Part shown: piece by piece, positions 1-64,000 of the stretch
How the letters are laid out: each line of letters begins with the position of its first letter
How positions within the stretch are numbered: position 1 is the first letter of the stretch
Source of the DNA: an uncultured Candidatus Saccharibacteria bacterium
GTDB lineage: Bacteria; Patescibacteriota; Minisyncoccia; Phycocordibacterales; DAORIS01
Length of the DNA stretch: 64,000 nucleotides
Direction of reading: 5' to 3'
Assembly: GCA_964644035.1 (NCBI GenBank)
Contig: CAZXUH010000001.1
Span: forward strand, 461,720 to 525,719
Translations under genes and position numbers: made by a program
The notes under the pieces: model-generated
Told to the model about the DNA's origin: nothing
What the model saw: the letters and a program-made list of their open reading frames with translations, nothing else
Databases searched by the model: none

Positions 1-425
1 CCTCCCATATCCGAGCTTGTCATATAGACTACCTGACCAATAACAGTAAATGATGTTGCTGTTGAGCCTGGGCGTACTTCGAGGATTTCAATACGATCTG
101 GCCATGGACTTGAGACATAGCGTCCTGGTGCTGACCTTACATTATCCATCCAGTATTGGAGAAGTTCGGGATTTACGTATTTTCCGTATTCATTTCTGAT
201 CTGTTCTTTTGCTTGTGCTTCAGGCGCAGTCAAAGAGACATTTTTGAGTTTTGAGCCAAATTCTTTAACAAATTCATCGACGTCTTGGACTTGTTCTTCC
301 TGAGTTTCAGGGAGTTTTGCTGTATCATCGCTAAAATACATGTAGCCACCATATACTGCAACGATAAGTGCAATAATGAACAAGCCTATCACTGTCTTTC
401 CATTGAAAAATTTGTTGAATTTCAT
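1..425 (-). CDS. Hypothetical membrane-anchored protein; 5' end complete (ATG at 425), 3' end runs off the window
   Basis: Reverse-complement of 1..425 translates as MKFNKFFNGKTVIGLFIIALIVAVYGGYMYF... It has an N-terminal TM anchor and no stop before the window edge. The ORF track omits it because it is open-ended. Confidence 0.45.
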   Translation of the reverse strand, partial: MKFNKFFNGKTVIGLFIIALIVAVYGGYMYFSDDTAKLPETQEEQVQDVDEFVKEFGSKLKNVSLTAPEAQAKEQIRNEYGKYVNPELLQYWMDNVRSAPGRYVSSPWPDRIEILEVRPGSTATSFTVIGQVVYMTSSDMG

Positions 426-496
426 GTGTATTATTATATCAATCTATTGGGTATTTGATAGATGACGGCATAAACAGGGCAATATGACATAAAAAC

Positions 497-528
497 AACC
501 CCAGAAGCCTAGACTTCTGGGGTTTTGA
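497..528. terminator. Bidirectional Rho-independent terminator hairpin (CCCCAGAAG-loop-CTTCTGGGG, then TTTT)
   Basis: Perfect 9-bp inverted repeat with T-runs on both strands, sitting between convergent transcripts. Confidence 0.5.
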
Positions 529-531
529 TGA

Positions 532-873
532 TCAAGTACGTGCAACCGGGGTGTAGTACCATTCCTTGAAGGATGAAATCGGGAAAAGAAGGTAGTAAAG
601 GATACCAACCCTTTTCCTGAGCTGAAGAAAATCACAAAGATTATGCCTCTCGCGGCGCCGAGTCAGAGCGACTTGGAGAGAGAGCTTGTTGACGACTTGC
701 TGGTGCAAACCAGCTTGCAGGGTCAACCTCGTGACGGTGTTGTGCAATGTCTCGATCTGAGCCTTGCACTCCTCGATACTCATTTTGTCTTGGAACGGTC
801 GGAGCATTTCTGCCACAACCGGATCTGACGCCTCTGCAATCCTTGGTTTCGACGCTCGAAAAGAACAATGCAT
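532..873 (-). CDS. Hypothetical small protein, GC-rich; start moved to the internal ATG that follows an AAGGAG SD
   Basis: ORF 532..930. AAGGAG lies 7 nt upstream of the ATG at 873. Local GC is clearly above the background. No recognisable domain. Confidence 0.3.
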   Translation of the reverse strand: MHCSFRASKPRIAEASDPVVAEMLRPFQDKMSIEECKAQIETLHNTVTRLTLQAGLHQQVVNKLSLQVALTRRRERHNLCDFLQLRKRVGILYYLLFPISSFKEWYYTPVART

Positions 874-910
874 CTCAACTCCTTTGTTTGAGCCAAACAA
901 TATATAAACA

Positions 911-1195
911 TTATTCAGAAATAACGTCAATTTTACTGCTCTTACGTATCAAATCCATCTTCTGCTGTCGTTTGAGTTTTTTGAGAGCGTATTCCCTTCT
1001 CAGAGCTTCTTTCTGAGTTTTATATGTTTCGTAATACTTGAGCACTACTGGCCGTCGGGTTTTGGTATATCGTGCACCAGAATTGAAATGATTGTGTCGT
1101 GAAAGTCTTCTCTCAAGATCGATGGTGTAGCCAATGTAAAATGTCTTGTCTGCACATTCGAGTATGTAGACATAGTGTGACATTCTATTTTTCAA
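911..1195 (-). CDS. GIY-YIG nuclease superfamily protein (UPF0213/YhbQ-like)
   Basis: N-terminus YVYILECADKTFYIGYTIDLERRLSRHN matches the GIY-YIG signature. Length 94 aa. Confidence 0.7.
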   Translation of the reverse strand: MKNRMSHYVYILECADKTFYIGYTIDLERRLSRHNHFNSGARYTKTRRPVVLKYYETYKTQKEALRREYALKKLKRQQKMDLIRKSSKIDVISE

Positions 1196-1197
1196 GA

Positions 1198-1944
1198 TTA
1201 CAATTCAATCTTCGTAAACTGATACCAACCGACAAGAACCGTGACAACAGAGAGAGCAACAAGCACACTTAAGCTTGTCGTGGCCGAGAAGAAATTGTCA
1301 CCACTGAGCGCATAGCGCATACCGTCGACACCATACGTGAGCGGATCGATCTTGGTAATAACACTCAACACTTTTGGCAGACCATGTACTGGGAACAGTG
1401 CACCTGAAAGATAGAAAAGCGGCTGAATGATGAAGTTGATAATGAGTGGGAAGCTCTGCATATCATCGAGCCGCGCTGCAATAGCTGTACCAATAGCCGA
1501 GAAAAGAAATGAAATAAGAAGAAGGTACAAAAATGCCAATGGCAACATAGCAAAACTCTGTGGTCGGAAGCCTGCGACAAGAGTAATCAGAAAAACGAGC
1601 AGACCCTGCACACCAGCAACGGTCATACCACCTACCGTCTTACCGATAAATATTTCGAAACGAGACACAGGTGCAACGAATGTTTCTTTGAGGAATCCAA
1701 ACTGTTTATCCCAAATGATTTCCACTCCCGTAAAAATAGAAGTGAAAAGGATCGTCATAGCAATAATACCTGGAGCGATGAATTGAATATAATCTCCCCC
1801 ACCAGCCTTGGCATAGATCGGACTAAGACCAAAACCAAATGCAAAGAGGAAAATCACTGGCTGACCAAGAGCACCGACAAGACTAGCCTTCTTGCGAATG
1901 AAGCGCTTGCACTGACGTAACCATAGTATATATATTGTTCTCAT
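1198..1944 (-). CDS. ABC-2 type transporter permease
   Basis: 248 aa, six predicted TM helices, ABC-2 family pattern. Immediately downstream of an ABC ATPase on the same strand. Confidence 0.7.
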   Translation of the reverse strand: MRTIYILWLRQCKRFIRKKASLVGALGQPVIFLFAFGFGLSPIYAKAGGGDYIQFIAPGIIAMTILFTSIFTGVEIIWDKQFGFLKETFVAPVSRFEIFIGKTVGGMTVAGVQGLLVFLITLVAGFRPQSFAMLPLAFLYLLLISFLFSAIGTAIAARLDDMQSFPLIINFIIQPLFYLSGALFPVHGLPKVLSVITKIDPLTYGVDGMRYALSGDNFFSATTSLSVLVALSVVTVLVGWYQFTKIEL

Positions 1945-1953
1945 ATATGTTAT

Positions 1954-2742
1954 TTAGCGCATCATTTTATTAGAAATCCTCATCAAGTTTTTGCTTGCAT
2001 TGCCAGCTTCTTCGCGGATCTTCTTACCAGTAAGCTTGATAAATGCCTCTTCTAAGCTCTGTGAGCCTCCCTTGGCACGTATTTCGTCGGGAGTGCCATA
2101 TTCTATGAGTTTGCCATGATCAATGATAGCGATCTTCTGGGCCATTCGTTCTACTTCTTCCATATGATGAGTAGTGAAGAAAATAGTAACCTTCTCTTCT
2201 TTGTTGAGATTGTAAATGTAATTCCAAATATGATTGCGGGTTTGTGGATCGAGACCGATTGTCGGTTCATCGAGGAAAAGGACTTTTGGATGATGAAGGA
2301 GTCCACGAGCGATTTCGAGTCGACGCTTCATACCACCTGAGAAGTTTTTGACATACGCATCCTTGCGATCGGTCAGTTCTACCAGACCAAGAAGTTTTTC
2401 TATACGCTCTGCATACACACTCTTAGGCAAGCCATAGAGAATAGCGTGGAATTGCATGTTTTCATATGCAGTCAGTTCATTGTCGAGACTTGGATCTTGG
2501 AACACAATACCAAAAGAATGTCGGGTCTTATTTGGATCTTCAGTTACATTGTGACCATCGAGGAAAATCTGACCTTCTGTAGGATGAAGAAGTGTTGTCA
2601 GCATCTTAATCGTCGTTGTCTTACCAGCACCATTGGGACCAAGAAAAGCAAAGACTTCTCCCGTATTTACCTTGAAGGATACATTGTCTACCGCCGTAAA
2701 TTTACCGTACTTTCGAGTGACATTTTTTACTTCTATCATCAT
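1954..2742 (-). CDS. ABC transporter ATP-binding protein
   Basis: Walker A GPNGAGKTT, ABC signature FSGGMKRRLEIA, Walker B LFLDEPT. Confidence 0.85.
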   Translation of the reverse strand: MMIEVKNVTRKYGKFTAVDNVSFKVNTGEVFAFLGPNGAGKTTTIKMLTTLLHPTEGQIFLDGHNVTEDPNKTRHSFGIVFQDPSLDNELTAYENMQFHAILYGLPKSVYAERIEKLLGLVELTDRKDAYVKNFSGGMKRRLEIARGLLHHPKVLFLDEPTIGLDPQTRNHIWNYIYNLNKEEKVTIFFTTHHMEEVERMAQKIAIIDHGKLIEYGTPDEIRAKGGSQSLEEAFIKLTGKKIREEAGNASKNLMRISNKMMR

Positions 2743-2794
2743 TCCATAGTAGAAGAGCCAGCTATATATGTCAAAGTTGCCCTATGGTCTGATA

Positions 2795-3355
2795 CTAGAG
2801 AGTGCCTGCGATTGCTGCTATAAGCAAAATACCAAGATAATTGAAAATAAATGTCAGCGGCATCATCATTCGAGTGCGTACTTTTGAAAATCCCATCATT
2901 GTCAAACCGATCTCGTCTGGTACTGGAGATATGATAAGTAATGCTCCGAGAAGAGGCATCAACCATCTGAAAATTCTCAATTTAAATATCGATAAAACCC
3001 TTTTATATTTTGGACCCTTTACTAAATCATAGAAATCTTCTGCCACAGAGTCGCGAAGAAAAAGAAAAAGCAATGTATCACCAATCATCGCGCCCACTGC
3101 TCCCCACAGTGCCACTATAAAGGGAGATGATGTTTCTGATATTTTTGCCAACGCTATAGCAGCTGGGGCAATGGTAAATGCCGAAGTGAAAAAGAGTCCA
3201 GCCAAAAAGCTACCAATAAAACGCACTTCCTCGGTAGCACTGACAATATTTTCCAATACACCTACTCTGAGTAGGAAGTAAGCAAATATAATGCTGAGCA
3301 CTACAAGAAAGAGATCTCTAAACGCTTTTGAATGAGAATGCTTTCGACGAGCCAT
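2795..3355 (-). CDS. DedA/YqaA-family (SNARE-associated-like) small membrane protein
   Basis: 186 aa polytopic protein. The G-rich helix followed by a PVPDE motif resembles E. coli YqaA (PVVGD). Confidence 0.4.
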   Translation of the reverse strand: MARRKHSHSKAFRDLFLVVLSIIFAYFLLRVGVLENIVSATEEVRFIGSFLAGLFFTSAFTIAPAAIALAKISETSSPFIVALWGAVGAMIGDTLLFLFLRDSVAEDFYDLVKGPKYKRVLSIFKLRIFRWLMPLLGALLIISPVPDEIGLTMMGFSKVRTRMMMPLTFIFNYLGILLIAAIAGTL

Positions 3356-3407
3356 ATATAGAAATTATATCAGATCGCAGAAAGTGCGTTGCAGTCACTC
3401 CGACAGA

Positions 3408-4010
3408 CTAATTGACTACCAATGTTCTGCGGATACTATCGAATTCGCTGATCACTGCCTGCTTATCGAACTCTCTGACCGTTCCCTCTTCATAATTTTC
3501 AAACACACCATAGTGAATGAGATATCTGACAGCAATGCATGGTTCAGAATTTGGAAGTGCATACACTGTTTCTTCGTATCGATTGCCTGCACCAGCATCG
3601 GTCACGGCAGCGACTGAGTACATGACGCCATTTTCTTCTACATCAAGAGCATCGGCCTGCTTATCTTCTAAGAACAAATCAGCAGTGCATGCTTCAGATT
3701 CTGTAAGACGCTCGACTGCAATATAGCTATCAGAAGAAAGATTGGTACCAGTAGCCATCGATTCTGGAATTCTAAATTTTACATCCCGATCTCCTTCATA
3801 GACTTTGTAACTATCAGGATATCCTTCCGACGAAGAAGCTACTATGCTTGGGAAATTGATAGAAAATCCCAATACCTGATTTTCATATTTCTGCGAAAGG
3901 TTATTTTCTTCTACCGTAGGTTCTTCAATCACTTCAGTACGCTTCGTATAGTGCCACACTCCAAGAGCAATCAGCACCAAGACGATCAGAGCGATAAATA
4001 ATTTTTTCAT
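3408..4010 (-). CDS. Hypothetical secreted/membrane-anchored protein
   Basis: N-terminal signal/anchor MKKLFIALIVLVLIALGVW, followed by an acidic soluble domain. Confidence 0.5.
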   Translation of the reverse strand: MKKLFIALIVLVLIALGVWHYTKRTEVIEEPTVEENNLSQKYENQVLGFSINFPSIVASSSEGYPDSYKVYEGDRDVKFRIPESMATGTNLSSDSYIAVERLTESEACTADLFLEDKQADALDVEENGVMYSVAAVTDAGAGNRYEETVYALPNSEPCIAVRYLIHYGVFENYEEGTVREFDKQAVISEFDSIRRTLVVN

Positions 4011-4094
4011 ATATTTTAATAATACGCTTTATATAAGCAAAGACCATCCAGTAGGACGGTCTTTGCTAGGATTACATCTTTGGCTTAATGATGG

Positions 4095-5297
4095 TTATCT
4101 ATTACGATTTCCATTACCATTGTTGCCTTTGAGTAGTTTTTTCCAATTCCACTTTTTATCGTGTTTCTTGTTGTCATTGTCCGGTGCATCACCCCATGAA
4201 TCTCGGGCATTACCGAAATCAATGTTTTGGATGACTGAACCGTTGCTGATCGTCAATGATGCATAGTCTGCAGTCATCTGATCGATACCTTCATTTTCAT
4301 GGTTGATCAATTCGACACTATATGTACCGTCGGCAAGAGTACCAAATGAATAGTAACCATTGCTGTCAGTGGTTACGCTCTTCAGAGCGCTACCCTGCCA
4401 GTTGGTACCTGTATAGAGTTTGACTGTCCAACCTTGAAAACCAGGTTCGCCGGCATTGCGTACGAGGTTTTTATTGACGTCACGATAGACAATACCGCTG
4501 ATCGAACCTGCTCCAGGATTTGGAGGGGTTGTCGTAGCAGGATTTGTTACCGTACCGCTGACGCAGGCAGTTGTTGCAGTGGTGTTGTTTGCATCACCTC
4601 CGTATACTGCTTGCCAATAATACGTTCCGGCAGTATTAAACTGAACAGAACTAGAATTTGGCACGACACCGTTGGTCACTGTTCGTGTACCAGCATCGAC
4701 TGCTCCTGTCGTACATGCACTGTTGTTGTAGACTCGGAAGACAACCGATCCACCAGCGCCGGCAGTCGCATTGCCCAATGTTGCAGTGCTAAAGACCGAT
4801 GAACCAGTCTGTATCGAACTACTTGAGAGTGCGAGTGAGAGAGTTGTGTTTTGAGCTGACGAAGTCAACATTGCACAACCAGAATTGGCTGGTGAATAGA
4901 CATCACCTTGACCATTGAAGTGAGCGAGATATGAGAGACCTGTACTTGGTACTGTTGTTGCATTTGATTCAGCAACACCGTTGACCAAAGCCACACCCGA
5001 CTGCATGACTCCAGTACCCGTACATGATGTGTTTGGGTAAAGAGTAAAGTCGACGGTACCTGTTGCCATAGAGTTGCTATCAGTCGACGAAGCGACCGAA
5101 GCCCTTGCATGGACCGATGTGCCGATTGCTGCAGACGTGATTACGTTGTGACTTGAGTCATGAACAACGTTGGTCATTGTTGGTGCAACGTCAGCACGCA
5201 CAATAGCTGCCGCGAAGAGCAGTGAGCCAAGTGCGAGAGGTGTGATGAGTAAGAGTGCGTATCTACGGGCTTTATCCGAATAGTTACGTGTATACAT
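4095..5297 (-). CDS. Thr/Ser-rich cell-surface protein with C-terminal SdrD-B/Cna-B-like domain
   Basis: Signal peptide and long T/S/G/N-rich region. C-terminal ISGIVYRDVNKN...SNGYYSF...DGTYSVEL is an SdrD B-like fold motif. Basic K/N-rich tail. Confidence 0.55.
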   Translation of the reverse strand: MYTRNYSDKARRYALLLITPLALGSLLFAAAIVRADVAPTMTNVVHDSSHNVITSAAIGTSVHARASVASSTDSNSMATGTVDFTLYPNTSCTGTGVMQSGVALVNGVAESNATTVPSTGLSYLAHFNGQGDVYSPANSGCAMLTSSAQNTTLSLALSSSSIQTGSSVFSTATLGNATAGAGGSVVFRVYNNSACTTGAVDAGTRTVTNGVVPNSSSVQFNTAGTYYWQAVYGGDANNTTATTACVSGTVTNPATTTPPNPGAGSISGIVYRDVNKNLVRNAGEPGFQGWTVKLYTGTNWQGSALKSVTTDSNGYYSFGTLADGTYSVELINHENEGIDQMTADYASLTISNGSVIQNIDFGNARDSWGDAPDNDNKKHDKKWNWKKLLKGNNGNGNRNR

Positions 5298-5480
5298 GTT
5301 TTTTATAAGTTACTTTTAAGTTAAACCAGCTTTAAATGTTAAGTGAGTTATTGGTAATTGACCCTACATATGTATTCTACATCATTAGGGCCTTATAATT
5401 TGTGACGAGTGAACAGGCTTAGTCTGACGCTAAAAAGGCGTTAAGACATCATTAAAAATATGTGTCAATTTTAGATAGTT

Positions 5481-6269
5481 CTACGAAGTGTGCTTTCTAA
5501 AGAGATATCCTGAGAGAGGAATTGCAATAACGACAACTGCTGCACACCAGATAAGTGCGATAGTGGCATGATTGCCTACTGGAGTGCCTACCATATATCC
5601 GCGAATGGCTTCAATAACGTGTGTCACTGGCTGATTTTCTGCAAAGATTCTAAGTACTTTTGGCATACCTGCTGTCGGTACGAAGGCACTACTTGCAAAG
5701 GTAAGAGGAAAGACAAGCATGAAGCCCATCCACTGCACCGCTTCGACTGATTTTGCGAGAAGCCCCATGATTGCCGACGCCCACGAAAGTGCAAACGTAA
5801 AGGCAAGCAATATGCCAAGTGCCATGAGCCATTCGGTAAATGTTGCTGTTGGCCTAAACCCTACAAGCAAAGCGACAAGGATCATGACTGTCGAAGAAAT
5901 AGTGTTTCGCACCAGATCGGCAGTGACGTGACCAATAAGTACCGTTGAACTGACCATTGGGAGTGATTTGAATCGATCAATAATTCCCCTCTTAAGATCA
6001 GTTGCGACGTTAAGCGAAGTTGTGAGTGCTCCAAATGCCGCTGTCTGGACCAAAATACCAGCCACGAGAAAGTTTACATATGTTGTGCCACCTGTATCGA
6101 TTGCTCCACCAAAAACGTATCGGAAGAGAAGCATAAACATGATCGGCTGAATAGCGAGAGAAAGAAGCTGATCAAGATTTTTGAAAATATGCTTAAGACT
6201 TCGTACGATCAATACATACGTATCACTGAAAAACCAATAGAGTTGCTTGTGTTTAGACATTTTTTTCAT
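5481..6269 (-). CDS. ABC-2 type transporter permease
   Basis: 262 aa polytopic protein directly downstream of and overlapping the ABC ATPase. Confidence 0.7.
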   Translation of the reverse strand: MKKMSKHKQLYWFFSDTYVLIVRSLKHIFKNLDQLLSLAIQPIMFMLLFRYVFGGAIDTGGTTYVNFLVAGILVQTAAFGALTTSLNVATDLKRGIIDRFKSLPMVSSTVLIGHVTADLVRNTISSTVMILVALLVGFRPTATFTEWLMALGILLAFTFALSWASAIMGLLAKSVEAVQWMGFMLVFPLTFASSAFVPTAGMPKVLRIFAENQPVTHVIEAIRGYMVGTPVGNHATIALIWCAAVVVIAIPLSGYLFRKHTS

Positions 6270-7221
6270 TTATATGAGACTCGCCTTCGACTTCATGACC
6301 AGTAAGATTGAGAAATACATCATCAAGTGTCGGCTTGTGCAGTGACATACTCTCAATATTTATTCCCGCTTTTTCCAAGAGGTCAAGAATATCTTTGACC
6401 TGCTTTACGCCGGCTTCTATTGGAATACTAAGACTCTGTTCTTCTTCGACTATTGCCGAACCAGAAATATTGACCGCTACTTCTGCTTTCTTGAGATCTT
6501 CTGTTTTTGTAATGATAAGTTCGAGACGATTTTTTCCTACACGACTCTTGAGTTCGTCGGCTGTACCCTCAGCAATGACTTTGCCGTGATCGATAACAGC
6601 GATCCTATCGGCAAGCTTATCTGCTTCTTCGAGATACTGCGTAGTAAGAAGTATTGTTGCCCCTTCGCTCATGAGCTGCTGAATGACTTTCCACATGGCC
6701 AAGCGGCTGCGTGGATCGAGACCTGTTGTCGGTTCATCGAGAAAAATGATCGGCGGAGTAGCTACAAGACTTGCAGCCAAGTCGAGTCGGCGGCGCATAC
6801 CACCAGAGTACGTTTTTGCAGCGCGGCCAGCTGCATCTTCGAGATCAAACTGTTTGAGAAGTTCTGTTGCTCGGCGTTTGCTCTCTTCTTTACCCAAGTG
6901 ATACAAGCGTCCCATCATTTCCAAATTTTCTTTTCCAGTCAAATACTCATCAATAGCCGCATACTGTCCTGTGAGACCAATAATACGCCTGACATCGTCT
7001 GATTGCTTCACCACATCGAAACCTCCAATATGCGCCTGACCATTGTCAGGTTTGAGAAGTGTACTCAAAATACGCACAGTCGTGGTTTTACCAGCACCGT
7101 TTGGTCCAAGAAGAGCCAACATTGTGCCCTTTTTGATCGTAAGATTGATTCCTTCGAGGACTTTGACCTTCTTAAAGGACTTCGTGAGACCTTTTATTAC
7201 AATTGCATCATCGTTTGACAT
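6253..7221 (-). CDS. ABC transporter ATP-binding protein (DrrA-like, with C-terminal extension)
   Basis: Walker A GPNGAGKTT, signature YSGGMRRRLDLA, Walker B IFLDEPT. Confidence 0.85.
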   Translation of the reverse strand: MSNDDAIVIKGLTKSFKKVKVLEGINLTIKKGTMLALLGPNGAGKTTTVRILSTLLKPDNGQAHIGGFDVVKQSDDVRRIIGLTGQYAAIDEYLTGKENLEMMGRLYHLGKEESKRRATELLKQFDLEDAAGRAAKTYSGGMRRRLDLAASLVATPPIIFLDEPTTGLDPRSRLAMWKVIQQLMSEGATILLTTQYLEEADKLADRIAVIDHGKVIAEGTADELKSRVGKNRLELIITKTEDLKKAEVAVNISGSAIVEEEQSLSIPIEAGVKQVKDILDLLEKAGINIESMSLHKPTLDDVFLNLTGHEVEGESHINEKNV

Positions 7222-7249
7222 GTGGAGCCTATTCTATCGCAAATATTTT

Positions 7250-7522
7250 TTATGACAAATCTTTTGTATCGTCTTTTGGTCTTCCCCACTGCCATCGTGG
7301 TGATTCACCAGTTTTATAACAAATTCTGAGTAGTGTAATAGTAAGAAGTGTTATAGGCAGAAAAAAAGTAAACATCACTTCTTTTGGAGAAGAATTTTCA
7401 TCGATCGTTAGTGAAAATAAGAATACCAGAGCGACATATGACCACATCACTACCCACCCTTCCCAAGTAGCCGGATACCATCCCCAGCCATACCACTTTC
7501 TTTTAAACCACAGTTTTTTCAT
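7250..7522 (-). CDS. Small Trp-rich membrane protein, hypothetical
   Basis: 90 aa with two hydrophobic helices and a W-rich N-terminus. Confidence 0.4.
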   Translation of the reverse strand: MKKLWFKRKWYGWGWYPATWEGWVVMWSYVALVFLFSLTIDENSSPKEVMFTFFLPITLLTITLLRICYKTGESPRWQWGRPKDDTKDLS

Positions 7523-7532
7523 ATCTTTATTA

Positions 7533-7570
7533 TAACAAAAAGAAAAGGGCGACTCCGAAGCGTCGCCCTT
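7533..7570 (-). terminator. Rho-independent terminator (GGGCGAC-TCCGAAGC-GTCGCCC, then a T-run on the minus strand)
   Basis: Perfect 7-bp stem followed by TTTTCTTTTT on the minus strand, downstream of ogt. Confidence 0.55.
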
Positions 7571-7669
7571 AGTCCGAGGATGCGTACGTGTTAGCGATCC
7601 CGCAACCTCTAACGGTTACTGGTGCTATCAACACCTGTAACCACTCCTTCCTCCTATATTTATAACACT

Positions 7670-8176
7670 CTAGTTTGCATTAGACAATTTTCTTTCCCAA
7701 GCCAATAGTGCTTCTTTGCGTTTTGTTCCCCAGCGATACCCGCCAATCTTACCTGTAGAGGTTAGTACTCTATGGCATGGTATGAGAAATGCTATTGCGT
7801 TCTTCCCGCAGGCACTTCCGACTGCTCGCACCGCCTTTGGCGATCCGACTTTCTTTGCAATTTCTGCATACGTAGAAGTTTTACCAAATAGAATACCTAA
7901 AAGTGCTTTCCAGACTTTTCTCTGAAAGTCAGTCCCCTGCATGATCAGTTTTTTAGAATATATACTTTTCTTTGTACTAAAAATATCTTTTATATATTTT
8001 TTAGTTTCAGTATCTCTCCTCACTATTTCTGCTTCAGGCCAAATCTTTTTACTATTATTGATTGCAGTGGATTTTTTATTCGGATCGATAAAAGACAAAT
8101 GGATCACTTTTTGTTTTTCAATTGCTATGAGAGCAAGTCCAAAAGGAGTTTTGTGTATGCCGTAGGTTATTCGCAT
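7670..8176 (-). CDS. ogt: Methylated-DNA--protein-cysteine methyltransferase (O6-alkylguanine-DNA alkyltransferase)
   Basis: Active-site motif PCHRV, plus the FQRKVW...YAEIA HTH region typical of Ogt/Ada-C. Confidence 0.85.
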   Translation of the reverse strand: MRITYGIHKTPFGLALIAIEKQKVIHLSFIDPNKKSTAINNSKKIWPEAEIVRRDTETKKYIKDIFSTKKSIYSKKLIMQGTDFQRKVWKALLGILFGKTSTYAEIAKKVGSPKAVRAVGSACGKNAIAFLIPCHRVLTSTGKIGGYRWGTKRKEALLAWERKLSNAN

Positions 8177-8202
8177 AAGAATGCATTGTATCAGATTCTT
8201 TT

Positions 8203-8243
8203 TATTAAAATAAAAATCACTTGCTCTACGTTGAGCAAGTGAA
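8203..8243 (-). terminator. Rho-independent terminator downstream of the ABC-F gene
   Basis: CACTTGCTC...GAGCAAGTG hairpin followed by TTTTTATTTT on the minus strand. Confidence 0.5.
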
Positions 8244-8316
8244 CGGGCCAGTCCGATACTGTGGGTGTAGCCCTTCCACCATCCTGGTGGTCGCTAACTA
8301 CATTACACCCCTTTAC

Positions 8317-9774
8317 TTATTTCTCCAAATCTAAAACTTCATCGATACGAATCTTGGCCACAAATTCTGGGACGTGACTGACAAGAATCATTGCTCCTTG
8401 GTACGTATTGAGGGCTTCGGCTATAACCGGCAAATGACGGAAGTTAATATGATTGGTCGGTTCATCGAGAATAAGCAGTCCTGGCTTTTGCAGTACAAGA
8501 CGGGCAAATGCTACCAAACCTTTTTGACCTTCAGAGAGATCTCCTATTTTTGTTTTAATCAGCTCGCCTGTAATAAGAAAGCCTGCAGCAGTTGAACGCA
8601 AAGTTTCTTCGTGAGGCTTTTCCATTGCACTCCAGAGAGAATCATAGACAGTGTCTTCAAAATTGAGCGTCGAGAAATCCTGACGATAATACCCTACTCG
8701 CACACCAGAGCTTATAACAGCGCCGGCAGATGTGCTGAGGGCAAGTGACTCAAGCAACGTGCTTTTGCCAATACCATTGGGACCCTTGAGCAATAGATGT
8801 CGATTTCTTTTCAAAGATATTTTTGTTTTTCTGCTGACTGGCTTATGAGTCTTTGGGTTTATCGTCGTAAAAGAATTGATAGAAAGTATTTCCCCGACAA
8901 ATTCTGGCTGAGCTGGAATACTAAAAGGTCTAATCGTCTTATCTTCTCTACGTACATCAACTTTTTCTTCTTCAAGCTCTTCGGCTTTTTCTCTCATGCA
9001 TTTTGCTACGAGACGCATTTGACCGCCTTTGTTGGCAAAAAAGTTTGCCTTGTCTTTGTTTTCCTGAATTTCTTTTGCCAACTGAGCATTTTTCCTATTT
9101 TCTTTTTCAATACGAGCAGAAATTTCTTCGAGTAAGTCGAAATAGTTGCCGACATACTGTTCTACTTTTCTCGTGAAGACATCCAGATACAAGACGCCGT
9201 CGGTAAAAGAGTTTAGGAAATCAGCATCGTGAGAAATCACCAAGCATGTCTTTTTATAATTCTTAATGAAGTCTGTCAGATGAGCGATGCCGGCTTTGTC
9301 GAGATTGTTTGTCGGTTCATCGAGCAAAAGCACATCGGGATCTTGTATGAGCGCTGAAGCAAGCAAAAGTCGTGCTTGCTGTCCTCCAGAAAATGTTTTG
9401 ATAATTCTATCGTGCGGAGCGTGGAGATTGACGACATCGAGCACTGCATCGATTTTGGGATCGATATCATAGATTTTTGTACTAAAATTCTTTTCGAAAA
9501 ATTCCCTGACAGTCAACGTCATTTCATCACGAGGAATGACCTGTCGAGAGATAGCAATCGTCGTACCACGTCCAATATGAATCTCACCATCCTCCGGAGA
9601 GAGCTCTTGAGTGATCATTTTGAAAATCGTGCTCTTACCAGCGCCGTTTTGGCCCATGATCGTGACCTTGGAACCCTTGCGCACCGAAAAACTCACCTCT
9701 TGTAGGATGGGTTTGTTCTCTCCGTACTCAAACGATACATTGTCGAATCTGACGATAACCTCTTCTTTAGCCAT
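8317..9774 (-). CDS. ABC-F family ATPase (two tandem ABC domains, no TM; translation/antibiotic-resistance type)
   Basis: Two Walker A motifs (GQNGAGKST, GPNGIGKST), two ABC signatures, and a charged linker between the domains. Start taken at the MAKEE ATG; an alternative ATG exists at 9792. Confidence 0.8.
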   Translation of the reverse strand: MAKEEVIVRFDNVSFEYGENKPILQEVSFSVRKGSKVTIMGQNGAGKSTIFKMITQELSPEDGEIHIGRGTTIAISRQVIPRDEMTLTVREFFEKNFSTKIYDIDPKIDAVLDVVNLHAPHDRIIKTFSGGQQARLLLASALIQDPDVLLLDEPTNNLDKAGIAHLTDFIKNYKKTCLVISHDADFLNSFTDGVLYLDVFTRKVEQYVGNYFDLLEEISARIEKENRKNAQLAKEIQENKDKANFFANKGGQMRLVAKCMREKAEELEEEKVDVRREDKTIRPFSIPAQPEFVGEILSINSFTTINPKTHKPVSRKTKISLKRNRHLLLKGPNGIGKSTLLESLALSTSAGAVISSGVRVGYYRQDFSTLNFEDTVYDSLWSAMEKPHEETLRSTAAGFLITGELIKTKIGDLSEGQKGLVAFARLVLQKPGLLILDEPTNHINFRHLPVIAEALNTYQGAMILVSHVPEFVAKIRIDEVLDLEK

Positions 9775-9831
9775 TGCTCCACACGTTACCATTAATCGCT
9801 TCTTATACCTACTGTGTTAGGATGCTCGTAT

Positions 9832-11076
9832 ATGAATGAAGATTGGGATGTAGTGGTTATTGGTGGCGGTCCTGCAGGTATGATGGCAGCCGGCAGAGCG
9901 GCAGAACGTGGTGCAAAAGTGCTACTTTTGGAGAAAAATGACAGCTTGGGAAAGAAGCTGCTCATCACAGGAGGCGGCAGATGCAATGTCACCAATGCCG
10001 AGCTCGACACCAGAAAGCTTTTGGCAAAATTCAAAGATAATGACAAATATCTTTTTTCTGCTTTTTCGCAATGGAGTGTAAAGGAAACACTGGATTTCTT
10101 TCACTTGAAGCAAATGGATACGAAAATAGAAAATCTATTGCGTGTATTCCCTGTCAGCAACAAATCTCAGTCTGTTTGGAATGTACTTGTAGAATATTTG
10201 CAGCAAGGCAAGGTTACCGTGCGATCAAATACTCCTGTTACCGGTTTTGAAACTGAAGGCAACAATATTGTCGCAGTAAAACTTAAAGGAAAAGAGAAAA
10301 TATCTGCCAAGCAATTTATTTTGGCTACTGGTGGCAAATCTCGTCCAGAAACAGGTTCGACTGGGGATGGTTTTGAATGGTTGAAACACATCGGACATTC
10401 TGTCGCCGAATCGGACGCAGCGCTCGTGCCAATTGCTATCAAAGATGAATGGGTCAAACGTCTGCAAGGCGTGACGCTACAGAATGCAAAAATCACTCTT
10501 TTGCAAAATGACGCCAAACAAGCCACGAGTGCTGGCCGAGTATTGTTTACGCATTTTGGAATTTCGGGTCCAACCATACTCAATATGAGTCGCGACGTGA
10601 GCGAACTTTTAAAATACGGCGACGTCGTAGTATCACTCGACATACTTCCCAACCTCGACTATGGTCAGCTCAATGAAAAGCTTCAAGAAGTGTTCAAAGA
10701 GCATAGCAATAAAAAATTCAAAAATAGTTTGAGTACTCTCGTCTCTCCTGCCCTCGCACCAATCGTTGTCGAGCTTTCAGGTATTGATCCTGAAACCTGG
10801 AGTCATAGTGTCACACGTGAACAGCGTCTCGAACTTGTACAATTTCTCAAGGCAATACCACTGCACGTCGAAGGATTGCTTGGGGTTGAAAAAGCAATCG
10901 TCACTTCAGGCGGCGTAAAGCTCGATGAAGTCGATTTCAAAACTATGCGTTCACGTCTTTTCCCAAATCTTCTTTTGGTTGGAGATATTTTAAATATCGA
11001 TCGCCCTTCTGGTGGCTACAGCCTACAACTATGCTGGACCACAGGTTTCGTAGCGGGCAATTCGATTACTCTATAG
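9832..11076 (+). CDS. HI0933/BaiN-like FAD-dependent oxidoreductase (NAD(P)/FAD-binding flavoprotein)
   Basis: DVVVIGGGPAGMMAAGRAA Rossmann motif and the overall HI0933-family pattern. Start taken at MNEDWD; the ORF track begins 18 nt earlier. Confidence 0.7.
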   Translation: MNEDWDVVVIGGGPAGMMAAGRAAERGAKVLLLEKNDSLGKKLLITGGGRCNVTNAELDTRKLLAKFKDNDKYLFSAFSQWSVKETLDFFHLKQMDTKIENLLRVFPVSNKSQSVWNVLVEYLQQGKVTVRSNTPVTGFETEGNNIVAVKLKGKEKISAKQFILATGGKSRPETGSTGDGFEWLKHIGHSVAESDAALVPIAIKDEWVKRLQGVTLQNAKITLLQNDAKQATSAGRVLFTHFGISGPTILNMSRDVSELLKYGDVVVSLDILPNLDYGQLNEKLQEVFKEHSNKKFKNSLSTLVSPALAPIVVELSGIDPETWSHSVTREQRLELVQFLKAIPLHVEGLLGVEKAIVTSGGVKLDEVDFKTMRSRLFPNLLLVGDILNIDRPSGGYSLQLCWTTGFVAGNSITL

Positions 11077-11085
11077 GATATTTTC

Positions 11086-11559
11086 CTACCTCCCCTCGAC
11101 TTCTTTTTCATACAGATTTGCCTCAAGTTTTTCTTTTCTCAGTTCAACTCTGACGATTGCAAATAGACTCATATACACATTGGCGATAGCAACGAGACTA
11201 AAACCTGAAATGATATACCCTCTCCAATCATCGAAAAGTAGTTTGTACCCAGTCAAAATAAGAAATGCGATTGTTACATAATGACTAAAACAGTATTCGC
11301 AGGTAAATAAATAGAAGAATTTTCTGGTAAAAAGAGATTTGCCAATTTTACTTTTCCTAACACACCACTCTCTCGGCTCGCGAAATATTTCTTCATGCGT
11401 AACTGTCCACGATACTGCCGCAACGGGCAAAGCGATTACAAAAAGATAGATAATATCAAACCAGATTTGGTTCATAAATATAAATATTAGAGTATAAATT
11501 AACTGTATCACCCTGAATATTTTATTCAATCCAAATTGACAACTATCCTCCAAACACAT
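11086..11559 (-). CDS. Hypothetical polytopic membrane protein
   Basis: 157 aa, four hydrophobic helices, no recognisable motif. Confidence 0.4.
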   Translation of the reverse strand: MCLEDSCQFGLNKIFRVIQLIYTLIFIFMNQIWFDIIYLFVIALPVAAVSWTVTHEEIFREPREWCVRKSKIGKSLFTRKFFYLFTCEYCFSHYVTIAFLILTGYKLLFDDWRGYIISGFSLVAIANVYMSLFAIVRVELRKEKLEANLYEKEVEGR

Positions 11560-11600
11560 AATCTGTGACGCAGAACCTTAACCCCTTTTGGAGGATAGTT

Positions 11601-12359
11601 ATGGGCAAGTACGATAGCAATATTGCACGACAGAACTTTGAAGCATTGAGCAAGAATCCTTATCCAGGCCGAGGCATCGTCGTTGGCGTGGATGAGACGG
11701 GAGAAAGTATGATTCAGATTTACTGGATCATGGGCAGGAGCGAGAACAGCCGAAACCGCATTTTCAGCGCCGACAAATCATTCCTGGGCCGGATCTTTAC
11801 GGAGCCCGTCGACGCGTCAAAAGTCACCGACCTGAGCCTCACCATTTACAATGCAATGGACGAGGCTCACGGTCAGTGCATTGTCAGCAACGGCAATCAG
11901 ACCGATACTGTCACTGAGCAGCTCAAGAGCCGGAAAACTCTCGGCCTCGCATATATGCTCAGGGAATGGAAATACGAGCCTGATTCACCCAACTTCACCC
12001 CGCGCATTACCGCCATCAGCTCTTTTGGGATCGATGGCAAGTCAGATCCGCAAGTCTCATTTCTCACACTTAAAAAATGTGCGAACAATGACAGCTGTCA
12101 ACAAATTGGTCAGATGCACTTCTCGATCCAAAAAGGCTTCGGCTTCTGTGTCACCACCTACACCGGTGATGGCAATCCCTTGCCTTCGTTCGACGGCAAT
12201 CCGCTGCTCATGCCACTGACTGGCAATTCTGAAGCGATTGCCCAGACGTACTGGCGTGCACTCAACGAAGAAAACCGTGTCTCGCTCGTCGTCAAGACAA
12301 TCCCCCGCTCAAGTCCGACGACGGTTCGGATCATCAATAAGTTCAGCAAAATCGCCTGA
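11601..12359 (+). CDS. IMP cyclohydrolase-like protein (PurO family, NTN-hydrolase fold)
   Basis: Matches to archaeal PurO as I recall it: GRGIVVG...RSENSRNR, IVSNGNQTDTV, FTPRITAI. Start moved to the ATG at 11601, which follows a strong GGAGGATAG SD. Confidence 0.55.
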   Translation: MGKYDSNIARQNFEALSKNPYPGRGIVVGVDETGESMIQIYWIMGRSENSRNRIFSADKSFLGRIFTEPVDASKVTDLSLTIYNAMDEAHGQCIVSNGNQTDTVTEQLKSRKTLGLAYMLREWKYEPDSPNFTPRITAISSFGIDGKSDPQVSFLTLKKCANNDSCQQIGQMHFSIQKGFGFCVTTYTGDGNPLPSFDGNPLLMPLTGNSEAIAQTYWRALNEENRVSLVVKTIPRSSPTTVRIINKFSKIA

Positions 12360-12373
12360 TACTTCACACCAAA

Positions 12374-12408
12374 ACCCCCGAGAAAATTCTCGGGGGTTTA
12401 TTATTTGT
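12374..12408. terminator. Bidirectional Rho-independent terminator (CCCCCGAG-loop-CTCGGGGG, then TTTATT)
   Basis: Perfect 8-bp GC stem flanked by T-runs, between convergent genes. Confidence 0.6.
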
Positions 12409-12456
12409 ATAAAAAAACTTCCGGACAATTCCGGAAGTCTTGAGATCGATAGAAAA

Positions 12457-12711
12457 CTAATACCCGCGTCTCGCAGGATGCGAACGCAATCTTCTATCGG
12501 GAAAGCCATGTTTTCTCTCTCGCGCAGCGTGATTCTCCCGTATTTCAACCGCTGCCTCAGCAATAGCTCGGATCTCATCCTCGTCACCGCGCACGAGAGC
12601 GCTGCGCAAGATACGCAGAACGTTCTGAGAGTTTTCTGTCGCACTATCGACTGTTTTTTGCTCGATCAGTGGGTCGAGAGCTTCCGCCAATTCAACTTTG
12701 TTCATAACCAA
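12457..12711 (-). CDS. Hypothetical small acidic/helical protein encoded on a GC-rich island
   Basis: 84 aa. AAAGGA SD 8 nt upstream of the ATG at 12711. Own terminator hairpin at 12412-12436. GC clearly above the flanks. Confidence 0.4.
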   Translation of the reverse strand: MVMNKVELAEALDPLIEQKTVDSATENSQNVLRILRSALVRGDEDEIRAIAEAAVEIRENHAARERKHGFPDRRLRSHPARRGY

Positions 12712-12798
12712 GTCCTTTCGTAGAGGGTTTATTGATCCGCTGCTAATATTACTCGGAAAGCAGCCTTGTGCAAGATGCAGATAAAAAATTAGATTGCA

Positions 12799-13362
12799 TC
12801 AAACAGACAGTTCTTTTAATATTTTGCTGACCTCTTCGATTGGCAAACCAATGATATTTGACTCACTTCCCTCTATTCTTTCGACAAACTTATGACCATT
12901 GAGTTGGTACGCATACGCTCCTGCTTTTTTAAGAGCTTCACCTATTTTTGTATATTCAACAATTTCTTCTGCTGGAATTTTTCTAAACCAAATTTTTGTT
13001 TCAACCGATTTAGTAATTTCTTTTTTATGTTTAGTATCAATCACAGTCAAACCAGTGATCATTGAGTGCATATTTCCACTTAGCATCGACAACATTTCTA
13101 TTGATCGATCTTCGGTGTGAGGTTTACCCAAAACTTGACCATCAAAAACTCCGAGAGTATCTGCGCCAATAACAATCGCATCTTGATGTTTAGCAGCTAC
13201 AGATCTCGCCTTACCTAGAGACAGATGCATAGTGAGCTGCTCTGGAGACATCGGCAATGTCATATCTTCCTCAAAATTACTTGGAATAACTTCAAATTCA
13301 ATACCTGCATCCTCAAGCACTTTTTTCCTTCCTGCAGATTCTGAAGCGAGAATTATTTTCAT
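12799..13362 (-). CDS. maf: Maf-like nucleoside triphosphate pyrophosphatase (septum formation protein Maf)
   Basis: MKIILASESAGRKKVLE... matches the Maf N-terminus. Start moved to the internal ATG at 13362; the longer ORF would overlap the upstream gene. Confidence 0.75.
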   Translation of the reverse strand: MKIILASESAGRKKVLEDAGIEFEVIPSNFEEDMTLPMSPEQLTMHLSLGKARSVAAKHQDAIVIGADTLGVFDGQVLGKPHTEDRSIEMLSMLSGNMHSMITGLTVIDTKHKKEITKSVETKIWFRKIPAEEIVEYTKIGEALKKAGAYAYQLNGHKFVERIEGSESNIIGLPIEEVSKILKELSV

Positions 13363-13372
13363 ATAATTTATT

Positions 13373-13879
13373 TTATTGCCCATTCTCCCAAGTTCGAGCC
13401 ATATATCGAGCTTTATTTCCAGACAATACATATAAGGCTTTCTCAACATTGCGATCACGAGCTTCTTTGGATTTGAGCCACGATAGATATCTTAAAATTT
13501 CTTTCTTTCGACTTGGAATCAGGGCTTCCCAGGCTTTCTTGGCAATCTTATTTTTTGATAAAGGAATTCGAAACCACGATGGTATCGGATGCATCGGACC
13601 ATTTTTATATTTCTCATCAAAAGATATTTCTACTTTGACCATATCTCCTACTTTTGTACGAGAAGCCTTACGCACATCGCCATGCAAATATAAGTAAAAA
13701 TTCCCATCACCGATCGGCATCATATTGATGCGCCAGGCTTTTTCAGGCTTACCATTGATCCTGATCAATACAGGAAGTGCTTTTCGCCATTTGGATCTAA
13801 TAGTAGCGACTTGCGCGGCACTGACATGCACATATGGATTGCCGTTGTATATCTTTATTTCAGAAGTAAACTTGAGCAT
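13373..13879 (-). CDS. DUF1905 + YdeI/OmpD-associated (bacteriocin-protection-like) family protein
   Basis: 168 aa. The N-terminal beta-rich DUF1905-like region and the C-terminal YLSWLKSKEARDRNVEKALYVL tail are typical of the YdeI family. Confidence 0.5.
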   Translation of the reverse strand: MLKFTSEIKIYNGNPYVHVSAAQVATIRSKWRKALPVLIRINGKPEKAWRINMMPIGDGNFYLYLHGDVRKASRTKVGDMVKVEISFDEKYKNGPMHPIPSWFRIPLSKNKIAKKAWEALIPSRKKEILRYLSWLKSKEARDRNVEKALYVLSGNKARYMARTWENGQ

Positions 13880-13903
13880 TTACTCATTATATCAATTGAA
13901 GCT

Positions 13904-15139
13904 CTACTCGTATCGGAGAGCTTCCATCGGACTTTTTGCAGCCGCGCGTTTTGCGGGATAGATACCAAAGGCGAGACCGATAGCAGCTGAAACACCAAGA
14001 CCAAGGAGTGCTGCAGAGATTGGGAATGCAAATGTCCAACCAGCTGCGACATACGTACTCAGAACTATCGATGCCAGAAATGATATACCTGCTCCAAGCA
14101 AGATTCCGATCACACCACCAAGACCGGTGAGCATGACCGATTCAATAAGAAATTGAGAAAGAATATCACCTTCGGTCGCTCCGAGAGCTTTGCGAAGACC
14201 GATTTCACGCGTACGTTCTGTAACCGACACAAGCATGATATTCATAATACCAATACCTCCGACAACAAGAGAAATACCAGCAACAGATCCAAGGAGTGCT
14301 TTGAGCACGGTCGTAATTGTTCCAATGATTTCTACAGCATCGGCTTGAGTCGTAATATGAAAGTCATCATCTTTTGCATCAGTAATATCGTGAGACTCAC
14401 GAAGCGTGGCTTTGATATCAAAAAGTACACGAGGTAATATTTCTTTTGTTTCGGCGCGCACGATAATAGCATTGAAATGATCAGCGCCGCTGAGATATTG
14501 CTGTACGGTTGTATACGGAATGACAACCATTTTATCGACATTGAGAAGTGATTGGCCTTCTTTTGGAAATATACCGATCACCCTAAATGACTGATCTTTT
14601 ATTCTTATACTCTGCCCTATCGGATCGGATAGTCCGAAAATATCTTCTTTGATTTCTGCACCGAGCACCACGACACGTGATTTCTGCCTGACATCATCGA
14701 TAGTGAAAAATTCTCCAATATTTGGGTAGATCGTAAGAATATCTTCAAATACTTCAGACGCTCCAGTGACAGCTCCACGCTCTGTCTTGCCTTCATACAA
14801 AATAGTGACTGGCACCGTAACAAGCGGTGTCATATCTTTTACACCCTGGACATTTGAAGGTTTGCTGAGTGCATCGATATCTCTCTGTTTGAGAGAGTCT
14901 GTATAAAGTTCGGCATAATCGGACGGTCCGCTTGGCTGTTTGCCTGGTTCGATATTGATCGTTGTCGCACCAAGACCTTCTACTTGTTTAAGAATAAGAT
15001 TTTCTGCTCCCTGACCCATGGCCATGACGATGATGATCGATGTAATACCGATCACGATACCAAGAATCGTAAGAAGTGATCGAGATTTGTTTGTCGAAAG
15101 ACCAGTATATGCAGTTTTTACTCTGTGTTTGAGAAGCAT
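13904..15139 (-). CDS. MacB/FtsX-family ABC transporter permease (MacB periplasmic domain + FtsX-like 4-TM domain)
   Basis: 411 aa. N-terminal TM, large extracytoplasmic domain, C-terminal three-TM FtsX-like fold. Adjacent to a MacB-type ATPase. Confidence 0.8.
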   Translation of the reverse strand: MLLKHRVKTAYTGLSTNKSRSLLTILGIVIGITSIIIVMAMGQGAENLILKQVEGLGATTINIEPGKQPSGPSDYAELYTDSLKQRDIDALSKPSNVQGVKDMTPLVTVPVTILYEGKTERGAVTGASEVFEDILTIYPNIGEFFTIDDVRQKSRVVVLGAEIKEDIFGLSDPIGQSIRIKDQSFRVIGIFPKEGQSLLNVDKMVVIPYTTVQQYLSGADHFNAIIVRAETKEILPRVLFDIKATLRESHDITDAKDDDFHITTQADAVEIIGTITTVLKALLGSVAGISLVVGGIGIMNIMLVSVTERTREIGLRKALGATEGDILSQFLIESVMLTGLGGVIGILLGAGISFLASIVLSTYVAAGWTFAFPISAALLGLGVSAAIGLAFGIYPAKRAAAKSPMEALRYE

Positions 15140-15140
15140 A

Positions 15141-15857
15141 TTATTTTGAGAAATTATCAGCTGCGATTCGGCGATTGTCGACTCTCTTATCGCTTTCTAT
15201 ATTTCCGTCTTTGATTCTAATCGTTCTCTTGGCATGTTCGGCTGTCGATGTTTCGTGAGTAATAAGCAAGACAGTGTGTCCCTCATCATTGAGTTTCTGA
15301 ATAATTTCCATAACAGCCTTGCCTGATTTTGAATCAAGGTTGCCTGTTGGTTCATCGGCAAAAATAATACTTGGATTGTTTACCAACGCTCTTGCAATAG
15401 CAACACGCTGCTTTTCTCCACCAGAGAGTTGTGCTGGTTCAAAATCAATACGATGCGAGAGTCCTACTGCATCGATAGCTTTTCGAGCACGTTCATTCCA
15501 CTCTGATTCTGGAACATCAGAATATAGAAGTGGCAGTTTTACGTTTTCCAATACTGACGTACGAGCCAAGAGATTGAATGCTTGGAAAATAAAACCGAGC
15601 TTATTGTTGCGAATCTTAGCTACTTCTTCTTTGCTATATGTTGAGACTTCTTTGCCTTCAAAAATATATTCTCCACCCGTGTGAAGATCGAGAAAACCAA
15701 GAATCTGTAGCAAAGTAGATTTGCCCGAACCAGATGGTCCCATTACTGCCAAGAATTCTCCTTTTTCAAGAGTGAAATTGATACCGTGAAGTACGGGAGT
15801 TTCCGTACCTTCGCCATAATACGTTTTCTTAAGATTTTTTAATTCCAGAAGAGCCAT
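15141..15857 (-). CDS. ABC transporter ATP-binding protein (MacB/LolD type)
   Basis: Walker A GPSGSGKST, signature LSGGEKQRVAIARA, Walker B IIFADEPTGNLD. Confidence 0.85.
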   Translation of the reverse strand: MALLELKNLKKTYYGEGTETPVLHGINFTLEKGEFLAVMGPSGSGKSTLLQILGFLDLHTGGEYIFEGKEVSTYSKEEVAKIRNNKLGFIFQAFNLLARTSVLENVKLPLLYSDVPESEWNERARKAIDAVGLSHRIDFEPAQLSGGEKQRVAIARALVNNPSIIFADEPTGNLDSKSGKAVMEIIQKLNDEGHTVLLITHETSTAEHAKRTIRIKDGNIESDKRVDNRRIAADNFSK

Positions 15858-15862
15858 GGATA

Positions 15863-17374
15863 TTATTTACCTTCGCTAAATACGATCACTTTGTCTCCTT
15901 CGGTCAAACCACTAATGATTTCCACACTACCGTTTGATCCACGAAGTCCTGTCTGAACTGGTTTGTCTTCTACTACTTCCCCTACCTGAACTTGGACATA
16001 TTTATTGCCATTCTTGATAAACACTGCACGCTGAGGAACAGCGAGCACATTGTCTTTTCTTTGTCCTTTGACGATAAGATTGGCGGTCATACCAGATTTG
16101 ATACGATCATCTTTATCTACGAACTGAAATGTAGTCTTGTAGGTGGCAACACCATCGACAACCGTTTCTGCAGGATCAATAGCGGTTACTGTAGCCTTAA
16201 ATACTACATCACTGTCATAGGCATCGAGTGTGACGTCGGTCTCAGCACCTAGAATGATTTTGGCCATATCAGCTTCTGGGACATTGGCTTCGATTTCAAA
16301 CTGATTTGCCGAGATAACAGATACAACAGGCGTTGAAGCTGAAATACTTTCTCCTACTTTTGCTTTTACATCGGTCACGATTCCATTGACTGGAGATTTA
16401 ATAGTTCGATTGTTGATCTGTACCAAGATATCCTGAATATCGAGTTCTGCTTGTTCGATATCGATTCTGCTTATCTGTGTGTCGCGATTTTCATTGTTGA
16501 TCGAACGACGAGATTCATTGATAGCATTTTGAACACGAGTGATTTCCGACAAGAATCCATTGGTGCTTGAAGTAAATTCGTCGAGCGTTGCAAGATCGCG
16601 ATCTATTTCATCGGGTACCGGAGCGTCGGTATTGTCTTTGACATATTTTACGAGCGTTCGGGTATCTTTGACGATATCCGAGAGTGTTTTAGTAATAGTG
16701 TATGTTTTAGCAAGCATGGCTTCGAGTGCTTCTGGTGATGCATTGCGAGAAAAGCCCGTATAAGAAGTTTCGACTACACCAAAAGAAATCTTTGCACGAT
16801 CAAAACGTGCTCCGATCGATTCTTTATTTTCTCGAGCATTGGTACTTATATTGCGAACATTTGTATCTGAGAAGTACGGAGAATATGAAGTTTGATAAAA
16901 TATATTGTCGAATTCAGAAATAATATCTGGCAATTCTACGAATGTATCCGAAATCGCATTGAAGCCATCTTCATATGTCTTAGCGAGTGTTTCTTGTGCC
17001 GTTGCTGCTGTTCCCTGTTCAAAAGCGAGTCGAGCCTTTGCCAATGCAGCTTGCTGACGTGCAAGACGTACTTGCAAATCGGCGCTGTCTACTCGGACCA
17101 ATATTTGTCCTGTTGTTACTTCCTGACCTACTTTGACTGCAACCGAAGATACCCTTCCGCCTGATTGTACTGAAAGTGCAACATCTTCTGCAGGACGTAC
17201 TCGGCCAGTAACATCTACTTCTTGTGAGACTGTCTGTGGAGCCAAAACAATCGTTTCGCCCTGCACCTTTGGCTTTCCTCCGCCAAATACAACAGCACCA
17301 GCAATAATCAACACCAAAATAAGAGTTGGTATCGAGAATTTGTAATTTTTTATGAATCGTTTAATTTTTCCCAT
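15863..17374 (-). CDS. HlyD-family periplasmic adaptor (membrane-fusion protein) with long coiled-coil insert
   Basis: N-terminal TM, lipoyl/beta-barrel motifs at both ends, and a roughly 250-aa coiled coil in the middle. First gene of the adaptor–ATPase–permease operon. Confidence 0.7.
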   Translation of the reverse strand: MGKIKRFIKNYKFSIPTLILVLIIAGAVVFGGGKPKVQGETIVLAPQTVSQEVDVTGRVRPAEDVALSVQSGGRVSSVAVKVGQEVTTGQILVRVDSADLQVRLARQQAALAKARLAFEQGTAATAQETLAKTYEDGFNAISDTFVELPDIISEFDNIFYQTSYSPYFSDTNVRNISTNARENKESIGARFDRAKISFGVVETSYTGFSRNASPEALEAMLAKTYTITKTLSDIVKDTRTLVKYVKDNTDAPVPDEIDRDLATLDEFTSSTNGFLSEITRVQNAINESRRSINNENRDTQISRIDIEQAELDIQDILVQINNRTIKSPVNGIVTDVKAKVGESISASTPVVSVISANQFEIEANVPEADMAKIILGAETDVTLDAYDSDVVFKATVTAIDPAETVVDGVATYKTTFQFVDKDDRIKSGMTANLIVKGQRKDNVLAVPQRAVFIKNGNKYVQVQVGEVVEDKPVQTGLRGSNGSVEIISGLTEGDKVIVFSEGK

Positions 17375-17480
17375 GTGTATTGAGACTGATTTGATAAGTT
17401 TTAAAAGATTATAGCACGTTTTTCCAAAAAATCAATAGAAAATCTAGCAGAAAGCCGTGTGATCAACTTGCGATCAACTC

Positions 17481-17873
17481 CTAATAAGACGCTTCAGATG
17501 CCGCTTTATTACCCTTCAATCGAGCACCGAGCCAGACGCTAGGCAATGCCAGCACAACAAGTCCCCATGAATACCACGCTGGACCAAGATCAGCATTGGC
17601 AATAGCTCCTGCTGTACCTGCTACTAAACCGACAAAACCAAGAATAATTGCATGCTTCATAGGACGCTCCGGTGCAAGTGTTGCTGTTACGTAACCACCC
17701 AGCACTGTGTAGACCGTTCTATAAAACAATGCGAGCAAAAGAAGCGAATAACTGAACACCGCTCCATCTGGAAAAATATTGAATTTGTGAAGAATAGCGT
17801 CGGTACCAATAGAGAGAATAACTACTGTCAAAAATCCGAGAAAAATTGCTCCTATGCTTTTTAGTATTTTCAT
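17481..17873 (-). CDS. Hypothetical 4-TM membrane protein
   Basis: Hydrophobic 130-aa protein. Start taken at MKILKS. Confidence 0.35.
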   Translation of the reverse strand: MKILKSIGAIFLGFLTVVILSIGTDAILHKFNIFPDGAVFSYSLLLLALFYRTVYTVLGGYVTATLAPERPMKHAIILGFVGLVAGTAGAIANADLGPAWYSWGLVVLALPSVWLGARLKGNKAASEASY

Positions 17874-17887
17874 ATCGTTTGATTGTA

Positions 17888-17922
17888 TCAAAAAAGCCGC
17901 GGGTAGTTTTCCCCGCGGCTTG
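17888..17922 (-). terminator. Rho-independent terminator (AAGCCGCGGG-loop-CCCGCGGCTT)
   Basis: Perfect 10-bp inverted repeat followed by TTTTTT on the minus strand. Confidence 0.6.
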
Positions 17923-17933
17923 GTTCATGGCGA

Positions 17934-18530
17934 TCAATAGAGAGACGCCATCACTTCTTGGATCCATTGGAGCATTTCCTTGGTCTGGCATGGCTGTCCA
18001 ATGACGGCGTCGAAGTTGTTGGACTTCACCCATTCAGGTCCGAGTTCGGACGCGTTCTTGCTCATCGCAATGAGCTTCGTCATCAACGTAGCCGCATTGC
18101 TTTTCACGAAGACCTTGATCTCAGTCGCCTTCTCGACATGATCGACGTTGACGAAGATAACGTGCGGCTGGAATTCTTGAATGACGACCGAAGACATGAG
18201 TCCAAACTTCGTTGTCTGGACCACATACCCTTCCTCCTTCTCGATAAGAGCCTTGGGTATTTCGTAGACGTCAGGATCGACATCAATAATGAGCACCCGC
18301 ACCTGCGGTCCGACCAGAAAAATTCGAAGATCTCTGAGTGGTATCCCATGCTTCTGCATGAATGGAACCAAGTTCCTGACCTCGACCCGCCGATCCCGGC
18401 TACCCGGCAATCGATACCCTTTCAACAGGTCTTTATCGACCCATTTACTGACAGTTCGAGGTGCAACATTGCAGATTTTTGCAATCTGACCCGTGGTCAA
18501 CGTTTCATCCTTTGCTACCACAGAACCCAT
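17934..18530 (-). CDS. HTH_17 (excisionase/MerR-type helix-turn-helix) + CheY-like receiver-domain protein, GC-rich
   Basis: TTGQIAKICNVAPRTVSKWV is an excisionase-type HTH. The receiver-like region follows (VLIIDVDPD...IFVNVD...K). GC is well above the background. Start taken at MGSVV. Confidence 0.5.
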   Translation of the reverse strand: MGSVVAKDETLTTGQIAKICNVAPRTVSKWVDKDLLKGYRLPGSRDRRVEVRNLVPFMQKHGIPLRDLRIFLVGPQVRVLIIDVDPDVYEIPKALIEKEEGYVVQTTKFGLMSSVVIQEFQPHVIFVNVDHVEKATEIKVFVKSNAATLMTKLIAMSKNASELGPEWVKSNNFDAVIGQPCQTKEMLQWIQEVMASLY

Positions 18531-18623
18531 AACGTGCCTCCATTCGGTTAACAACGCGACTTTCGAGCCGCTCTTCTCGCCACACATTACAACACAAATT
18601 CGGGTTAGGCAATAATGGATCTA

Positions 18624-18659
18624 CTTAAAATAAAGACGTCCAAGAAATTGGACGTCTTT
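18624..18659 (-). terminator. Rho-independent terminator (AAGACGTCCAA-loop-TTGGACGTCTT)
   Basis: 11-bp perfect inverted repeat plus TTTATTTT on the minus strand. Confidence 0.6.
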
Positions 18660-18678
18660 AAAGTGATCAGTTCGGTTT

Positions 18679-19131
18679 CTACTGCAGTGATTCGACGACA
18701 CTAAAGAAGTCAGGAAGTGCTTTCTTGAGCTCAGCACTTGGTGGCTCATCAAATATCTTCGCGATTTCCTCCGGAGTAAGAGGGCGTTGTGGTGCCTTGT
18801 TCCACGCAACAGTCTCTGCGCAAACAGAATCCAAGTATTTCAGCCCTTTTTGACGTAGTGGAGTGTTCACCTCGGATAATTTCTCAGCTAGAGTAGCAAA
18901 GAACTCCAGTGGAGTTTGTCCCTTTCCGCCAATGGTAAACTCTTTCAGTTTTGCGGCCGCTTCTGCTGAGAATTCACCCTTCGCAACTCCGAGGGGATCT
19001 GTTAGAAGTGTGAAAGAAACAAGACCTTTTGCTTCTTCACCCTTAAGCCACTCGACCATGTCCACAATACCCGGACAACCCACTTCCTTAAATATCTTTT
19101 TCAGATTTTCCGTATCAATCGTCTCTGCCAT
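18679..19131 (-). CDS. Hypothetical soluble protein, GC-rich
   Basis: 150 aa. AAAGGAG SD 7 nt upstream of the ATG at 19131. No recognisable motif. Confidence 0.4.
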   Translation of the reverse strand: MAETIDTENLKKIFKEVGCPGIVDMVEWLKGEEAKGLVSFTLLTDPLGVAKGEFSAEAAAKLKEFTIGGKGQTPLEFFATLAEKLSEVNTPLRQKGLKYLDSVCAETVAWNKAPQRPLTPEEIAKIFDEPPSAELKKALPDFFSVVESLQ

Positions 19132-19256
19132 CGTATCTCCTTTCAAAAGAATAGATTCTCATAACAGACTAAAGGAATTCCAGATTGTGTCAATAAATTA
19201 GGTAATACGAAATTTTTCTTGCTTAAATATTCTCTCGGAGTAAGATGAGAACAGAG

Positions 19257-19427
19257 TTAGAACAATACCCAAACAATAGGAGTCTCAAGGTCAGACTCAA
19301 CTTTATTAAAATTGAAAAGCACTTCGCCAACCAGACTTACGAGCTCCGTCAATTGCTCATCCGAAAGACCATCATCTAGAGCCCCTGGATTTCCATCATC
19401 ATATTGATCTAGATATTTTTTATCCAT
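19257..19427 (-). CDS. Possible small acidic protein (56 aa)
   Basis: Unannotated ORF MDKKYLDQYDDGNPGALDDGLSDEQLTELVSLVGEVLF... lying between flanking genes. No SD seen. Confidence 0.2.
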   Translation of the reverse strand: MDKKYLDQYDDGNPGALDDGLSDEQLTELVSLVGEVLFNFNKVESDLETPIVWVLF

Positions 19428-19429
19428 AA

Positions 19430-19702
19430 TTAATCAAACTGCAAAACATAAAAACCTTTATCACTTAGTTCTGGCTGATTTTCAACCCAGTTCTTTAAAT
19501 CAACCTTTCGTGCATAAGTAACTTTCTTTTCAACAAATCTCCCTGTTGGCTTCCTATCGGCACCTGTTCCAACCCACTCTTCAAGACGAAGAATATCACC
19601 GTCCTCAATATCAAAATCGGCAAGTCTTAGTTCAAACTTTTTCTTACCCGCAAGAATCATATCTAACCATTCCTTATCGATTTTTTTAATTACTGTTCTC
19701 AT
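19430..19702 (-). CDS. DUF3850 (ASCH-like) domain protein
   Basis: 90 aa. DKEWLDMILAGKKKFELR...ILRLEEW pattern typical of the DUF3850/ASCH fold. Confidence 0.5.
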   Translation of the reverse strand: MRTVIKKIDKEWLDMILAGKKKFELRLADFDIEDGDILRLEEWVGTGADRKPTGRFVEKKVTYARKVDLKNWVENQPELSDKGFYVLQFD

Positions 19703-20022
19703 ATATTTTCCAAAGGATACACGTCCAAAGCAACTTCATCATATGGATGAATTTCCTTTATTACTGCAATAACATTCTTGAGTTTTTCTCTGGGACAGAT
19801 CGTTTCAATTCTTTCTTCAATCACTTCTTCAAGTTTTCCAACTTCACCAATATGAGGATTGGCTCCTTGTTCAGGTTTAAAACGTCCAACACCCTTTGAG
19901 GAGAAAGTGCAGTGGCTATAGTTACCAATTTTTCCTGCACCCGCTTTGCCCATAGCTTCACGAACCACATCAGTATGCGTTTCTGGGACAAATACAACAA
20001 TTTTTACATTAACAGAATCCAT
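19699..20022 (-). CDS. Small PII-like protein resembling the insert domain of Nif3/YqfO-family proteins
   Basis: GKIGNYSHCTFSSKGVGRFKPEQGANPHIGEVGKLEEV...ERIETICPRE...IHPYDEVALDVYPLE matches the conserved YqfO insert-domain pattern as I recall it. Confidence 0.35.
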   Translation of the reverse strand: MDSVNVKIVVFVPETHTDVVREAMGKAGAGKIGNYSHCTFSSKGVGRFKPEQGANPHIGEVGKLEEVIEERIETICPREKLKNVIAVIKEIHPYDEVALDVYPLENI

Positions 20023-20179
20023 AAATAGATTTTAACATTTTAAGCACCCGTTGACCCCTCTAGGTCTCTAGGTACCAAAAACTTGATTGCTGGTAATCTG
20101 GGAATGTCACCGAAAATTATATGCTGCTAATCATGCTCCTTTTTCAGTTCGAGTCTCAGAGGGGTTTAACAACGAGTGA

Positions 20180-21859
20180 TTAACCGAAGGTAAAAGTAAA
20201 TGCTCGCAATCCAGCGTTCGGTATCACTATCTTAAGCGTGTGCTTTCCATAGTCTGTATCTTGGATGAGCTGGTAGAGCGTTTCATCCTTGATAGTTATC
20301 GTCTTCACTAGCTTATCATCTTCATAGATTTCAACATCCACACCGTTCACCGACCCTGCAGTCATATAGACATTCTTAGCCTCATAACCGAACACAATGG
20401 TTGCCGATCCTTTATTTTCAGCATATTCATCTTCAATATCCCAGACGCCTCCAAGATAGAGATTATTAGGTACGACGCGAGCGGGAATAGAAAGTGTTTG
20501 CTCGCCAACTACACCAAAGCGACCATTCGCCAGATACTGATTTCTGCTAGCGCCGAAATACGTTTCTGGACTCCTTACCTTCCTTGAATCAACCAAAATA
20601 ACATCTGAAGGAGTGGTGTTTGCAGCTTCAGACACGGTATTCTCTGTGCCCATTCGCAGAGCGCGCTCCTCCAGCGCCTTTTGAATAGCCTTTTCTGTTT
20701 CTTCATAAGAACCTTCGCCGATATGGTCATATACGATATAGCCATCGATATCGACAAGATATTTTCGCGGCCAGTACTGATTGCCGAGTGCTCGCCATGT
20801 CGAGTAATCATTATCTAAAACGACAGGATATTTGATATCGAATTTCTCAACGGCTTTTTCTACATTTGACTGAACTTTTTCAAATCCAAATTCCGGTGTA
20901 TGCAGTCCTACGATCTCAAGCCCCTGGTCATGATATTTTTCATACCAATCGTTAAGATATGGAATGGTTCTCTGGCAATTGATGCAACTGTATGTCCAGA
21001 TATCAAGAAGCACCACCTTGCCCTTGAGCGAATCCAGCGTGATCGGCTTGCCATCTGTATTGATGTATCCGTCGATCGTGCTTAGTTCAGGAACCTTGTT
21101 GAATTTTTTTTCTTTACTATCATCCTTAGCTTCGTTCTGTACCTCCAAAAGCTTTTGCTCTACTTTGGTTATATCGAAGAAGCCCGAGTTCGTAATGAGC
21201 GTCTCGATTTTCTTGTCGACACCAGTGAGAATTGCCACGCCCACGAGAATGAAGATAATTCCCAGAACGCGTTTGAACGTTCCCTTCGGATTAGACACGA
21301 CGCCAAGCTTGCCCATGATCTTCTGCCCGACAAAAGCAATAGCAAGCAGCGCCACGCCCAAGCCGACAGTGTAAGAAAGCAGATACACCATACCAAGGAC
21401 CGGGCTTACCGGAAGCACGGTAGCAAGAACGATAAAGTATGTTGGGCTGCATGTAGAGAATACCGGACCCAACGCAGCGCCCACAATGACGTCTCCCCAA
21501 AAATTTTTCTTTTGATCGCCTTTGCCGAGCAGTTTGTTAGACCCGATACTCAACTTAGCAATGATCCGACTCTCCCACAGAGCTGGGAAAAGCGTCACAA
21601 GCCCCAAAAACAGGATGATTCCTCCTGATATAACTTTCCAAGTATATTCCGGGACCGCAACAAATGCCGTACTCACCTTGAGAAGGAGCGTGAAGGCAAT
21701 GACAGAAAGACCGAGCGAACCAATTACTGTCAAAGCCTTTTTTACATTTACTTTTCCGTCGGCAAGCGATCCTCCCACGATAATGGGCAACAGAGGGAGA
21801 ATGCACGGAGCGAGCACGGTCAGTACGCCGCCTATAAATGAAATAATCAGAAGAAACAT
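20180..21859 (-). CDS. Fusion of CcdA/DsbD-type thiol-disulfide transporter TM domain with a TlpA/ResA-like thioredoxin domain and a C-terminal beta-rich domain
   Basis: N-terminus LAPCILPLLP matches the CcdA cysteine motif. The thioredoxin domain carries DIWTYSCINCQ (CxxC). Confidence 0.7.
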   Translation of the reverse strand: MFLLIISFIGGVLTVLAPCILPLLPIIVGGSLADGKVNVKKALTVIGSLGLSVIAFTLLLKVSTAFVAVPEYTWKVISGGIILFLGLVTLFPALWESRIIAKLSIGSNKLLGKGDQKKNFWGDVIVGAALGPVFSTCSPTYFIVLATVLPVSPVLGMVYLLSYTVGLGVALLAIAFVGQKIMGKLGVVSNPKGTFKRVLGIIFILVGVAILTGVDKKIETLITNSGFFDITKVEQKLLEVQNEAKDDSKEKKFNKVPELSTIDGYINTDGKPITLDSLKGKVVLLDIWTYSCINCQRTIPYLNDWYEKYHDQGLEIVGLHTPEFGFEKVQSNVEKAVEKFDIKYPVVLDNDYSTWRALGNQYWPRKYLVDIDGYIVYDHIGEGSYEETEKAIQKALEERALRMGTENTVSEAANTTPSDVILVDSRKVRSPETYFGASRNQYLANGRFGVVGEQTLSIPARVVPNNLYLGGVWDIEDEYAENKGSATIVFGYEAKNVYMTAGSVNGVDVEIYEDDKLVKTITIKDETLYQLIQDTDYGKHTLKIVIPNAGLRAFTFTFG

Positions 21860-21860
21860 G

Positions 21861-22346
21861 TTATTTTACTTCAGCAACAAGAGCCTCTAGGGTCGGGCTA
21901 CCGCTCCACTTCTTAATGAGATTGCCATCCTTATCCGCCTGAACGAACGTATGCTGATAGGTAACTCCATATTTTTTCTTTAGATCCGCAGAGTTGTCGT
22001 AGTCAACATCAAGGATAGTGAGGCTCGAAGGAATGTAACCGAGATGCGCCTTTATGTCTTTATCAAGCGCAATACAGGTTGGACACCATCCCGCTCTAAA
22101 AAAGAGTACGACATCATGAGTGCTTGAAGCCATCGCAATCTTTTCAGGCGCGTATGCTTCATATGATCCTGCTTTCATCATGGTGTCACCCATCATTGCA
22201 TCATCCTTGTCCATCATCACCTGATCATCTGACATCATGTTTTCTTTTTCCATCATCGCATCGTCTTTATTATTCATTGATGCATACACTCCAATAACAA
22301 CAACCAAGACAACGATTCCAATAATAATTCCTGTGTTTTTATTCAT
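21861..22346 (-). CDS. Membrane-anchored thioredoxin-family protein with Met/Asp-rich linker
   Basis: WCPTC active site. N-terminal TM anchor. Linker DDAMMEKENMMSDDQVMMDKDDAMMGDTMM. Confidence 0.65.
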   Translation of the reverse strand: MNKNTGIIIGIVVLVVVIGVYASMNNKDDAMMEKENMMSDDQVMMDKDDAMMGDTMMKAGSYEAYAPEKIAMASSTHDVVLFFRAGWCPTCIALDKDIKAHLGYIPSSLTILDVDYDNSADLKKKYGVTYQHTFVQADKDGNLIKKWSGSPTLEALVAEVK

Positions 22347-22431
22347 AAAAATATACTAGCTAATAATGACTCTTACTATGATTAGTATAGAAAGGATCAA
22401 AAGAAATGTAAAGTATACTTTACATTATATG

Positions 22432-22794
22432 TTATAGATTTTTATCGCTCCAGATACGAGTAGCTATTTTTGCCACCACCATTCCAATGAGAGCAGCGAC
22501 AAGCCACGCATCAACCTCATGAGAATATCCCTGAATGATAATTCCAAGCATGAGCATCCCTGCACCAACAAGAAAAGCGTTTCTTCCTGACAAGGATTTA
22601 TGATACTCGTCTCTTTCATCAGCCGCTTTTTCGCGAAGAATGAAGCTCGCAAAGACGCCAAATAGCACGAGCGCGGCAACGAGCATGCTCATCACCATCA
22701 TGTCCGGCATCCAGAAATGAAAGGGGTTGAGCAACAATATCGCGATCGCAATCAATACCGCCGTAACGATGATTTCTTTTATATTATTTTTCAT
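22432..22794 (-). CDS. Small 4-TM membrane protein (DUF2178-like) partnered with an XRE regulator
   Basis: 120 aa, hydrophobic, overlaps the stop of the upstream XRE gene. Confidence 0.4.
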
Positions 22795-22996
22795 ATGATA
22801 TTTTAAATATTTTCTCGACTGAGACCTTGAAAAAGTCCGCGATCTTTAGAGCGAGTAAAATCGAAGGTGTATAATTCCCTTTTTCGAGGGCGATGATCGT
22901 TTGCCTGCTCACAGCAACCTTTGAAGCAAGCTCTTCTTGGGTTACACCCTTCTCTATTCTATATTTGCTTACTTCATTTTTTATTTTCTCTTTCAT
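22784..22996 (-). CDS. XRE/Cro-type helix-turn-helix transcriptional regulator
   Basis: [24 protein letters not shown] is a classic HTH_3/XRE motif. Confidence 0.75.
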
Positions 22997-23217
22997 ACTC
23001 TTGATTATCACAAATATATCCGGTGTGATATTAAATGTAAAGTTGTCTTTACTTTTAATATTTTCTGCTTATTTAACCCACCTAGGTCTCGAACTGATTC
23101 CATGGCTCAAAATATAGAAACCGATTTTGACCCGTCTAGGACGCTTTTTGTAGTTTTCCAAACCACCCTTGTTTTGCTTCACGTGTCTAGGTCTATTGGT
23201 ACAAAAAACTAAACTGC

Positions 23218-23286
23218 TGCCAGTCAGGGACTCGAACCCCAATAACATCCTCCAGAGGGATGTGTCCTACCATTAGACGAACTGGC
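23218..23286 (-). tRNA. tRNA-Gln (anticodon CTG), atypically short (69 nt)
   Basis: The reverse-complement folds with a 7-bp acceptor stem, anticodon loop CU-CUG-GA and T-loop TTCGAGT. The D-arm is short and there is only one connector nucleotide. Confidence 0.55.
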
Positions 23287-23398
23287 AATATCACGAGGAT
23301 AGTTTCCAAACGATACCCCAAAAAGCGCTTTTACTCAAGTATTGCGCAGATATAAAAAAATCCCAGAGCCTCGTCTCTGGGATTCGTTTCATGCGATA

Positions 23399-23812
23399 TC
23401 AAATCTTCTGCAAGACCAACTCGTGTGACGGCAACAAGCAACACTTGTGCGGCGGGGTGATCTTGTCGATCAGCCGGTAAAAAAACAAAATTTCATTGTT
23501 CTGCGCAGTATGAGTAAGCTGACGTCCCACCCACTCCGCACAATCAACGACTGTTTTCAACCCCGCCTTCGGCGAATATGGTATCTGGTCCTGACACATC
23601 GTGACTAAGATCGGGAGCGGATCTTTGTACCTTTGGGGATGATTGTAGATATGGATCGCAAACCCTCCCTGCTCCGGATACATATAAGCTGGTATGCCAT
23701 GACTACGGACGATATTCAGAAATTCCTCCCATTGTTTCTCGGTAAATTCAGTTTTACCCCGCAGACTCTCGATGAATTTCAATTCATCGGCTTCAAGTGT
23801 GACAAATTTCAT
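23399..23812 (-). CDS. Hypothetical protein
   Basis: Start moved to the ATG at 23812, preceded by a GGAGGT SD. No recognisable domain. Confidence 0.4.
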   Translation of the reverse strand: MKFVTLEADELKFIESLRGKTEFTEKQWEEFLNIVRSHGIPAYMYPEQGGFAIHIYNHPQRYKDPLPILVTMCQDQIPYSPKAGLKTVVDCAEWVGRQLTHTAQNNEILFFYRLIDKITPPHKCCLLPSHELVLQKI

Positions 23813-23886
23813 ACTACCTCCGCAAAAAAACAAAGAAACTGTTCTCTAAAATTGTAGCCTAAAAAATTGAGCGATTCAATTGCTCT

Positions 23887-25539
23887 TTATTTGTTTTTAT
23901 TGAGTGCTGCTTTGATAAAAGCGCTGAAAAGCGGATGTGGGGCGAGCGGTCGAGCCCTAAACTCAGGATGAAACTGCGTACCAAGGAAAAATGGATGTTC
24001 TGTCTTGGGAAGTTCAGCGATTTCCATCAGTATTCCATCTGGAGATTTGCCCGAAAAGATAAGACCTGCGGCTTCAATTTGCTTGGCATATTCTGGATTT
24101 ACCTCGTAACGGTGACGATGACGCTCACTGACAGAATCGCTCTTATACGCTGCGGCGGCAATTGATCCTTTTCTTAAGTGCGCCAGTCGAGCACCGAGAC
24201 GCATGCTGCCGCCGTAGCGTTTCTTTTCCATATTGATCTTCTGCTCTGGCAAAATATCGATAACGGGATGCGGAGCGTTGGGATTGATTTCAGTCGTGTG
24301 TGCACCCTTGAGATTGGCAACATGTCGAGCGTACTCGATCACTGCCAATTGCATGCCGTAGCAAAGTCCAAAATATGGAATCTTATTTTCACGACAGTAT
24401 TTAATAACATTGATTTTGCCTTCTATGCCACTTGAACCGAAGCCTCCAGGTACAATCACGCCAGCGTATTGGGAAAGTTCTTTTACCTTTTTAGGATCGC
24501 CACCTGCACTCTGATCAAATTCTTTAGAATTGATCCAAGAAATATTGGCTTTGACGCCGGCATTGTATGCCGAAAATTTCACCGCTTCGATCACAGAGAT
24601 ATATGAATCAGAAAGGACAAATTCTCCCGTATCAAAATATTTACCAACAATAGCAATCTTCACTTCCCCTTTTGGCGACTTCATCTTGCGCACATATTGT
24701 CTCCATGGACCGATACCAGCGGAATTTTTCTTTGGCTTGAGGCGCAACTGTTCGAGAATATAATCACCAATACGATCACGTTCAAAATTGAGCGGTACAT
24801 CGTAAATACTTTCTATATCAGGCGCTGAGATAACACCTGCTTCAGGGATATTGCAGGAAATAGAAATTTTCTGCTTACGCTTATGATCAAGTGGCAATTC
24901 TGCTCGGGCAATAACCATGTCTGGCTGTATACCATAGCTATTGAGCTGTCTGACAGCATGTTGTGTTGGTCTTGTTTTCATTTCACCAATCTTGCCTGGT
25001 ATTGGCACATAGCTCACCAGGACAAAGAGTACATCGTCGGGATGTTTGAGACGTATGACACGTGCCGCTTCGATAAAAAGAGCATTTTGATAATCACCCA
25101 CCGTACCACCGACTTCGACAAGACAAATATCTGTTTCTCTAGCGACTTTTTCTATTCTGCCAACAATTTCATCGCGAATATCTGGAATTGCTTCAACGCA
25201 TCGTCCGCCATAGCCGAGATTGCGCTCTTTTTCTATGACATGCTGATAGATCATGCCGCTCGTCATGTATTCAGCATTGGTCAGATCAAGATTGAGAAAA
25301 CGCTCATAGTTGCCCATGTCTTGGTCGGTCTCCAGTCCAGAATCAAGCACGTACGTTTCACCATGCTCAGTCGGATTCATCGTGCCTGCGTCGACGTTGA
25401 GATATGGATCGATCTTGATCGGCCTTACTTCATAACCCTTGCCTTGGAGGATAAGACCGATAGAAGAAGTTGCTATTCCCTTGCCTACTCCAGACATCAC
25501 TCCACCGAAGACGAAAATATACTTGGGCTGTTTTTTCAT
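23887..25539 (-). CDS. pyrG: CTP synthase
   Basis: N-terminal synthetase domain YIFVFGGVMSGVGKG. C-terminal glutamine amidotransferase with GLCYGMQ and the HPEF motif. Confidence 0.95.
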   Translation of the reverse strand: MKKQPKYIFVFGGVMSGVGKGIATSSIGLILQGKGYEVRPIKIDPYLNVDAGTMNPTEHGETYVLDSGLETDQDMGNYERFLNLDLTNAEYMTSGMIYQHVIEKERNLGYGGRCVEAIPDIRDEIVGRIEKVARETDICLVEVGGTVGDYQNALFIEAARVIRLKHPDDVLFVLVSYVPIPGKIGEMKTRPTQHAVRQLNSYGIQPDMVIARAELPLDHKRKQKISISCNIPEAGVISAPDIESIYDVPLNFERDRIGDYILEQLRLKPKKNSAGIGPWRQYVRKMKSPKGEVKIAIVGKYFDTGEFVLSDSYISVIEAVKFSAYNAGVKANISWINSKEFDQSAGGDPKKVKELSQYAGVIVPGGFGSSGIEGKINVIKYCRENKIPYFGLCYGMQLAVIEYARHVANLKGAHTTEINPNAPHPVIDILPEQKINMEKKRYGGSMRLGARLAHLRKGSIAAAAYKSDSVSERHRHRYEVNPEYAKQIEAAGLIFSGKSPDGILMEIAELPKTEHPFFLGTQFHPEFRARPLAPHPLFSAFIKAALNKNK

Positions 25540-25592
25540 GTTGTTTCTTTTTTAGACTTCTGCGGGGTGGAGTAAGAAACGTAGGTCATGAA

Positions 25593-26519
25593 TTAGTTGG
25601 TGAGATACTTGCGAACCGCCAGGTAGCTGGAAACGGCGCCAAGAATAATGCCTGAGCTGATAATAAGTACAAAAATCTGTGGAAAATGCGAAATATAATA
25701 TGCATGAATGCTGACGCCTGAAAGGAAATTGACGGTCAGATTGCCTATCCAATATGTCACAGGATACGCTACAGCCAGTGTCAAAATACCTGCAAATACT
25801 CCATATATAATACCGATGACCACAAATGGTCCTCTGATATATTTATTGCTTGCACCGACAAGTCGCATCACAGCAATTTCTTCTCTAGAAATATAAATCG
25901 CCAATCGAATTGTATTGAATGTAATGATGATCGAAAGACTGATCATGATACAGGTGAAGATAAGACCGAGACGTTCCCCTGCTCTGATAAACTTCGTCAG
26001 TTTGTCGATTGCACTCTTGGTATCGACGTAGTTGATCTTGTCGATAATAGAAATACCGTCTTTTGAAAGGAATGATTGATTGTTGAGATCATTGTAAATC
26101 GCTTCGTATTGATTTGGATCCTTGGCTTTTACGTTGATAATAGCGCCAAGTGGATTTTCACCGATTTCTTCAAGAGAAAGGAGGATGGTGCTGTCGTTTT
26201 GGTGACGATCCTTGAAAGCTGCAAGTACTTGTTCTTTAGGAATATAGTTGGCAGCAGCTACTTCAGGCAACTTTTCTATGACAGCCTTGGCTGCAAGTAC
26301 TTCTTCTTCACTGGCATTGGCTGAGAAATAGATATTGATATCGACTTTGTCTTTGATTTCGGTCAAAGCTGCATTGAAAATGACGCTCAAAAAGAGAAGA
26401 GAAGCAATGACAGAGAGAGTAATGAACATCACCAAGATAGATGAAAGCGAAACAAACGTACCTCTCCAAAATTGTACGAATCCCGATTTTATTACGCGCT
26501 TAGTGGTGGTTAAAAACAT
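25593..26519 (-). CDS. ftsX: Cell-division ABC transporter permease FtsX
   Basis: 308 aa FtsX topology (TM, periplasmic domain, three TM) directly downstream of ftsE. Confidence 0.8.
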   Translation of the reverse strand: MFLTTTKRVIKSGFVQFWRGTFVSLSSILVMFITLSVIASLLFLSVIFNAALTEIKDKVDINIYFSANASEEEVLAAKAVIEKLPEVAAANYIPKEQVLAAFKDRHQNDSTILLSLEEIGENPLGAIINVKAKDPNQYEAIYNDLNNQSFLSKDGISIIDKINYVDTKSAIDKLTKFIRAGERLGLIFTCIMISLSIIITFNTIRLAIYISREEIAVMRLVGASNKYIRGPFVVIGIIYGVFAGILTLAVAYPVTYWIGNLTVNFLSGVSIHAYYISHFPQIFVLIISSGIILGAVSSYLAVRKYLTN

Positions 26520-26543
26520 AGTGGTATTTATAGCATGGATCGG

Positions 26544-27224
26544 TTAGAGGACATACCTTCCCTGCTGATCGTCCCTGATAACGCGACCATTCTCCATTGT
26601 CAGCACTCTTCGACCTAAATTGTCGATCACACCCTTGTTGTGAGTAGTGAGAACGATTGTCGTACCTAAGTCATTGATCTTTTTAAAGATCTGCACGATT
26701 TCGTACGTACTAATAGGATCAAGGTTGCCTGTTGGTTCGTCAGCAATGATAAGATCGGGCTGATTGACGATAGCTCGAGCAATAGCGACACGCTGACGCT
26801 CTCCTCCCGAGAGCTGACTTGGGAAATTGTGTCCTTTGCTACCAAGATCAACGAGTTCAAGTACATGCGGTACGTCGGCAGCTATTTCTTCATCGCTTCT
26901 GCCAGCCACTTCCATGGCAAAAGCAATGTTTTCATAGGCGGTTTTATTGGGCAAAAGCCTGAAGTCCTGAAAGACTACACCTATCTTACGTCGAAGATTG
27001 TTGATTTCCTTTCTGCGGAGTTTGTGAATATTGGCTGAATGAAAAAAGACTCCCCCAGAGGTAGGTCGGTCTTCTGCCAATATCATTTTGAGAAGGGTCG
27101 TCTTGCCAGCACCGGATTGTCCGACGACAGAAACGAATTCTTTGGGTTCTATATTGAAGCTGACGTTATCGAGAGCAACCGCATCCGCGCCATAAATCTT
27201 CGATACTTTGTCGAAATAGATCAT
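26544..27224 (-). CDS. ftsE: Cell-division ATP-binding protein FtsE
   Basis: Walker A GQSGAGKTT, LSGGERQRVAIARA, IIADEPTGNLD. Sits in an ftsE-ftsX arrangement. Confidence 0.9.
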   Translation of the reverse strand: MIYFDKVSKIYGADAVALDNVSFNIEPKEFVSVVGQSGAGKTTLLKMILAEDRPTSGGVFFHSANIHKLRRKEINNLRRKIGVVFQDFRLLPNKTAYENIAFAMEVAGRSDEEIAADVPHVLELVDLGSKGHNFPSQLSGGERQRVAIARAIVNQPDLIIADEPTGNLDPISTYEIVQIFKKINDLGTTIVLTTHNKGVIDNLGRRVLTMENGRVIRDDQQGRYVL

Positions 27225-27275
27225 TGCTCTCTATTTTACCCCATAGAGAACTCAGTGCAACCCATATTTTGTGGT

Positions 27276-28145
27276 CTAAAGGTGTTTTTCAGCCTCAATA
27301 AAGTCATCAAGCTCACCGTTGAGGACTTTTTCGACATCTCTGACCTCCATATCTGTCCTATGATCCTTGACCATCTTATACGGATGCAAGACATACGATC
27401 TGATTTGGTTCCCCCATTCGATATCTGTTGTCGAAGAAATCTGCATACCCTTTTCTTTGGCTTTTTGTTCTTCCTGTTGTCGTTTAAAGAGTTTAGCTTT
27501 TAAGATTTCTATAGCCTTTTCTTTGTTCTGAGCTTGAGAACGTTCTGAAGCTACATGGACCGACATGTTTGTCGGAATATGTACTACCCTGACCGCAGTC
27601 TCACGCTTGTTTACATTTTGTCCTCCAGGTCCTCCAGCTTTTGAAAGTTCAAATCGCATATCACCAGCGGGAATATCGATCGAAATCGTTTTTTGAAATT
27701 TTGGTATGACTTCAACCATTGAAAAAGAAGTATGCCGCATACCCTTTGAATTGAAAGGAGAAACTCGCACCAAACGATGTACACCTGATTCATTTTTGAG
27801 ATTGCCGTAGACATTTTTACCCTCGATTTCAAATGTCACATTGCGATAACCGCCGTGATCATTGGTATTTTCATGAATAATTGCCGCACTCCAGCCTTTG
27901 CCTGCAACGTATTTTCGATACATATCAAACAGCATGGCTGAAAAATCTTCAGCATCGTCTCCACCAGCTCCTGAGAAAATCGTAATGACTGCTCCCCCTT
28001 TGTCATACATACCTGCCCCTTCTTTTTTTGCTTTGAGCTCGGCAATTTCCCTGATCACTGCCTGAGCATTGTTTTTATCCTGCCAAAAATCGGCAGCGGA
28101 CATCGATGCTTCGAGCTCTGCAATTTTTAAATCAATATCTTCCAT
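27276..28145 (-). CDS. prfB: Peptide chain release factor 2 (short N-terminus, no programmed frameshift site detected)
   Basis: GGQ motif (GGPGGQNVNK), RF2-type SPF tripeptide (VRVSPFNSKGMRHTSF), and C-terminal GWGNQIRSYV. Confidence 0.85.
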   Translation of the reverse strand: MEDIDLKIAELEASMSAADFWQDKNNAQAVIREIAELKAKKEGAGMYDKGGAVITIFSGAGGDDAEDFSAMLFDMYRKYVAGKGWSAAIIHENTNDHGGYRNVTFEIEGKNVYGNLKNESGVHRLVRVSPFNSKGMRHTSFSMVEVIPKFQKTISIDIPAGDMRFELSKAGGPGGQNVNKRETAVRVVHIPTNMSVHVASERSQAQNKEKAIEILKAKLFKRQQEEQKAKEKGMQISSTTDIEWGNQIRSYVLHPYKMVKDHRTDMEVRDVEKVLNGELDDFIEAEKHL

Positions 28146-28183
28146 TGGTCACAGAGTATCAGGTAAACCAGTACTCTGCAAAA

Positions 28184-28522
28184 TTAAGCGTGGAGTATTT
28201 CTTTAACTTTTGGAATGTCTTTGTATTCTATCTTTTTATCAAGCTGCGACCTTAGAAAATTCATTTCTTCGCCCTGTCTTTCCTGAGTATTCTCCAGTGT
28301 TATAAATTTTTCTCCGAGAGCATCAAATTTGCGTTCGACAAACATACGAAGTGATTTGATTTCATTCCGTATATCAGCAAATTCTTCCCAAACTTCTTGC
28401 CTAAATGAAATCGTATCCTGTCTTAGGGAATTGATGTCTTCTTTAATTGGTAAAAGTGCTTTTTCTAATAAAGGTCCGATGATCTCAATCAGATCTTCCT
28501 TATATAATGGTGTTTTTTGCAT
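28184..28522 (-). CDS. Hypothetical coiled-coil protein
   Basis: About 112 aa, helical and acidic. Start taken at MQKTPLY. Confidence 0.4.
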   Translation of the reverse strand: MQKTPLYKEDLIEIIGPLLEKALLPIKEDINSLRQDTISFRQEVWEEFADIRNEIKSLRMFVERKFDALGEKFITLENTQERQGEEMNFLRSQLDKKIEYKDIPKVKEILHA

Positions 28523-28617
28523 GCACACATCGTAACAAAACACCTATGAAGAAACGTTCAAATAAAAATAAAATTTCTGTTTGAAATATAAAAACCAAAT
28601 CTTGTCAAAATAGAAAG

Positions 28618-28693
28618 TGGAGCCACCTCGCAGGATCGAACTGCGGACCCCCGCTTTACGAAAGCGGTGCTCTACCAACTGAGCTAAGGTGGC
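28618..28693 (-). tRNA. tRNA-Thr (anticodon CGT), CCA encoded
   Basis: Reverse-complement GCCACCTTAGCTCAGTTGGTAGAGC...TTCGTAA...GGTGGCTCCA forms a perfect cloverleaf. Confidence 0.85.
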
Positions 28694-28783
28694 CCTTCTA
28701 CGCTTCTGCTACGCAGAAGCTATGAAGGACAAACGCCAATTGCATGCTTGTCGCGCGAAGCTCCTTTAGGAGCGAAGTGCGAG

Positions 28784-28856
28784 AGCCGTTGCCCGGAATC
28801 GAACCGGGGACCTTTTCCTTACCATGGAAATGCTCTACCGACTGAGCTACAACGGC
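28784..28856 (-). tRNA. tRNA-Thr (anticodon GGT)
   Basis: Reverse-complement GCCGTTGTAGCTCAGTCGGTAGAGCATTTCCATGGTAAGGAAA...CAACGGCT forms a perfect cloverleaf. Confidence 0.85.
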
Positions 28857-28951
28857 ATATACCGATCAAACTCATCCGAGATCGGATGAGTGACGTAAAT
28901 GTAGCTTATTTAAAGCTTTTTTTCAATTATTCGAGCTTATCTTAGGCCTTT

Positions 28952-29626
28952 TTAGGCATTGAGAAGACAAGCACTGAGAAATGCTGTTTGAGTCCACCCG
29001 CATTTGCCTGTTGCCTGACGTTCACACGTTGCTGTTTGATAGCACGCATATTCTGCTTTATACTCGCAACTTGAAGCGACATCTGGTTCATCAGAACATA
29101 TTTGAGCGCTGCAACCACCAACATAGCACTTACCTGTCGCCACAGGAGTCACACCTCCAGGATTGTGAGGTTCTATAGTAAATGTAAATCGATAATCGCT
29201 ATCTGTAATATCTCTGGTAGATACTGGATATGGTTCTACTTCTTTGAGAGTAATCTTGAGAGTTTCAGTGGTGACTGACTTACCTACTTCGAGTGTATTG
29301 GTCGATGTGCCCATTGCTGTATATATATTGAGAGACATTCTTACACGACCAGCTTGTATACACTGTACATCCGAAGGACAGCGACTATCTTCTATCACAG
29401 CACGCGGTTCAAAAACCGTTCCAGAAACAGTTTTCTTTTCGTTAAGTTTCATAACAACCGTGGTTGTAGCCTGAAGAGGAATATCATCTATATCAGGAGT
29501 CGATTCTGTCGATGTCACTACTTCGCCAGTATCGACTGGAGCAGCATCTTCACTGTAGGTAAAATACACACCTGCCAATATCGCCACCAATACCAACATG
29601 ATTACTAAAAAATGTATGGGTCTCAT
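28952..29626 (-). CDS. Secreted protein with C-terminal Cys-rich module
   Basis: Signal/anchor MRPIHFLVIMLVLVAILAGV. Roughly ten Cys in the last 70 aa (CYVGGCSAQICSDE...CEYKAEYACYQTATCERQATGKCGW). Confidence 0.45.
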   Translation of the reverse strand: MRPIHFLVIMLVLVAILAGVYFTYSEDAAPVDTGEVVTSTESTPDIDDIPLQATTTVVMKLNEKKTVSGTVFEPRAVIEDSRCPSDVQCIQAGRVRMSLNIYTAMGTSTNTLEVGKSVTTETLKITLKEVEPYPVSTRDITDSDYRFTFTIEPHNPGGVTPVATGKCYVGGCSAQICSDEPDVASSCEYKAEYACYQTATCERQATGKCGWTQTAFLSACLLNA

Positions 29627-29702
29627 AATATAAGTATAACGTTACTATAATGACTAAGACGCATGAATAGGCACTTTATGACGCTAGATCTCTCAACTAC
29701 CC

Positions 29703-30395
29703 TTATTTCACCTTCTGTTTGAAGTATTCCTTGAGCTTCTCTTCCCCGAGAGGTTTGTCACCTTTTTCTATTACCAGACTCTCCTTTATTTCTCTCCAGT
29801 GATTTCGATTGTATTTCCAGTTGATAAGAAAGACGACAAACATAGCAATGATTGCCCCGAGTCCTGCTACCAACATATCTTTCTGTGCATCCCATATATC
29901 TCCCTGACTTCCGAGGAATGCCAGACCGGCAGATGGGTCAACACGTAGTGCCGTAAGCCATTCAACGATTTCGTAGATTGCTGACATAGCGAAGGCAATA
30001 TCGATTGGCATAAAGTATGACCAAATTCCCTTTGCTTTTGAAATTCGTATAAATACTTCACGTACGGGATATGCCAAGAGAAATCCGAAACTAAAATGCA
30101 CTAAGCGATCGTACATATTTCTATCAGCACCAAGCCAATCTTTGAGCGTGTTGCCAAAAGGCACCTCGGCATAAGTGTAGTGAGAACCAATAACATGCAG
30201 AATCATAAAAATCGTCACCAAGGTATACGAAACGTTTGAGAGTTTGAAGTATCTACCTGTAATCAATATTAGAGGTACAAAAATAAATACGAGATAGTTT
30301 TCTAGTAGCCAACCATCTCTATACAGAGGATTGATCGCCGCCCAAATCCACACTAGTAGAAATGCCACAATAAGCCCCTTTTTATATGTGATCAT
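29703..30395 (-). CDS. DUF2238 (YjdF-like) membrane protein
   Basis: 230 aa polytopic protein with the YjdF-family pattern (NPLYRDGWLLENYLVF...HFSFGFLLAYP). Confidence 0.55.
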   Translation of the reverse strand: MITYKKGLIVAFLLVWIWAAINPLYRDGWLLENYLVFIFVPLILITGRYFKLSNVSYTLVTIFMILHVIGSHYTYAEVPFGNTLKDWLGADRNMYDRLVHFSFGFLLAYPVREVFIRISKAKGIWSYFMPIDIAFAMSAIYEIVEWLTALRVDPSAGLAFLGSQGDIWDAQKDMLVAGLGAIIAMFVVFLINWKYNRNHWREIKESLVIEKGDKPLGEEKLKEYFKQKVK

Positions 30396-30449
30396 AATAA
30401 GTTTAGTATAACAAAACCGTGTCAGAGCATGACACGGTTTGAAGTAAAT

Positions 30450-30740
30450 TCAAATGGTACAAGGTATTGTTAGGCTATGGAGAAATTCTTTCGCTCCCAC
30501 TTCCCTAGCCATCTCAAAAGCAAATCTGTACGTCCTGCCACATTTGCAACACTTTGGTGTATCGAAAAGAAATTTTCCGTGAAAAGTGCCAATGACTTTC
30601 TTCACCACCACCCCATCACAATCTTTTTCTCGACATAATCCTCCCGGTAAAGGAGTCTCTTGTTCTGCTGAAGCAGCTATTTTAGCTTCGATTTCGCGCC
30701 ACATCTTCTTAGAAATCCGTATTGCCTTTTTACGAGCCAT
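30450..30740 (-). CDS. Small Cys-containing protein (possible zinc-ribbon), hypothetical
   Basis: AAGGAG SD 8 nt upstream of the ATG at 30740. The ORF-track extension to 30908 is an artifact that reads through tRNA-Asp. Confidence 0.45.
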   Translation of the reverse strand: MARKKAIRISKKMWREIEAKIAASAEQETPLPGGLCREKDCDGVVVKKVIGTFHGKFLFDTPKCCKCGRTYRFAFEMAREVGAKEFLHSLTIPCTI

Positions 30741-30796
30741 ACCTATCTCCTTTTGGTAAACGTCTACCGAGAATATAGCACAAAATCTCTTTGTTG

Positions 30797-30871
30797 CGCG
30801 GCCGACCGGACTTGAACCGGCAACCTCTCGCGTGACAGGCGAGTGCTCTAACCAAGTTGAGCTACGACCGC
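30797..30871 (-). tRNA. tRNA-Asp (anticodon GTC)
   Basis: Reverse-complement GCGGTCGTAGCTCAACTTGGTTAGAGCACTCGCCTGTCACGCGAG...CGGCCGCG forms a canonical cloverleaf. Confidence 0.85.
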
Positions 30872-31018
30872 AAATTATCGATGTGTAACTGAGAAATGAC
30901 TCTGTCACAGTCGAAGTGCTTAAAATCTAACAGATTTAATGCTTTTCCACAATAGGAAAAGGGGGTCGCGATTGCAACCCCCTTCATTGAACCATTCCCC
31001 TACAAACAGGCGGGATAC

Positions 31019-31312
31019 CTAGGAAGCGATTGAAAAGGCTTCCTCCAGTGTGGCAATTGCCATCTTTGCGCCATCGGTATCCATCTTGGGAACCGGTGAA
31101 CGAAATCTTCTGCACCGTTGACCCCGCGGTGCCGGCTGAATGCTTGACTCGAAAGTCTGCTGCTCGTAGACCTCCCGAGTGACATTTTGCCCAAACGATG
31201 TGAATCCGTTGGCATTGAGTATAGCATCGCCAACAAGCGCGCATGCTTTCTCGTTACCTGCCGGACGATCTCCGATGTGGCGTTCGCCACATACTATATT
31301 TGGTGACGACAT
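31019..31312 (-). CDS. Hypothetical small protein on a GC-rich island
   Basis: 97 aa. GGGAGGACGACT SD directly before the ATG at 31312. Terminator hairpin GGGGGTCGCGATTGCAACCCCC downstream. GC well above the flanks. Confidence 0.4.
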   Translation of the reverse strand: MSSPNIVCGERHIGDRPAGNEKACALVGDAILNANGFTSFGQNVTREVYEQQTFESSIQPAPRGQRCRRFRSPVPKMDTDGAKMAIATLEEAFSIAS

Positions 31313-31482
31313 AGTCGTCCTCCCGAAAAAACAGAAATGAGGGATGAAGAATACCGGCATCCATGGAGGTATTTACCTCAAATCCCTGCCCAAATATCAT
31401 CCTACTCCCATGAATAATCATGTCAAGATGATGTTTCAACCATTTTGCCTTTTGTATCTAAGCCCTGTATGCTCTCCAATAT

Positions 31483-32784
31483 ATGCGGACAAATATAGTG
31501 GCCGAGGGTGCAGACGAACTAACATATGAAATACGAGGTATTGTAGCTGTTGCTCATCACCTCAAGAAACTTGGCGTCGACATTTTTTGGGAAAATATTG
31601 GTGATCCAGTAGCTAAAGGCCATGTGTTGCCTGAATGGATAAAAAATACCATTGTTTCCAAAATATCTTCAGATCCTACTGTCTTCGGCTACTCCCCGAC
31701 TCAAGGCGTGCTTGAGGCAAGAGAATTTATATCTCAAAAAAGAAATAAAGAAAGTAATGTAAACATCACGACCGAAGACATTCTTTTCTTCAATGGTCTT
31801 GGCGATGCTATTTCCAAAATCTACACTCATCTCAATACCAACGTACGAGTCATTGGCCCTGATCCAGCCTACCCTACTCACTCTTCGGCTGAAGCTTCGC
31901 ATGCTGATTCTCCTCATCCGACGTACAAACTCGATCCTAAAAACAATTGGCTGCCAGATATCAATGATCTTGAGAATAAAATCAAATTCAATCCTGCCAT
32001 TGGCGGCATTCTCATTATCAATCCAGACAATCCGACCGGCATGGTCTATCCAAAAGAAGTGTTGATAAAAATAGTAGCTTTGGCAAAAAAGTACGATCTG
32101 TTTATCATTTCAGACGAAATCTATGCCAATATCTATTATCACGCTTCGCATATCACTCTCCTTTCCGATGTTATTGGCGACGTGCCAGCGATAGCGATGA
32201 AAGGTATATCAAAAGAAATACCATGGCCGGGAGCGCGATGCGGCTGGGTAGAATTTTACAATCGTTCCAAAGACAAAGTATTTGAACGATATGCAAAAAG
32301 TCTCGTCGATGCAAAAATGCTCGAGGTCTGCTCGACTACCCTACCTCAAAAAGTATTGCCTGAAATTCTTGGCGACAAGAAATATCCAGCATATCTCAAA
32401 GAAAAAAGTCTTTTTTACAAAAAGCGTGCCGATGCTGCCTACACTATTCTTTCAAAAAACTCAGGAATAGTAGTGGTAAAACCAAAAGGCGCTTTTTATA
32501 TGTCGGTAGTATTTAAAGATAATAAACTTACTGAAAAACAAACTTTAAAGATAGAAAATAAGAAAGTAAAAGAATATATAGAGTCTATTACCAAGGATAT
32601 TCCTGCTGACAAACGCTTTGTCTACTATCTTTTAGGTGCTACAGGCATATGCGTTGTTCCCCTTTCTGGTTTCAACTCCTCGCTTCAAGGATTTAGGATC
32701 ACCTTGCTCGAAACTGACGACAAAAAATTCAATCAGGTCTTCAAAACACTCGATGAAGCTATAAAAAAATATCTGGCTTCTTAA
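31483..32784 (+). CDS. Class I/II PLP-dependent aminotransferase (AlaA/aspartate aminotransferase-like)
   Basis: ELTYEIRG N-terminus similar to AlaA-type enzymes. SDEIYANIYY motif near the PLP-lysine region. Length 433 aa. Confidence 0.75.
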   Translation: MRTNIVAEGADELTYEIRGIVAVAHHLKKLGVDIFWENIGDPVAKGHVLPEWIKNTIVSKISSDPTVFGYSPTQGVLEAREFISQKRNKESNVNITTEDILFFNGLGDAISKIYTHLNTNVRVIGPDPAYPTHSSAEASHADSPHPTYKLDPKNNWLPDINDLENKIKFNPAIGGILIINPDNPTGMVYPKEVLIKIVALAKKYDLFIISDEIYANIYYHASHITLLSDVIGDVPAIAMKGISKEIPWPGARCGWVEFYNRSKDKVFERYAKSLVDAKMLEVCSTTLPQKVLPEILGDKKYPAYLKEKSLFYKKRADAAYTILSKNSGIVVVKPKGAFYMSVVFKDNKLTEKQTLKIENKKVKEYIESITKDIPADKRFVYYLLGATGICVVPLSGFNSSLQGFRITLLETDDKKFNQVFKTLDEAIKKYLAS

Positions 32785-32829
32785 ACAACTATTTGCACAA
32801 GGGCAGTTTTTACTATAGTATTGCTTGCA

Positions 32830-32904
32830 AGCGGGGTGGAGCAGCAGTAGCTCGCCAGGCTCATAACCTGGAGGTCGTAGGTGCAATTCCTGCCCCCGCT
32901 ACCA
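32830..32904 (+). tRNA. tRNA-Met, initiator-like (anticodon CAT), CCA encoded
   Basis: AGCGGGGTGGAGCAGC...GGCTCATAACCTGG...CCCCCGCTACCA closely resembles bacterial tRNA-fMet. Position 1:72 is an A:U pair. Confidence 0.8.
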
Positions 32905-32984
32905 ATTTTATTCTTTTTTCTTCTTTAGACTCCGTTTGAGAGTTTGTCTTTATCGCTTTTTTTTGTTTAAATACCACCACACAT

Positions 32985-33057
32985 GTCAGGGTAGCTCAGT
33001 CGGTAGAGCACAGGACTCATAAGCCTGGGGTCGTGGGTTCGATCCCCACCCCTGACA
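32985..33057 (+). tRNA. tRNA with CAT anticodon (elongator Met or Ile2)
   Basis: GTCAGGGTAGCTCAGTCGGTAGAGCACAGGACTCATAAGCCTGG...CCCTGACA forms a cloverleaf with one mismatch at 31:39. Confidence 0.75.
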
Positions 33058-33196
33058 CATTAAACTTTAGTCTCCTATTTTCCTTGGGGATCGAAAGCCG
33101 GAAGATAAGCTCCGGGGGAGCTTATCTGAGGCGGGGTCGCGACTTTTGCGAAGCAAAAAGTTGTGACCGATCCTCAACCTCACACTATCTTAGAAA

Positions 33197-33907
33197 CTAT
33201 ATAAACTCGTATTCCTTAAATACGTTTTCGTAGAGACCAATTACACGTCGCGCTTCTCTTGGAGTGAGCACAAAATTTTCTCCTTCATGCGCAATCGCAT
33301 TGCGTATCTTGTGGGCCTCCCACGCATCATTGAGCGTATCCATATCACCCTGCTCTACCTTTTTGAGTTTCTCCCCTATCGTTTCACCACGATATCCATT
33401 TACATCAAGTATTTCATCGAGAATAATATCGGCTTCAAGTATTGCCAGCTTCCAATCAGACGGATTCTCAGACTGAGCATAGAGGACAATACGTCTCCAG
33501 CGCTTCTTGCCGGGATCTTCTTCGACATGAGCAATACCCGGAGTCGAAAGTTCTTTATACTCTTCATCATTACCCTGACTAACCTTTCTAAAGAGCCAGA
33601 TAATAGCACCGATGAAAAATGCCGCAATAAGATAGAGAAAATATTTCAACAGTAAAAAGCAGATATAGAGGGTATGAAAGAACGGCGACGTCTCAGACAT
33701 GCGTCGCAAATTGCGAAGTGAAGGATCAGCATAGAAACGACGAAGCAAACTATCCTGATCGAGACGATGGACGAAAAAGTAATCTATGCCGTATTTGATA
33801 CCAAGGATTGCTCGGTAACAAAGATAGATAGCAACAAGAATAACAAGAATCTCTTCGAGGAGTACCCACACATCCTTGTCCGGACTTTTTTCTTTTTCTT
33901 CTGCCAT
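33197..33907 (-). CDS. Membrane-anchored protein with C-terminal DUF4145/HEPN-like domain
   Basis: Two N-terminal TM helices. C-terminal ...WEAHKIRNAIAHEGENF matches the Rx4-6H HEPN motif and the DUF4145 consensus (IRNxxAHG). Confidence 0.5.
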   Translation of the reverse strand: MAEEKEKSPDKDVWVLLEEILVILVAIYLCYRAILGIKYGIDYFFVHRLDQDSLLRRFYADPSLRNLRRMSETSPFFHTLYICFLLLKYFLYLIAAFFIGAIIWLFRKVSQGNDEEYKELSTPGIAHVEEDPGKKRWRRIVLYAQSENPSDWKLAILEADIILDEILDVNGYRGETIGEKLKKVEQGDMDTLNDAWEAHKIRNAIAHEGENFVLTPREARRVIGLYENVFKEYEFI

Positions 33908-33919
33908 ATGTATAGTGTC

Positions 33920-35341
33920 CTATGAATTCAGGACTTTTTCAAATTTCTTTCCCACTTCAAACAGAATATCTTCCCTAAAATGCGCTGACATAAACTGTAT
34001 ACCAACAGGCAATTGTTTACCTTCCCTCTCTACGCTACCACTAGGGACCGACATGCCAGGTACTCGTACAAGATTGGCCGAGACGGTAAAGATATCGGCA
34101 AGATACATTGCGAGTGGATCGCTACTTTTCTCCCCTATTTTGAAAGCTGGCATAGGCGAAGTCGGAGTCGCAATTGCATCTACTTCCGCAAAAGCTTTTA
34201 GGAAATCGCTTGTCATGAGTTTCTGCACACTCTGAGCTTTGTTGTAATACGCATCATAATATCCTGATGACAAGACATAGGTACCGAGCATAATTCTACG
34301 TCTCACTTCTTTGCCAAATCCTGCTGCACGAGTAACAAAGTAATCATCGATGACGTTTTCTCCATCTACATGCAAACCATATTTAATACCATCAAAACGA
34401 GACAGGTTCGATGACGCTTCTGCAGGCATGAGCACGTAGTAGACAGCTAGTGCATATTGAAGATTTGGAAGAGAAACATCTTTGATCGTATAGCCAGCTT
34501 TTTCTAATAGTTTGAGGGAGTCTTCAAAATTCTTAAGGACGTCAGTATCTACACCGTTTTTGAGCATTGAAAATGGCACACCAATAACACCTGTTTTCTT
34601 TGTAGAAATATCTTTTGCTTCGAGCGTAGTTGCATCCATTGGATCAGCACCCCTCAGAGCATTGAAAATGATCTCTGCGTCATCGACAGATTTTGTAATC
34701 GGACCTATTTGATCGAGTGACGATGCCATAGCCATAAGACCATATCGAGACACACTACCGTAAGTAGGCTTAAGCCCTACCAAGCCAGTAAAACTCGCTG
34801 GCTGTCGTATAGATCCGCCCGTATCAGAACCAAGTGCTGCTAGCGCTCCATGCATAGCAACAGCTGCCGCTGAGCCACCAGATGATCCTCCAGGAACAAG
34901 TTCTTCATCGACAGGATTGCGAGTAATACCATACGCCGAAGATTCTGTGGATCCTCCCATGGCAAATTCATCCATGTTTGCTCGGCCGATAAAAATAGGA
35001 TTTTCTTTTTTGATTTTCTCTATTACTGTCGCATCGTAGGGAGCAACATAGCCTTCAAGGATTTTTGAAGCAGCTGAAGCCTTCTTTCCTTTTATTAAAA
35101 TATTGTCTTTGATAGCCAAAGGAATGCCGGTGAGAAGCGTAGCTGAGCCGTCATTGATTCTCTTCTGTGCTACTTCGATCTGTTCATCGAGATCATCGTA
35201 TATTTCGAGATAGGCATTGAACTTTTTATTACGCGCATCAATATTTTTCGTATATGCATGCACTAAGTCCTTTACTGAGAACTTTTTTTGCACAAGTGCT
35301 TCATGCGTCTGCCTGATATTGAGTTTCTCTACATCGATCAT
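33920..35341 (-). CDS. gatA: Glutamyl-tRNA(Gln) amidotransferase subunit A
   Basis: Amidase signature GGSSGGSAAAVA. Length 473 aa. Immediately downstream of gatC. Confidence 0.9.
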   Translation of the reverse strand: MIDVEKLNIRQTHEALVQKKFSVKDLVHAYTKNIDARNKKFNAYLEIYDDLDEQIEVAQKRINDGSATLLTGIPLAIKDNILIKGKKASAASKILEGYVAPYDATVIEKIKKENPIFIGRANMDEFAMGGSTESSAYGITRNPVDEELVPGGSSGGSAAAVAMHGALAALGSDTGGSIRQPASFTGLVGLKPTYGSVSRYGLMAMASSLDQIGPITKSVDDAEIIFNALRGADPMDATTLEAKDISTKKTGVIGVPFSMLKNGVDTDVLKNFEDSLKLLEKAGYTIKDVSLPNLQYALAVYYVLMPAEASSNLSRFDGIKYGLHVDGENVIDDYFVTRAAGFGKEVRRRIMLGTYVLSSGYYDAYYNKAQSVQKLMTSDFLKAFAEVDAIATPTSPMPAFKIGEKSSDPLAMYLADIFTVSANLVRVPGMSVPSGSVEREGKQLPVGIQFMSAHFREDILFEVGKKFEKVLNS

Positions 35342-35342
35342 A

Positions 35343-35627
35343 TTAGAAGATATTTTTTACCTTTACATAATTGCCTTCTCTATCTGGAGCAGCCTTCAAT
35401 AGTGCTTCTGTATACGTACCACCTTCTGTGACCTCTATATCATTCCGAAACGTATTGTGAGATCGTGGTACGGAAACTGCCACTTCACCTTCAGCAGATA
35501 CTTTTTGTATTTGTGCAACATAGCCCAAAATACCGTCGATTTCCTTTTGAAAAGAGGCTATTTCACCTTCTGAGAGTTTGATACGCGAGAGTTCGGCTAG
35601 TTTTTCTATATCTTTCCTTTCAATCAT
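35343..35627 (-). CDS. gatC: Glutamyl-tRNA(Gln) amidotransferase subunit C
   Basis: 94 aa. KLSRIKLSEGEIASFQKEIDGILGYV is typical of GatC. Positioned 5' of gatA. Confidence 0.85.
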   Translation of the reverse strand: MIERKDIEKLAELSRIKLSEGEIASFQKEIDGILGYVAQIQKVSAEGEVAVSVPRSHNTFRNDIEVTEGGTYTEALLKAAPDREGNYVKVKNIF

Positions 35628-35663
35628 AGTAGCGTCATATTAGCATTTATTGGCTTTTTTGGT

Positions 35664-37679
<2,016 letters not shown>

Positions 37680-37687
37680 CTACAGGA

Positions 37688-39028
37688 TTACAGACATAGA
37701 GGGAAATTGTCCAAATCTTCAAATGTTTCTACTTCAAAAAAGTACCCTGGGGCTTCTGTGTCGGGATCGGTATTGTCGTATTTACCAGCTACACCTCTAT
37801 TGAGGAAGTCGCTGCAGTTTGCATATCCATCGCATAGCAATCCTCCAGTTCCAATACCAATAGTGTATACAGTAATACCCTGAGCTTTAGCATCATTGGC
37901 TTCTATGATTGCATCTTGAATAGCATCAGCTCTTCCTTCATCACCCGTGCGATATGTACCAGTCGTGCAATCATCTCCATTTGCATATTCACCATCCTTA
38001 CACAATTCATCTCGGTTTGAACCGTCGCTCAAAATAAGCATGAAGTCTGGATATGAAAGATCGTCGCGATCGTGTACTGGAACATCGGCACCTGTGGCTG
38101 TGAGATTGTAAGAACCGATATTGCCTGCTACCTGACCAGTAAGTTCATATCGTGCTACTCGAATACCTCCAGAAAGGTTGGTACCTCCATTTACATATCC
38201 AAGCTCATCGACGTGATTTTTAAGATCTTCTGAAGAGTCCTTTAGGTGGTCTTTAAGATAAATATGATCTTTGAACCAAATCATACCAATGTTGGTTCCT
38301 GGTGGTGACGGGTTGAGTTCGTCGATGAATCGTTTTGCTGAGGCTTTGAGCAAATCAAGCTCGCTAGGTGGAACTGATTCTTCATTTGGATCTTCTTCAC
38401 CACTGATACTTCCTGAAATATCCATCACAAGCATTGTATCGCCTCTGTTGCTGCAAAGATCTCGCGGAACTGGAGTGTACGTAAGCTTTACTGCTCTTTC
38501 GAGGCGACGAGGACCTGTGGTGTCTGTATTGCGACCGTACGAATCGATAGATGTTTCATTGGTCTCGACATTTTTTTCTACATATACATCACCATCGGGA
38601 GTACCAGGTGTATCTTCGAGAAGACTAAAAGAAACTTTGTATTTTTTGCATTCACCGACACTGTCTTGGCATGGAATACAATCGCCAGAAATATTCTCGC
38701 ATGCAGTTTTATCAGGTTCAGTCGATGTAACGTCTGTGACTGGTATTGCTTCATTGCCAAAACAGCTAATAGTTGCCTTGCCTGCACCGGGCAAGAAAGC
38801 ATTTCTATCGGTAGTAACCTGATCCCAGTATTTTACACACTCAAGACCAGAGTCGGCTGCATAAAATGCCACCTGTGATTCCCTTCCGACAGACGAAATA
38901 ATGAGGTGTTTTGAACTAAGACCAATGATAGAAAATGCCACTGCAAGCAAAAGACTCATCAGAAGGACACCGAAAAGAAGAGTGAATCCTTTATTTGAAT
39001 CTTTTTTCATATCTAAAAAGTATATCAT
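37688..39028 (-). CDS. Pilin-like protein with vWA (MIDAS) domain; putative pilus-tip adhesin (PilY1/TadG-like)
   Basis: N-terminus KGFTLLFGVLLMSLLLAVAF looks like a pseudopilin. MIDAS motif DISGSIS. First gene 5' of the minor-pilin set. Start could be 39028 or 39010; the track starts at a TTG at 39040. Confidence 0.6.
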   Translation of the reverse strand: MIYFLDMKKDSNKGFTLLFGVLLMSLLLAVAFSIIGLSSKHLIISSVGRESQVAFYAADSGLECVKYWDQVTTDRNAFLPGAGKATISCFGNEAIPVTDVTSTEPDKTACENISGDCIPCQDSVGECKKYKVSFSLLEDTPGTPDGDVYVEKNVETNETSIDSYGRNTDTTGPRRLERAVKLTYTPVPRDLCSNRGDTMLVMDISGSISGEEDPNEESVPPSELDLLKASAKRFIDELNPSPPGTNIGMIWFKDHIYLKDHLKDSSEDLKNHVDELGYVNGGTNLSGGIRVARYELTGQVAGNIGSYNLTATGADVPVHDRDDLSYPDFMLILSDGSNRDELCKDGEYANGDDCTTGTYRTGDEGRADAIQDAIIEANDAKAQGITVYTIGIGTGGLLCDGYANCSDFLNRGVAGKYDNTDPDTEAPGYFFEVETFEDLDNFPLCL

Positions 39029-39603
39029 CTTACTTCCCAATCAAAGAGCACTTCTCTAACGGTAAATGTCTTACCTCCAAAAGGTCCTGACGACCACGTA
39101 ACAGTTGCCACGACCTCGGCTTCAGTATCACTAACCAGTTTTATATTGATATGACGAGAATAGTTGGAGTTTGTACCCGTAACATGGTTGTAGCCGTTGG
39201 CACTATCGAGTTTTAGAGTGCAACTAGATCCTGAGCATGGAGTAATACCGACCGCAGAAATATCAGTCACTACGTCGACACTGCAATTTCTTGGTGTATT
39301 GTCCCCGACAGGCTGAATACATTCTACAGGTATGTTCAGGCACCCATCACTCTCATCGCCCCCAGTGAGCCATGGGCAGGTTGTCGTGGCAATATAGTTG
39401 GTATCGCGAATACTTCTGACTTGTTCGATCGCCTCTTCAGCCAAATAAAAGGCGCTGATCTGGTCTCGAGCATAAAACGACGACTGCAAACCCATTTGAG
39501 CAGCACTGAGCGTTGCTCCTATAGCGACTGTAATAATAAAGATCGCCACCAGTGTCTCGATGATTGTAAATCCTTTGGTATTTTTTGTTGAAAATAGTTT
39601 CAT
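39025..39603 (-). CDS. Type IV minor pilin / pseudopilin (prepilin N-terminal methylation domain)
   Basis: KGFTIIETLVAIFIITVAIG is a prepilin cleavage motif (G|FTxxE). Confidence 0.75.
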   Translation of the reverse strand: MKLFSTKNTKGFTIIETLVAIFIITVAIGATLSAAQMGLQSSFYARDQISAFYLAEEAIEQVRSIRDTNYIATTTCPWLTGGDESDGCLNIPVECIQPVGDNTPRNCSVDVVTDISAVGITPCSGSSCTLKLDSANGYNHVTGTNSNYSRHINIKLVSDTEAEVVATVTWSSGPFGGKTFTVREVLFDWEVR

Positions 39604-39604
39604 A

Positions 39605-40168
39605 TTAGCTTGCAGGATTTATTTGGCGCTTTGTCATGAGCGTTTGTATGAAAAATGACGATCTGTTGGTTGTCTTGGTCTGAGCATAGCCCTTGAGTCG
39701 TAGGAATACCTTGTCTTGAAATTCTCGAGGAGAGCCTGTGTCGACACTCAGTACAAACGCTGCATCCTCTATCTTCACTTCATCGGCTGTAAAAGGTTTA
39801 TAAATACCAGCAGCGAGCGTACTTCCCTTTTCCAAACGTCCTGTATGCGCCGATCCATCGGTTTCCATAAATCTATAAATATACTGCTCACCATCGGCGC
39901 CAATATCAGGGGTAAATTGTATAGCTAAACAATCATCATCAGTGCCATCGACACAAGAGAAATCAGTACCAACTCGTATCTCTCTGGCCATGGACTCAAG
40001 TGCAGTGTTGAGGTTGGTCATGACAGAGTTCAATGACTGAGACTTTTGATTGGCATCAATCACTGCCAAGATTGCGGCCGTGCCGGAGATAACGACAACT
40101 GCAAAAAGGGCCACGGAAACAAGAATCTCTATGAGGCTGAAACCGCTGTTTGATGAATTGTGTTTCAT
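39605..40168 (-). CDS. Type IV minor pilin / pseudopilin
   Basis: SGFSLIEILVSVALFAVV is a prepilin motif. Start taken at MKHNSS. Confidence 0.75.
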   Translation of the reverse strand: MKHNSSNSGFSLIEILVSVALFAVVVISGTAAILAVIDANQKSQSLNSVMTNLNTALESMAREIRVGTDFSCVDGTDDDCLAIQFTPDIGADGEQYIYRFMETDGSAHTGRLEKGSTLAAGIYKPFTADEVKIEDAAFVLSVDTGSPREFQDKVFLRLKGYAQTKTTNRSSFFIQTLMTKRQINPAS

Positions 40169-40189
40169 GCTATATGTATTTTCACACAC

Positions 40190-40831
40190 TTAGTTGCAAG
40201 TATCCACCACTTCGATCTGACCTGAGCTCAAAATATTGACCTGTTTTGTCTTAGCGGTCTGTGAAAGCAAACAGATAGTTGCTTGGTTGAAATGCGTGCC
40301 ATTGGCAATAATAATCGCATCTGGATTTGGCCGCATAAAGGTCACGCTCATAGCTGTAATAGAAGGAGATGTATCGTCAGAACACTCTATATCGGCAACA
40401 CCTGAGTCTGGTATGACGCAGAAATTTTGTATCGTATTGCCCGCGGGGAAACTAAAGGTGCGCATAATCGTATCGGATGAATCGTAGCCTTCTATACCTC
40501 CTGCCCCACCAACAATATTGTTGGTATCAGCGAAGAAACTGTAGCGAGCATTGTTTGAAGCAGATAGATAGATTCCATAAGGATTATTGAAAGAACCAAG
40601 ACCATCCACATCCTTGCTACCAAGACCATATGTCTGAGCTTCGCGTATTGAGAGAGCAACGTCGTCGGCCAAACCGGAGAGAATAATATTGTTTCCAAAC
40701 TTTCTTTGATTGGCGACGAGTACTGTCGTCAAAATAGAAAAGATAGCCATGACGATAAGGAGTTCGAGCAAGCTAAATCCAAAAGAGCTTTTTTTAAATA
40801 ACTTTAAAATATGTTTTGAAATATGTTTCAT
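40190..40831 (-). CDS. Type IV minor pilin / pseudopilin (GspH/FimT-like)
   Basis: FGFSLLELLIVMAIFSIL is a prepilin motif. Confidence 0.75.
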   Translation of the reverse strand: MKHISKHILKLFKKSSFGFSLLELLIVMAIFSILTTVLVANQRKFGNNIILSGLADDVALSIREAQTYGLGSKDVDGLGSFNNPYGIYLSASNNARYSFFADTNNIVGGAGGIEGYDSSDTIMRTFSFPAGNTIQNFCVIPDSGVADIECSDDTSPSITAMSVTFMRPNPDAIIIANGTHFNQATICLLSQTAKTKQVNILSSGQIEVVDTCN

Positions 40832-41595
40832 CGTGTGAAAGAAAATAGCATCAATATGTCTTCAATATGTATATTAGCAAAAAATACGAAGGCTGTACCT
40901 ATCACCAAAAACGGTGCAAACGGTATTTCACTTTTCATGTGCAGATTGCCAAGCCGGAAAACCATGACCAAAATACCAATAAGCGCCCCGATCCAAAATG
41001 CGAGCGTGATAGCTGCATAGCCCATATTCATTCCAAGCATCCAGCCCATGGCCAAGCCAAACTTAGCATCGCCAAATCCCATCCACTTCCCTTTTGAAAT
41101 GAGCCAGATAAACAGAAATGGAAATGCTACTGCCGGTCCAGCGACCAAAAGCGATATGGCTTCGCTTGGTATGCGGACAAAAAGCATATTCACAAACAGA
41201 CTGAGAAATGCAAAAGAAAATACCAAACCATCGGGAATAATTTTGTGCTTGAGATCATATACAAAAATCGCTACCAGCAATGACCATACGATTGCATAGT
41301 ATGGAGTACCGATAGTAAATCCAAAAATCTCATATATTCCGACAAAAAGAGCTCCAGTAGTAAACTCTACCAATGGATATTGCCATGATAATCGGCTATT
41401 GCAGCCCGTACAGCGGCCACCCTGAAAGAAGAAACTAAACAATGGTATAAGTTCGTACCAAGCGAGCGTTTTGCCGCAGGAGAGGCATTTTGAGCGGCCA
41501 GTGATTTTCCAACCTGTGTTGTATCTATAGATAACTACATTGAGAAAGCTGCCTATGCATAGACCGATCAGAAAAATAAAGAGTTCAACGATCAT
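40828..41595 (-). CDS. pilD: Prepilin peptidase (A24 family)
   Basis: N-terminal Cys box (CLSCGK...CTGC), polytopic, catalytic Asp region GFGDAKF. Length 255 aa. Confidence 0.85.
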   Translation of the reverse strand: MIVELFIFLIGLCIGSFLNVVIYRYNTGWKITGRSKCLSCGKTLAWYELIPLFSFFFQGGRCTGCNSRLSWQYPLVEFTTGALFVGIYEIFGFTIGTPYYAIVWSLLVAIFVYDLKHKIIPDGLVFSFAFLSLFVNMLFVRIPSEAISLLVAGPAVAFPFLFIWLISKGKWMGFGDAKFGLAMGWMLGMNMGYAAITLAFWIGALIGILVMVFRLGNLHMKSEIPFAPFLVIGTAFVFFANIHIEDILMLFSFTR

Positions 41596-41652
41596 GATGC
41601 AATAATAGTAGCATATATTTTAGTTGACCTACTGGATACCTCCTCCCCTAGC

Positions 41653-41739
41653 CCCTCCTCTAAAGAGGAGGGGAACACTAAAAGGTCTTGTGCTTCAGAG
41701 TCCTCCCTCCTCATTCTGAGGAGGGATTGAGGGAGGAGG
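41653..41739 (+). repeat. GA/CT-rich palindromic repeat element, copy 1
   Basis: 22-bp perfect palindrome CCCCTCCTCTAAAGAGGAGGGG plus a 65-nt tail containing a second inverted repeat CCTCCCTCCTCA...TGAGGAGGGATTGAGGGAGGAGG. Ends 4 nt before the pilin stop. Confidence 0.7.
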
Positions 41740-41743
41740 CATA

Positions 41744-42163
41744 TCACCTACTCACCTTAAAATTGTTTGCCGGAGTGCCGCTATTGCAACTATCTGATGT
41801 CGCTACGGAAGTACTATTTGCATTTTCAAGCGTCGTACCAAGACAATACGAAAGTCTGAGACCACTAGCATTGGTTGTCGGATTGTAGCTATATGCATCC
41901 CCTTGTGGTCCAACAGGCAATGTCGGCACAAAACCTTCTGTCACAAGCTGCATAAGATTAGCTGGATACTGCTTACTTTCACTGTCTGAGTTCTGAAACG
42001 ACGCTTCAAGTGCTATTTGAACCTGCTTAATATCATTGAGTCTTCTTGCATCACGTGCTCTCTGTCGAGCTTCATTGCCCCGAAACATTACTACACCAGA
42101 AAGAACACCGATAATAGCTACTGCAATAAGCAATTCAATAAGAGTAAATCCTTTTTTATTCAT
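41744..42163 (-). CDS. pilA: Type IV pilin (PilA-like)
   Basis: MNKKGFTLIELLIAVAIIGVLSGV is the canonical type IVa prepilin leader. Start moved to 42163 (GAAGGT SD). Confidence 0.85.
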   Translation of the reverse strand: MNKKGFTLIELLIAVAIIGVLSGVVMFRGNEARQRARDARRLNDIKQVQIALEASFQNSDSESKQYPANLMQLVTEGFVPTLPVGPQGDAYSYNPTTNASGLRLSYCLGTTLENANSTSVATSDSCNSGTPANNFKVSR

Positions 42164-42184
42164 ACATATATTGTACCTTCTACC

Positions 42185-42218
42185 TAGACAAAACAAAACA
42201 CCGCTTTTGGCGGTGTTT
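42185..42218 (-). terminator. Rho-independent terminator between the two pilin genes
   Basis: AACACCGC-loop-GCGGTGTT hairpin followed by TTTTGTTTTG on the minus strand. Confidence 0.55.
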
Positions 42219-42253
42219 TTATCTGCAATGAGTAGAGAAAATAGAAAAGCTCT

Positions 42254-42676
42254 CTAGCTACAAGATACTGCGGTACCTGAAGGATTAGCCGTTGTGGCAA
42301 CTGCATTACCCTTTGAGTCAACACACCAATATGATGCAGTATTACTCTTCAACTGGGCTGATAGTACCCAAGCACCAGCAACATCTTTACATACAGTCGC
42401 ACCTGATCCAGCCAACCTTGAGCCTGTGGCCATCTGGTCAATACCACCACCAGTTGAACTGTTATAACAAACGCCTAAGTAACTCTGGCTATTTGAATCA
42501 TAGTAGAGTTCAGCCTGTGCACGTGCATTGTTAACGTTAGACTTAATGGCTGCATCAGAACCCTTTGCGCGAGCAGAGTTGAGTGATGCAAGCACAACCG
42601 CTGATAGGATACCGATGATAGCGATGACCACCAAGAGTTCAATCAGGGTGAAACCTTTTCTAAAAGAAGTTTTCAT
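42254..42676 (-). CDS. pilA: Type IV pilin (PilA-like), second copy
   Basis: MKTSFRKGFTLIELLVVIAIIGILSAV. C-terminal Cys pair for the D-region disulfide. Confidence 0.85.
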   Translation of the reverse strand: MKTSFRKGFTLIELLVVIAIIGILSAVVLASLNSARAKGSDAAIKSNVNNARAQAELYYDSNSQSYLGVCYNSSTGGGIDQMATGSRLAGSGATVCKDVAGAWVLSAQLKSNTASYWCVDSKGNAVATTANPSGTAVSCS

Positions 42677-42832
42677 TTATAAATATATTATCTTATAACT
42701 ATTAAACATCGCGTCCCTACGTTTGGCCATTATCAGCGGCTAAATAAAGGCACGACTGCTTACACGTAATTATATACCGCCTATTGAAGGCGTAAATGGG
42801 TCGTGTGGATAACCAATCACCTTCTCCCCTTT

Positions 42833-42854
42833 CCCCTCCTCTAAAGAGGAGGGG
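42833..42854 (+). repeat. Palindromic repeat, copy 2 (palindrome only)
   Basis: Exact CCCCTCCTCTAAAGAGGAGGGG followed by AAC, as in copy 1. Confidence 0.7.
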
Positions 42855-42918
42855 AACTTTATGTTTTATTGAGGTTATTTTTAGTACTTCTGCATACAAC
42901 GAGAGTCATACTCCTTAC

Positions 42919-43341
42919 ATGAAGAAAATAATAAACAAAAATGAGCTGCTTTTACGCAGACGAGACCTAAGAAAATCAATGACTCACCAAGAGATACTTC
43001 TATGGGAGCATTTTAGACGCAAGCAAATGGGCTATCGCATCCATCGACAATACAGTATCGGATCATTTGTTGTGGATTTTTATTGCCCAAAAGCAAAGCT
43101 TATTATAGAAATCGATGGGTATCACCATAATAAACCAGAAGAAATAGAATACGATACTTTTCGAACAAAATTCTTTGAAGAACTTGGCCTCAATGTAATA
43201 CGTTTTACTAATCAACAAATTAATACCAATCTTGTAAAAGTTCTTACAGCGATTAAAGCTAAACTCCTCTCCTCCAAAGAGGAGAGAGCTTCTACACCTC
43301 CTCCCTCAATCCCTCCTCATCTTGAGGAGGGAGGACTCTGA
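42919..43341 (+). CDS. DUF559 endonuclease-domain protein (Vsr/restriction-endonuclease-like fold)
   Basis: SMTHQEILLWEHFRRKQMGYRIHRQYSIGSFVVDFYCPKAKLIIEIDGYHH...RTKFFEELGLNVIRFTNQQI matches the DUF559 consensus. The 3' end reads into repeat copy 3. Confidence 0.7.
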   Translation: MKKIINKNELLLRRRDLRKSMTHQEILLWEHFRRKQMGYRIHRQYSIGSFVVDFYCPKAKLIIEIDGYHHNKPEEIEYDTFRTKFFEELGLNVIRFTNQQINTNLVKVLTAIKAKLLSSKEERASTPPPSIPPHLEEGGL

Positions 43342-43383
43342 AGTACAGGACCTTTAGTGTTCCCCTCCTCTATAGAGGAGGGG
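43265..43383 (-). repeat. Palindromic repeat, copy 3 (inverted relative to copy 1) plus a degenerate extra palindrome
   Basis: Reverse-complement of 43297..43383 aligns almost base-for-base with copy 1. The palindrome variant is CCCCTCCTCTATAGAGGAGGGG. An extra CTCTCCTCCAAAGAGGAGAG sits at 43265-43289. Confidence 0.65.
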
Positions 43384-43421
43384 TCAGGGGAGGAGGTGTA
43401 AAAAGGAGGTGGCCAGGGTGG

Positions 43422-44630
43422 TTAAAACGCCGACGCAATATTGTAAATAGGCACCAAAACTGCCGCAAGGAGAATACCAACCCCGACACCCAAAAGCACA
43501 ATCATCACTGGTTCGATAAGACTGACCAGTGTATCTACAGCATTGAGCACTTCGCGCTGATAAAAGGTCGACATAGTCTTGAGAATCTTACCAAGCTCAC
43601 CAGTTTCTTCACCGACTTTGACCATTTGAATGAATATGCCTGGGAATTGTGGATATCTTGAGAATACGTCGGAAACCGATGCTCCAGCTTTGACTGCTTC
43701 GATACTATCGAGCAAGATTTTCTGATAGGTATAACTCTCAACAACTGTCGAAGTGATTTCGAGTGTGCGAAGCATTGGTATACCAGCCACGATCATCGTG
43801 TTCATGTTGTCGGCAATACGAGAAAGGAAAAGTTTTCTGTACAAATCACCGATAAAAGGTATTTTGAGTTTCATTTCATCGAACCATGCCTTGCCGGAAT
43901 CGCTTTTTATATATCGGAAGAAAAGAAAACCACAGATCACTAATGCGCCGAGCAAGAAGAATCCATAATTGACCAAAAATGCACTGGCCCCAAGGATAAT
44001 CTTGGTATAAATCGGTATTTCCTGACCAGAATCGGTCAAAATCGTGGCGATCTTAGGAATGACCATCGTGAACATCAGGATCATGACAGTAATGAACGTC
44101 GCGACGATAAATGCCGGATAAATAAAGGCATTGCGAGCCTTCGACGTCACTTCAAATGATCGGTCGAGATAGTCAGCAAGATAGACAAAGGTCTCATTGA
44201 GCTTACCTGATTCTTCACCAGCTCTCACCATGTTTACATAGAAAAGAGAAAATGTTTTTGGATGTTTACCCAAAGCTGCAGAGATAGAACTTCCACCCTG
44301 CAAGTCATCGGCTACGACCGTCAAAATAGTACGTAGTTGTGGCTGTTCTGTCTCAGCAGCCAAAAGTCTGAACACTCGAAGCGCTGAAACTTGCGATTCG
44401 AAAAGGATCGATATCTGACGAGAAAGAATAACGACATCTTTATTGCTAACACGAGAAAAGAAATTGAGATTTCTCTTAAGAATCGAGCCTTCTTCTTGGA
44501 GTGGCTTGATCGAGGTAAGTATCAATCCCCTTCTTTGAAGAGAATTGATGGCAATATCCATCGTGATCGCATCGATCGATCCTTCTTTTGATGTGCCGTC
44601 TGATTCGAGTGTCTTGTATCTAAAAATCAT
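43422..44630 (-). CDS. pilC: Type IV pilus platform protein PilC (GspF family)
   Basis: 402 aa. Two GspF repeats, three TM segments, typical PilC organisation. Confidence 0.85.
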   Translation of the reverse strand: MIFRYKTLESDGTSKEGSIDAITMDIAINSLQRRGLILTSIKPLQEEGSILKRNLNFFSRVSNKDVVILSRQISILFESQVSALRVFRLLAAETEQPQLRTILTVVADDLQGGSSISAALGKHPKTFSLFYVNMVRAGEESGKLNETFVYLADYLDRSFEVTSKARNAFIYPAFIVATFITVMILMFTMVIPKIATILTDSGQEIPIYTKIILGASAFLVNYGFFLLGALVICGFLFFRYIKSDSGKAWFDEMKLKIPFIGDLYRKLFLSRIADNMNTMIVAGIPMLRTLEITSTVVESYTYQKILLDSIEAVKAGASVSDVFSRYPQFPGIFIQMVKVGEETGELGKILKTMSTFYQREVLNAVDTLVSLIEPVMIVLLGVGVGILLAAVLVPIYNIASAF

Positions 44631-44638
44631 GATTTATT

Positions 44639-45703
44639 TTATGAAAGCATGCGCTCGAGAAGCTTAGGATTGACTGAACGATTGTATGCATTCTCGATAG
44701 AAATTTGTCCCTGACGTACAAGCTCGACCAAAGACCGGTTAAGATCGATCATTCCCTGCTGAGAACTTGTTTCGATCACGGTATTGATTTCATGCGTGCG
44801 CTTTTCGCGGATAAGATTGGCGACGGCACCGTTGTTGATAAGCAATTCATAGGCTGGCACAAGACCTCCTGATATACGAGGGATGAGACGCTGAGAAAAG
44901 ATACCAGTAAGGCTGGCTGCAAGCTGCACGCGGATCTGAGCCTGCTGCTCTGCAGGGAAAATGTCGATAATACGTTCGATAGTCTGAGCAGCATTGTTGG
45001 TATGAAGTGTAGAAAATACCAAATGTCCTGTTTCAGCAGCAGTAACAGCTGTTGCGATAGTTTCGAGACCGCGCATTTCACCGATAAGAATCACGTTGAC
45101 GTCTTGTCGGACAGCGTGGACAAGAGCAGTGTTGAAATCTTTTGTATCTATATTGACTTCACGTTGGTTGATAATAGATTTTTTAGGAGTGTAGACATAT
45201 TCCACTGGATCTTCAATGGTAATGATGTGTTCCATTCGATCTTGGTTGATAAGTTCGATAAGTGCAGCAAGTGTCGTCGACTTTCCCTGTCCGACTGGTC
45301 CTACCACAAGAAAGAAACCTTGTTTCTTGCGAGTAAAGATTTCGAGTGAAGGCGGAAGTCCGAGTTCTTCGAGTGTTCTGACATGATTTGGAATCGTTCT
45401 GAGTGCAAGACCAATCCTTCCCTGCGCTACATAGCCATTGCCGCGGAAACGTCCTGTGTCGCCATGAGAATATGCAAAATCTATTTCTTTATTGGCAATA
45501 AACTGCTGCTTGTACTCTGGCGACATGAGAGCATCGACAATACCAAGCATTTGATCTCTAGTGAGTGGTTGAAAATTGAGAAGTGGTACGAGATATCCCG
45601 ATACGCGAATAGAAGGCTGACGATGTTCTGCAAGATGCAGGTCAGAACCACCTTCCTTTATGACAATTTGAATGAGCGAATCGAGAAATTTTTTTGTATC
45701 CAT
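44639..45703 (-). CDS. pilT: Twitching-motility (retraction) ATPase PilT
   Basis: Walker A GPVGQGKST, Asp box, His box. Length 354 aa. AIRNLIRE-type motif near the C-terminus. Confidence 0.85.
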   Translation of the reverse strand: MDTKKFLDSLIQIVIKEGGSDLHLAEHRQPSIRVSGYLVPLLNFQPLTRDQMLGIVDALMSPEYKQQFIANKEIDFAYSHGDTGRFRGNGYVAQGRIGLALRTIPNHVRTLEELGLPPSLEIFTRKKQGFFLVVGPVGQGKSTTLAALIELINQDRMEHIITIEDPVEYVYTPKKSIINQREVNIDTKDFNTALVHAVRQDVNVILIGEMRGLETIATAVTAAETGHLVFSTLHTNNAAQTIERIIDIFPAEQQAQIRVQLAASLTGIFSQRLIPRISGGLVPAYELLINNGAVANLIREKRTHEINTVIETSSQQGMIDLNRSLVELVRQGQISIENAYNRSVNPKLLERMLS

Positions 45704-45733
45704 GCCAAATCTATTTAATGAACGTATTATATC

Positions 45734-46141
45734 CTACAAAGCCTCCGCAATATAGCGCTTGCCTGCCATTATTTCTCTCACTCTGGTTACTACTTCTGAA
45801 GGAATCGTCGTGGCCTTGATAATATAACCATCGACACCGATATCTTTTGCGATTTTTATATCTGGAGATTCAGATTGATTGGTAAGCATGACAATTTTTA
45901 CCTTTGGAAGAAGATTTTCAGTCTTGAGTTTCCTTACAAGTTCGATACCGTCCATGCCTGGCATAACAATATCAACAAGAAGTACATCTGGAGCGTAGCC
46001 GGCTTTTATTTTGTCATAGGCAAGCATTGCATTGTCCGCAGTCTCAATAGCAAATCCACTGTGGTCGAGCTTACGCGCATACATATTAAGTAGGAATTTA
46101 TCATCATCGACGAGCAGTACTTTTTTCTTATCTGCGTCCAT
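45734..46141 (-). CDS. Stand-alone CheY-like response-regulator receiver (PilH/PilG-like)
   Basis: KKVLLVDDDKFLLN...DVLLVDIVMPGMDGIEL...KIVMLT carries the phospho-acceptor Asp and a conserved Lys. Confidence 0.8.
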   Translation of the reverse strand: MDADKKKVLLVDDDKFLLNMYARKLDHSGFAIETADNAMLAYDKIKAGYAPDVLLVDIVMPGMDGIELVRKLKTENLLPKVKIVMLTNQSESPDIKIAKDIGVDGYIIKATTIPSEVVTRVREIMAGKRYIAEAL

Positions 46142-46209
46142 ATGGTTGTAGGTAGTTATAGTATATACCCCAGCTCATACTCATACAACACCGTCAAGAG
46201 GAGAACTGT

Positions 46210-47904
46210 TTATATCTTATCGATTTCTGAAAGGGCAAATTTACCTTCCAAGACCTTGAGCATGGCATCTTCTTGCATCGTGAGCATTCCCTGTTTTCTT
46301 GCGACCCTGACAATCTCATCTTCGGTCGGATTCTTGAGAATTGCATTCTCTAGTTCCCTATCTCGCTCAATAACCTCAAAAACTGCCATACGTCCCCGCG
46401 TACCTGTCGGACAATCAGACGAACTTCCAAGCTCATAGACGCTTGCCGGTATCTTAATATCTTTCCTGACTTCTTCGGCTACACCTTCGAAACGCTTTTC
46501 AATGCGCATTTTGACTGCACCTTCAACTTCTATCTTTGTACCTGCATTTGGACAAAGCACATTGCCAAGTCGCTGGGCAATAGCGAGCTGAAGGGTTGGA
46601 GCAATAAGAAATGGATCGACTCCCATATCGATAAGTCGGGGTATGACGCCCGCAGCATTGTTGGTGTGAATGGTCGAAAGCACAAGGTGGCCAGTAAGCG
46701 CCGCTTGAATAGCAAGCTGAGCAGTTTCTTTGTCTCGAATTTCACCCACCAAGATAACATCTGGGTCCTGACGAAGTGTCGTACGTAGACCTGTAGCAAA
46801 TGTATACCCAATTTCCGGCCAGACCTGAGACTGGCTGACGCCTTCAATATTGTATTCGATCGGATCTTCAAGAGAGAGCACATTCTTCTCTTCCCTATTG
46901 ATCTCATTGAGCATAGAGTACAGTGTTGTCGTCTTACCGGATCCAGTAGGACCTGAAATAAGCACCAAACCGTAGGGCTTATTGATACCTTCCCGAATAA
47001 TCTTGAGATTTTTCTCTGTCATACCTAGAGCCTCGAGAGGCTTAACGCCGCGTTCATGGTCAAGAATTCTCATCACCACCTTTTCACCAAAATATGTTGG
47101 GAAGGTAGAGACACGAAAGTCGATTTTCCTGCCCTCAATACGAGCCGAAAAGCGGCCGTCTTGTGGTTTGCGCTTTTCGTCGAGCTTCATATTGGAAAGA
47201 ATCTTAATACGAGCAACCACCGCCTGATGAACGTTGATCGGAAGCTGCAAACTTGTATTGAGTACACCATCCACTCGGAAACGCACGCGAATATGATCGC
47301 GAAGTGGCTCGACATGCACGTCGGATGCCAAACCTTCTGTCGCATAGCGCAAAATGGTAGCTACGATTTTGGTAATCGGTGCATCTTCTTTGATATCATC
47401 CTCGCTTTTTGCCTGCTCTTCATCGTGTTCCTGACTGACCACTATCCCCGCCTGCTGACGCAGTTCGCTATCAAGATCGGTAAGGGCTTTTGTTACTTCA
47501 CCTGAGAGACCTTTGTAGAGAGCGAGTACTTTGTGAAAATCTTCACGCGTAATAAGAAAAAGTTTGTATGGCAGATTGACCCTCGATGTAATGAAGTTGA
47601 GCGCATTGCGAGCTTCTATATTGTCGGGATCGACAATACCTACTTCAAGCGCACCTTCTTTGACCGAAATCGGTACAAATTCATAATGAAGAGCTGAGTC
47701 TTCGGGAATATAATCGAGCACGTCATACGCAATATCGTCGACATTGACGTTGCGCAGCGGCATATTGAGACGCTCGGCTTTTTGAGCAAGAGATTCTTTT
47801 TCTACTTGAGCCTGAATAGAAAGACCTCCTTCATCTTGGCCAGAAGCCCGCTTAACTTGAAGCGGTCGAGCGCCCTTCTTGTCTTGTGAATTGCTTGTAG
47901 GCAT
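46210..47904 (-). CDS. pilB: Type IV pilus assembly ATPase PilB (GspE family)
   Basis: Walker A GPTGSGKTT, tetracysteine motif CPNAG...C...C. Length 564 aa. Confidence 0.9.
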   Translation of the reverse strand: MPTSNSQDKKGARPLQVKRASGQDEGGLSIQAQVEKESLAQKAERLNMPLRNVNVDDIAYDVLDYIPEDSALHYEFVPISVKEGALEVGIVDPDNIEARNALNFITSRVNLPYKLFLITREDFHKVLALYKGLSGEVTKALTDLDSELRQQAGIVVSQEHDEEQAKSEDDIKEDAPITKIVATILRYATEGLASDVHVEPLRDHIRVRFRVDGVLNTSLQLPINVHQAVVARIKILSNMKLDEKRKPQDGRFSARIEGRKIDFRVSTFPTYFGEKVVMRILDHERGVKPLEALGMTEKNLKIIREGINKPYGLVLISGPTGSGKTTTLYSMLNEINREEKNVLSLEDPIEYNIEGVSQSQVWPEIGYTFATGLRTTLRQDPDVILVGEIRDKETAQLAIQAALTGHLVLSTIHTNNAAGVIPRLIDMGVDPFLIAPTLQLAIAQRLGNVLCPNAGTKIEVEGAVKMRIEKRFEGVAEEVRKDIKIPASVYELGSSSDCPTGTRGRMAVFEVIERDRELENAILKNPTEDEIVRVARKQGMLTMQEDAMLKVLEGKFALSEIDKI

Positions 47905-47909
47905 TTATA

Positions 47910-48245
47910 TTATCTCGCTTTTATAACTGGAGTTGATGGCGCTTTGCCAACAGGAGCAAATGGATTGGATCGGCCTGTCGGTCCTTCAACAAGAGTAATC
48001 GTCGAATCCTGCAGAGTGTTGTAGGCAGCATCGGCAAAAAGGACTGTACCAGCGTCGAGATTGAGTCCTTTGACGCGTTCAAGCTGAGCTTTGATCTCTA
48101 CCCCAGGGAAATTTACATTAAGATCTTCTTCAGTAAGACCAAGTTGATCATTGGTTACAAAATATTTTGTATATACAAAGATGGCACCTACAAGGAGAAC
48201 AATGATACCGACGACGATTGCGAGATTTTTAATAGTACTGTTCAT
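47910..48245 (-). CDS. Small single-TM protein in pilus operon (possible PilP-like component)
   Basis: 111 aa with an N-terminal TM. Located between pilO and pilB. Confidence 0.3.
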   Translation of the reverse strand: MNSTIKNLAIVVGIIVLLVGAIFVYTKYFVTNDQLGLTEEDLNVNFPGVEIKAQLERVKGLNLDAGTVLFADAAYNTLQDSTITLVEGPTGRSNPFAPVGKAPSTPVIKAR

Positions 48246-48246
48246 A

Positions 48247-48786
48247 TTATTTTGCCCAGTAGGTCTTAATAGTAAGGTTAAATGTATACAGCGAATCAGT
48301 ATCGTTTGGACTAAAGGTCAAACCAGTAACATCAGCGAGGCGAAGGTTTGATTCTAAATCCTTGAGGAAATCGGTAAATCTGTCATACGACGTTGCAATA
48401 CTGAAGCTAAGCGCAAAAGCATTGTCATTTTGCTTCTGAGGAGTCTTGGTTGTCGACTGCAAATCAGCAGTGTTGGTAATACGAATGCTTTTAACACCAG
48501 TCGAATACTTCTTGGCGATTTCATTGATCTCGATAACCAAACGTATCGTGTCGATATTCTGAGGGATCATGACATGAAGGCGATCAAGATCCTCTCCAGA
48601 GAAACTGTTTTTTATATTATTGAGCTTGGTGATCTCAACATCGAGTTCCCTCGCCTTTTCGAGAGCATCCTCATACTGAGCTTTGTCAGCCAAGAGTCTC
48701 TGTATGTTTGCATAGAGAGGTTTTGTATAAAAGAAACTACCGGCGATGGCGAGAACGATAAGTATGAGTGGTGCAAGTTGGCGCAT
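48247..48786 (-). CDS. pilO: Pilus assembly protein PilO
   Basis: N-terminal TM plus coiled-coil, 179 aa. Sits in pilM-N-O order. Confidence 0.6.
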   Translation of the reverse strand: MRQLAPLILIVLAIAGSFFYTKPLYANIQRLLADKAQYEDALEKARELDVEITKLNNIKNSFSGEDLDRLHVMIPQNIDTIRLVIEINEIAKKYSTGVKSIRITNTADLQSTTKTPQKQNDNAFALSFSIATSYDRFTDFLKDLESNLRLADVTGLTFSPNDTDSLYTFNLTIKTYWAK

Positions 48787-48790
48787 AAAA

Positions 48791-49456
48791 TTATCTTGTT
48801 GAAGTTGATGTGGTTGTCGTACTTGTCTCCTCGACCTCCGGTGTATCAGAACTTGTAACTTCTATTGCTGACTTCTCCCTTATCAAAGCCTTATACGAAA
48901 TAACAATCGGAGCGACACCTGTCTTCAAAGAAAATGAGACAGTATTGTCTGTTCCGAGCGAAACGTCAGAGAAAAGCGGTCCTACAAAACGCTTGTCGGC
49001 CAATACTTTGTCGGACTGGAGCGCTACGTCAGGGAAACCCTTAGCAAGACCAAACATTGAGAAGGATGGGCTTGTAAGATCATTGTTTTCGTATACAAAA
49101 TTCTTCCACTGCACATTTGGATGAGTTACATCTTCAAGCACTTCAAACAAATTTGATAACGCAAGGTGGCTATTGAGATGATTTGTGGCTACGGCAATTC
49201 TGTCGTTGAGTCTAATAAGTTCTTGGATATTGGGATCGGTAAGTTTTGCCTGATAGACGTCAAGTTCGTCTTTGAGCGCTTCATTACCCCTTACAAGAGT
49301 CTGTTTCCAGAGGAAAAGAAGTCCTGCCAAAACGGCGGCAACTACAAAAAATGCCACGCAAATAAGAGTGAAGATACTGACAGCTGTGCGCGAAGGGAGT
49401 GCTGCATCGGCGGCGCTTTTGCGGGGAATAAAAGACGATTGAAACTTTGGATCCAT
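48791..49456 (-). CDS. pilN: Pilus assembly protein PilN
   Basis: Single TM after a short cytoplasmic N-terminus, then coiled-coil. Immediately downstream of pilM. Confidence 0.6.
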   Translation of the reverse strand: MDPKFQSSFIPRKSAADAALPSRTAVSIFTLICVAFFVVAAVLAGLLFLWKQTLVRGNEALKDELDVYQAKLTDPNIQELIRLNDRIAVATNHLNSHLALSNLFEVLEDVTHPNVQWKNFVYENNDLTSPSFSMFGLAKGFPDVALQSDKVLADKRFVGPLFSDVSLGTDNTVSFSLKTGVAPIVISYKALIREKSAIEVTSSDTPEVEETSTTTTSTSTR

Positions 49457-49558
49457 AAATTACTCTCAAAATTATACCACGGCTATATCCAATGCATATG
49501 GGGATATACATGCTTTATCAACAGTACAAAGATAAAAACAGAGATAGAAGAAGAGAAA

Positions 49559-50668
49559 TTAACCCAATTCCTGCAAACGACGCAGTGCTATACCAACAGC
49601 AATGGTAAATTCCGGACCAGTAACCTTGAGTACAGATTCAAGAAAGGCTGGCGTTTCTATTTTTGAAAATGGATCGCCTGGAATAACGTCATTTTCCAGA
49701 CCTTTTCGAGATGCTTCGATAAATCCACGCAATTTGACTCCCCCGCCGACGAGATAGACTCTGCTTAGATTTTTATTGTATTTTTTCTGATAGTTGAGTA
49801 TGACACGATCTGCTTCTGAGAAAATAAAATTGAGACTGGTATTGAAAATACTTTGCATGACACTTTCCTGACCTTGCTTTGGACTGACCAATCCCCTTTT
49901 CAAGAGTTCTGCTTGCTCAATACTTACCCCGAGTGCCGAAGAGAGACCGAGTGTCAGATCCTGAGAGCCTTTGTTGATCGTATGGGAATTGCGAATGATG
50001 CCATGCTCGATAATATAGAGCTTCGTCGATGCCGCACCCATGTCAAAGATCATGACGGGCGAAGAATCGTTCTCAAGCAACGCTCTAATAGCACTGAAGA
50101 TCTCTATTTCAAAAAATGACGCATGGAGATCGGCTGTTTTGACGATTTCCTGATATTTAGTGAGCGTGTCATTGTGAATAGCGACGACCAAAACATCGAT
50201 TTTATCTTTTTTTAAGGAATCCTTCACATCGCCTTCGTTAAAATTGGGTTCGTCCTTGGGACGAGGGATGACAGACCAGTCGAGGCTGACCTCGGAGATC
50301 GGTACGGGAATATATTTTCTAGCTTCAATTGGAATAATATTTGCCAATTCCTTGCTTGATACAGCGGGTATCTCTATGGTCGATACAAGACTCGACGAAA
50401 ACGGTATTGCAATACCACACGTTTTTGATGTGGCCTTACATTCACGAAGAAGATCACTGAGAGCTTTACCCACATCGGCTGCCGGCATATTGGTCGCTCG
50501 GCCGATTTCAGTATGAGCATAGGGTCCAAGAGCCAATTCACCGTATGTCTCAAGAAAAGCCTTGCCACCCTTGCGCTTGAGCTGGACAACCTTGATCGAA
50601 GAAGAGCCGATGTCTATTCCTAGAACTGACTGCTCTCTCGACTCGAACATATTAGATAAAAATCCCAT
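49559..50668 (-). CDS. pilM: Pilus assembly ATPase-fold protein PilM (actin-like)
   Basis: 369 aa. GIDIGSSSIKVVQL phosphate-1 motif of actin/FtsA-like fold. MGAASTKLYIIE. Confidence 0.8.
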   Translation of the reverse strand: MGFLSNMFESREQSVLGIDIGSSSIKVVQLKRKGGKAFLETYGELALGPYAHTEIGRATNMPAADVGKALSDLLRECKATSKTCGIAIPFSSSLVSTIEIPAVSSKELANIIPIEARKYIPVPISEVSLDWSVIPRPKDEPNFNEGDVKDSLKKDKIDVLVVAIHNDTLTKYQEIVKTADLHASFFEIEIFSAIRALLENDSSPVMIFDMGAASTKLYIIEHGIIRNSHTINKGSQDLTLGLSSALGVSIEQAELLKRGLVSPKQGQESVMQSIFNTSLNFIFSEADRVILNYQKKYNKNLSRVYLVGGGVKLRGFIEASRKGLENDVIPGDPFSKIETPAFLESVLKVTGPEFTIAVGIALRRLQELG

Positions 50669-50673
50669 AATAT

Positions 50674-51375
50674 ATGAAAAGTATAGCAGAAAAAGGCGTA
50701 TTAGGCAGGCTTGGCAATACGATCTATAAAAGGATCAGTGCGCTATCTGCCAGCATATATACATCTATTCTCGATTTTTGTTTCGGTGAGGAAATATTTG
50801 GAGAATATTCGTATGATTTACTAAAGCAAAAATCAGCTCATGTACAGCCCACTTCGCACCCACAGATGTATGCATGTCTTCCCTACCAAGATCCGGTGGT
50901 CAAAAAAGCTATTTTTGAAATCAAATACAGAAAGAATAAAAGATTGGCCAAAATATTCGGCCTGCTATTAATGGAAAAAATAATTGAAGCATGCAAAGAA
51001 CAAAAAGAAATCGTGCTTATTCCCTTGCCTGCCCATAAAAAGAGACTGAGCGAATATGGTTTCAATCAAACACTACTTTTGTGCGAAGGAATACTCGCAC
51101 ATGCACATACATACAGCAATATTAGTTTTTCTATATGCACTATTCTCAAATATAAAAAAGAAAGTAGCGATCACAAACTCATGAATCGCGAAGAACGTAT
51201 TTCTCATTCAGAAAATCAGTTCATTGTTTCTGAAAAAGATACAAAATACATTGCTGGCAAAAATATTATCTTAATAGATGACGTGATCACGACCGGATCG
51301 ACATGTCTCGATGCTATGAGAGCATGTGAAGTTGCAGCACCTACACATATCGTAGCGTTTGCAGTCGGACACTAG
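50674..51375 (+). CDS. comF: ComF-family phosphoribosyltransferase-domain protein (competence protein ComFC-like)
   Basis: C-terminal PRTase motif IILIDDVITTGST. Length 233 aa. Divergent from pilM by 5 bp. Confidence 0.7.
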   Translation: MKSIAEKGVLGRLGNTIYKRISALSASIYTSILDFCFGEEIFGEYSYDLLKQKSAHVQPTSHPQMYACLPYQDPVVKKAIFEIKYRKNKRLAKIFGLLLMEKIIEACKEQKEIVLIPLPAHKKRLSEYGFNQTLLLCEGILAHAHTYSNISFSICTILKYKKESSDHKLMNREERISHSENQFIVSEKDTKYIAGKNIILIDDVITTGSTCLDAMRACEVAAPTHIVAFAVGH

Positions 51376-51465
51376 GGTATATCTGCAATTGAACTTAGAA
51401 ATCCTTTGTGCTTATATATGCTCAGAACTGGATGAGTCCTACACCCCTAACAAAAGGAGAACCCT

Positions 51466-51816
51466 ATGCTCATCCGCATTTGTATTGTCGTTTTGGCGTT
51501 TTGCCTTTATGGCTGCAAATCGCAGCCTGAAGTCGTAATACCGACCACCTACGAGGTAGTGAAGAATAGACACTTCGTTGAATGCGATGAAATCCGAGAT
51601 CGGCTTACCAAGCCAATTTTTCTGAAAGGCCTTGCTGGCTATGCCAATGGATATGGCTTTCGACTGCAAGTCGTAGTCGTCAATGATGATAAGTACGGAG
51701 AGGTTATGGCTATCATGACCCTGGAAGAATCACAGCAACTGGCTGTATCTGTTCCAGGCAAAATGATATTCATCAGCACCGGCGCTAGTGAAAAAGCCCG
51801 AGAATTCCTCCCCTAG
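51466..51816 (+). CDS. Lipoprotein, hypothetical (GC-rich)
   Basis: Lipobox LYGC after a hydrophobic signal. Followed by terminator CCCGCGAGAAATCGCGGG. Confidence 0.45.
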   Translation: MLIRICIVVLAFCLYGCKSQPEVVIPTTYEVVKNRHFVECDEIRDRLTKPIFLKGLAGYANGYGFRLQVVVVNDDKYGEVMAIMTLEESQQLAVSVPGKMIFISTGASEKAREFLP

Positions 51817-51823
51817 CCACAGT

Positions 51824-51852
51824 CCCGCGAGAAATCGCGGGATTTGTTTTTC
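51824..51852 (+). terminator. Rho-independent terminator
   Basis: CCCGCG-AGAAAT-CGCGGG hairpin followed by ATTTGTTTTT. Confidence 0.6.
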
Positions 51853-51922
51853 GATAGACTAGCGAGAAATAATTTGTTACCTTTGCGTCAGAACAGACAT
51901 ACACTTACAGAAAGGGTTTCCA

Positions 51923-52306
51923 ATGCTAGATTCAGAATTCACGGGACGTATCCGGATTGTCACCACTCCTGCAGGAGAAGCACCTCTTTGGGTTCGAGAA
52001 GCTTGGGTTGGGCTCAGATTGCCTTGTTGGCCACTAGTAGGTCTCCCCAGCGGTCCTGAGGTCGGCGTTTTAAGTAGCAAAGAGGTCAATCACAATTGTT
52101 TTGTTTGTCATGTGCCTCAAGATGAAGCAATTGTAATTTTACGGAAAGAAAGACCTGAAGCCGCAAAATGGTGGGAAGAGAACAATTTTCCCCAACCTGG
52201 AAAAAGTTTCACTTTTAGGGAGGAGGAAATAAGGATGATCTGTGGTGTACGACGCACAGGAATCATCCATGTTACCGAAGAAATGATGGGTGACCCCAAT
52301 CGATAG
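51923..52306 (+). CDS. Hypothetical protein (GC-rich)
   Basis: 127 aa, no recognisable motif. Followed by a near-copy of the upstream terminator. Confidence 0.35.
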   Translation: MLDSEFTGRIRIVTTPAGEAPLWVREAWVGLRLPCWPLVGLPSGPEVGVLSSKEVNHNCFVCHVPQDEAIVILRKERPEAAKWWEENNFPQPGKSFTFREEEIRMICGVRRTGIIHVTEEMMGDPNR

Positions 52307-52321
52307 CCACAGAAGCACAAA

Positions 52322-52350
52322 TCCCCGCAAGAAATTGCGGGGATTTTATT
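52322..52350 (+). terminator. Rho-independent terminator (paralogous to the one at 51824)
   Basis: CCCCGCAAGAAATTGCGGGG followed by ATTTTATT. Shares the preceding TAGCCACAG with the 51824 terminator. Confidence 0.6.
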
Positions 52351-52577
52351 AAAAAGAACCCTGCCATTACAGCAGGGATTCACAACATTGTTAGAACTTT
52401 GACCAAACAAGTACGACCAGTACCATCAGCACAATTGCTTTGATGGAGATTGGCATCTTCGCAGTAGTCCGATTCCGAAGGTCGTAATACGACTTAATAC
52501 GTTGCCATTCATTGCGCAGCATATGTTCACCTCCTTTCAACTGCAGTCAATACTAGCACAAAGAAAAATAAAGACTA

Positions 52578-52596
52578 GCGGAGACGGCGAGATTCG
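52578..52596 (-). repeat. 19-nt duplicate of the tRNA-Ser 3' end (att-like direct repeat)
   Basis: GCGGAGACGGCGAGATTCG is identical to 52750-52768, which covers the acceptor and T-arm 3' half of tRNA-Ser. Confidence 0.6.
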
Positions 52597-52750
52597 GCTA
52601 CAGATACTTTTCTCGCCGTCGCTCGAAAAGTTCTGCAGCCCCGGCTCGGTATCGCTCGCTACTGCTCGCGATATACCTCCGCCTTTTCTCATCTTTCCAC
52701 CTCTCGACATCAGTTCTTCACCGAGCTTTGCTCGGTTCGAACTGCTGTTG

Positions 52751-52841
52751 CGGAGACGGCGAGATTCGAACTCGCGAGAGGCTTTTAGACCCCTACCTCG
52801 TTAGCAGTGAGGCGCTTTCGACCAGGCTCAGCCACGTCTCC
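52751..52841 (-). tRNA. tRNA-Ser (anticodon GCT), class II with long variable arm
   Basis: Reverse-complement GGAGACGTGGCTGAGCC...CTGCTAA...long variable arm...GCGAGTTCGAATCTCGCCGTCTCCG. Acceptor and T stems are perfect. Confidence 0.8.
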
Positions 52842-52933
52842 AGTTATTCGAGAATAGCACAAAAGCTGCCGAAATCACAAGAAAATATCATTGAAGGGCA
52901 GTACAGAGCTAGAAGGTAAGTTGAGAAATAATT

Positions 52934-54730
52934 TTAAGAAACTTTTTCGAGTTCATCGATCAGATTCTTAAAATGCACAATCACCGAAGAGAGTGATTCT
53001 TTCTTTTCGAGATCGAGTCCTGCTTTACGCAAAAGATTGAGAGGCCAGTCACTGCCACCTGAACGCAACATATTGAGATATGCTTCTCTTTCTTTTTCGC
53101 CACCACTCAGCACTTTTTGCGAAAGAGCAATAGCAGCAATCAAACCAGTCGCGTATTTGTACACATAAAAAGCTCGGTAGAAATGCGGTATGCGTAGACA
53201 TTCAAGCTCGAGTTCAGGATCAATCACAAAATCAGGACCAAAATACAATTCAAGCAGTGTTCGATATTCTTTTCTAAGCACATCTACCGTTAGTGGCTCC
53301 CCTTTTTCAGAAAGTTCATGTGTGCGTTTTTCAAATTCGGCAAACATAACCTGACGAATGATCGTCGTGCGTATTGCATCGACAGCATGATTGAGAAGAA
53401 ATGCTTTCTGCTTTTTGTCGGCTTTGGCAAGCAATGAATGCAACAGAAGCTGCTCATTGAACGTACTTGCAATCTCAGCTGTAAAGATCGGATAGCCAGC
53501 ACGCTGGAAAGGTTGATTTTTATTGGCCAGATAGGTGTGCATCGAATGCCCTGCCTCGTGAGCAAGCGTAAAGACCTGCTCAAGCACTTTCTCATCGAAG
53601 TTCATGAGAATATATGGCTGCGAATCATAGCTTCCCGAACTAAATGCACCTGAATGTTTGCCGATATTTGGATATCGATCGCACCAGCGAGCAGATGTCA
53701 GACCCTTGCTCAAAGCATCGGTATATTCTTTTCCCAATACTTTTGTTGCAGTAATCGTCATTTCCACAGCATCGTCCCATGTATGACTTTCTGCAGCATC
53801 GGGAAATATAGAGGTGTATACATCGTATTGATGCAGATCTTTTATATTGAGCTTGTCTTTTCTGATTTTGAGATAGCGATAGAGATCGGGCAGAAGCTTG
53901 TGTACGACATCGATCAGGTTTTCATAGACTTTTGGATTGATATTGTCTGCAAAAAGGCTCGCGCCGAGCGAACTTTTATACTTTCTAACCTTTGAATAAT
54001 AAATATCAGTCTGCACTGAAGCATTGTAGGTAGCGGCAATAGTATTTTTATGATGTTCGTATTCTTTGAAATACGCATGGAACATATCCTTGCGCACAGA
54101 GCGTACTGGATGACGCAACACTTGAGAAAACGTGCTGTGGTTCACATCTATCACATTACCCTTATCATCTTTGATCTGTCCCCACTTCAAATCGACATCA
54201 TTGAGCTGTCTAAAAATAGAATCGGGTCCCCCGCTGATCTGACCCTGCATAGCCAAAAGCGTTTCTTCAGGCAGACTCAGACTATGCGGTTTGTATCTAA
54301 TGATTTTTTCTAGCTGCAATTTCCATTCTTTCAAAAGAGGACTTTTTATAAATAATGTTATTTTTGCACTTGGAATGGCAAGAATTTCTGGACGAATAAA
54401 ACTTGAAAGTTCACCCTGTCTTGTCGCCACATGCTCAAATCGACCCTTCATACGCAGGTAGATAGAATTACCCTCATCTTCTGAACCCTTTAGAAAAGCA
54501 TAAGTGCCCAAATTGTCTCCTTCCCTCTCAATAGCGGCACTAAACTCAAACAGAGCGACGAGTTGCTTAGCACTTTTACTTAGCGTACCTTTGTATTTTT
54601 TATACCCCTCAATCTTTTTTGACCACTTAGCAAAAGCACTTTCCCAGGCCTGATCGCTCTTGTACATACCCGAAAGATCCCATGTATTGGCTGCTGAAAC
54701 ATCCTTTCTCTGTTTGAGTTTGTCTGTCAT
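52934..54730 (-). CDS. pepF: Oligoendopeptidase F (M3B family zinc metallopeptidase)
   Basis: HEAGHSMH zinc-binding HEXXH. About 600 aa, typical PepF length and pattern. Confidence 0.85.
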   Translation of the reverse strand: MTDKLKQRKDVSAANTWDLSGMYKSDQAWESAFAKWSKKIEGYKKYKGTLSKSAKQLVALFEFSAAIEREGDNLGTYAFLKGSEDEGNSIYLRMKGRFEHVATRQGELSSFIRPEILAIPSAKITLFIKSPLLKEWKLQLEKIIRYKPHSLSLPEETLLAMQGQISGGPDSIFRQLNDVDLKWGQIKDDKGNVIDVNHSTFSQVLRHPVRSVRKDMFHAYFKEYEHHKNTIAATYNASVQTDIYYSKVRKYKSSLGASLFADNINPKVYENLIDVVHKLLPDLYRYLKIRKDKLNIKDLHQYDVYTSIFPDAAESHTWDDAVEMTITATKVLGKEYTDALSKGLTSARWCDRYPNIGKHSGAFSSGSYDSQPYILMNFDEKVLEQVFTLAHEAGHSMHTYLANKNQPFQRAGYPIFTAEIASTFNEQLLLHSLLAKADKKQKAFLLNHAVDAIRTTIIRQVMFAEFEKRTHELSEKGEPLTVDVLRKEYRTLLELYFGPDFVIDPELELECLRIPHFYRAFYVYKYATGLIAAIALSQKVLSGGEKEREAYLNMLRSGGSDWPLNLLRKAGLDLEKKESLSSVIVHFKNLIDELEKVS

Positions 54731-54797
54731 ACGAAACCACTATAGCAAAAATCCCGCCGAAGCGGGACTTTTGACGATTCTGACAAATATGCAGAAA

Positions 54798-55436
54798 CTA
54801 TTTTGCCAAGAACTTGTAGAAATTCATACCGATCACTGCACCGACAATCGGAGCGAGACCGTAGACAATGTTGAGAGTGCCTGCTGTCAAAGCTGCTGCA
54901 GGGTTGAGGATACCAAATGCACCGCCAAATGAAGCGATGATTGAGCCCAAAAGAAGAGCAGTACCAATAACCATGCCATGCATCGATGTATGAGGCTTCT
55001 CATAGACTACTGATGCAATACCAAAGGCAAAGATGATTGTACCGATTGTCTCGGCTGCAAATATCTTCAAGCTTACGCCAGCCATTGAAGGAGCAATAGG
55101 AAGCTTCATAGCCAAGAAGTATGATGCAAGTCCAAATGCAAGCACTGCACCTACAAACTGAGCAATGATGTATGCAAGAGATTCCTTGGGAGTAATCTTC
55201 TTGACCGAAAGAAGACCGAGCGTGACCGCAGGGTTTATGTGTGCACCCGAGATCGATCCAATCGAGTAGACAATGAATCCGACGACGATAGCCGCCAAGA
55301 ATGGAGTAAAGGCTGCAGCATTGCTGCGTGAAGCCAAAAGGATAATAAGAGCAAGCATGAACGTACCGAACGCTTCTGCTATGTATCTTTTCAACTGAAC
55401 TATGTTTATGTTTATCATATTAATATTAATTACCAA
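54798..55436 (-). CDS. Aquaporin/glycerol-facilitator family channel (MIP)
   Basis: Two NPA boxes (HINPAVTLG and ILNPAAAL) and six TM helices. Unusual MININI repeats at the N-terminus. Confidence 0.85.
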   Translation of the reverse strand: MVININMININIVQLKRYIAEAFGTFMLALIILLASRSNAAAFTPFLAAIVVGFIVYSIGSISGAHINPAVTLGLLSVKKITPKESLAYIIAQFVGAVLAFGLASYFLAMKLPIAPSMAGVSLKIFAAETIGTIIFAFGIASVVYEKPHTSMHGMVIGTALLLGSIIASFGGAFGILNPAAALTAGTLNIVYGLAPIVGAVIGMNFYKFLAK

Positions 55437-55464
55437 TTATCTGCCCTTATAGTATAGTACGAGC

Positions 55465-56271
55465 GTGCTAGACTTCAAAACCTTCAAAAAGACCATTTGG
55501 CAACACTATAAAAAGTACGGCCGCGATTTTCCGTGGAGAAATACCCGCAATCCGTACAGGATTTTGGTATCCGAAATCATGCTTCAGCAGACGCAGGCCG
55601 ATAGAGTGATACGAAAATACGAAGCTTTTATAAAAAGGTTTCCTGATTTCAAATCTCTAGCTCACGCTTCCCTCTCCGATGTCCTGACACTCTGGAAAGG
55701 TCTTGGATACAACAGACGAGCACTCAACCTTCAGCGAGCTGCACAGATAGTACACACCAATTTCAAAGGAAAACTACCCAAAGACAGAGAAACTCTTCTG
55801 TCACTACCTAGTATCGGACCAGCCACTGCCGGCGATATCCGTGCTTTTGCTTGGAATATGCCTGATATAGTTATAGAAACCAATATTCGTAGTGTCTATA
55901 TTCATTTTTTCTTTAAGGACAGTAAAGAAGTACATGACAAAGATATTTTGGTACTTATAGAAAAAACCGTCGATCAGAAAAATCCCCGCGAATGGTATTT
56001 TGCTCTCATGGACTATGGAAATCTACTCAAAAGGACTGTTGGTAATGCATCGAGACAGAGCATTCATTATAAAAAGCAGTCTTCTTTCAAGGATTCCAAT
56101 AGAAAATTGCGCGCAGACATTCTATTTCTTTTGCACGATAAAAAACGGATTACTGAAAAAAGCATAGTAGAACATTTCAACGATGAAAGAACGCTCAAGA
56201 ATCTATCAGCCCTTTCTAAAGAAGGATTTGTGAAGAAGCAAGGAGCAACGTGGTATATTGTCGGTACATGA
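55465..56271 (+). CDS. HhH-GPD base-excision DNA glycosylase (MutY/Nth-like, no Fe-S cysteine cluster)
   Basis: LVSEIMLQQTQ...LPSIGPATAGDIRAFAW is a helix-hairpin-helix GPD motif. No C-x6-C-x2-C-x5-C cluster. Confidence 0.7.
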   Translation: MLDFKTFKKTIWQHYKKYGRDFPWRNTRNPYRILVSEIMLQQTQADRVIRKYEAFIKRFPDFKSLAHASLSDVLTLWKGLGYNRRALNLQRAAQIVHTNFKGKLPKDRETLLSLPSIGPATAGDIRAFAWNMPDIVIETNIRSVYIHFFFKDSKEVHDKDILVLIEKTVDQKNPREWYFALMDYGNLLKRTVGNASRQSIHYKKQSSFKDSNRKLRADILFLLHDKKRITEKSIVEHFNDERTLKNLSALSKEGFVKKQGATWYIVGT

Positions 56272-58430
56272 ATTTGAGCACGCCCCTCGAGGAAGCACTA
56301 CGTATAGATACCGAACACAGGCGCGCTCTAGAGCGTCTTGGTATAAGCACCGTGCGAGACTTGCTGCACTATTTTCCTGTCCGTTATGAGGAAGCGGGAG
56401 AGGTCAGAAATATTGCCGAGCTCGTGAGTGGAGAGCGAGTGTCGCTTGTTGGTACTATTTCAAAAATAAATTATCGAAAAACATTCAAATCAAGGATTGC
56501 CATTGCTACAGCTACTCTTACCGATACTACCGGCTCGATTGAGCTGATATGGTTTCATCAGCCATATATAGCAAAAATCTTGCCCGAATCATCGATCGTC
56601 CAGATCACCGGCACTGTTTCGACGGGCAAAAGAGGTATTTTTATTTCCAATCCCGAATACGAAAAGGTCGACAAAGCACCCGACGGTATTAGTAAAAATC
56701 TTTTCAAGGATATGCCCGACTCGGTCAACGGCGGGCTCTATCCTGTCTATCCAGAAACAAAAGGTCTGACATCAAAATGGCTCCATCACGCTATTAGGAA
56801 AATCATCGCTCACAATCTTCTCGGTGAAATAGTCGATCCCCTGCCCGAAGAAATGCGTGAGAAATACAATTTGCCAACAATTCAAACAGCAATCATTTGG
56901 ATTCATACACCAAAAAGAATAGAAGACAGTGAAGTCGCAAGAAAACGTTTTGCATTTCAAGAAGTATTCCTTATTCAGCTTCAGAAACAGAAAAATCGAT
57001 ACGAATACGAGCACGAAACTGCTTGGGAAATAAAAAATAAGAAAAAAGACGTCGGACAGTTTATACAACAGTTTCCTTTTTCGCTCACCGAAGGTCAGTC
57101 GAGTGTTATCGAAGATATATTGAACGATTTTGATAGTAGTAAACCAATGTCACGCCTCCTCGAGGGCGATGTCGGCTCGGGGAAAACCGCTATTGCTGCT
57201 TCGACAGCTTTTGCCGTAGCCACTACGTATCCCAAAGGTCAGGATTTTGGCAATTTGCAGGTTGCGTATATGTGCCCAACTGAAATCTTGGCTCGACAGC
57301 ATTTTGAATCGTTTATTGGATACTGCAAAGAAGCAAAAATATCTGTCGGACTTCTCACTGCTTCTGAATGCAAAAAATTTCCATCCAAGGTCAATAAAAA
57401 TGAAGCGACGCATATATCGAGAACACAACTTCTCAAATGGGTCGCCAATGGCGAAATACCGATCCTTATTGGCACGCACTCGCTCATACAAGAAAAAGTG
57501 ACGTTCAAACATCTCGCCTACGTGATTATCGACGAACAGCATCGCTTCGGCACCGCTCAGCGCCAGAAACTGGCTCAGAAAGATAAGAAATTGCCACACC
57601 TCTTGTCGATGACTGCTACACCTATTCCCCGCACCTTGGCCCTCACAGTCTATGGCGACCTCGATATATCTGTCCTGGATCAAATGCCTCACGGTAGGAA
57701 GCCTGTGATCACAGAAATCGTCTTGCCAGCCAAAAGAAACAGAGTCTATGAAGATATAAAAAAAGAAATACGAAATGGCCGACAACTCTACGTCATTTGT
57801 CCAAGAATCAATGAACCTGATCCATCAAAAGAAAAAGCTTTGGCGGCAAAATCAGTGACCGAAGAAGCTAAGCGTTTAAAAAAAGAAGTATTCAAAGAAT
57901 TTGAAATCGGTATTCTTCACAGCAAAATGACACTACCAGCCAAAGATAGTGTTATGAAAGATTTTGTAAACAATAAAATACAAATTTTGGTTGCTACATC
58001 GGTTGTCGAAGTTGGCGTCAATGTACCCAATGCAACCATGATCATTATTGAGGGTGCAGAACGATTTGGCTTGGCACAGCTTCATCAGTTGCGTGGTCGT
58101 GTCATACGAAGCAATCATCAAGCCTACTGCTATATCTTTGCTGACCCAAAGACCGACAAGACACTCGATCGTCTCAGCGCTCTTACCAAGGCTAAAAATG
58201 GCTTCGAATTGGCCGAATACGATCTTGCTCAGCGAGGTATGGGTATGCTCTATGGTGCCAAGCAATGGGGCATTTCAGACCTCGGTATGGAAGCAATAAA
58301 AAATATTAAAATGGTTGAAGCAGCACGGAGTGAAGCGCATCAGATCATTACGAAAAATCCTGATCTATCGAAACATCCGCTGCTTCACAAACTGCTCTCA
58401 GGTGGTGAAAGAAACGTGCATTTCGAGTAG
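56268..58430 (+). CDS. recG: ATP-dependent DNA helicase RecG
   Basis: Wedge domain, helicase motif I (GDVGSGKT), DEQH box (IIDEQHRFG). About 720 aa. Start taken at the ATG at 56268, which overlaps the previous stop (ATGA). Confidence 0.9.
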   Translation: MNLSTPLEEALRIDTEHRRALERLGISTVRDLLHYFPVRYEEAGEVRNIAELVSGERVSLVGTISKINYRKTFKSRIAIATATLTDTTGSIELIWFHQPYIAKILPESSIVQITGTVSTGKRGIFISNPEYEKVDKAPDGISKNLFKDMPDSVNGGLYPVYPETKGLTSKWLHHAIRKIIAHNLLGEIVDPLPEEMREKYNLPTIQTAIIWIHTPKRIEDSEVARKRFAFQEVFLIQLQKQKNRYEYEHETAWEIKNKKKDVGQFIQQFPFSLTEGQSSVIEDILNDFDSSKPMSRLLEGDVGSGKTAIAASTAFAVATTYPKGQDFGNLQVAYMCPTEILARQHFESFIGYCKEAKISVGLLTASECKKFPSKVNKNEATHISRTQLLKWVANGEIPILIGTHSLIQEKVTFKHLAYVIIDEQHRFGTAQRQKLAQKDKKLPHLLSMTATPIPRTLALTVYGDLDISVLDQMPHGRKPVITEIVLPAKRNRVYEDIKKEIRNGRQLYVICPRINEPDPSKEKALAAKSVTEEAKRLKKEVFKEFEIGILHSKMTLPAKDSVMKDFVNNKIQILVATSVVEVGVNVPNATMIIIEGAERFGLAQLHQLRGRVIRSNHQAYCYIFADPKTDKTLDRLSALTKAKNGFELAEYDLAQRGMGMLYGAKQWGISDLGMEAIKNIKMVEAARSEAHQIITKNPDLSKHPLLHKLLSGGERNVHFE

Positions 58431-58464
58431 CACATTTGAATTTTTTGCTGTATATTCGTGGTAC

Positions 58465-58537
58465 GCGCGTGTAGCTCAGTTGGTAGAGCAGCCGTCTTAT
58501 ACACGGCCGGTCCCTGGTTCGAGTCCAGGCACGCGCA
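58465..58537 (+). tRNA. tRNA-Ile (anticodon TAT, decoding AUA)
   Basis: GCGCGTGTAGCTCAGTTGGTAGAGCAGCCGTCTTATACACGGC...CACGCGCA. Anticodon stem is perfect, loop is CU-UAU-AC with A37. Confidence 0.75.
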
Positions 58538-58547
58538 CCGATAGAAG

Positions 58548-60503
58548 TTACTTACTTTCCTCCTTTTTCTTAGGCTGAATGCCAAAAATGATAAGCATTT
58601 TTTCGTATTCGTCTCTTTCAATCGTTTCTTCTTCCATGAGACGAGTTGCGATCGTATCTACAAGCTTACGATGTTTAGAAATAATATCCTCAGCCTTCTT
58701 CAATCCTTCATGCATAATACGAGACACTTCAGAATCTATTTCTGCACTGACTCTTTCTGAATATTCTCCATCTTCTCTTCCCCTACCGAAGAGCGCTCTA
58801 CCACCTTCGCCTTCGAGAGCCACGGGGCCGAGTTTGTCCGACATGCCATAGCGAGTGACCATGTCACGAGCGAGAGCAGTCGCGACCTGCAAGTCATTGG
58901 AAGGACCAGTCGTGAGATCACCATAAATAATTTTCTCTGTCACATATCCACCAAGAGACATGGCAATATCATCGAGAAATTCTTTCTTCGACTGAAGCTT
59001 GCGATCTTCAAGAGGAAGTTTGAGCGTATACCCTGCTGCTCTACCTCGAGAAATGATTGAGATTTTGTGCACAGGATCAGCAAATGGAAGTACCGAAGCG
59101 ACGACAGCATGACCAGCTTCATGATACGCAGTGAGTTCTTTCTCTCTTTTTGAAAGAACATGACTTTTTCTTTCAGGACCGAGCATGACTTTTTCTATCG
59201 AGCGTATGAGATCGTATTGAGAAACCTTTTTTCTATTTTCTCGTGCTGCTAAGATTGCTGCTTCATTCATAAGTGAGTACAAATCCGCACCAGAAAATCC
59301 TGGGGTGCGTTCTGCGACCACATCGAGATTGAAATCTTCGGCAAATGGCTTCTGTCGAGCATGAATCTTGAGAATCTCTACACGATCATGTCTATCAGGA
59401 AGATCAATTGTCACCCTTCGATCAAAACGTCCTGGTCGCAAGAGTGCAGGATCGAGGACATCAGGACGGTTTGTAGCCGCCATCACTATCACCTTTTCAT
59501 TTGGTTCAAATCCATCCATTTCGACAAGAATCTGGTTCAATGTCTGCTCACGTTCGTCATTGCCACCACCTACTCCCGTACCGCGCACGCGTCCTACTGC
59601 ATCGATTTCATCGACGAAAATAATAGCTGGCGCAGCGTGCTTAGCGAGCTTGAAGAGATCACGCACACGACTTGCTCCAACACCGACAAACATTTCCACA
59701 AATTCCGATCCAGAAATAGAAAAGAACGCCACCTGAGCTTCTCCAGCCACAGCTCGAGCGAGCAATGTCTTACCAGTACCAGGTGCACCCATCAAAATAA
59801 TACCCTTTGGAATCCGTGCACCAATATCGATAAATTTCTTTGGATTTTTCAGAAAATCGACGATCTCCATCAATTCTTCTTTGGCTTCTTTTGCACCAGC
59901 TACGTCCTTGAACGTTACTCTCTGATTTTTATCTTCCGGATCGATCAAGCGTGCTTTTGACTGACCAAAAGTAAATGCCTGCATACCCGATCCACGCATT
60001 TGTCGCATGAGGAACCAAATAAATACTACGAGAAATACAAGTGGAATGAGAAATGGCAATAGATTGACTGCCCAATATCCAAAACCCGTATCATCTTTGA
60101 CACTTATCTTCACACCAGCAAGTGCTTCTTTGGAAACACCGTAGTTTGAGAGCGTATCGGTGAGTGCTGTTCCCTCTTCTTTCTTTGCTGTCTTCGTTGT
60201 TGCAGGGATTGTGGGTTCAGTAGAACTTGCATTGATTACTTCGGGATACGAGATAACAAGATTGTCTCCAGTAACTTCTATCGATGAGACCTGACCGTTG
60301 GCAATATCGGCTGCGAGTTCTGAGATAGAAATCTGATTCTTACTATCACTGTGAGATGAGATCAGGCTGTAGCTGGCAATGATAAGTATAAAAATGACAA
60401 AGGCAGTCATTAGATTGCTCCAGAAACTCCTCTGCTTAGGTTGTTCGGGCTTCTGCACTGGTGGAAACGGAGGTTGTTTTTTATTGAAATTTTTTAGTGG
60501 CAT
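58548..60503 (-). CDS. ftsH: ATP-dependent zinc metalloprotease FtsH
   Basis: Walker [12 protein letters not shown] motif, HEAGH zinc site. Start taken at MPLKNF (60503); the upstream ORF-track extension overlaps the next gene. Confidence 0.9.
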
Positions 60504-60600
60504 AGGCGCAGTATACACAATTTTCTCCCATAAAAAAAATAAACGCCTCCGCAAAAAATTCATAAGAATCTTTCTTGGAGGCGTTGTGTACGTAGCGTAT

Positions 60601-61164
60601 CTACTCACCTCGAACCATACCAGCTTGAATGAGCAAATACTCCATGATCGGTTCGAGCTTATCGAGACACTTACGAGCACCAACAGGATGCCACTTAGGA
60701 TCCTTTGATGTCTTGTCGAGGATAGGCTCGAAACCAGGAGGCACGAGCATCTTCCAGACATGCATCCGCGTATGAGCAGCAGGCAATGGTCCTTCTTCGT
60801 TTTCAGACGATGGATTGAAGACATCTTGCTGATGACTGAATTCGATCTGCTTAATCTGTTCGGGTCTCAGACCTGCCTCACGCTTGGCAAGCCGATACAA
60901 AGCATCTTTAGACCGCTCACCTATCCGCTGCCGCCCGCCAAAAATCCAGCGCACATCGGACCACATGCCGCCAACGCGAGTGATGAGTAAGTATTCGTAA
61001 CGCTTGAGAACATCATTGTGCCGTATCAAAATGAAATCGTCGGTCGGTATGACCGTATTGGCCAAGATCGTCCTATACACCTCTGCATTGAGATGTCCCT
61101 TGTCCATCTGGGCCAATTTTTCATCGTTGGCAAACATTAATGCCTGTAACTTTTTCGGGTCCAT
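60601..61164 (-). CDS. NUDIX-family hydrolase (degenerate Nudix box)
   Basis: GGRQRIGERSKDALYRLAKREAGL approximates GX5EX7REUXEEXGU, though several catalytic Glu positions are substituted. Start taken at MDPKKL. Confidence 0.45.
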   Translation of the reverse strand: MDPKKLQALMFANDEKLAQMDKGHLNAEVYRTILANTVIPTDDFILIRHNDVLKRYEYLLITRVGGMWSDVRWIFGGRQRIGERSKDALYRLAKREAGLRPEQIKQIEFSHQQDVFNPSSENEEGPLPAAHTRMHVWKMLVPPGFEPILDKTSKDPKWHPVGARKCLDKLEPIMEYLLIQAGMVRGE

Positions 61165-61298
61165 ACGTCCCAGCCTTTCTAAGGTGTGAAAAGAGCACTG
61201 TTCTTGAACTAAAATTATTTTATCACGAAAAAATAGAAAGGTCAATTATTTGTGACAACAAAAAACCACCTCTTTCGAGGTGGCTTCTTGTTTGGAGC

Positions 61299-61496
61299 TT
61301 ATGCTCGCTGTACGTTCACAGCGTTTGGACCCTTTGGAGAGTCTTCAACCTGGAAAGTAACGGTATCGCCTTCGCGAAGTTCATCGAACTGTACGCCGAC
61401 GAGGCCATTGCTGTGGAAGAACAAGTCCTTACCACCGTCTTCAGTACCGATGAAACCGAAACCCTTGGGCATGATTTTCTTGATTGTGCCTTTCAT
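61299..61496 (-). CDS. cspA: Cold-shock protein (CspA family)
   Basis: GTIKKIMPKGFGFI...DLFFH carries the RNP1/RNP2 motifs. Length 65 aa. Confidence 0.9.
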   Translation of the reverse strand: MKGTIKKIMPKGFGFIGTEDGGKDLFFHSNGLVGVQFDELREGDTVTFQVEDSPKGPNAVNVQRA

Positions 61497-61627
61497 GTGA
61501 TTGGTTTATTGGTTATTAAAATACAAATAGTGTACGTTTAGGAATTCAACCTTGTTTGAACCATAACTCTTTGCCGCTCAACACTAGGATATAAAGCTCG
61601 CACTGTCAACTAGCTTGGGACTGAGCT

Positions 61628-61674
61628 GAAAAGAAAAAGCCGCAGATCAGTCATTGCGACTTTTCTGCGGCTTG
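61628..61674 (-). terminator. Rho-independent terminator (AAGCCGCAGA-loop-TCTGCGGCTT)
   Basis: 10-bp perfect inverted repeat followed by TTTTTCTTTT on the minus strand. Confidence 0.55.
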
Positions 61675-61697
61675 AACTTAAAAACTCTAGGATACCC

Positions 61698-61955
61698 TCA
61701 GTTGCGGTGCTTGGCCTGCTCTCGCTTGCGCTCGATGACGGCACGGGCCATCTTCTGAAAATCGTTCATCTCGTCTGTCGGCATGGTTGCTATGATTCTG
61801 GCGGCGCGACCCAAGCTGGAGACCTTTTCCCGATCGGCAGTACCGGCTTCGAGATCGATTCCGGCCAGAGCCAGTGCCTTCGCTTGCTCGGGGTCCTTCT
61901 TCACTGCGTCACGGAAATGCTTCAGGACGTGAGGAGGCAAATTAACAGTGCCCAT
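61698..61955 (-). CDS. Hypothetical small helical protein on a GC-rich island
   Basis: 85 aa. AAGGAG SD 7 nt upstream of the ATG. Own terminator. Local GC is far above the flanks. Confidence 0.4.
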   Translation of the reverse strand: MGTVNLPPHVLKHFRDAVKKDPEQAKALALAGIDLEAGTADREKVSSLGRAARIIATMPTDEMNDFQKMARAVIERKREQAKHRN

Positions 61956-62022
61956 TGAATCTCCTTCTGTGAGTTTGTTATTGATCTTTTTTAATTATAG
62001 CACATTTAGTAGTTTTGTCAAC

Positions 62023-62226
62023 TTATTTCTGATACTCCAAAATATCCCCCGGCTGGCATTGCAAGGCTTTGCAAATCGCTTCGAGAGTCGAAAATCTGAC
62101 CGCCTTTGCCTTTCCATTTTTCAAAATAGAAAGATTGGCCATGGTGATTCCAACTTTTTCTGTGAGTTCGGTGACGCTCATTTTCCGTTTGGCCAGCATC
62201 ACGTCTATGTTAATGATGATTCCCAT
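62023..62226 (-). CDS. YozG/Cro-type HTH transcriptional regulator
   Basis: MSVTELTEKVGITMANLSILKNGKAKAVRFSTLEAICKALQCQPGDIL is the classic YozG-family HTH pattern. Confidence 0.8.
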   Translation of the reverse strand: MGIIINIDVMLAKRKMSVTELTEKVGITMANLSILKNGKAKAVRFSTLEAICKALQCQPGDILEYQK

Positions 62227-62236
62227 AATATTTTAT

Positions 62237-62719
62237 TTAGACGGTTAAGTCGTTCTCAGATTTAATATCTATTGCATTCTGTACGAGCTTCTGAAGAACA
62301 GCTGCAAACACAGCAACTACAAGTGGCGCACAAACAAATGCCATTCCTATAGGTACAGCACCTGGAGCATCGTCAGCCTCTGCTACCCAAAAGAAAAGTG
62401 GAATGGCCCCCGAAAAAACTACTGTCATAGCAATCGCAGCGTATTTAATATGCTTTAGAGCATTGACTGACAAATCTGAGAAAGCTTTGTTCTTATCGAT
62501 ATAGCTGAGTAGTTTAAACGTTTCCCATATAGCAATGAAGAAAGTTACTGTCGCAGCATACAGACCAGCCAAAATCATGCTCGGCGAGTATGGCATACCT
62601 GGAAATTCTGCCACTATCCCCCTACTTGCTGGTGGAAAGGCAAAGATGCATAGAGCAAGTACTCCTAATGTTGCGAGCACAAGCACTCCTCTCAAAAATA
62701 ATGTTGACCCTTGTTTCAT
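62237..62719 (-). CDS. DUF2975-like membrane protein partnered with YozG regulator
   Basis: 160 aa, 4-TM protein immediately upstream of the HTH gene. This pairing is conserved in many bacteria. Confidence 0.5.
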   Translation of the reverse strand: MKQGSTLFLRGVLVLATLGVLALCIFAFPPASRGIVAEFPGMPYSPSMILAGLYAATVTFFIAIWETFKLLSYIDKNKAFSDLSVNALKHIKYAAIAMTVVFSGAIPLFFWVAEADDAPGAVPIGMAFVCAPLVVAVFAAVLQKLVQNAIDIKSENDLTV

Positions 62720-62892
62720 AATGATTGCTTATTTGTTAATGAAATAAGCCTAACATATCATTTATCGTTTAGCAATAAATATATATTGTTAATATATACA
62801 TAGCAGTCCTAGGAAAATTTCACAACGAAAAAGCCACGGAACTGCTGTAGCTTTTCCGTGGCCTATATACCAATACTGAAGACCAGTGAATA

Positions 62893-63297
62893 TTAGCCGC
62901 GCTTGAAACCCAGAGTGACAATGTATGGCTCAAATTTATTCTCGAGCCACGAATCAAACTCATCCTGGGAATCAAATGGTGCTTCCTCCATCTGACCGAT
63001 ATCAACTTCAGCATCCACCCGATGCTTTATAATTCCGCCCTCACCGATCCCGTGGTGGACATGAATTACCTTGGCATTGATGGATTGAATTGATACCGAC
63101 GCAACAGTATTGATCCCAAGAAATTCTCCAATTCTTGGCAAAGCCGGAGTTGAAAGTTGCCTGTGAAAAAAGATGGTCATTGTATCAATTTTCACATTCT
63201 TGTACTGACCCACAAATTCAATGTTGGCTTCAAATTTCATACTATATACCTTCTCAGATCGGACAGTGGTCCAGATCAATCGTGCATGTGTCGACAT
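62893..63297 (-). CDS. Hypothetical protein
   Basis: ORF of 134 aa (or 115 aa from MKFEAN). No recognisable motif. Confidence 0.3.
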   Translation of the reverse strand: MSTHARLIWTTVRSEKVYSMKFEANIEFVGQYKNVKIDTMTIFFHRQLSTPALPRIGEFLGINTVASVSIQSINAKVIHVHHGIGEGGIIKHRVDAEVDIGQMEEAPFDSQDEFDSWLENKFEPYIVTLGFKRG

Positions 63298-63431
63298 GCT
63301 TTTATCACGATTTCGAAACGAAAAGAAGGTCCTTTCTGGTGTATATTATACACTATATAATTATTTAAGTCAATATATTGGAGATGGCTTGGGAAAATCA
63401 GCATTGATTCTATTACATTATCTGATGTAAT

Positions 63432-63488
63432 TCCAAGGTTGAAATAAAAAAACCGCGAGAGGTCGTAGAGAATTGAATCTCTTATGAC
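63432..63488 (-). terminator. Rho-independent terminator (CCGCGAGAG...CTCTCGCGG, long loop)
   Basis: 9-bp inverted repeat followed by TTTTTTTATTT on the minus strand, downstream of the 63510..63824 gene. Confidence 0.4.
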
Positions 63489-63509
63489 TTTCTCGCGGCG
63501 TGATCGGTT

Positions 63510-63824
63510 TCAAGCAGGAATAAGTTCGACCGAGTCGAGGTTCCTCCAGAGATACTTCTGAAAACGAGCTGCGTTGAATTTGTCTCTGGTAAACACGACC
63601 CAGGTTCGGTCGCGAACACGGTTCCATCGCTTGAATGCTCCGCAGGTTAGGAGCCTATCAAAGGATTCTGTATCTGGAAAACCAAAATATCCCCGATCGA
63701 TGAGATTGTTGAAACAAGACATGGCCGTCTCGATTTGATCATGCGAAACTTTTTTGAACACAAGCTTAAGCTTGGTCCCCTTCACAACCTGGTCAACAAT
63801 TTTCTGAAGTTTGGTTTTATCCAT
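63510..63824 (-). CDS. Hypothetical protein
   Basis: 104 aa ORF with a downstream terminator. No motif recognised. Confidence 0.35.
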   Translation of the reverse strand: MDKTKLQKIVDQVVKGTKLKLVFKKVSHDQIETAMSCFNNLIDRGYFGFPDTESFDRLLTCGAFKRWNRVRDRTWVVFTRDKFNAARFQKYLWRNLDSVELIPA

Positions 63825-64000
63825 TAAGTACCTCCAGTATGAATGTTTCTTATAGATCCTTGATAGTAACGACTACCTAGGAACAACTACAATTATAGTA
63901 ACATAATTATATAAAAAGTCAATGATTAGGCTAAATCAACTGCTTAACATCACCTTCCCACTTAAGTTTTAGATAAGATGCCTATTCCTAAAAGCAAAGC

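Follow-up and report, generated by a model that had tools for sequence, protein, structure and literature searches.

Paired hairpin repeats and a DUF559 nuclease gene in the type IV pilus operon of an uncultured Candidatus Saccharibacteria bacterium

The locus and its insertions

The window, by which we mean the whole stretch of 64,000 nucleotides that was analysed (64 kb), comes from an uncultured Candidatus Saccharibacteria bacterium and contains a type IV pilus operon with hairpin repeats and a DUF559 gene between its genes. The original prediction had named the genes correctly, as PilD, two N-methyl pilins, DUF559 (PF04480), and PilC. The features of the region are the following.

40828-44630, minus strand: host genes, with pilD at 40828-41595, pilin genes at 41744-42163 and 42254-42676, and pilC at 43422-44630
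41625-41633, plus strand: left copy (TGACCTACT) of a direct repeat, of which the right copy (TCACCTACT) is at 41744-41752; 8/9 identical
41638-41739, no strand assigned: copy 1, a lone inverted module pair located after the pilin stop codon and before the pilD start, with module 1 made up of pyrimidine tract ACCTCCTCCCC (41638-41648), TAG, and a hairpin (41652-41673), and module 2 of a hairpin (41704-41726), TTG, and purine tract AGGGAGGAGG (41730-41739)
42195-42219, minus strand: intrinsic terminator after the major pilin gene, AAAACACCGC-loop-GCGGTGTTTT
42769-42796, minus strand: major pilin promoter-like site, TTTACG-16-TATAAT, conserved with the closest relative, L122
42813-43421, no strand assigned: segment missing from L122, bounded by the pilC stop codon and the conserved block of the pilin promoter
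42819-42856, plus strand: copy 2, a single module of pyrimidine tract ACCTTCTCCCC and hairpin TTCCCCTCCTCTAAAGAGGAGGGGAA
42919-43341, plus strand: gene for a predicted DUF559 (Vsr-like PD-(D/E)XK) nuclease, 140 codons, with its conserved core at 42919-43263
43264-43288, plus strand: extra hairpin CTCCTCTCCTCCAAAGAGGAGAGAG where the DUF559 core ends
43296-43398, no strand assigned: copy 3, a second inverted module pair, reversed relative to copy 1; its left part is a pyrimidine tract and hairpin (43296-43332) followed by a spacer, and its right part a hairpin (43362-43383), TCA, and purine tract GGGGAGGAGG (43387-43396)

The 22-nt palindrome CCCCTCCTCTAAAGAGGAGGGG lies at 41652-41673 and 42833-42854, with a TATA variant at 43362-43383. 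These are the three copies originally predicted, the first of which starts at 41652 and not at 41653. Allowing up to three mismatches, no further match was found in the 64-kb window, and the number expected by chance was 0.00 (100 shuffles). The palindrome belongs to a basic module of ~36 nt, composed of a pyrimidine tract, 3-4 nt, and a hairpin whose 5′ arm is pyrimidine and whose 3′ arm is purine; its third tract, 3 nt off, mirrors one of the hairpin arms. There are five modules, namely the two of the lone inverted pair, the single module, and the two of the second pair, all inside 1.8 kb and none at other places in the window. The single module and the second pair flank an intact DUF559 gene, whose stop codon (43339-43341) falls within copy 3. 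The two modules of copy 1 are separated by a 30-nt spacer, and copy 2 is just the first ~40 nt of the longer unit, forming with the far end of copy 3 a 40-nt inverted repeat (90%) around the DUF559 gene, with copy 2 on the left.

Most of the predicted anatomy was borne out. A second inverted repeat had been noticed in two copies, and the hairpin TCCCTCCTCA-N3-TGAGGAGGGA is indeed present in both longer units, at 41704-41726 in copy 1 and 43310-43332 in copy 3. Copies 1 and 3, described as about 90% alike in opposite orientation, are 92-93% complementary over ~102 nt, and copy 1 does stop 4 nt before the pilin stop codon (copy end 41739, stop codon 41744-41746). Folding, which had been suggested as a check, showed much more stable folding of the units than of shuffled sequence (z = -4.3 to -8.5). 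An Rfam search of the region returned just sub-threshold microRNA look-alikes, as long hairpins give, and no known RNA family. The extra hairpin at 43264-43288 was absent from the original prediction; its type and position match the hairpin that ends the DUF559 ORF of a Doudnabacteria locus (L083), where the protein ends ...ILSSLQEER* and the window reads ...LLSSKEER....

The DUF559 start codon was set by alignment with homologues. The product matches Pfam PF04480 with E = 1e-29 and 102.6 bits (gathering cut-off 20.6), and in profile comparisons its closest solved relative is PDB 3hrl (E = 4e-32), with a match to I-Bth0305I (3r3p) at E = 7e-4. All invariant residues are present (R43, Q44, D53, C56, L61, E64, D66, G67, H70, D79, R95, and N98), including those of the motif DF.C ... 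E.DG..H, of which D53, C56, E64, D66, G67, and H70 are invariant in 15 sequences; the protein is predicted to be a small Vsr-like PD-(D/E)XK nuclease. From 43264 the ORF crosses repeat sequence for ~26 codons, close to the ~25 repeat-derived codons first estimated. The G + C content of the core is 33.6% vs. 42.8% in the window. An exact look-up of the 140-aa product gave no record, because gene callers took a later start (104 aa), and no DUF559 homologue above 55% identity was found, so there is no sister cassette for boundary comparison. We also considered a defence system, for which PADLOC gave only weak partial nuclease-domain matches, and the YcjD-type NCBIfam equivalog, for which the score was far under the cut-off; both were rejected. 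No cytosine methyltransferase gene adjoins the DUF559 gene at the locus, and none of the genes at the locus matches Y1_Tnp (HUH transposase), the flanked gene being DUF559.

Relatives L122, L124, and L126 have the same pilus gene order. In relatives with PilC 78%, 69%, and 67% identical, the same operon lacks the DUF559 gene, and no such hairpins were found in their operons over ~13 kb. This is the syntenic comparison that the original prediction had called for, and it shows neither the lone unit nor the DUF559 cassette in the relatives. The two intergenic regions measure 114 nt and 30 nt in L122, and 745 nt and 148 nt in the window. In the longer one, L122 reads TAA-TGAC-TTATCCACA, and the window has 609 nt instead of those 4 nt (intergenic alignment by eye). 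In the shorter one, copy 1 is missing in L122, and the 118-nt size difference agrees with a 110-nt insert plus 9 nt at copy 1. Since the relatives have the same operon without the repeats and the gene, both are insertions and, judged from these alignments, two insertions after the split from the nearest relatives found are shown. One of them placed a lone pair between the second pilin gene and pilD, and the other a cassette, in which the DUF559 gene is flanked by one module and one pair, between pilC and the pilin promoter. Insertion of the gene into the spacer of one pair was considered and rejected, as the orientation of the modules on either side is that of the outer halves of two adjacent pairs and not the one expected of a single split pair.

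Each copy of the direct repeat (TGACCTACT/TCACCTACT) lies 4 nt outside copy 1, and the repeat may be a target-site duplication. Among 33 Sphingomonadales pairs there was no excess of flanking direct repeats over shuffled flank pairs, so that the one around copy 1 may also be due to chance. The major pilin promoter-like site is intact, 17 nt from the insertion edge, and promoter and terminator are both intact despite the insertions; the pilus genes are probably just passively affected. The terminator at 42195-42219 is an ordinary one and serves as an example of the form that terminators take in this genome.

The repeat class and its recurrence beside DUF559 genes

The window modules fit the BoxC / PIT / TM intrastrand-triplex class, repeats that have been known since 1992, form triplexes, and mark unstable loci. 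Published work assigns them neither a function, an origin, nor an enzyme. The modules agree with the TM motif definition (Holder et al. 2015, PMC4666352), and we applied the ITxF definition, i.e., a pyrimidine arm, a complementary purine arm, and a third tract mirroring the purine arm, with stems of 6-15 nt, at most one mismatch, and loops of 1-6 nt. In the four modules of copies 1 and 3, the arms measure 10 nt, the first loop 2-5 nt, and the second loop 3 nt, with 9/10 valid purine-motif triplets (G*G / A*A); copy 2 is weaker, with ~8/10 triplets by eye. A single module strand is predicted to be able to fold as either a hairpin or an intrastrand triplex. Class membership formed no part of the original prediction's reading.

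The layout shared with BoxC / PIT / TM (Bergler 1992; Hoyne and Maher 2000, 2002; PMC4666352) is a pyrimidine arm, a 2-6-nt loop, a purine arm, and then a 3-nt loop and a mirror purine tract. In both, the elements are intergenic and differ in presence or absence between relatives. Two module types are paired in inverted orientation, type A (TTA loop) with type B (CCG loop) in E. coli and CTA-loop with TTG-loop modules in copies 1 and 3 of the window, and one E. coli copy adjoins the DUF559 gene ycjD. Copies of the window's palindrome are dispersed over several loci per genome in Sphingomonadales; the 64-kb window has a single locus. Unlike the published hosts, which are proteobacteria or cyanobacteria, the window host is a Paceibacteria-type candidate-phyla bacterium, and the arms differ (CCCCTCCTCT/AGAGGAGGGG in the window, CCCTCNCCC/GGGNGAGGG in TM-ECO). 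The TM-ECO consensus CCCTCNCCC-N3-6-GGGNGAGGG-N3-GGGNGAGGG is not matched, the window arms being CCCCTCCTCT and TCCCTCCTCA. On sequence grounds, the window repeat is of the same structural class as TM-ECO and of a different sequence family from that of E. coli.

The identical 22-mer was found in at least 119 genome stretches, mostly of Sphingomonadales with several loci per genome, and in addition in two Doudnabacteria. Because this identity came from an exact-sequence search in a small sequence space, it is no evidence of transfer or of shared specificity; horizontal transfer between Sphingomonadales and candidate-phyla bacteria was rejected, the proteins being just 30-40% identical. At these loci, the distance from one hairpin to the next clusters at 34-50 nt and 68-142 nt, and the outer tracts read CACCACCCCC...GGGGGTGGTG. 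In Sphingomonadales the palindrome is a dispersed, multi-copy paired repeat in which some DUF559 genes are embedded, and a lone pair homologous to the window unit is found at one Doudnabacteria locus (L074). A DUF559 homologue lies within 500 nt of the palindrome in 14 of the 119 matches listed, and in 105 there is none. The DUF559-linked loci have one or two hairpins 20-100 nt upstream of the aligned core, and in most of them a further hairpin overlaps or closely trails the stop codon, with ORFs ending ...HHPPTPSSEEEGE*. The window locus shows the same geometry.

The association was also seen in 80 metagenomic DUF559 loci picked blind to repeats. A best hairpin stem of at least 9 (one mismatch allowed) was present upstream in 63% of flanks and downstream in 69%, compared to 10% of control windows. 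Pyrimidine/purine hairpins with a perfect stem of at least 8 occurred at 6.3 and 7.8/kb in the flanking 100 nt and at 0.08/kb beyond 1 kb, i.e., they were 75-95 times denser in the 100 nt beside DUF559 than more than 1 kb away. Other hairpins were not comparably enriched (0-1.3/kb in all bins, 0.47/kb further away). At least one pyrimidine/purine hairpin lay within 150 nt in 64 of the 80 metagenomic loci; among more distant DUF559 loci, taken from viral contigs, the number was 32 of 80. A mirror third strand accompanied 64% of 149 DUF559-flanking hairpins vs. 21% in the direct-orientation control, and the hairpin type tracks the DUF559 protein clade. The favoured polarity is hairpin-purine tract, gene, pyrimidine tract-hairpin. 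In the Doudnabacteria locus L083 and in metagenome loci L207 and L155, the start codon is preceded by the purine tract at the distance of a Shine-Dalgarno sequence; the upstream module of the window is in the minority orientation and supplies no ribosome-binding site.

In E. coli, a degenerate motif covers the stop codon of ycjD, and a TM-ECO copy lies slightly less than 170 nt downstream; motif #9 of Holder et al. 2015 (PMC4666352, Table S2) is placed between fabI and ycjD. Between two motifs lies a relic-like partial copy of the ycjD 3′ end. There are 17-30 motifs per at most one or two ycjD copies. In E. coli genomes sampled at even spacing, the median number of TM places was 19 in genomes with ycjD and 4.5 in those without, and some genomes without ycjD keep 12-20. 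The gene is found in phylogroups A, B1, and C, and B2, D, E, F, and G have eefRABCD at that site; since the difference in TM count follows phylogroup, we take the counts as consistent with a ycjD link and not as proof. Holder et al. 2015 (PMC4666352) did not find the motif with mobile elements, and neither DUF559 nor an endonuclease is mentioned in published BoxC / PIT / TM work (PMC4666352). We found no paper in the open-access literature linking such repeats to DUF559. The repeat class was already known; the DUF559 link is, as far as we found, not described.

Readings of the repeat-nuclease association

We give a probability of roughly 0.6 to the reading that the region is a BoxC/PIT-type repeat family with a habitual nuclease partner, in a partnership like that of REPINs and RAYTs whose mechanism we infer. 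Two different modules in inverted orientation make up the ~102-nt pair, the counterpart of a REPIN. The DUF559 protein would recognise the folded or extruded module and nick beside it, repair copying from another copy would spread pairs, and at times the gene, to new intergenic sites, and by-products of the process would include local insertion, deletion, and instability. The logic would be that of REP/REPIN with a RAYT transposase, on a different enzyme fold. We know of no strand-transfer activity in PD-(D/E)XK nucleases, so mobilisation would have to go via host repair. The original prediction of a REP- or MITE-like selfish repeat tied to DUF559 is upheld in this part by the insertions, the Sphingomonadales repeats, and the flanked DUF559 genes; its proposal of pilin inversion is not supported.

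REP/REPIN elements with RAYT transposases, reportedly the subject of work by Nunvar in 2010 and by Bertels and Rainey in 2011, have a related organisation. Both systems have short palindromic extragenic repeats, an inverted pair as the mobile-looking unit, and many lone copies alongside a nuclease gene that is itself flanked by repeats and present once or a few times; in both, the repeat type tracks the enzyme clade and genomes without the gene have fewer repeats. This layout is found here, with the DUF559 gene between inverted repeats and lone inverted pairs elsewhere in the window and in Sphingomonadales. In contrast to RAYT, an HUH Y1 transposase of IS200/IS605 type, the window enzyme is a Vsr-like PD-(D/E)XK protein of ~115-140 aa, and the modules lack the GTAG or CGTC tag of REPs and have a third mirror tract that REPs lack; for the window repeats, mobilisation is something we infer.

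MITEs (Correia, ERIC, and RUP) resemble the window units in their length of ~100 nt, terminal inverted repeats, strong secondary structure, and intergenic position near genes. They differ in that the window has no related DDE-transposase insertion sequence and a nuclease as the partner gene, and in that no consistent target-site duplication was found in the 33 Sphingomonadales pairs; overall, terminal inverted repeats are present and a transposase is absent at the locus. Homing endonuclease I-Bth0305I has been grouped with Vsr and DUF559 (PMC3424549). It (PDB 3r3p) shares a related catalytic fold and the appearance of a small selfish gene breaking conserved gene order, but the window gene is not part of an intron or an intein, has structured repeats on both sides, and encodes no extra DNA-binding domain. 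Lastly, Caulobacter VsrA has a DUF559 domain and a proposed role in very-short-patch repair (PMC12907096), and both it and E. coli Vsr are of the same superfamily, whereas the window gene adjoins no cytosine methyltransferase gene and is embedded in repeats.

An unlikely alternative is that the DUF559 gene alone is mobile, as a free-standing, homing-endonuclease-like cassette with the modules as both its ends and its expression signals (ribosome-binding site, stop codon, and terminator), and that lone modules and pairs are scars of former cassettes from which the gene was deleted. It would suit the purine tracts that are Shine-Dalgarno sequences in L083, L207, and L155, the tight embedding of a gene with its stop codon in or just past the downstream hairpin, the relic-like partial ycjD 3′ end between two E. 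coli motifs, the kinship of DUF559 with I-Bth0305I, and the rarity of pyrimidine/purine hairpins far from DUF559 (0.08/kb in the 80 metagenomic loci). The lone pairs, however, are regular, with two module types and a conserved 34-50 nt spacing, and not random deletion end-points. They also far outnumber the genes (105/119 listed stretches have no DUF559 within 500 nt), the 17-30 motifs of E. coli are set against at most one or two ycjD copies, and in the window the spacer of the lone pair equals that of the gene-adjacent pair and has no similarity to the gene.

Still less probable is that the hairpins are regulators of the pilus operon (terminators, mRNA stabilisers, or attenuators) and that DUF559 is a Vsr-like mismatch-repair nuclease placed there by chance. 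REP-like hairpins are able to stabilise upstream mRNA. Copy 1 stands directly after a pilin gene and before pilD, a consensus scan flagged copy 2 and the extra hairpin as terminator-like, and very-short-patch repair has been proposed for the DUF559 protein VsrA of Caulobacter. Against this, the same operon runs without such elements in relatives, the real terminators of this genome have a different form (A-tract, mixed G + C stem, T-tract), the hairpins of copies 1 and 3 are followed by no T-run, no cytosine methyltransferase gene adjoins the DUF559 gene, and the hairpin-DUF559 association is seen in many unrelated gene contexts.

The idea, raised in the original prediction, that copies 1 and 3 form a switch inverting the 1.7-kb segment with both pilin genes and DUF559, for pilin phase or antigenic variation, draws on the two ~102-nt inverted copies (92-93% identical) that bracket the segment and is very improbable, as no gene for an invertase or a recombinase lies at the locus, two sequencing runs, each assembled on its own, gave contigs that align to the window gap-free with a single mismatch and hence in the same orientation, the repeats are generic family members present in unrelated loci, and flipping would part the pilin genes from nothing they need, because the segment carries their own promoter and terminator.

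The partnership of repeat and nuclease, which we prefer, leads to a broader and more tentative proposal, to which we give somewhat less than even odds. DUF559 nucleases, including YcjD of E. coli, may be the missing cognate enzymes of BoxC/PIT repeats, recognising the module's non-B DNA structure to generate, spread, or maintain the repeats. If true, this would be a second REPIN-RAYT-like system, on a PD-(D/E)XK fold and widespread over bacterial phyla, and would account for the genomic instability reported at triplex-motif sites.

DUF559 is, to our knowledge, a very large family of small nucleases for which hardly any function has been assigned. Its pairing with the repeats recurs across bacteria including E. 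coli, and the steady physical association offers a candidate explanation for both, so that two unexplained features become jointly testable; E. coli K-12, which has the ycjD and TM-ECO pairing, is open to simple genetics and biochemistry. In addition, such elements enter the compact genomes of candidate phyla, here beside the pilin promoter of a type IV pilus operon. The repeats also explain an annotation artefact, in which DUF559 ORFs and small “hypothetical” ORFs are often extended into translated repeat, giving tails such as PSSEEEG, PPLKRRG, and LEEGG.

Repeat units in the pilus operon

The repeat in the type IV pilus operon, whose genes the original prediction named correctly, is real, and its three palindrome copies, the last a TATA variant, lie where they had been read, except that the first starts at 41652 rather than 41653. 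Elsewhere in the 64 kb the palindrome is absent even when three mismatches are allowed, and shuffled sequence gave 0 matches.

Repeat features in the window
41652-41673 and 42833-42854: palindrome CCCCTCCTCTAAAGAGGAGGGG
43362-43383: palindrome, TATA variant
41638-41739: copy 1, ~102 nt
42819-42856: copy 2, just the first ~40 nt of the unit
43296-43398: copy 3, ~102 nt
42919-43341, plus strand: DUF559 gene
43264-43288: extra hairpin CTCCTCTCCTCCAAAGAGGAGAGAG at the end of the DUF559 core
Module 1 (hairpin bracketed): ACCTCCTCCCC-TAG-[CCCCTCCTCT-AA-AGAGGAGGGG]
Module 2: [TCCCTCCTCA-TTC-TGAGGAGGGA]-TTG-AGGGAGGAGG

Each ~102-nt unit consists of two unlike modules in inverted orientation. In both, the outer tract is the mirror of the neighbouring hairpin arm, so that a single strand carries a pyrimidine arm, a purine arm, a 3-nt loop and a mirror purine tract, with predicted G*G or A*A triplets at 9 of 10 positions per module. 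Copies 1 and 3, described earlier as ~90% identical in opposite orientation, are mutually inverted and 92-93% complementary over ~102 nt; copy 1 does end 4 nt short of the pilin stop codon, and the proposed folding check showed every unit to fold far better than shuffled sequence. Copy 2 and the far end of copy 3 form a 40-nt inverted repeat (90%) enclosing the DUF559 gene. A 40-51-aa ORF (41592-41747, minus strand; L120 12917-13039) is a translation of copy 1 alone. The public assembly annotates it as a gene, an artefact of the sort that gene callers tend to produce in these stop-poor CT/GA-rich repeats.

The module belongs to an already known structural class, named BoxC, PIT (potential intrastrand triplex) or TM (triplex motif). 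BoxC was noted in the envM (fabI) paper of Bergler et al., 1992, was recognized as a potential intrastrand triplex element by Hoyne and Maher, 2000, and the class was surveyed by Holder et al. 2015 (PMC4666352). In that survey, the E. coli family TM-ECO had 3610 occurrences in 262 proteobacterial genomes, 23 of them in K-12, where types A and B are inverted pairs; it formed triplexes in vitro, and E. coli strains varied more around its sites than around control sites (PMC4666352). Holder et al. gave the class no function and saw no association with mobile elements; endonucleases and ycjD are absent from their text, and their Table S2 locates motif #9 between fabI and ycjD (PMC4666352). Our search of the open-access literature, covering DUF559, ycjD and similar terms, turned up no paper tying DUF559 to these repeats.

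Insertion into the operon

Judged by its PilC homologues, the organism is one of the Paceibacteria-type candidate-phyla bacteria. Two sequencing runs yielded contigs that align to the window without gaps and with a single mismatch. The same operon in three relatives (L122, L124 and L126; PilC identity 78%, 69% and 67%) contains neither a DUF559 gene nor any such hairpin. From pilC stop to pilin start there are 114 nt in L122 and 745 nt in the window, and from pilin stop to pilD start 30 and 148 nt. The cassette of copy 2, DUF559 gene and copy 3 (42813-43421) stands in place of 4 nt, immediately upstream of a pilin promoter block (TTATCCACA...TATATAAT...GATGTTTAATAGTTATAAGATAAT) common to the window and L122. 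This comparison, which the original prediction had proposed, shows that the lone unit and the cassette are insertions.

In L126 (GCA_030855525.1, 7790-11536), genes for a 799-aa family-2 glycosyltransferase and a methyltransferase lie between both pilin genes, which makes the pilin region a recurrent insertion site; the L126 pilin may be glycosylated. A stand-alone response-regulator receiver gene between pilB and pilT (45734-46141, minus strand) is kept in all three relatives examined. Elsewhere in the window are paralogous ABC-type ATPase segments (2196-9659, 15333-15431 and 26718-27127; diverged direct repeats, 62-81% identity) and mutually similar, tRNA-like repeats (28633-28686, 32991-33045 and 58471-58522).

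DUF559 genes and their hairpins

The DUF559 protein matches Pfam PF04480 (1e-29) and retains all residues invariant among 15 aligned homologues, whose profile matches PDB 3hrl (4e-32) and the homing endonuclease I-Bth0305I (7e-4). As had been noticed, the ORF ends in read-through of the repeat (its final ~26 codons); G+C is 33.6% in the core vs 42.8% in the window.

A scan of species-representative genomes with the 22-nt palindrome matched at least 119 stretches; among the 119 matches listed, two come from Doudnabacteria and almost all from Sphingomonadales, where a genome has several loci. The Sphingomonadales context, CACCACCCCC-AAC-[hairpin]-spacer-[hairpin]-GTT-GGGGGTGGTG, has the paired architecture of the window. 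Spacings between neighbouring hairpins in the matches listed cluster at 34-50 nt and 68-142 nt, with a third cluster (410-431 nt) of hairpins flanking a DUF559 gene on both sides. A DUF559 homologue lies within 500 nt in 14 of these 119 matches; such loci have one or two hairpins just upstream of the aligned core and, mostly, another overlapping or soon after the stop codon. Of the Doudnabacteria loci, L074 has a lone pair homologous to the window unit, and L083 has a cassette in which the ribosome-binding site is the purine tract and the ORF ends within a hairpin like that at 43264-43288. The L083 contig has another, more distant DUF559 gene (2721-2951); behind it comes a pyrimidine-rich tail of a different kind, translated PPLTPPCSKGED, which may be another repeat type of that genome. 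Nine Sphingomonadales loci (L001, L009, L014, L023, L029, L040, L045, L055 and L103) have a longer variant with an extra conserved block preceding the palindrome (CACCACCCCGCTGCGACTA, short hairpin, AAGTCTCGCTG). The sole exact palindrome in the viral contig collection is at 11905-11926 of L209 (IMG/VR contig 3300036987_000529).

Starting from the protein, we took 80 metagenomic DUF559 loci, selected blind to repeats.

Hairpins around DUF559 genes
Best stem of at least 9 (one mismatch allowed): upstream flanks 63%, downstream 69%, control windows 10%
Pyrimidine/purine hairpins (perfect stem of at least 8) per kb: adjacent 100 nt, 6.3 upstream and 7.8 downstream; beyond 1 kb, 0.08
Other hairpins per kb: 0-1.3 per 100-nt bin within 1.5 kb; beyond 1 kb, 0.47
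At least one pyrimidine/purine hairpin within 150 nt: 64/80 metagenomic loci; 32/80 more distant DUF559 loci of viral contigs

The favoured polarity is hairpin-purine tract, gene, pyrimidine tract-hairpin; protein clade tracks hairpin type, and a mirror third tract accompanies 64% of DUF559-flanking hairpins vs 21% in the direct-orientation control. DUF559 genes are habitually embedded in such repeats in many lineages. The MITE/REP-like element linked with DUF559 that had been suggested is borne out as to insertion, repeat family and DUF559 neighbourhood; its nuclease-driven spread we infer: acting on the modules, the nuclease would drive their spread or turnover much as in REPIN-RAYT systems. 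This reading is limited by the lack of any target-site duplication in 33 Sphingomonadales pairs. The main rival is that the gene cassette alone is mobile and lone pairs are its relics. A regulatory role of the hairpins in the pilus operon, where the genome's ordinary terminators (42195-42219) are quite unlike them, and an inversion switch, as envisaged for the copies flanking the pilin locus, are unlikely and have little or no support.

E. coli ycjD and TM-ECO

In E. coli, a degenerate motif spans the ycjD stop codon and is followed by a partial duplicate of the ycjD 3' end and then a TM-ECO copy; in K-12 (L208 11040-11840, fabI-ycjD-sapF) the duplicate between the degenerate motif and the full TM-ECO is ~55 nt. 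Across 5426 complete genomes the median number of TM-ECO places is 17, and ycjD, nearly always single-copy, is present in 3378. It occurs in phylogroups A, B1 and C, and eefRABCD occupies the same site in others (PMC12817139). In an evenly spaced sample, the median number of TM places was 19 with ycjD (n=37) vs 4.5 without (n=22), a difference that follows phylogroup and is thus consistent with the proposed action of the nuclease on the modules rather than independent proof of it.

Follow-up and report, generated by a model that had tools for sequence, protein, structure and literature searches.

tRNA genes are classic landing sites of mobile DNA, and to our knowledge the agents known to use them are integrase-carrying islands. 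In the stretch of DNA analysed here (the window, 64 kb in length), the 3' end of a tRNA-Ser(GCU) gene is followed at a short distance by a second copy of itself, which raises the question of what lies between the two copies and how the arrangement arose. The original prediction regarded it as a scar of integration or excision. The window is ordinary chromosome, with type IV pilus genes and genes for ComF, PepF, an MIP channel and an endonuclease III-like protein, together with those for RecG, FtsH, GatA, RF2 and ABC transporters. The best named relatives of the GatA protein are from Candidatus Paceibacterota and Patescibacteria MAGs (63-70% identity).

The repeat and the element behind tRNA-Ser(GCU)

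The exact 19-mer GCGGAGACGGCGAGATTCG was found twice on the plus strand of the window, at the sites designated X1 and X2 in Table 1, and the duplicate of the tRNA 3' end was as exact as had been predicted. When the sequence was shuffled with its dinucleotides preserved, two or more matches were obtained in 0 of 100 shuffles. No further copy was present in the window with up to three mismatches, nor with up to five. As the tRNA-Ser(GCU) gene lies on the minus strand, the 19-mer reads CGAATCTCGCCGTCTCCGC in the tRNA sense, and spans C56 of the T-loop, the 3' strands of the T-stem and acceptor stem, the discriminator G and one extra C. The two copies have the same orientation, are 172 nt apart from start to start with 153 nt in between, and the second copy is on the 3' (distal) side of the tRNA gene. 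The coordinates and the strand of the tRNA thus bear out the orientation and distal position claimed beforehand.

Examination of the intervening sequence indicated that a non-coding element of approximately 170 nt is attached to the 3' end of tRNA-Ser(GCU), and that the 19-nt repeat forms its 3' arm. In the tRNA sense, the order of its parts is X1, a spacer hairpin (H0), X', an AAAG linker, the hairpin H2, a G-run, the hairpin H3 and X2. The 153 nt between the copies, folded as RNA, gave a free energy of -82.5 kcal/mol (z -6.85). H0 resembles a GCAAACUGCUUUGC hairpin found in the same position in three related loci (L117, L186 and L211). X' copies the tRNA 3' end inversely, from the T-loop into the acceptor strand, and intact versions of it, GCGAGAUUCGAA, are present in L113, L117 and L152. 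In both the minimum free energy (MFE) fold and the centroid fold, X' pairs with X2, partly via G-U pairs, to form a closing helix, P1. A helix matching the T-stem/acceptor sequence of the tRNA therefore clamps a core consisting of H2 and H3. H2 carries tandem G-A pairs and is k-turn-like, and the apical loop of H3 holds GACGGCGAGA (52611-52620), the complement of UCUCGCCGUC in each of the X copies. A covariance model of H2 and H3 built from six copies (CM R1) matched the element behind tRNA-Ser over 52591-52686 with 78.7 bits.

Table 1. Features of the two elements and their surroundings in the window
Feature	Position	Strand	Basis
Second family member, behind tRNA-Met (32985-33058)	33084-33184	+	CM R1
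H2 of the tRNA-Met member	33097-33132	+	
H3 of the tRNA-Met member	33135-33168	+	
Segment absent from syntenic L093	51376-52749		tblastx and blastn collinearity
Only minus-strand terminator called, after the small ORF	52359-52377	-	Consensus scan
Small ORF, 43 aa from MLRNEW, hydrophobic C-terminal part	52391-52522	-	
U-rich tract after P1, then promoter-like motif UUUGUGCUAGUAUUGA	52547-52577	-	Direct repeat D2
Right arm X2, exact direct copy of the 3' 19 nt of the tRNA, 3' strand of P1	52578-52596	-	
H3, long hairpin following the G-run	52596-52640	-	CM R1, covariation, inverted repeats I3 and I4
H2, k-turn-like hairpin, GGC-G-GA-(stem-loop)-GA-GCC	52643-52683	-	Motif in 9/9 family members
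Left arm X', GGUGGAAAGAUGAGA, degenerate inverted copy of the tRNA 3' end	52687-52701	-	MFE and centroid fold
Spacer hairpin H0, directly after the tRNA, apex CCGAGCAAAGCUCGG	52708-52747	-	MFE fold
Repeat copy X1, last 19 nt of tRNA-Ser(GCU)	52750-52768	-	Exact 19-mer
tRNA-Ser(GCU) gene	52750-52841	-	ARAGORN; Rfam tRNA, 52.8 bits

The promoter-like motif that follows the U-rich tract is identical at 13 of 16 positions to a motif just upstream of the tRNA (52848-52863). A consensus scan for intrinsic terminators made no call at P1 and the U-rich tract, although a branched stem and then a U-rich tract are visible there, and called none in the part of the window that separates the tRNA from the element. 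The element is therefore probably transcribed as a trailer of the tRNA. With Rfam 15, only eight tRNAs passed the gathering thresholds in the whole window and the element was unmatched; at E<=10 over 52300-52950 nothing relevant to the element was obtained, the sub-threshold matches (a permuted tmRNA with 15 bits, Acido-1 and sX4) being noise.

The interval of 153 nt is too short to encode an integrase, and none was detected among the 20 window ORFs scanned. Its sole ORF is an unconserved frame of 57 aa (52537-52710, minus strand). We rejected this frame as coding because homologues of the element differ by changes that compensate within hairpins and by indels not divisible by three. The small ORF further downstream is preceded, 7 nt upstream, by a strong Shine-Dalgarno sequence, GGAGGUG, and has no Pfam match. 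It is not kept beside the element in relatives; other genes lie downstream in L113, L117, L144 and L152.

A family of elements with a conserved fold

The window contains two copies of the element, both behind tRNAs. The second, behind tRNA-Met, was outside the training set of CM R1 and matched the model over 33106-33173 (27 bits, E 2e-7). Its left arm, GGGGAUCGAA, is the reverse complement of UUCGAUCCCC in tRNA-Met, and its right arm, CGAUCCUCAACCUCACA, repeats the 3' end of tRNA-Met in degenerate form. This member folds at -52.2 kcal/mol (z -6.9).

We then examined other genomes. A metagenome scan with the 19-mer gave 120 loci, most of which were ordinary tRNA-Ser genes, and double matches at several of them were due to true tRNA-Ser genes in tandem. 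A lone tRNA-Ser followed by an orphan second copy of the 19-mer was found in L112, L123, L144, L164, L177, L193 and L196. Searches with nhmmer identified homologues at the same tRNA-Ser(GCU) 3' end in L113 (E 4e-10), L097, L204 and L144. L113, L152 and L204 are syntenic with the window via RecG or PilM. In intact copies the left arm consists of GCGGAGACG, a hairpin and GCGAGAUUCGAA, which together are the exact reverse complement of UUCGAAUCUCGC...CGUCUCCGC, split by the hairpin. L117 and L152 have one or two related units whose right arms are cut to 8 nt. A scan of GTDB genomes with PepF gave a best match of only 48% identity, and consequently no relative was found by that scan; the contig carrying the nearest PepF homologue (P0002, 68%) ends inside a convergent tRNA-Ser.

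Further copies outside the training set were recognized elsewhere, and not only behind tRNA-Ser. L152 carries one behind tRNA-Ile (44.6 bits with CM R1), and this tRNA is positionally equal to the tRNA-Ile(UAU) of the window, directly after RecG. The copy is without X2, and its X' pairs with the tRNA end and the trailer. Another copy, with weak arms, was present behind tRNA-Val in L186 (17.8 bits). Tandem copies were found in L211, an IMG/VR contig of approximately 60% G+C (31.9 bits); of four matches to the core pattern in viral contigs, only L211 was upheld by the covariance model. The one match of the 19-mer itself in viral contigs was considered as an attP site and rejected, as it was a genuine tRNA-Ser(UGA) in the tRNA cluster of a 198-kb contig. 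L210 displays the same architecture with no match to CM R1. The 3' end of its tRNA-Ser(GGA) differs (CGAAUCCCUCACCCUCCG), and behind it come GUGAGGGAUUCGAA, which repeats this end inversely, then a structured middle and lastly a direct repeat; this right arm ends in GCCA even though the tRNA gene is without CCA. In L113 and L152 the core is also present upstream of tRNA-Ser, at the D-loop position within a decaying pseudo-5' half. Tandem arrays occur in L117, L152, L196 and L211, and in L177 a GIY-YIG ORF lies between the two 19-mer copies. Clear arms always correspond to the tRNA beside them, with GCGAGAUUCGAA at tRNA-Ser, GGGGAUCGAA at tRNA-Met and GUGAGGGAUUCGAA at the tRNA-Ser of L210. We conclude that Paceibacteria-type Patescibacteria have a family of small elements, structured and roughly 100-170 nt in size, that stand behind tRNA genes, the module being located at tRNA 3' ends and also inside 5' pseudo-halves.

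The arms bear on the possibility that the element is a pseudo-tRNA, a degenerate tandem duplicate of tRNA-Ser in which the 5' strand of the acceptor stem, a hairpin resembling a variable arm and a T-arm with a loop expanded by insertion have been retained. The left side in L113, L117, L144 and L152, (GC)GGAGACG followed by a hairpin and GCGAG..., does resemble the 5' strand of an acceptor stem, then a long variable arm and the 5' strand of a T-stem, and partial 5' tRNA copies are present upstream of the gene in L093, L113, L144 and L152. However, the left arms read GCGAG-A-UUCGAA, GGGGAUCGAA and GUGAGGGAUUCGAA, where a direct copy would be GCGAGUUCGAAU or GUGGGUUCGAUC. They hold the complement of the T-loop, including the extra A in GCGAG-A-UUCGAA and, in the Met member, AUCGAA and not UUCGAU, and therefore represent an inverted repeat and not duplicated tRNA 5' strands. 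In addition, no tRNA covariance-model match is listed for the element at E<=10, where three lower-scoring overlaps of the same clan are not itemised, and we found no trace of either a D-arm or an anticodon arm. To account for one core behind tRNAs for Ser, Met, Ile and Val, a single unlikely history would have to be invoked four times. A degenerate duplication of this kind, which the original prediction had named as its own counter-explanation, is already contradicted by the orientation of the left arm as read from the sequence, and we consider it highly improbable.

The fold of the core was then examined in detail. In an alignment of H3, 92.5% of cells were paired, and compensatory change was observed in nine of the 12 pairs. 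None of 500 shuffles scored as high, and sliding the pairing partner lowered the pairing to 36-46%. A G-U pair is conserved in eight of ten H3 copies. As for H2, the motif GNC-(G)-GA...GA-GN'C-N-GGG is present in all nine members, and its three-pair C-stem covaries (GGC/GCC, GCC/GGC and GAC/GUC). A kink-turn is composed of a C-stem, a 3-nt bulge, tandem sheared G-A pairs and an NC-stem. The H2 pattern GNC-(G)-GA...GA-GN'C is kept in 9/9 members with a bulge of 0-1 nt, a likeness to the kink-turn that is drawn from sequence only. In 11 of 11 copies the tRNA-sense strand was more stable than its complement, by 1-16 kcal/mol. As the fold is specific to this strand, the selected form should be an RNA or one strand of DNA. 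Arms that have drifted (the left arm of the Ser element and the right arm of the Met element in the window) have changed by transitions with which pairing is kept, by way of G-U pairs. The family is thus conserved, folded in a strand-specific manner and linked to tRNAs, and its clear arms copy the adjacent tRNA.

These features raised the possibility that the element is a vertically inherited functional RNA, co-transcribed with the tRNA and without mobility of its own, a reading that we regard as possible but rather doubtful. In one version, the X'/X2 helix would mimic the acceptor/T-arm 'top half' of a tRNA, and RNase P, RNase Z and CCA-adding enzymes would define the ends of a stable sRNA that bears the core of H2 and H3. 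In another, the helix and the U-tract would act as a branched terminator or attenuator, with X' pairing either with the tRNA 3' end or with X2. The copies behind other tRNAs would have come from rare duplication. The preference for the sense strand and the conserved G-U pairs are in agreement with an RNA, as are the k-turn-like motif and the G-run, which are kept across copies of very different base composition. At the syntenic site, the element retains approximately 70% identity, with compensatory changes, between lineages with approximately 60% protein identity. The lack of a terminator call between tRNA and element in the window, the U-rich tracts after P1 in the window, L113, L117 and L144, and the GCCA at the end of the L210 right arm also fit this reading. 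On the other hand, a terminator-like hairpin with a U-run does stand between tRNA and element in L117, L144 and L152, and the variable copy number, the tandem arrays and the cores inside decaying upstream pseudo-tRNAs speak against such an RNA. The arms are identical to the neighbouring tRNA in sequence and not just in shape, which suggests copying at the DNA level. The distribution of the element among genomes, described below, also speaks against it.

Several other assignments were considered and rejected. A hammerhead ribozyme would be represented by just one chance CUGAUG. A retroviral-type primer-binding site was dismissed as there is no TGG complementary to CCA and the boundary is not at position 58/59. 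A T-box does not agree with a position downstream of the tRNA or with downstream genes that vary between relatives. Ends of IS200/IS605-type elements or a TnpB guide RNA were discarded, as no such gene is nearby and such elements make no direct repeats.

Occupied sites, empty sites and the origin of the element

The closest syntenic relative, L093, is collinear with the window over 41.3-51.4 kb and RecG. Its tRNA-Ser is 88% identical to that of the window and is without the element; only a 43-nt hairpin separates it from comF, where the window has an extra 1.37 kb. This additional segment contains the element, the small ORF, ORF127 (51923-52306) and the lipoprotein-like ORF116 (51466-51816). 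The tRNAs of L126 and L108 are identical to that of L144 and also lack the element, and the genes that follow the tRNA in L126 and X2 in L144 are orthologous (59% identity). The tRNAs that are occupied differ by genome, tRNA-Met being occupied in the window and not in L215, L217 and L219, and tRNA-Ile only in L152. Both the empty sites in L093, L126 and L108 and this variation in occupied tRNAs count against a vertically inherited RNA. Occupied and empty genomes share approximately 60% protein identity, and with this moderate divergence both gain and loss of the element are possible. Loss through recombination between the direct repeats would be precise. The predicted geometry, a direct repeat flanking an insertion at a tRNA 3' end, is what we observe, and empty sites are present in related genomes.

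Taking into account this geometry, X1 and X2 could be the attL and attR sites of a tyrosine-integrase island or prophage that was excised imprecisely or has decayed to 153 bp, and ORF116, ORF127 and the small ORF might be leftover cargo. A tRNA 3'-end direct repeat distal to the gene is classical att geometry, and the window is longer than L093 by 1.37 kb on this side of the tRNA. Homologues of ORF127 are non-syntenic yet near tRNA-Ser genes, and in L209 and L210 they lie among small accessory genes. In L166, an unrelated contig, an orphan 19-mer copy was found immediately upstream of a Phage_integrase gene, and L093 carries 3'-half repeats of tRNA-Ile(UAU) that start in the anticodon loop, as is typical of integrase crossovers. 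The latter two observations indicate that tRNA genes are real recombination hot spots in these communities. Nevertheless, the DNA between the repeats is conserved and covarying and is found behind other tRNAs with matching arms, an outcome that decay would not yield. The accessory ORFs lie outside X1-X2, and no third copy of the 19-mer with up to five mismatches bounds the 1.37-kb segment. No integrase was found among the 20 window ORFs or in the related loci carrying the element. The region of 51.4-52.45 kb had been described as GC-rich, but its GC content of 0.455 is not unusual against a window mean of 0.428 (sd 0.021), 11.6% of segments of equal length being as high. For the 153-nt interval, the reading as an island scar is largely refuted, and we consider it improbable. 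Of the two origins offered in the original prediction, a very small satellite comes close, whereas the remnant of an excised or decayed integrative element does not agree with a conserved, covarying and strand-specific module that stands behind several tRNAs without an integrase.

The reading that we favour, with a confidence that stops somewhat short of even, is that of a non-autonomous hairpin element inserted at tRNA 3' ends. It would spread, or would formerly have spread, by recombination of its own X arm with the identical stretch of a tRNA gene, and this would rebuild an intact tRNA and leave X1...X2 as a flanking direct repeat. In formal terms this is similar to an integron cassette, in which the folded attC site has one inverse and one direct core site. 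The recombinase would act in trans. Precise loss would join tRNA-Ser directly to TAGTCTTTATT, and a circular or tandem form would join H3-X to the spacer AACAGCAG. The tandem arrays in L117, L152, L196 and L211 and the GIY-YIG-bearing unit in L177 fit such a cassette-like picture. No recombinase, transposase or reverse transcriptase was found beside any copy, so that we infer mobility from distribution alone, just as we infer the mechanism of insertion, transcription and the cellular role. The right arms of only 8 nt in L117 and L152 and the copy without X2 behind tRNA-Ile in L152 indicate that the direct repeat is not an invariable product. A circular intermediate of approximately 170 bp in the form of duplex DNA is implausible, and just two copies were seen in the 64 kb of the window. 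The tRNA-Ser site is accounted for just as well by vertical inheritance, with the element lost now and then via the 19-nt repeats, and both the loops, conserved in sequence, and the k-turn-like motif are features more often associated with functional RNAs than with sites of recombination. The two readings, mobile element and functional RNA, are not mutually exclusive.

In either case, the module seen at this locus, in Patescibacteria with their reduced genomes, combines inverted and direct copies of the 3' end of its host tRNA with a fold that covaries, is specific to one strand and is kept across diverged lineages. Should it be mobile, it would represent a minimal element directed at tRNAs, with arms that match the target and change along with it, and would be relevant to the encoding of site specificity and to the question why repeats of short tRNA fragments are so frequent around tRNA genes in these genomes. 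Should it be an RNA, it would represent a new non-coding RNA that mimics tRNA, from organisms that are almost unstudied. Short duplications of tRNA ends in such genomes should not automatically be taken as prophage scars.

Comparison with known systems

Our literature search found no description of the element, and a paper on group I introns in tRNA genes of Patescibacteria makes no mention of tRNA-Ser or duplications (PMC13011429). The element can be compared with four kinds of known systems.

With integrase islands and prophages, which are bounded by attL and attR, the element shares the distal direct repeat of a tRNA 3' end, the intact tRNA, the empty sites and the variable neighbourhood. 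Williams is said to have surveyed the sublocations of integration in tRNA and tmRNA genes, in NAR in 2002. Unlike the islands, the element has an interval of only 153 nt without an integrase, is conserved and structured rather than decayed, contains the att sequence in inverted form as well, and is found again behind other tRNAs with arms that match them.

The layout also resembles that of an integron cassette with its attC site. The order core, cargo, inverse core, structured middle and core corresponds to X1, spacer, X', H2/H3 and X2, and a strand-specific hairpin, tandem arrays and an occasional ORF-bearing unit (GIY-YIG, L177) are further points in common; this is a resemblance only. In contrast to integrons, the element has no IntI (none was found), attI or Pc. 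The GTTRRRY core is absent, and the junction/T-loop reads GTTCGAA. The element is anchored at a tRNA gene, the sequence of its hairpin middle is conserved and its arms vary with the target.

MITEs are characterized by constant terminal inverted repeats, short target-site duplications and many dispersed copies. As in MITE/REP repeats and CIMEs (cis-mobilisable att-flanked elements), the element is small, non-coding and non-autonomous, has inverted terminal arms, occurs in more than one copy per genome and displays presence/absence variation. Its arms differ from those of a MITE in that they are not constant and copy the adjacent tRNA, so far next to tRNA genes only, and it is flanked by 8-19 nt of tRNA sequence and not by a short target duplication.

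Finally, the bacterial Y RNA YrlA is described as a tRNA-mimicking non-coding RNA (PMC4201824). The element has in common with Y RNAs and tRNA minihelices an acceptor/T-arm-like helix placed on another structured module, which might plausibly be handled by tRNA-processing enzymes. It differs from Y RNAs in having no T-loop (the residues are base-paired) and no D-arm, in not being located beside rsr and in matching no Rfam family, and its arm is the neighbouring tRNA's own sequence and not a generic tRNA shape.

A more far-reaching interpretation, which we put forward as unlikely but worth considering, is a new class of element in Patescibacteria with a two-hairpin core (the k-turn-like H2 and H3) and a clamp helix that is rewritten for each tRNA, so as to copy the 3' strand of its acceptor/T-arm. 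It would be either a retargetable hairpin attachment site or an RNA that mimics the top half of a tRNA, and would insert at tRNA genes via a folded single strand, regenerating the tRNA and sometimes carrying cargo in arrays of mini-cassettes. Taken against the systems above, the element is best described as a variant of known small tRNA-associated elements, with a real chance of representing a new class.

Loop motif, promoter-like motif and a second element copy

The apical loop of H3, the long hairpin of the structured element behind tRNA-Ser(GCU), carries the sequence GACGGCGAGA. Since this sequence is complementary both to the tRNA 3' end (X1) and to its direct copy (X2), an alternative, minihelix-like fold can be drawn. 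In element copies behind other tRNAs, a related motif, CGACGGCG, turns up again in the loop of H2 or of H3, and the loop motif may thus belong to the core itself instead of originating from the Ser arm. Another motif, TTTGTGCTAnTnTnGA, was found twice at this locus and is probably a local promoter consensus. The coordinates of these features are listed together with those of other features discussed below.

Features of the window and homologous ORFs
Feature	Position	Strand	Remark
GACGGCGAGA in H3 apical loop	52611-52620		perfect complement to 10 nt of X1 and of X2
TTTGTGCTAnTnTnGA (extended -10-like TGnTAnnnT)	52848-52863	minus	just upstream of tRNA-Ser
TTTGTGCTAnTnTnGA, second occurrence	52547-52562	minus	just downstream of X2, ahead of small ORF
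Second copy of structured element	33084-33184	+	behind tRNA-Met 32985-33058
ORF127	51923-52306	+	
ORF127 homologues	L209 5001-5348; L210 5001-5384		two unrelated contigs
PepF	52934-54730	minus	
tRNA-Ile, anticodon UAU	58465-58539	+	directly after recG

The second copy of the element has arms that match tRNA-Met. It had escaped the original prediction because its direct repeat is degenerate. In three relatives (L215, L217 and L219), the tRNA-Met pair is inverted with respect to gatA, and a search of these relatives with the covariance model of the H2-H3 core gave no match.

Gene content around tRNA-Ser

Comparison with L093, the closest syntenic relative, indicated differences on both sides of the tRNA-Ser gene. 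L093 (compared region 10158-10202) does not have a 1.37-kb segment of the window (51376-52749) that contains the element together with a small membrane ORF, ORF127 and the lipoprotein-like ORF116. Beyond the opposite end of the tRNA gene, L093 also lacks the PepF-MIP-EndoIII block (window 52934-56271), and an unrelated stretch of approximately 790 nt is present in its place. No Pfam domain was identified in ORF127. As is the case for ORF127 itself, its two homologues have tRNA-Ser genes within a few kilobases, and their neighbors are small accessory genes (NUDIX, DUF3850, DUF488, HTH). Concerning PepF, one relative was found at 68%, and the next-nearest homologues bearing organism names (56-59%) are from Planctomycetota (Tepidisphaeraceae, Phycisphaerae) and not Patescibacteria, which suggests that the gene was acquired horizontally.

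Partial tRNA copies and tRNA-Ser(ACU) in relatives

In L113, L152, L144 and L093, partial 5' copies of tRNA-Ser(GCU) (GGAGACGTGTCAGAGTG... or GGAGACGTGGCTGAGC...) precede the intact gene by 95-170 nt; the window harbors no such copy upstream of its tRNA-Ser(GCU). In the pseudo-halves of L113 and L152, the H2-H3 core occupies the position of the D-loop, and comparison of the two loci shows compensatory changes. At 14391-14681, L093 also contains the same tRNA-Ile(UAU) as the window, followed by two partial 3'-half copies that begin in the anticodon loop, ~60 and ~190 nt downstream of the tRNA.

A serine tRNA with A34 is unusual in bacteria. ARAGORN called a tRNA-Ser with anticodon ACU in L085 (11840-11894), L097, L117, L126, L143, L144, L168 and L180, often adjoining tRNA-Ser(GCU). 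The window contains no tRNA-Ser(ACU).

Nuclease and integrase genes at tRNA-Ser ends

ORFs with a GIY-YIG domain (Pfam E 1e-13) were identified at two tRNA-Ser(GGA) loci. In L177 (3-430) the ORF lies between the tRNA 3' end and its hairpin-preceded duplicate, and in L164 (107-400) just after both. These positions suggest cargo-bearing units, or a homing nuclease tied to such sites. On an unrelated contig, L166 (662-2035), a tyrosine integrase gene is directly preceded by an orphan copy of the 19-mer, identical to the one that forms the tRNA-Ser 3' end in the window; this copy is a classical att site using the same tRNA-Ser end.

Follow-up and report, generated by a model that had tools for sequence, protein, structure and literature searches.

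Within the 64-kb stretch of DNA that we analyzed (hereafter the window), a gene for tRNA-Ile with a UAU anticodon is located between recG, which ends 34 nt upstream, and a convergent ftsH, whose stop codon lies 8 nt beyond the tRNA. The features of this locus are as follows:

56250–58430, + strand: recG, encoding the ATP-dependent DNA helicase RecG (NF008168, 731 bits), our synteny anchor
58465–58537, + strand: tRNA-Ile(UAU), positions 1–73, of canonical 73-nt length (ARAGORN, Rfam, MFE fold, RNAalifold), with acceptor stem GCGCGUG/CACGCGC, discriminator A73 (58537), D arm GCUC-AGUUGGUA-GAGC, anticodon stem GCCGU/ACGGC and T arm CCUGG-UUCGAGU-CCAGG
58498–58500, + strand: anticodon T34-A35-T36 (UAU), read from the sequence
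58538–58539, + strand: CC 3' of the discriminator, followed by G, leaving CCA incompletely encoded
58548–60503, - strand: ftsH, encoding an AAA zinc metalloprotease (family homology; tblastn in related loci)

The window is densely coding, has a GC content of ~42–44% throughout, and uses TAA, TAG and TGA as stops. Besides recG and ftsH it encodes a mutY-like glycosylase, pepF, an aquaporin, ligA, gatA, an aminotransferase, ABC transporters, type IV pilus genes, a prepilin peptidase, CTP synthase, ftsEX and a release factor, as well as eight tRNAs (ARAGORN). No tRNA-modification gene was found among the ~40 window ORFs annotated with Pfam, and no mobile-element genes flank the tRNA-Ile(UAU). The window is ordinary chromosomal DNA; judged by its RecG, it comes from a member of the CPR/Patescibacteria belonging to the Parcubacteria/Paceibacteria group and without a close species representative in the GTDB set, since the RecG relatives, at 56–63% identity, carry labels such as Parcubacteria and Paceibacterota. 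The only exact matches to the PepF of the window are on short Logan contigs of SRR142713xx metagenomes.

Two gene models in the window call for comment. The mechanical ftsH ORF (58548–60824, - strand) carries 107 additional N-terminal codons, which overlap a 214-aa ORF further upstream (60601–61245, - strand) without a family match; because homology to FtsH begins near M108 (60503), the longer ORF probably extends too far, which also accounts for the lack of an exact database record for its protein. For the short release-factor ORF at 27276–28145, an RF2-type frameshift was considered and dropped, as there is no CUU-UGA motif.

The original prediction of a tRNA-Ile(UAU) at this position is borne out by several lines of evidence. 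ARAGORN, run on the window, calls tRNA-Ile (tat) at 58465–58539 (+ strand), and the coordinates originally given for the gene are exactly positions 1–73 of the tRNA. Positions 58465–58537 span the full Rfam tRNA model (RF00005) with 72.1 bits, the top tRNA score in the window, and their MFE fold is a clean cloverleaf (-31.9 kcal/mol, z = -2.8). The 7-nt anticodon loop reads C32-U33-U34-A35-U36-A37-C38 (CUUAUAC). Position 34 is T in the window copy and in 54 relatives (55/55), and the C34 of the tRNA-Ile2(CAU)/lysidine system is absent. Because the discriminator at 58537 is followed by CC and then G, CCA is not fully encoded; in the orthologues A73 is mostly followed by C alone, and CCA is encoded in three. 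A CCA-adding enzyme would thus have to finish the 3' end. A promoter and terminator scan around the gene gave nothing exceeding chance.

The body of the tRNA is of the isoleucine type, with G3-C70, C4-G69, U12-A23, C29-G41, A37 and A73 in the window copy. The identity elements of E. coli IleRS were reportedly described by Nureki in 1994, and we take C4-G69, U12-A23, C29-G41 and A37 to be among them. A38, an identity element for isoleucine in E. coli, is replaced by C or U in the window tRNA and its orthologues. A G3 or A3 paired with C70 or U70 marks Ile tRNAs and excludes Met and fMet, both of which have C3-G70 (Silva et al. 2006, PMC1635315).

To place the gene in its lineage we searched one-genome-per-species GTDB contigs with RecG, which yielded 80 related loci. 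Almost all are MAGs, labeled Parcubacteria, Paceibacterota, Nomurabacteria, Zambryskiibacteria, Minisyncoccia or 'Patescibacteria group'. Of the 80 loci, 54 yield a tRNA-Ile(tat) call with ARAGORN. By tblastn mapping, wherever a related locus includes ftsH the tRNA adjoins the 3' end of that gene, in either orientation; the loci lacking the tRNA either do not preserve recG-ftsH synteny or are cut short by the end of the contig. The UAU tRNA had been described as rare, which holds among cultured bacteria; in the lineage of the window the gene is the rule. The orthologues comprise 40–42 distinct sequences, the number varying with the trimming of the 3' tail, and their mean pairwise identity is 79%. 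In the RNAalifold consensus, built from 40 distinct sequences, 17 of 21 pairs show compensatory double changes and a single cell is broken. C2-G71, R3-Y70 (G3-C70 or A3-U70), A73 and the CUUAUA loop core are invariant in all of them (40/40), U12-A23 is invariant or nearly so, and C4-G69 is present in 34 of 40 (34–35 of 40–41). Position 38 is mostly C, with U in three orthologues.

The same arrangement recurs in the environment. A degenerate tRNA-Ile(UAU) pattern matched at least 120 contigs in JGI/ENA metagenomes, and in 69 of the matches listed ftsH and/or recG adjoins the tRNA; among listed loci of at least 4 kb the count is 47 of 65. The contigs with such a neighbor, among the matches listed, range in GC content from 0.30 to 0.59. 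Taniguchi et al. (2013, PMC3575796) described 371 unassigned environmental tDNA-Ile(TAT) sequences, and it is plausible that the Parcubacteria clade is the home of many of them. Some of the environmental matches listed are not of the Parcubacteria type; several of these lie in dense arrays of tRNA genes, and three are short contigs of 71–74% GC (L125, L136 and L184), which indicates that the UAU decoder has other, unassigned homes as well.

These data bear on whether the gene encodes a working cellular tRNA at all. It might instead be a pseudogene, a tRNA recently acquired from a phage or other mobile element, or a tRNA whose loop presents another triplet in an alternative fold. Phages often carry tRNA-Ile(UAU)-like genes, and four environmental UAU tRNAs among the matches listed (L094, L106, L117 and L162) lie in dense tRNA arrays. 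For the gene at issue, however, four independent structure calls agree and 17 of 21 pairs show compensatory changes; it holds the same place between recG and ftsH in 54 genomes, and no mobile-element genes flank it in the window. The shift of the anticodon by another fold, raised in the original prediction, is excluded by the consensus of 40 distinct orthologues, which gives the same cloverleaf with invariant CUUAUA columns. We regard this whole family of explanations as very improbable and effectively refuted. As traced through these alignments and gene orders, tRNA-Ile(UAU) is a fixed, ancient and vertically inherited trait of a large uncultivated clade rather than a sporadic one.

The conserved gene order extends further, running recG - tRNA-Ile(UAU) - ftsH - ... 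- tmRNA/smpB across the clade. The tmRNA gene lies, for example, at 7950–8352 in L086 (~2.2 kb past the window end) and at 11118–11511 in L006; the encoded tags end in ...FAFAYA(L/R)A.

The tRNA body also offers a hint of its origin. In locus L047 a tRNA-Ile(GAU) lies downstream of the 16S gene in an rRNA operon. It is 88% identical to the UAU tRNAs of L018 and L069, shares their acceptor stem, and likewise has C38; the UAU tRNA body is thus as near to this GAU tRNA as the UAU tRNAs are to one another, and only 60–75% identical to the CAU tRNAs. The likeness fits the charging of both isoacceptors by one IleRS. It also hints, from a single GAU sequence, that the UAU tRNA may have arisen by duplication of tRNA-Ile(GAU) and a G34U change.

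The codon that this tRNA is expected to read is in regular use. AUA occurs 330 times in the 18,883 codons of 74 non-overlapping window ORFs, or 17.5 per 1000, which falls in the 'high' class of PMC12514573; it makes up 22% of Ile codons and is present in 71 of the 74 ORFs. Across the clade, RecG uses AUA about as frequently as AUU. In a codon alignment of 80 RecG sequences, the columns opposite AUA contain 68% I, 11% V, 8% L and 2% M, a profile indistinguishable from those of AUU and AUC, while AUG columns contain 68% M. Because the AUA profile matches those of AUU and AUC, the alignment indicates that AUA is isoleucine here, as a freely used sense codon.

The same columns speak to a reassignment of AUA, such as that to Met in many mitochondria, with the tRNA charged by another synthetase. 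We found no support for such a change, and weighed it only since the CPR are known for altered codes; UGA encodes Gly in Gracilibacteria and SR1, and a screen for altered genetic codes has been published (PMC8629427). Against reassignment stand the isoleucine and methionine shares of the AUA columns, the Ile-type acceptor features and A73 of the tRNA, and the action of all three stop codons as stops. It is the most improbable of the explanations considered, to the point of being negligible.

If tRNA-Ile(UAU) reads AUA, the question is whether the usual bacterial decoder, a tRNA-Ile2(CAU) modified by TilS, is present as well. The two CAT-anticodon tRNAs noted earlier in the window proved to be real (ARAGORN, Rfam):

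32830–32904, + strand: initiator tRNA-fMet(CAU), with CCA encoded (ARAGORN, Rfam, discriminators of PMC1635315)
32985–33057 (end 33057/33058), + strand: elongator tRNA-Met(CAU) (ARAGORN, Rfam, PMC1635315)

The first has A1-U72, G2-C71, C3-G70, A11-U24, G12-C23 and A29G30G31/C39C40U41, an AGG/CCU variant. A11-U24 and G12-C23 discriminate fMet completely, R29G30G31/Y39C40Y41 is also of the initiator type, and a weak A1-U72 in place of C1xA72 occurs in about 1.5% of bacterial initiators (PMC1635315). Its identity to the tRNAfMet of E. coli and B. subtilis is approximately 82–84%.

The initiator has unusual loops. Its D loop is short (AGCAGUA) and lacks the G18-G19 pair, and the T loop, UGCAAUU or UGCAAAU, has G in place of the near-universal U55 (pseudouridine). 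The altered loops recur on environmental contigs L135 (6688–6761), L166 (351–424) and L170 (6647–6720), and this recurrence suggests that the tertiary contact between the D and T loops has changed in a co-varying way.

For the second CAU tRNA, the original prediction had asked whether it is Met or Ile2. It has G1-C72, U2-A71, C3-G70, A4-U69, G5-C68 and A73. Ile2 tRNAs have G3 or A3 with C70 or U70 and frequently C4-G69 and C5-G68, and not C3-G70 (PMC1635315). The Met-type C3-G70, together with A4-U69 and G5-C68 and without C4-G69 or C5-G68, settles the question by these discriminators in favor of an elongator Met, and we reject the assignment as tRNA-Ile2(CAU). Similarity to reference sequences points slightly the same way (0.70–0.72 for Met against 0.65–0.66 for Ile2, both approximate), and the orthologue in L035 (5867–5941) retains C3-G70. 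Five environmental contigs among the matches listed carry one or two CAU tRNAs beside the UAU tRNA, all with C3-G70. Among the loci listed, we found no Ile2-type CAU tRNA in the window, the relatives' loci or the environmental flanks. In both the elongator (32985–33057, + strand) and its L035 orthologue (- strand) an A31-G39 mismatch closes the anticodon stem, and the neighboring pairs co-vary.

We searched for TilS in the same material. A TilS-like ORF with an SGGxDS PP-loop is absent from the 64-kb window, from 1.0 Mb spanning the recG/ftsH loci of relatives, and from 0.78 Mb flanking environmental UAU tRNAs among the matches listed; the only ORFs to which the SGGxDS motif led, across the window, 85 related loci and at least 120 environmental ones, were pepF, glyA and a guaA-like ORF. 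Neither a PF01171 gene nor another tRNA lies in the ~10 kb past each window end. We also ran a TilS profile, derived from the N-domains of the E. coli, Geobacillus and Aquifex proteins, against 5.8 billion proteins; the matches listed come only from the Enterobacterales, Aquificae and Bacillaceae, which are relatives of the queries, and so are silent on TilS in the Parcubacteria. In many bacteria tilS lies just upstream of ftsH. None of the ftsH loci examined shows this linkage; tmRNA and smpB occupy that side of ftsH wherever the flanks are long enough. Altogether the search covers ~84 kb of the source organism and ~1.8 Mb of related and environmental flanks, a part of each genome and always the same neighborhood. 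Since the window is a fraction of a genome, the lack of tilS and of an Ile2 gene within it is compatible both with the loss of TilS and with its presence elsewhere.

The isoleucyl-tRNA synthetase provides a further clue. The window contains no ORF for ileS or another class I synthetase with KMSKS, but in relatives L055 and L067 ileS adjoins recG (TIGR00392, 861–907 bits). Both enzymes are MupA/MupB-like and have a DUF5915 C-terminal domain. Their nearest solved structures are 8C8W/8C8U (846 bits), presumably the IleRS2 of Priestia megaterium, then Thermus 1ILE and the eukaryotic cytoplasmic IleRS; the type-1 enzymes 1FFY and 8C9F score only about 350 bits. By these comparisons the two proteins are clearly type 2. 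The L055 and L067 loci themselves show no UAU tRNA. An IleRS that accepts UAU either has Arg or Lys at the position of E. coli W905 (type 1) or is a type-2 enzyme, and Bifidobacterium and Neorickettsia, which lack tilS, have the eukaryote-like type 2 (PMC3575796). In L055 (8186–11722, - strand) and L067 (8170–11646, - strand), an inserted PGAM-like histidine phosphatase domain of ~170 aa (PF00300, His_Phos_1; E = 1e-32 to 1e-34) separates the catalytic core of the IleRS from its KMSKS region.

Two readings of these observations deserve serious weight. In the one that we favor and consider reasonably probable, tRNA-Ile(UAU) is the main, and probably the sole, decoder of AUA and replaces tRNA-Ile2(CAU) together with TilS; both of these would then be absent from the rest of the genome as well. 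In the other, TilS and a tRNA-Ile2 converted from CAU to LAU are encoded elsewhere, and the UAU tRNA is a redundant or supplementary reader of AUA. Such coexistence has a precedent in Lactobacillus casei and L. plantarum, which keep both systems (PMC3575796), and in view of these species TilS need not have been lost even where the UAU gene is strictly conserved. AUA is frequent enough for extra decoding capacity to be useful, and IleRS2 also occurs in bacteria that possess TilS. On the other hand, neither a TilS-like ORF nor an Ile2-type CAU tRNA appears in the ~1.9 Mb examined, the tilS-ftsH linkage of many other bacteria is missing in every ftsH locus examined, and the UAU gene has been kept over very deep divergence, which is more in keeping with an essential role than with a redundant one. 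We therefore consider dual decoding a possible but lesser candidate. Whether the whole of the Parcubacteria/Paceibacteria, and perhaps more of the CPR, is free of lysidine, reading AUA with an encoded UAU tRNA and a type-2 IleRS and without TilS, is in our estimate an even call.

The best-supported mechanism for the reading of AUA is as follows. The tRNA would be transcribed from its own site between recG and ftsH and completed by the CCA-adding enzyme, and A37, which follows U36, would probably carry t6A. An IleRS, presumably IleRS2, would charge it, recognizing the anticodon, A73 and the pairs 3-70 and 4-69, and AUA would then be read by a Watson-Crick U34-A pair. Misreading of AUG through U34-G pairing could be limited by ribosomal discrimination, as in Mycoplasma mobile, by competition from tRNA-Met, or by modification of U34; the conserved C32/Y38 context of the loop is a further, speculative candidate.

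The type of mechanism is known. The background given with the original prediction, in which lysidine and TilS are the norm and UAU tRNAs occur in M. mobile, Bifidobacterium and some other bacteria, agrees with the literature (PMC3575796; PMC8450103, File S5). The canonical tRNA-Ile2(CAU) with TilS does the same job, being AUA-specific with Ile identity; the clade's tRNA differs in that U34 is encoded, rather than C34, so that lysidine is needed neither for codon reading nor for recognition by IleRS. Like the UAU tRNA of the clade, the tRNA-Ile2(UAU) of M. mobile reads AUA as Ile with an encoded UAU, has A37 for t6A, and belongs to a small, reduced genome (PMC3575796). In M. mobile, however, IleRS is type 1, with Arg865 replacing the Trp that contacts the wobble base, whereas the L055 and L067 enzymes are type 2 and lack that Zn-binding domain; moreover, experiments on M. 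mobile established that tilS has been lost, that U34 is unmodified and that the ribosome rejects AUG (PMC3575796). UAU tRNAs are also found in haemoplasmas and 'Ca. Spiroplasma holothuricola' (PMC5861454), and in the archaea Nanoarchaeum and Korarchaeum.

The combination closest to that of the clade is the tRNA-Ile3(UAU) with a type-2 IleRS in Bifidobacterium adolescentis and Neorickettsia (PMC3575796; PMC8450103, File S5). Those are a single species or one genus within phyla that otherwise use TilS, and their loss of TilS is documented; in contrast, the clade, which is deep and rich in species, has the UAU gene in 54 GTDB species representatives and most of the environmental matches listed. 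L. casei and L. plantarum likewise have a chromosomal tRNA-Ile(UAU), but the coexistence with TilS that is documented there is here the rival reading. Finally, a suppressor of tilS deletion in B. subtilis, tRNA-Ile1(G34U), places UAU on the body of tRNA-Ile(GAU) (Kohrer et al. 2014, PMC3919564). The UAU tRNAs of the clade are up to 88% identical to tRNA-Ile(GAU), some with identical acceptor stems, but the B. subtilis case is a laboratory suppressor and not a natural one.

The ancient, clade-wide spread in the Parcubacteria is the new point, and it is apparently unreported. The tRNAscan-SE 2.0 survey gives Ile3-TAT for 17 bacterial genomes (PMC8450103). No CPR genome with Ile3-TAT occurs in the portion of its File S5 running alphabetically through Salmonella, and the names Campbellbacteria, Wolfebacteria and 'Candidatus Saccharibacteria' do not appear in any of the survey's supplementary files. 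A 2026 preprint on IleRS refers to tRNA-Ile(UAU) as 'rare cases'. In the literature searched, we found no paper linking lysidine or tilS with the CPR, candidate phyla or Patescibacteria, and nothing relevant in the work on CPR tRNA modification or the description of Minisyncoccus.

TilS and lysidine are regarded as nearly universal and essential in bacteria. If the whole of the Parcubacteria/Paceibacteria is free of lysidine, no other bacterial clade lacking the 'essential' TilS would come near it in size, and many environmental tDNA-Ile(TAT) sequences that are still unassigned would be explained. Were the absence of TilS confirmed, assumptions about completeness or marker genes that are based on TilS would need to change for CPR genomes, and dozens of natural sets of tRNA, IleRS2 and ribosome would become available for studying the distinction of AUA from AUG without a modified cytidine. 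For annotation, Ile2 should not be expected among the CAU tRNAs of these genomes.

A second unusual tRNA occurs in the same genomic neighborhood of the relatives. In 28 related loci a class-II tRNA-Ser(ACU), with A34, lies beside tRNA-Ser(GCU) a few kb upstream of recG, for example at 3785–3870 (+ strand) in L007, 1527–1616 (- strand) in L008, 5129–5218 (+ strand) in L016 and 5907–5996 (+ strand) in L019. It is represented by 23 distinct sequences with an invariant loop, UUACUAA, and is also found on three environmental contigs among the matches listed. Anticodons starting with A, other than that of Arg(ACG), are very rare in bacteria (PMC4013482). Taken together, the Ser(ACU) and Ile(UAU) genes suggest that these genomes add Watson-Crick-matched tRNAs for codons ending in U or A; if the clade is free of lysidine, tRNA-Ser(ACU) would be a second sign of extra matched tRNAs replacing anticodon-modifying enzymes. 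The window itself lacks tRNA-Ser(ACU) and has only tRNA-Ser(GCU), at 52750–52841 on the - strand.
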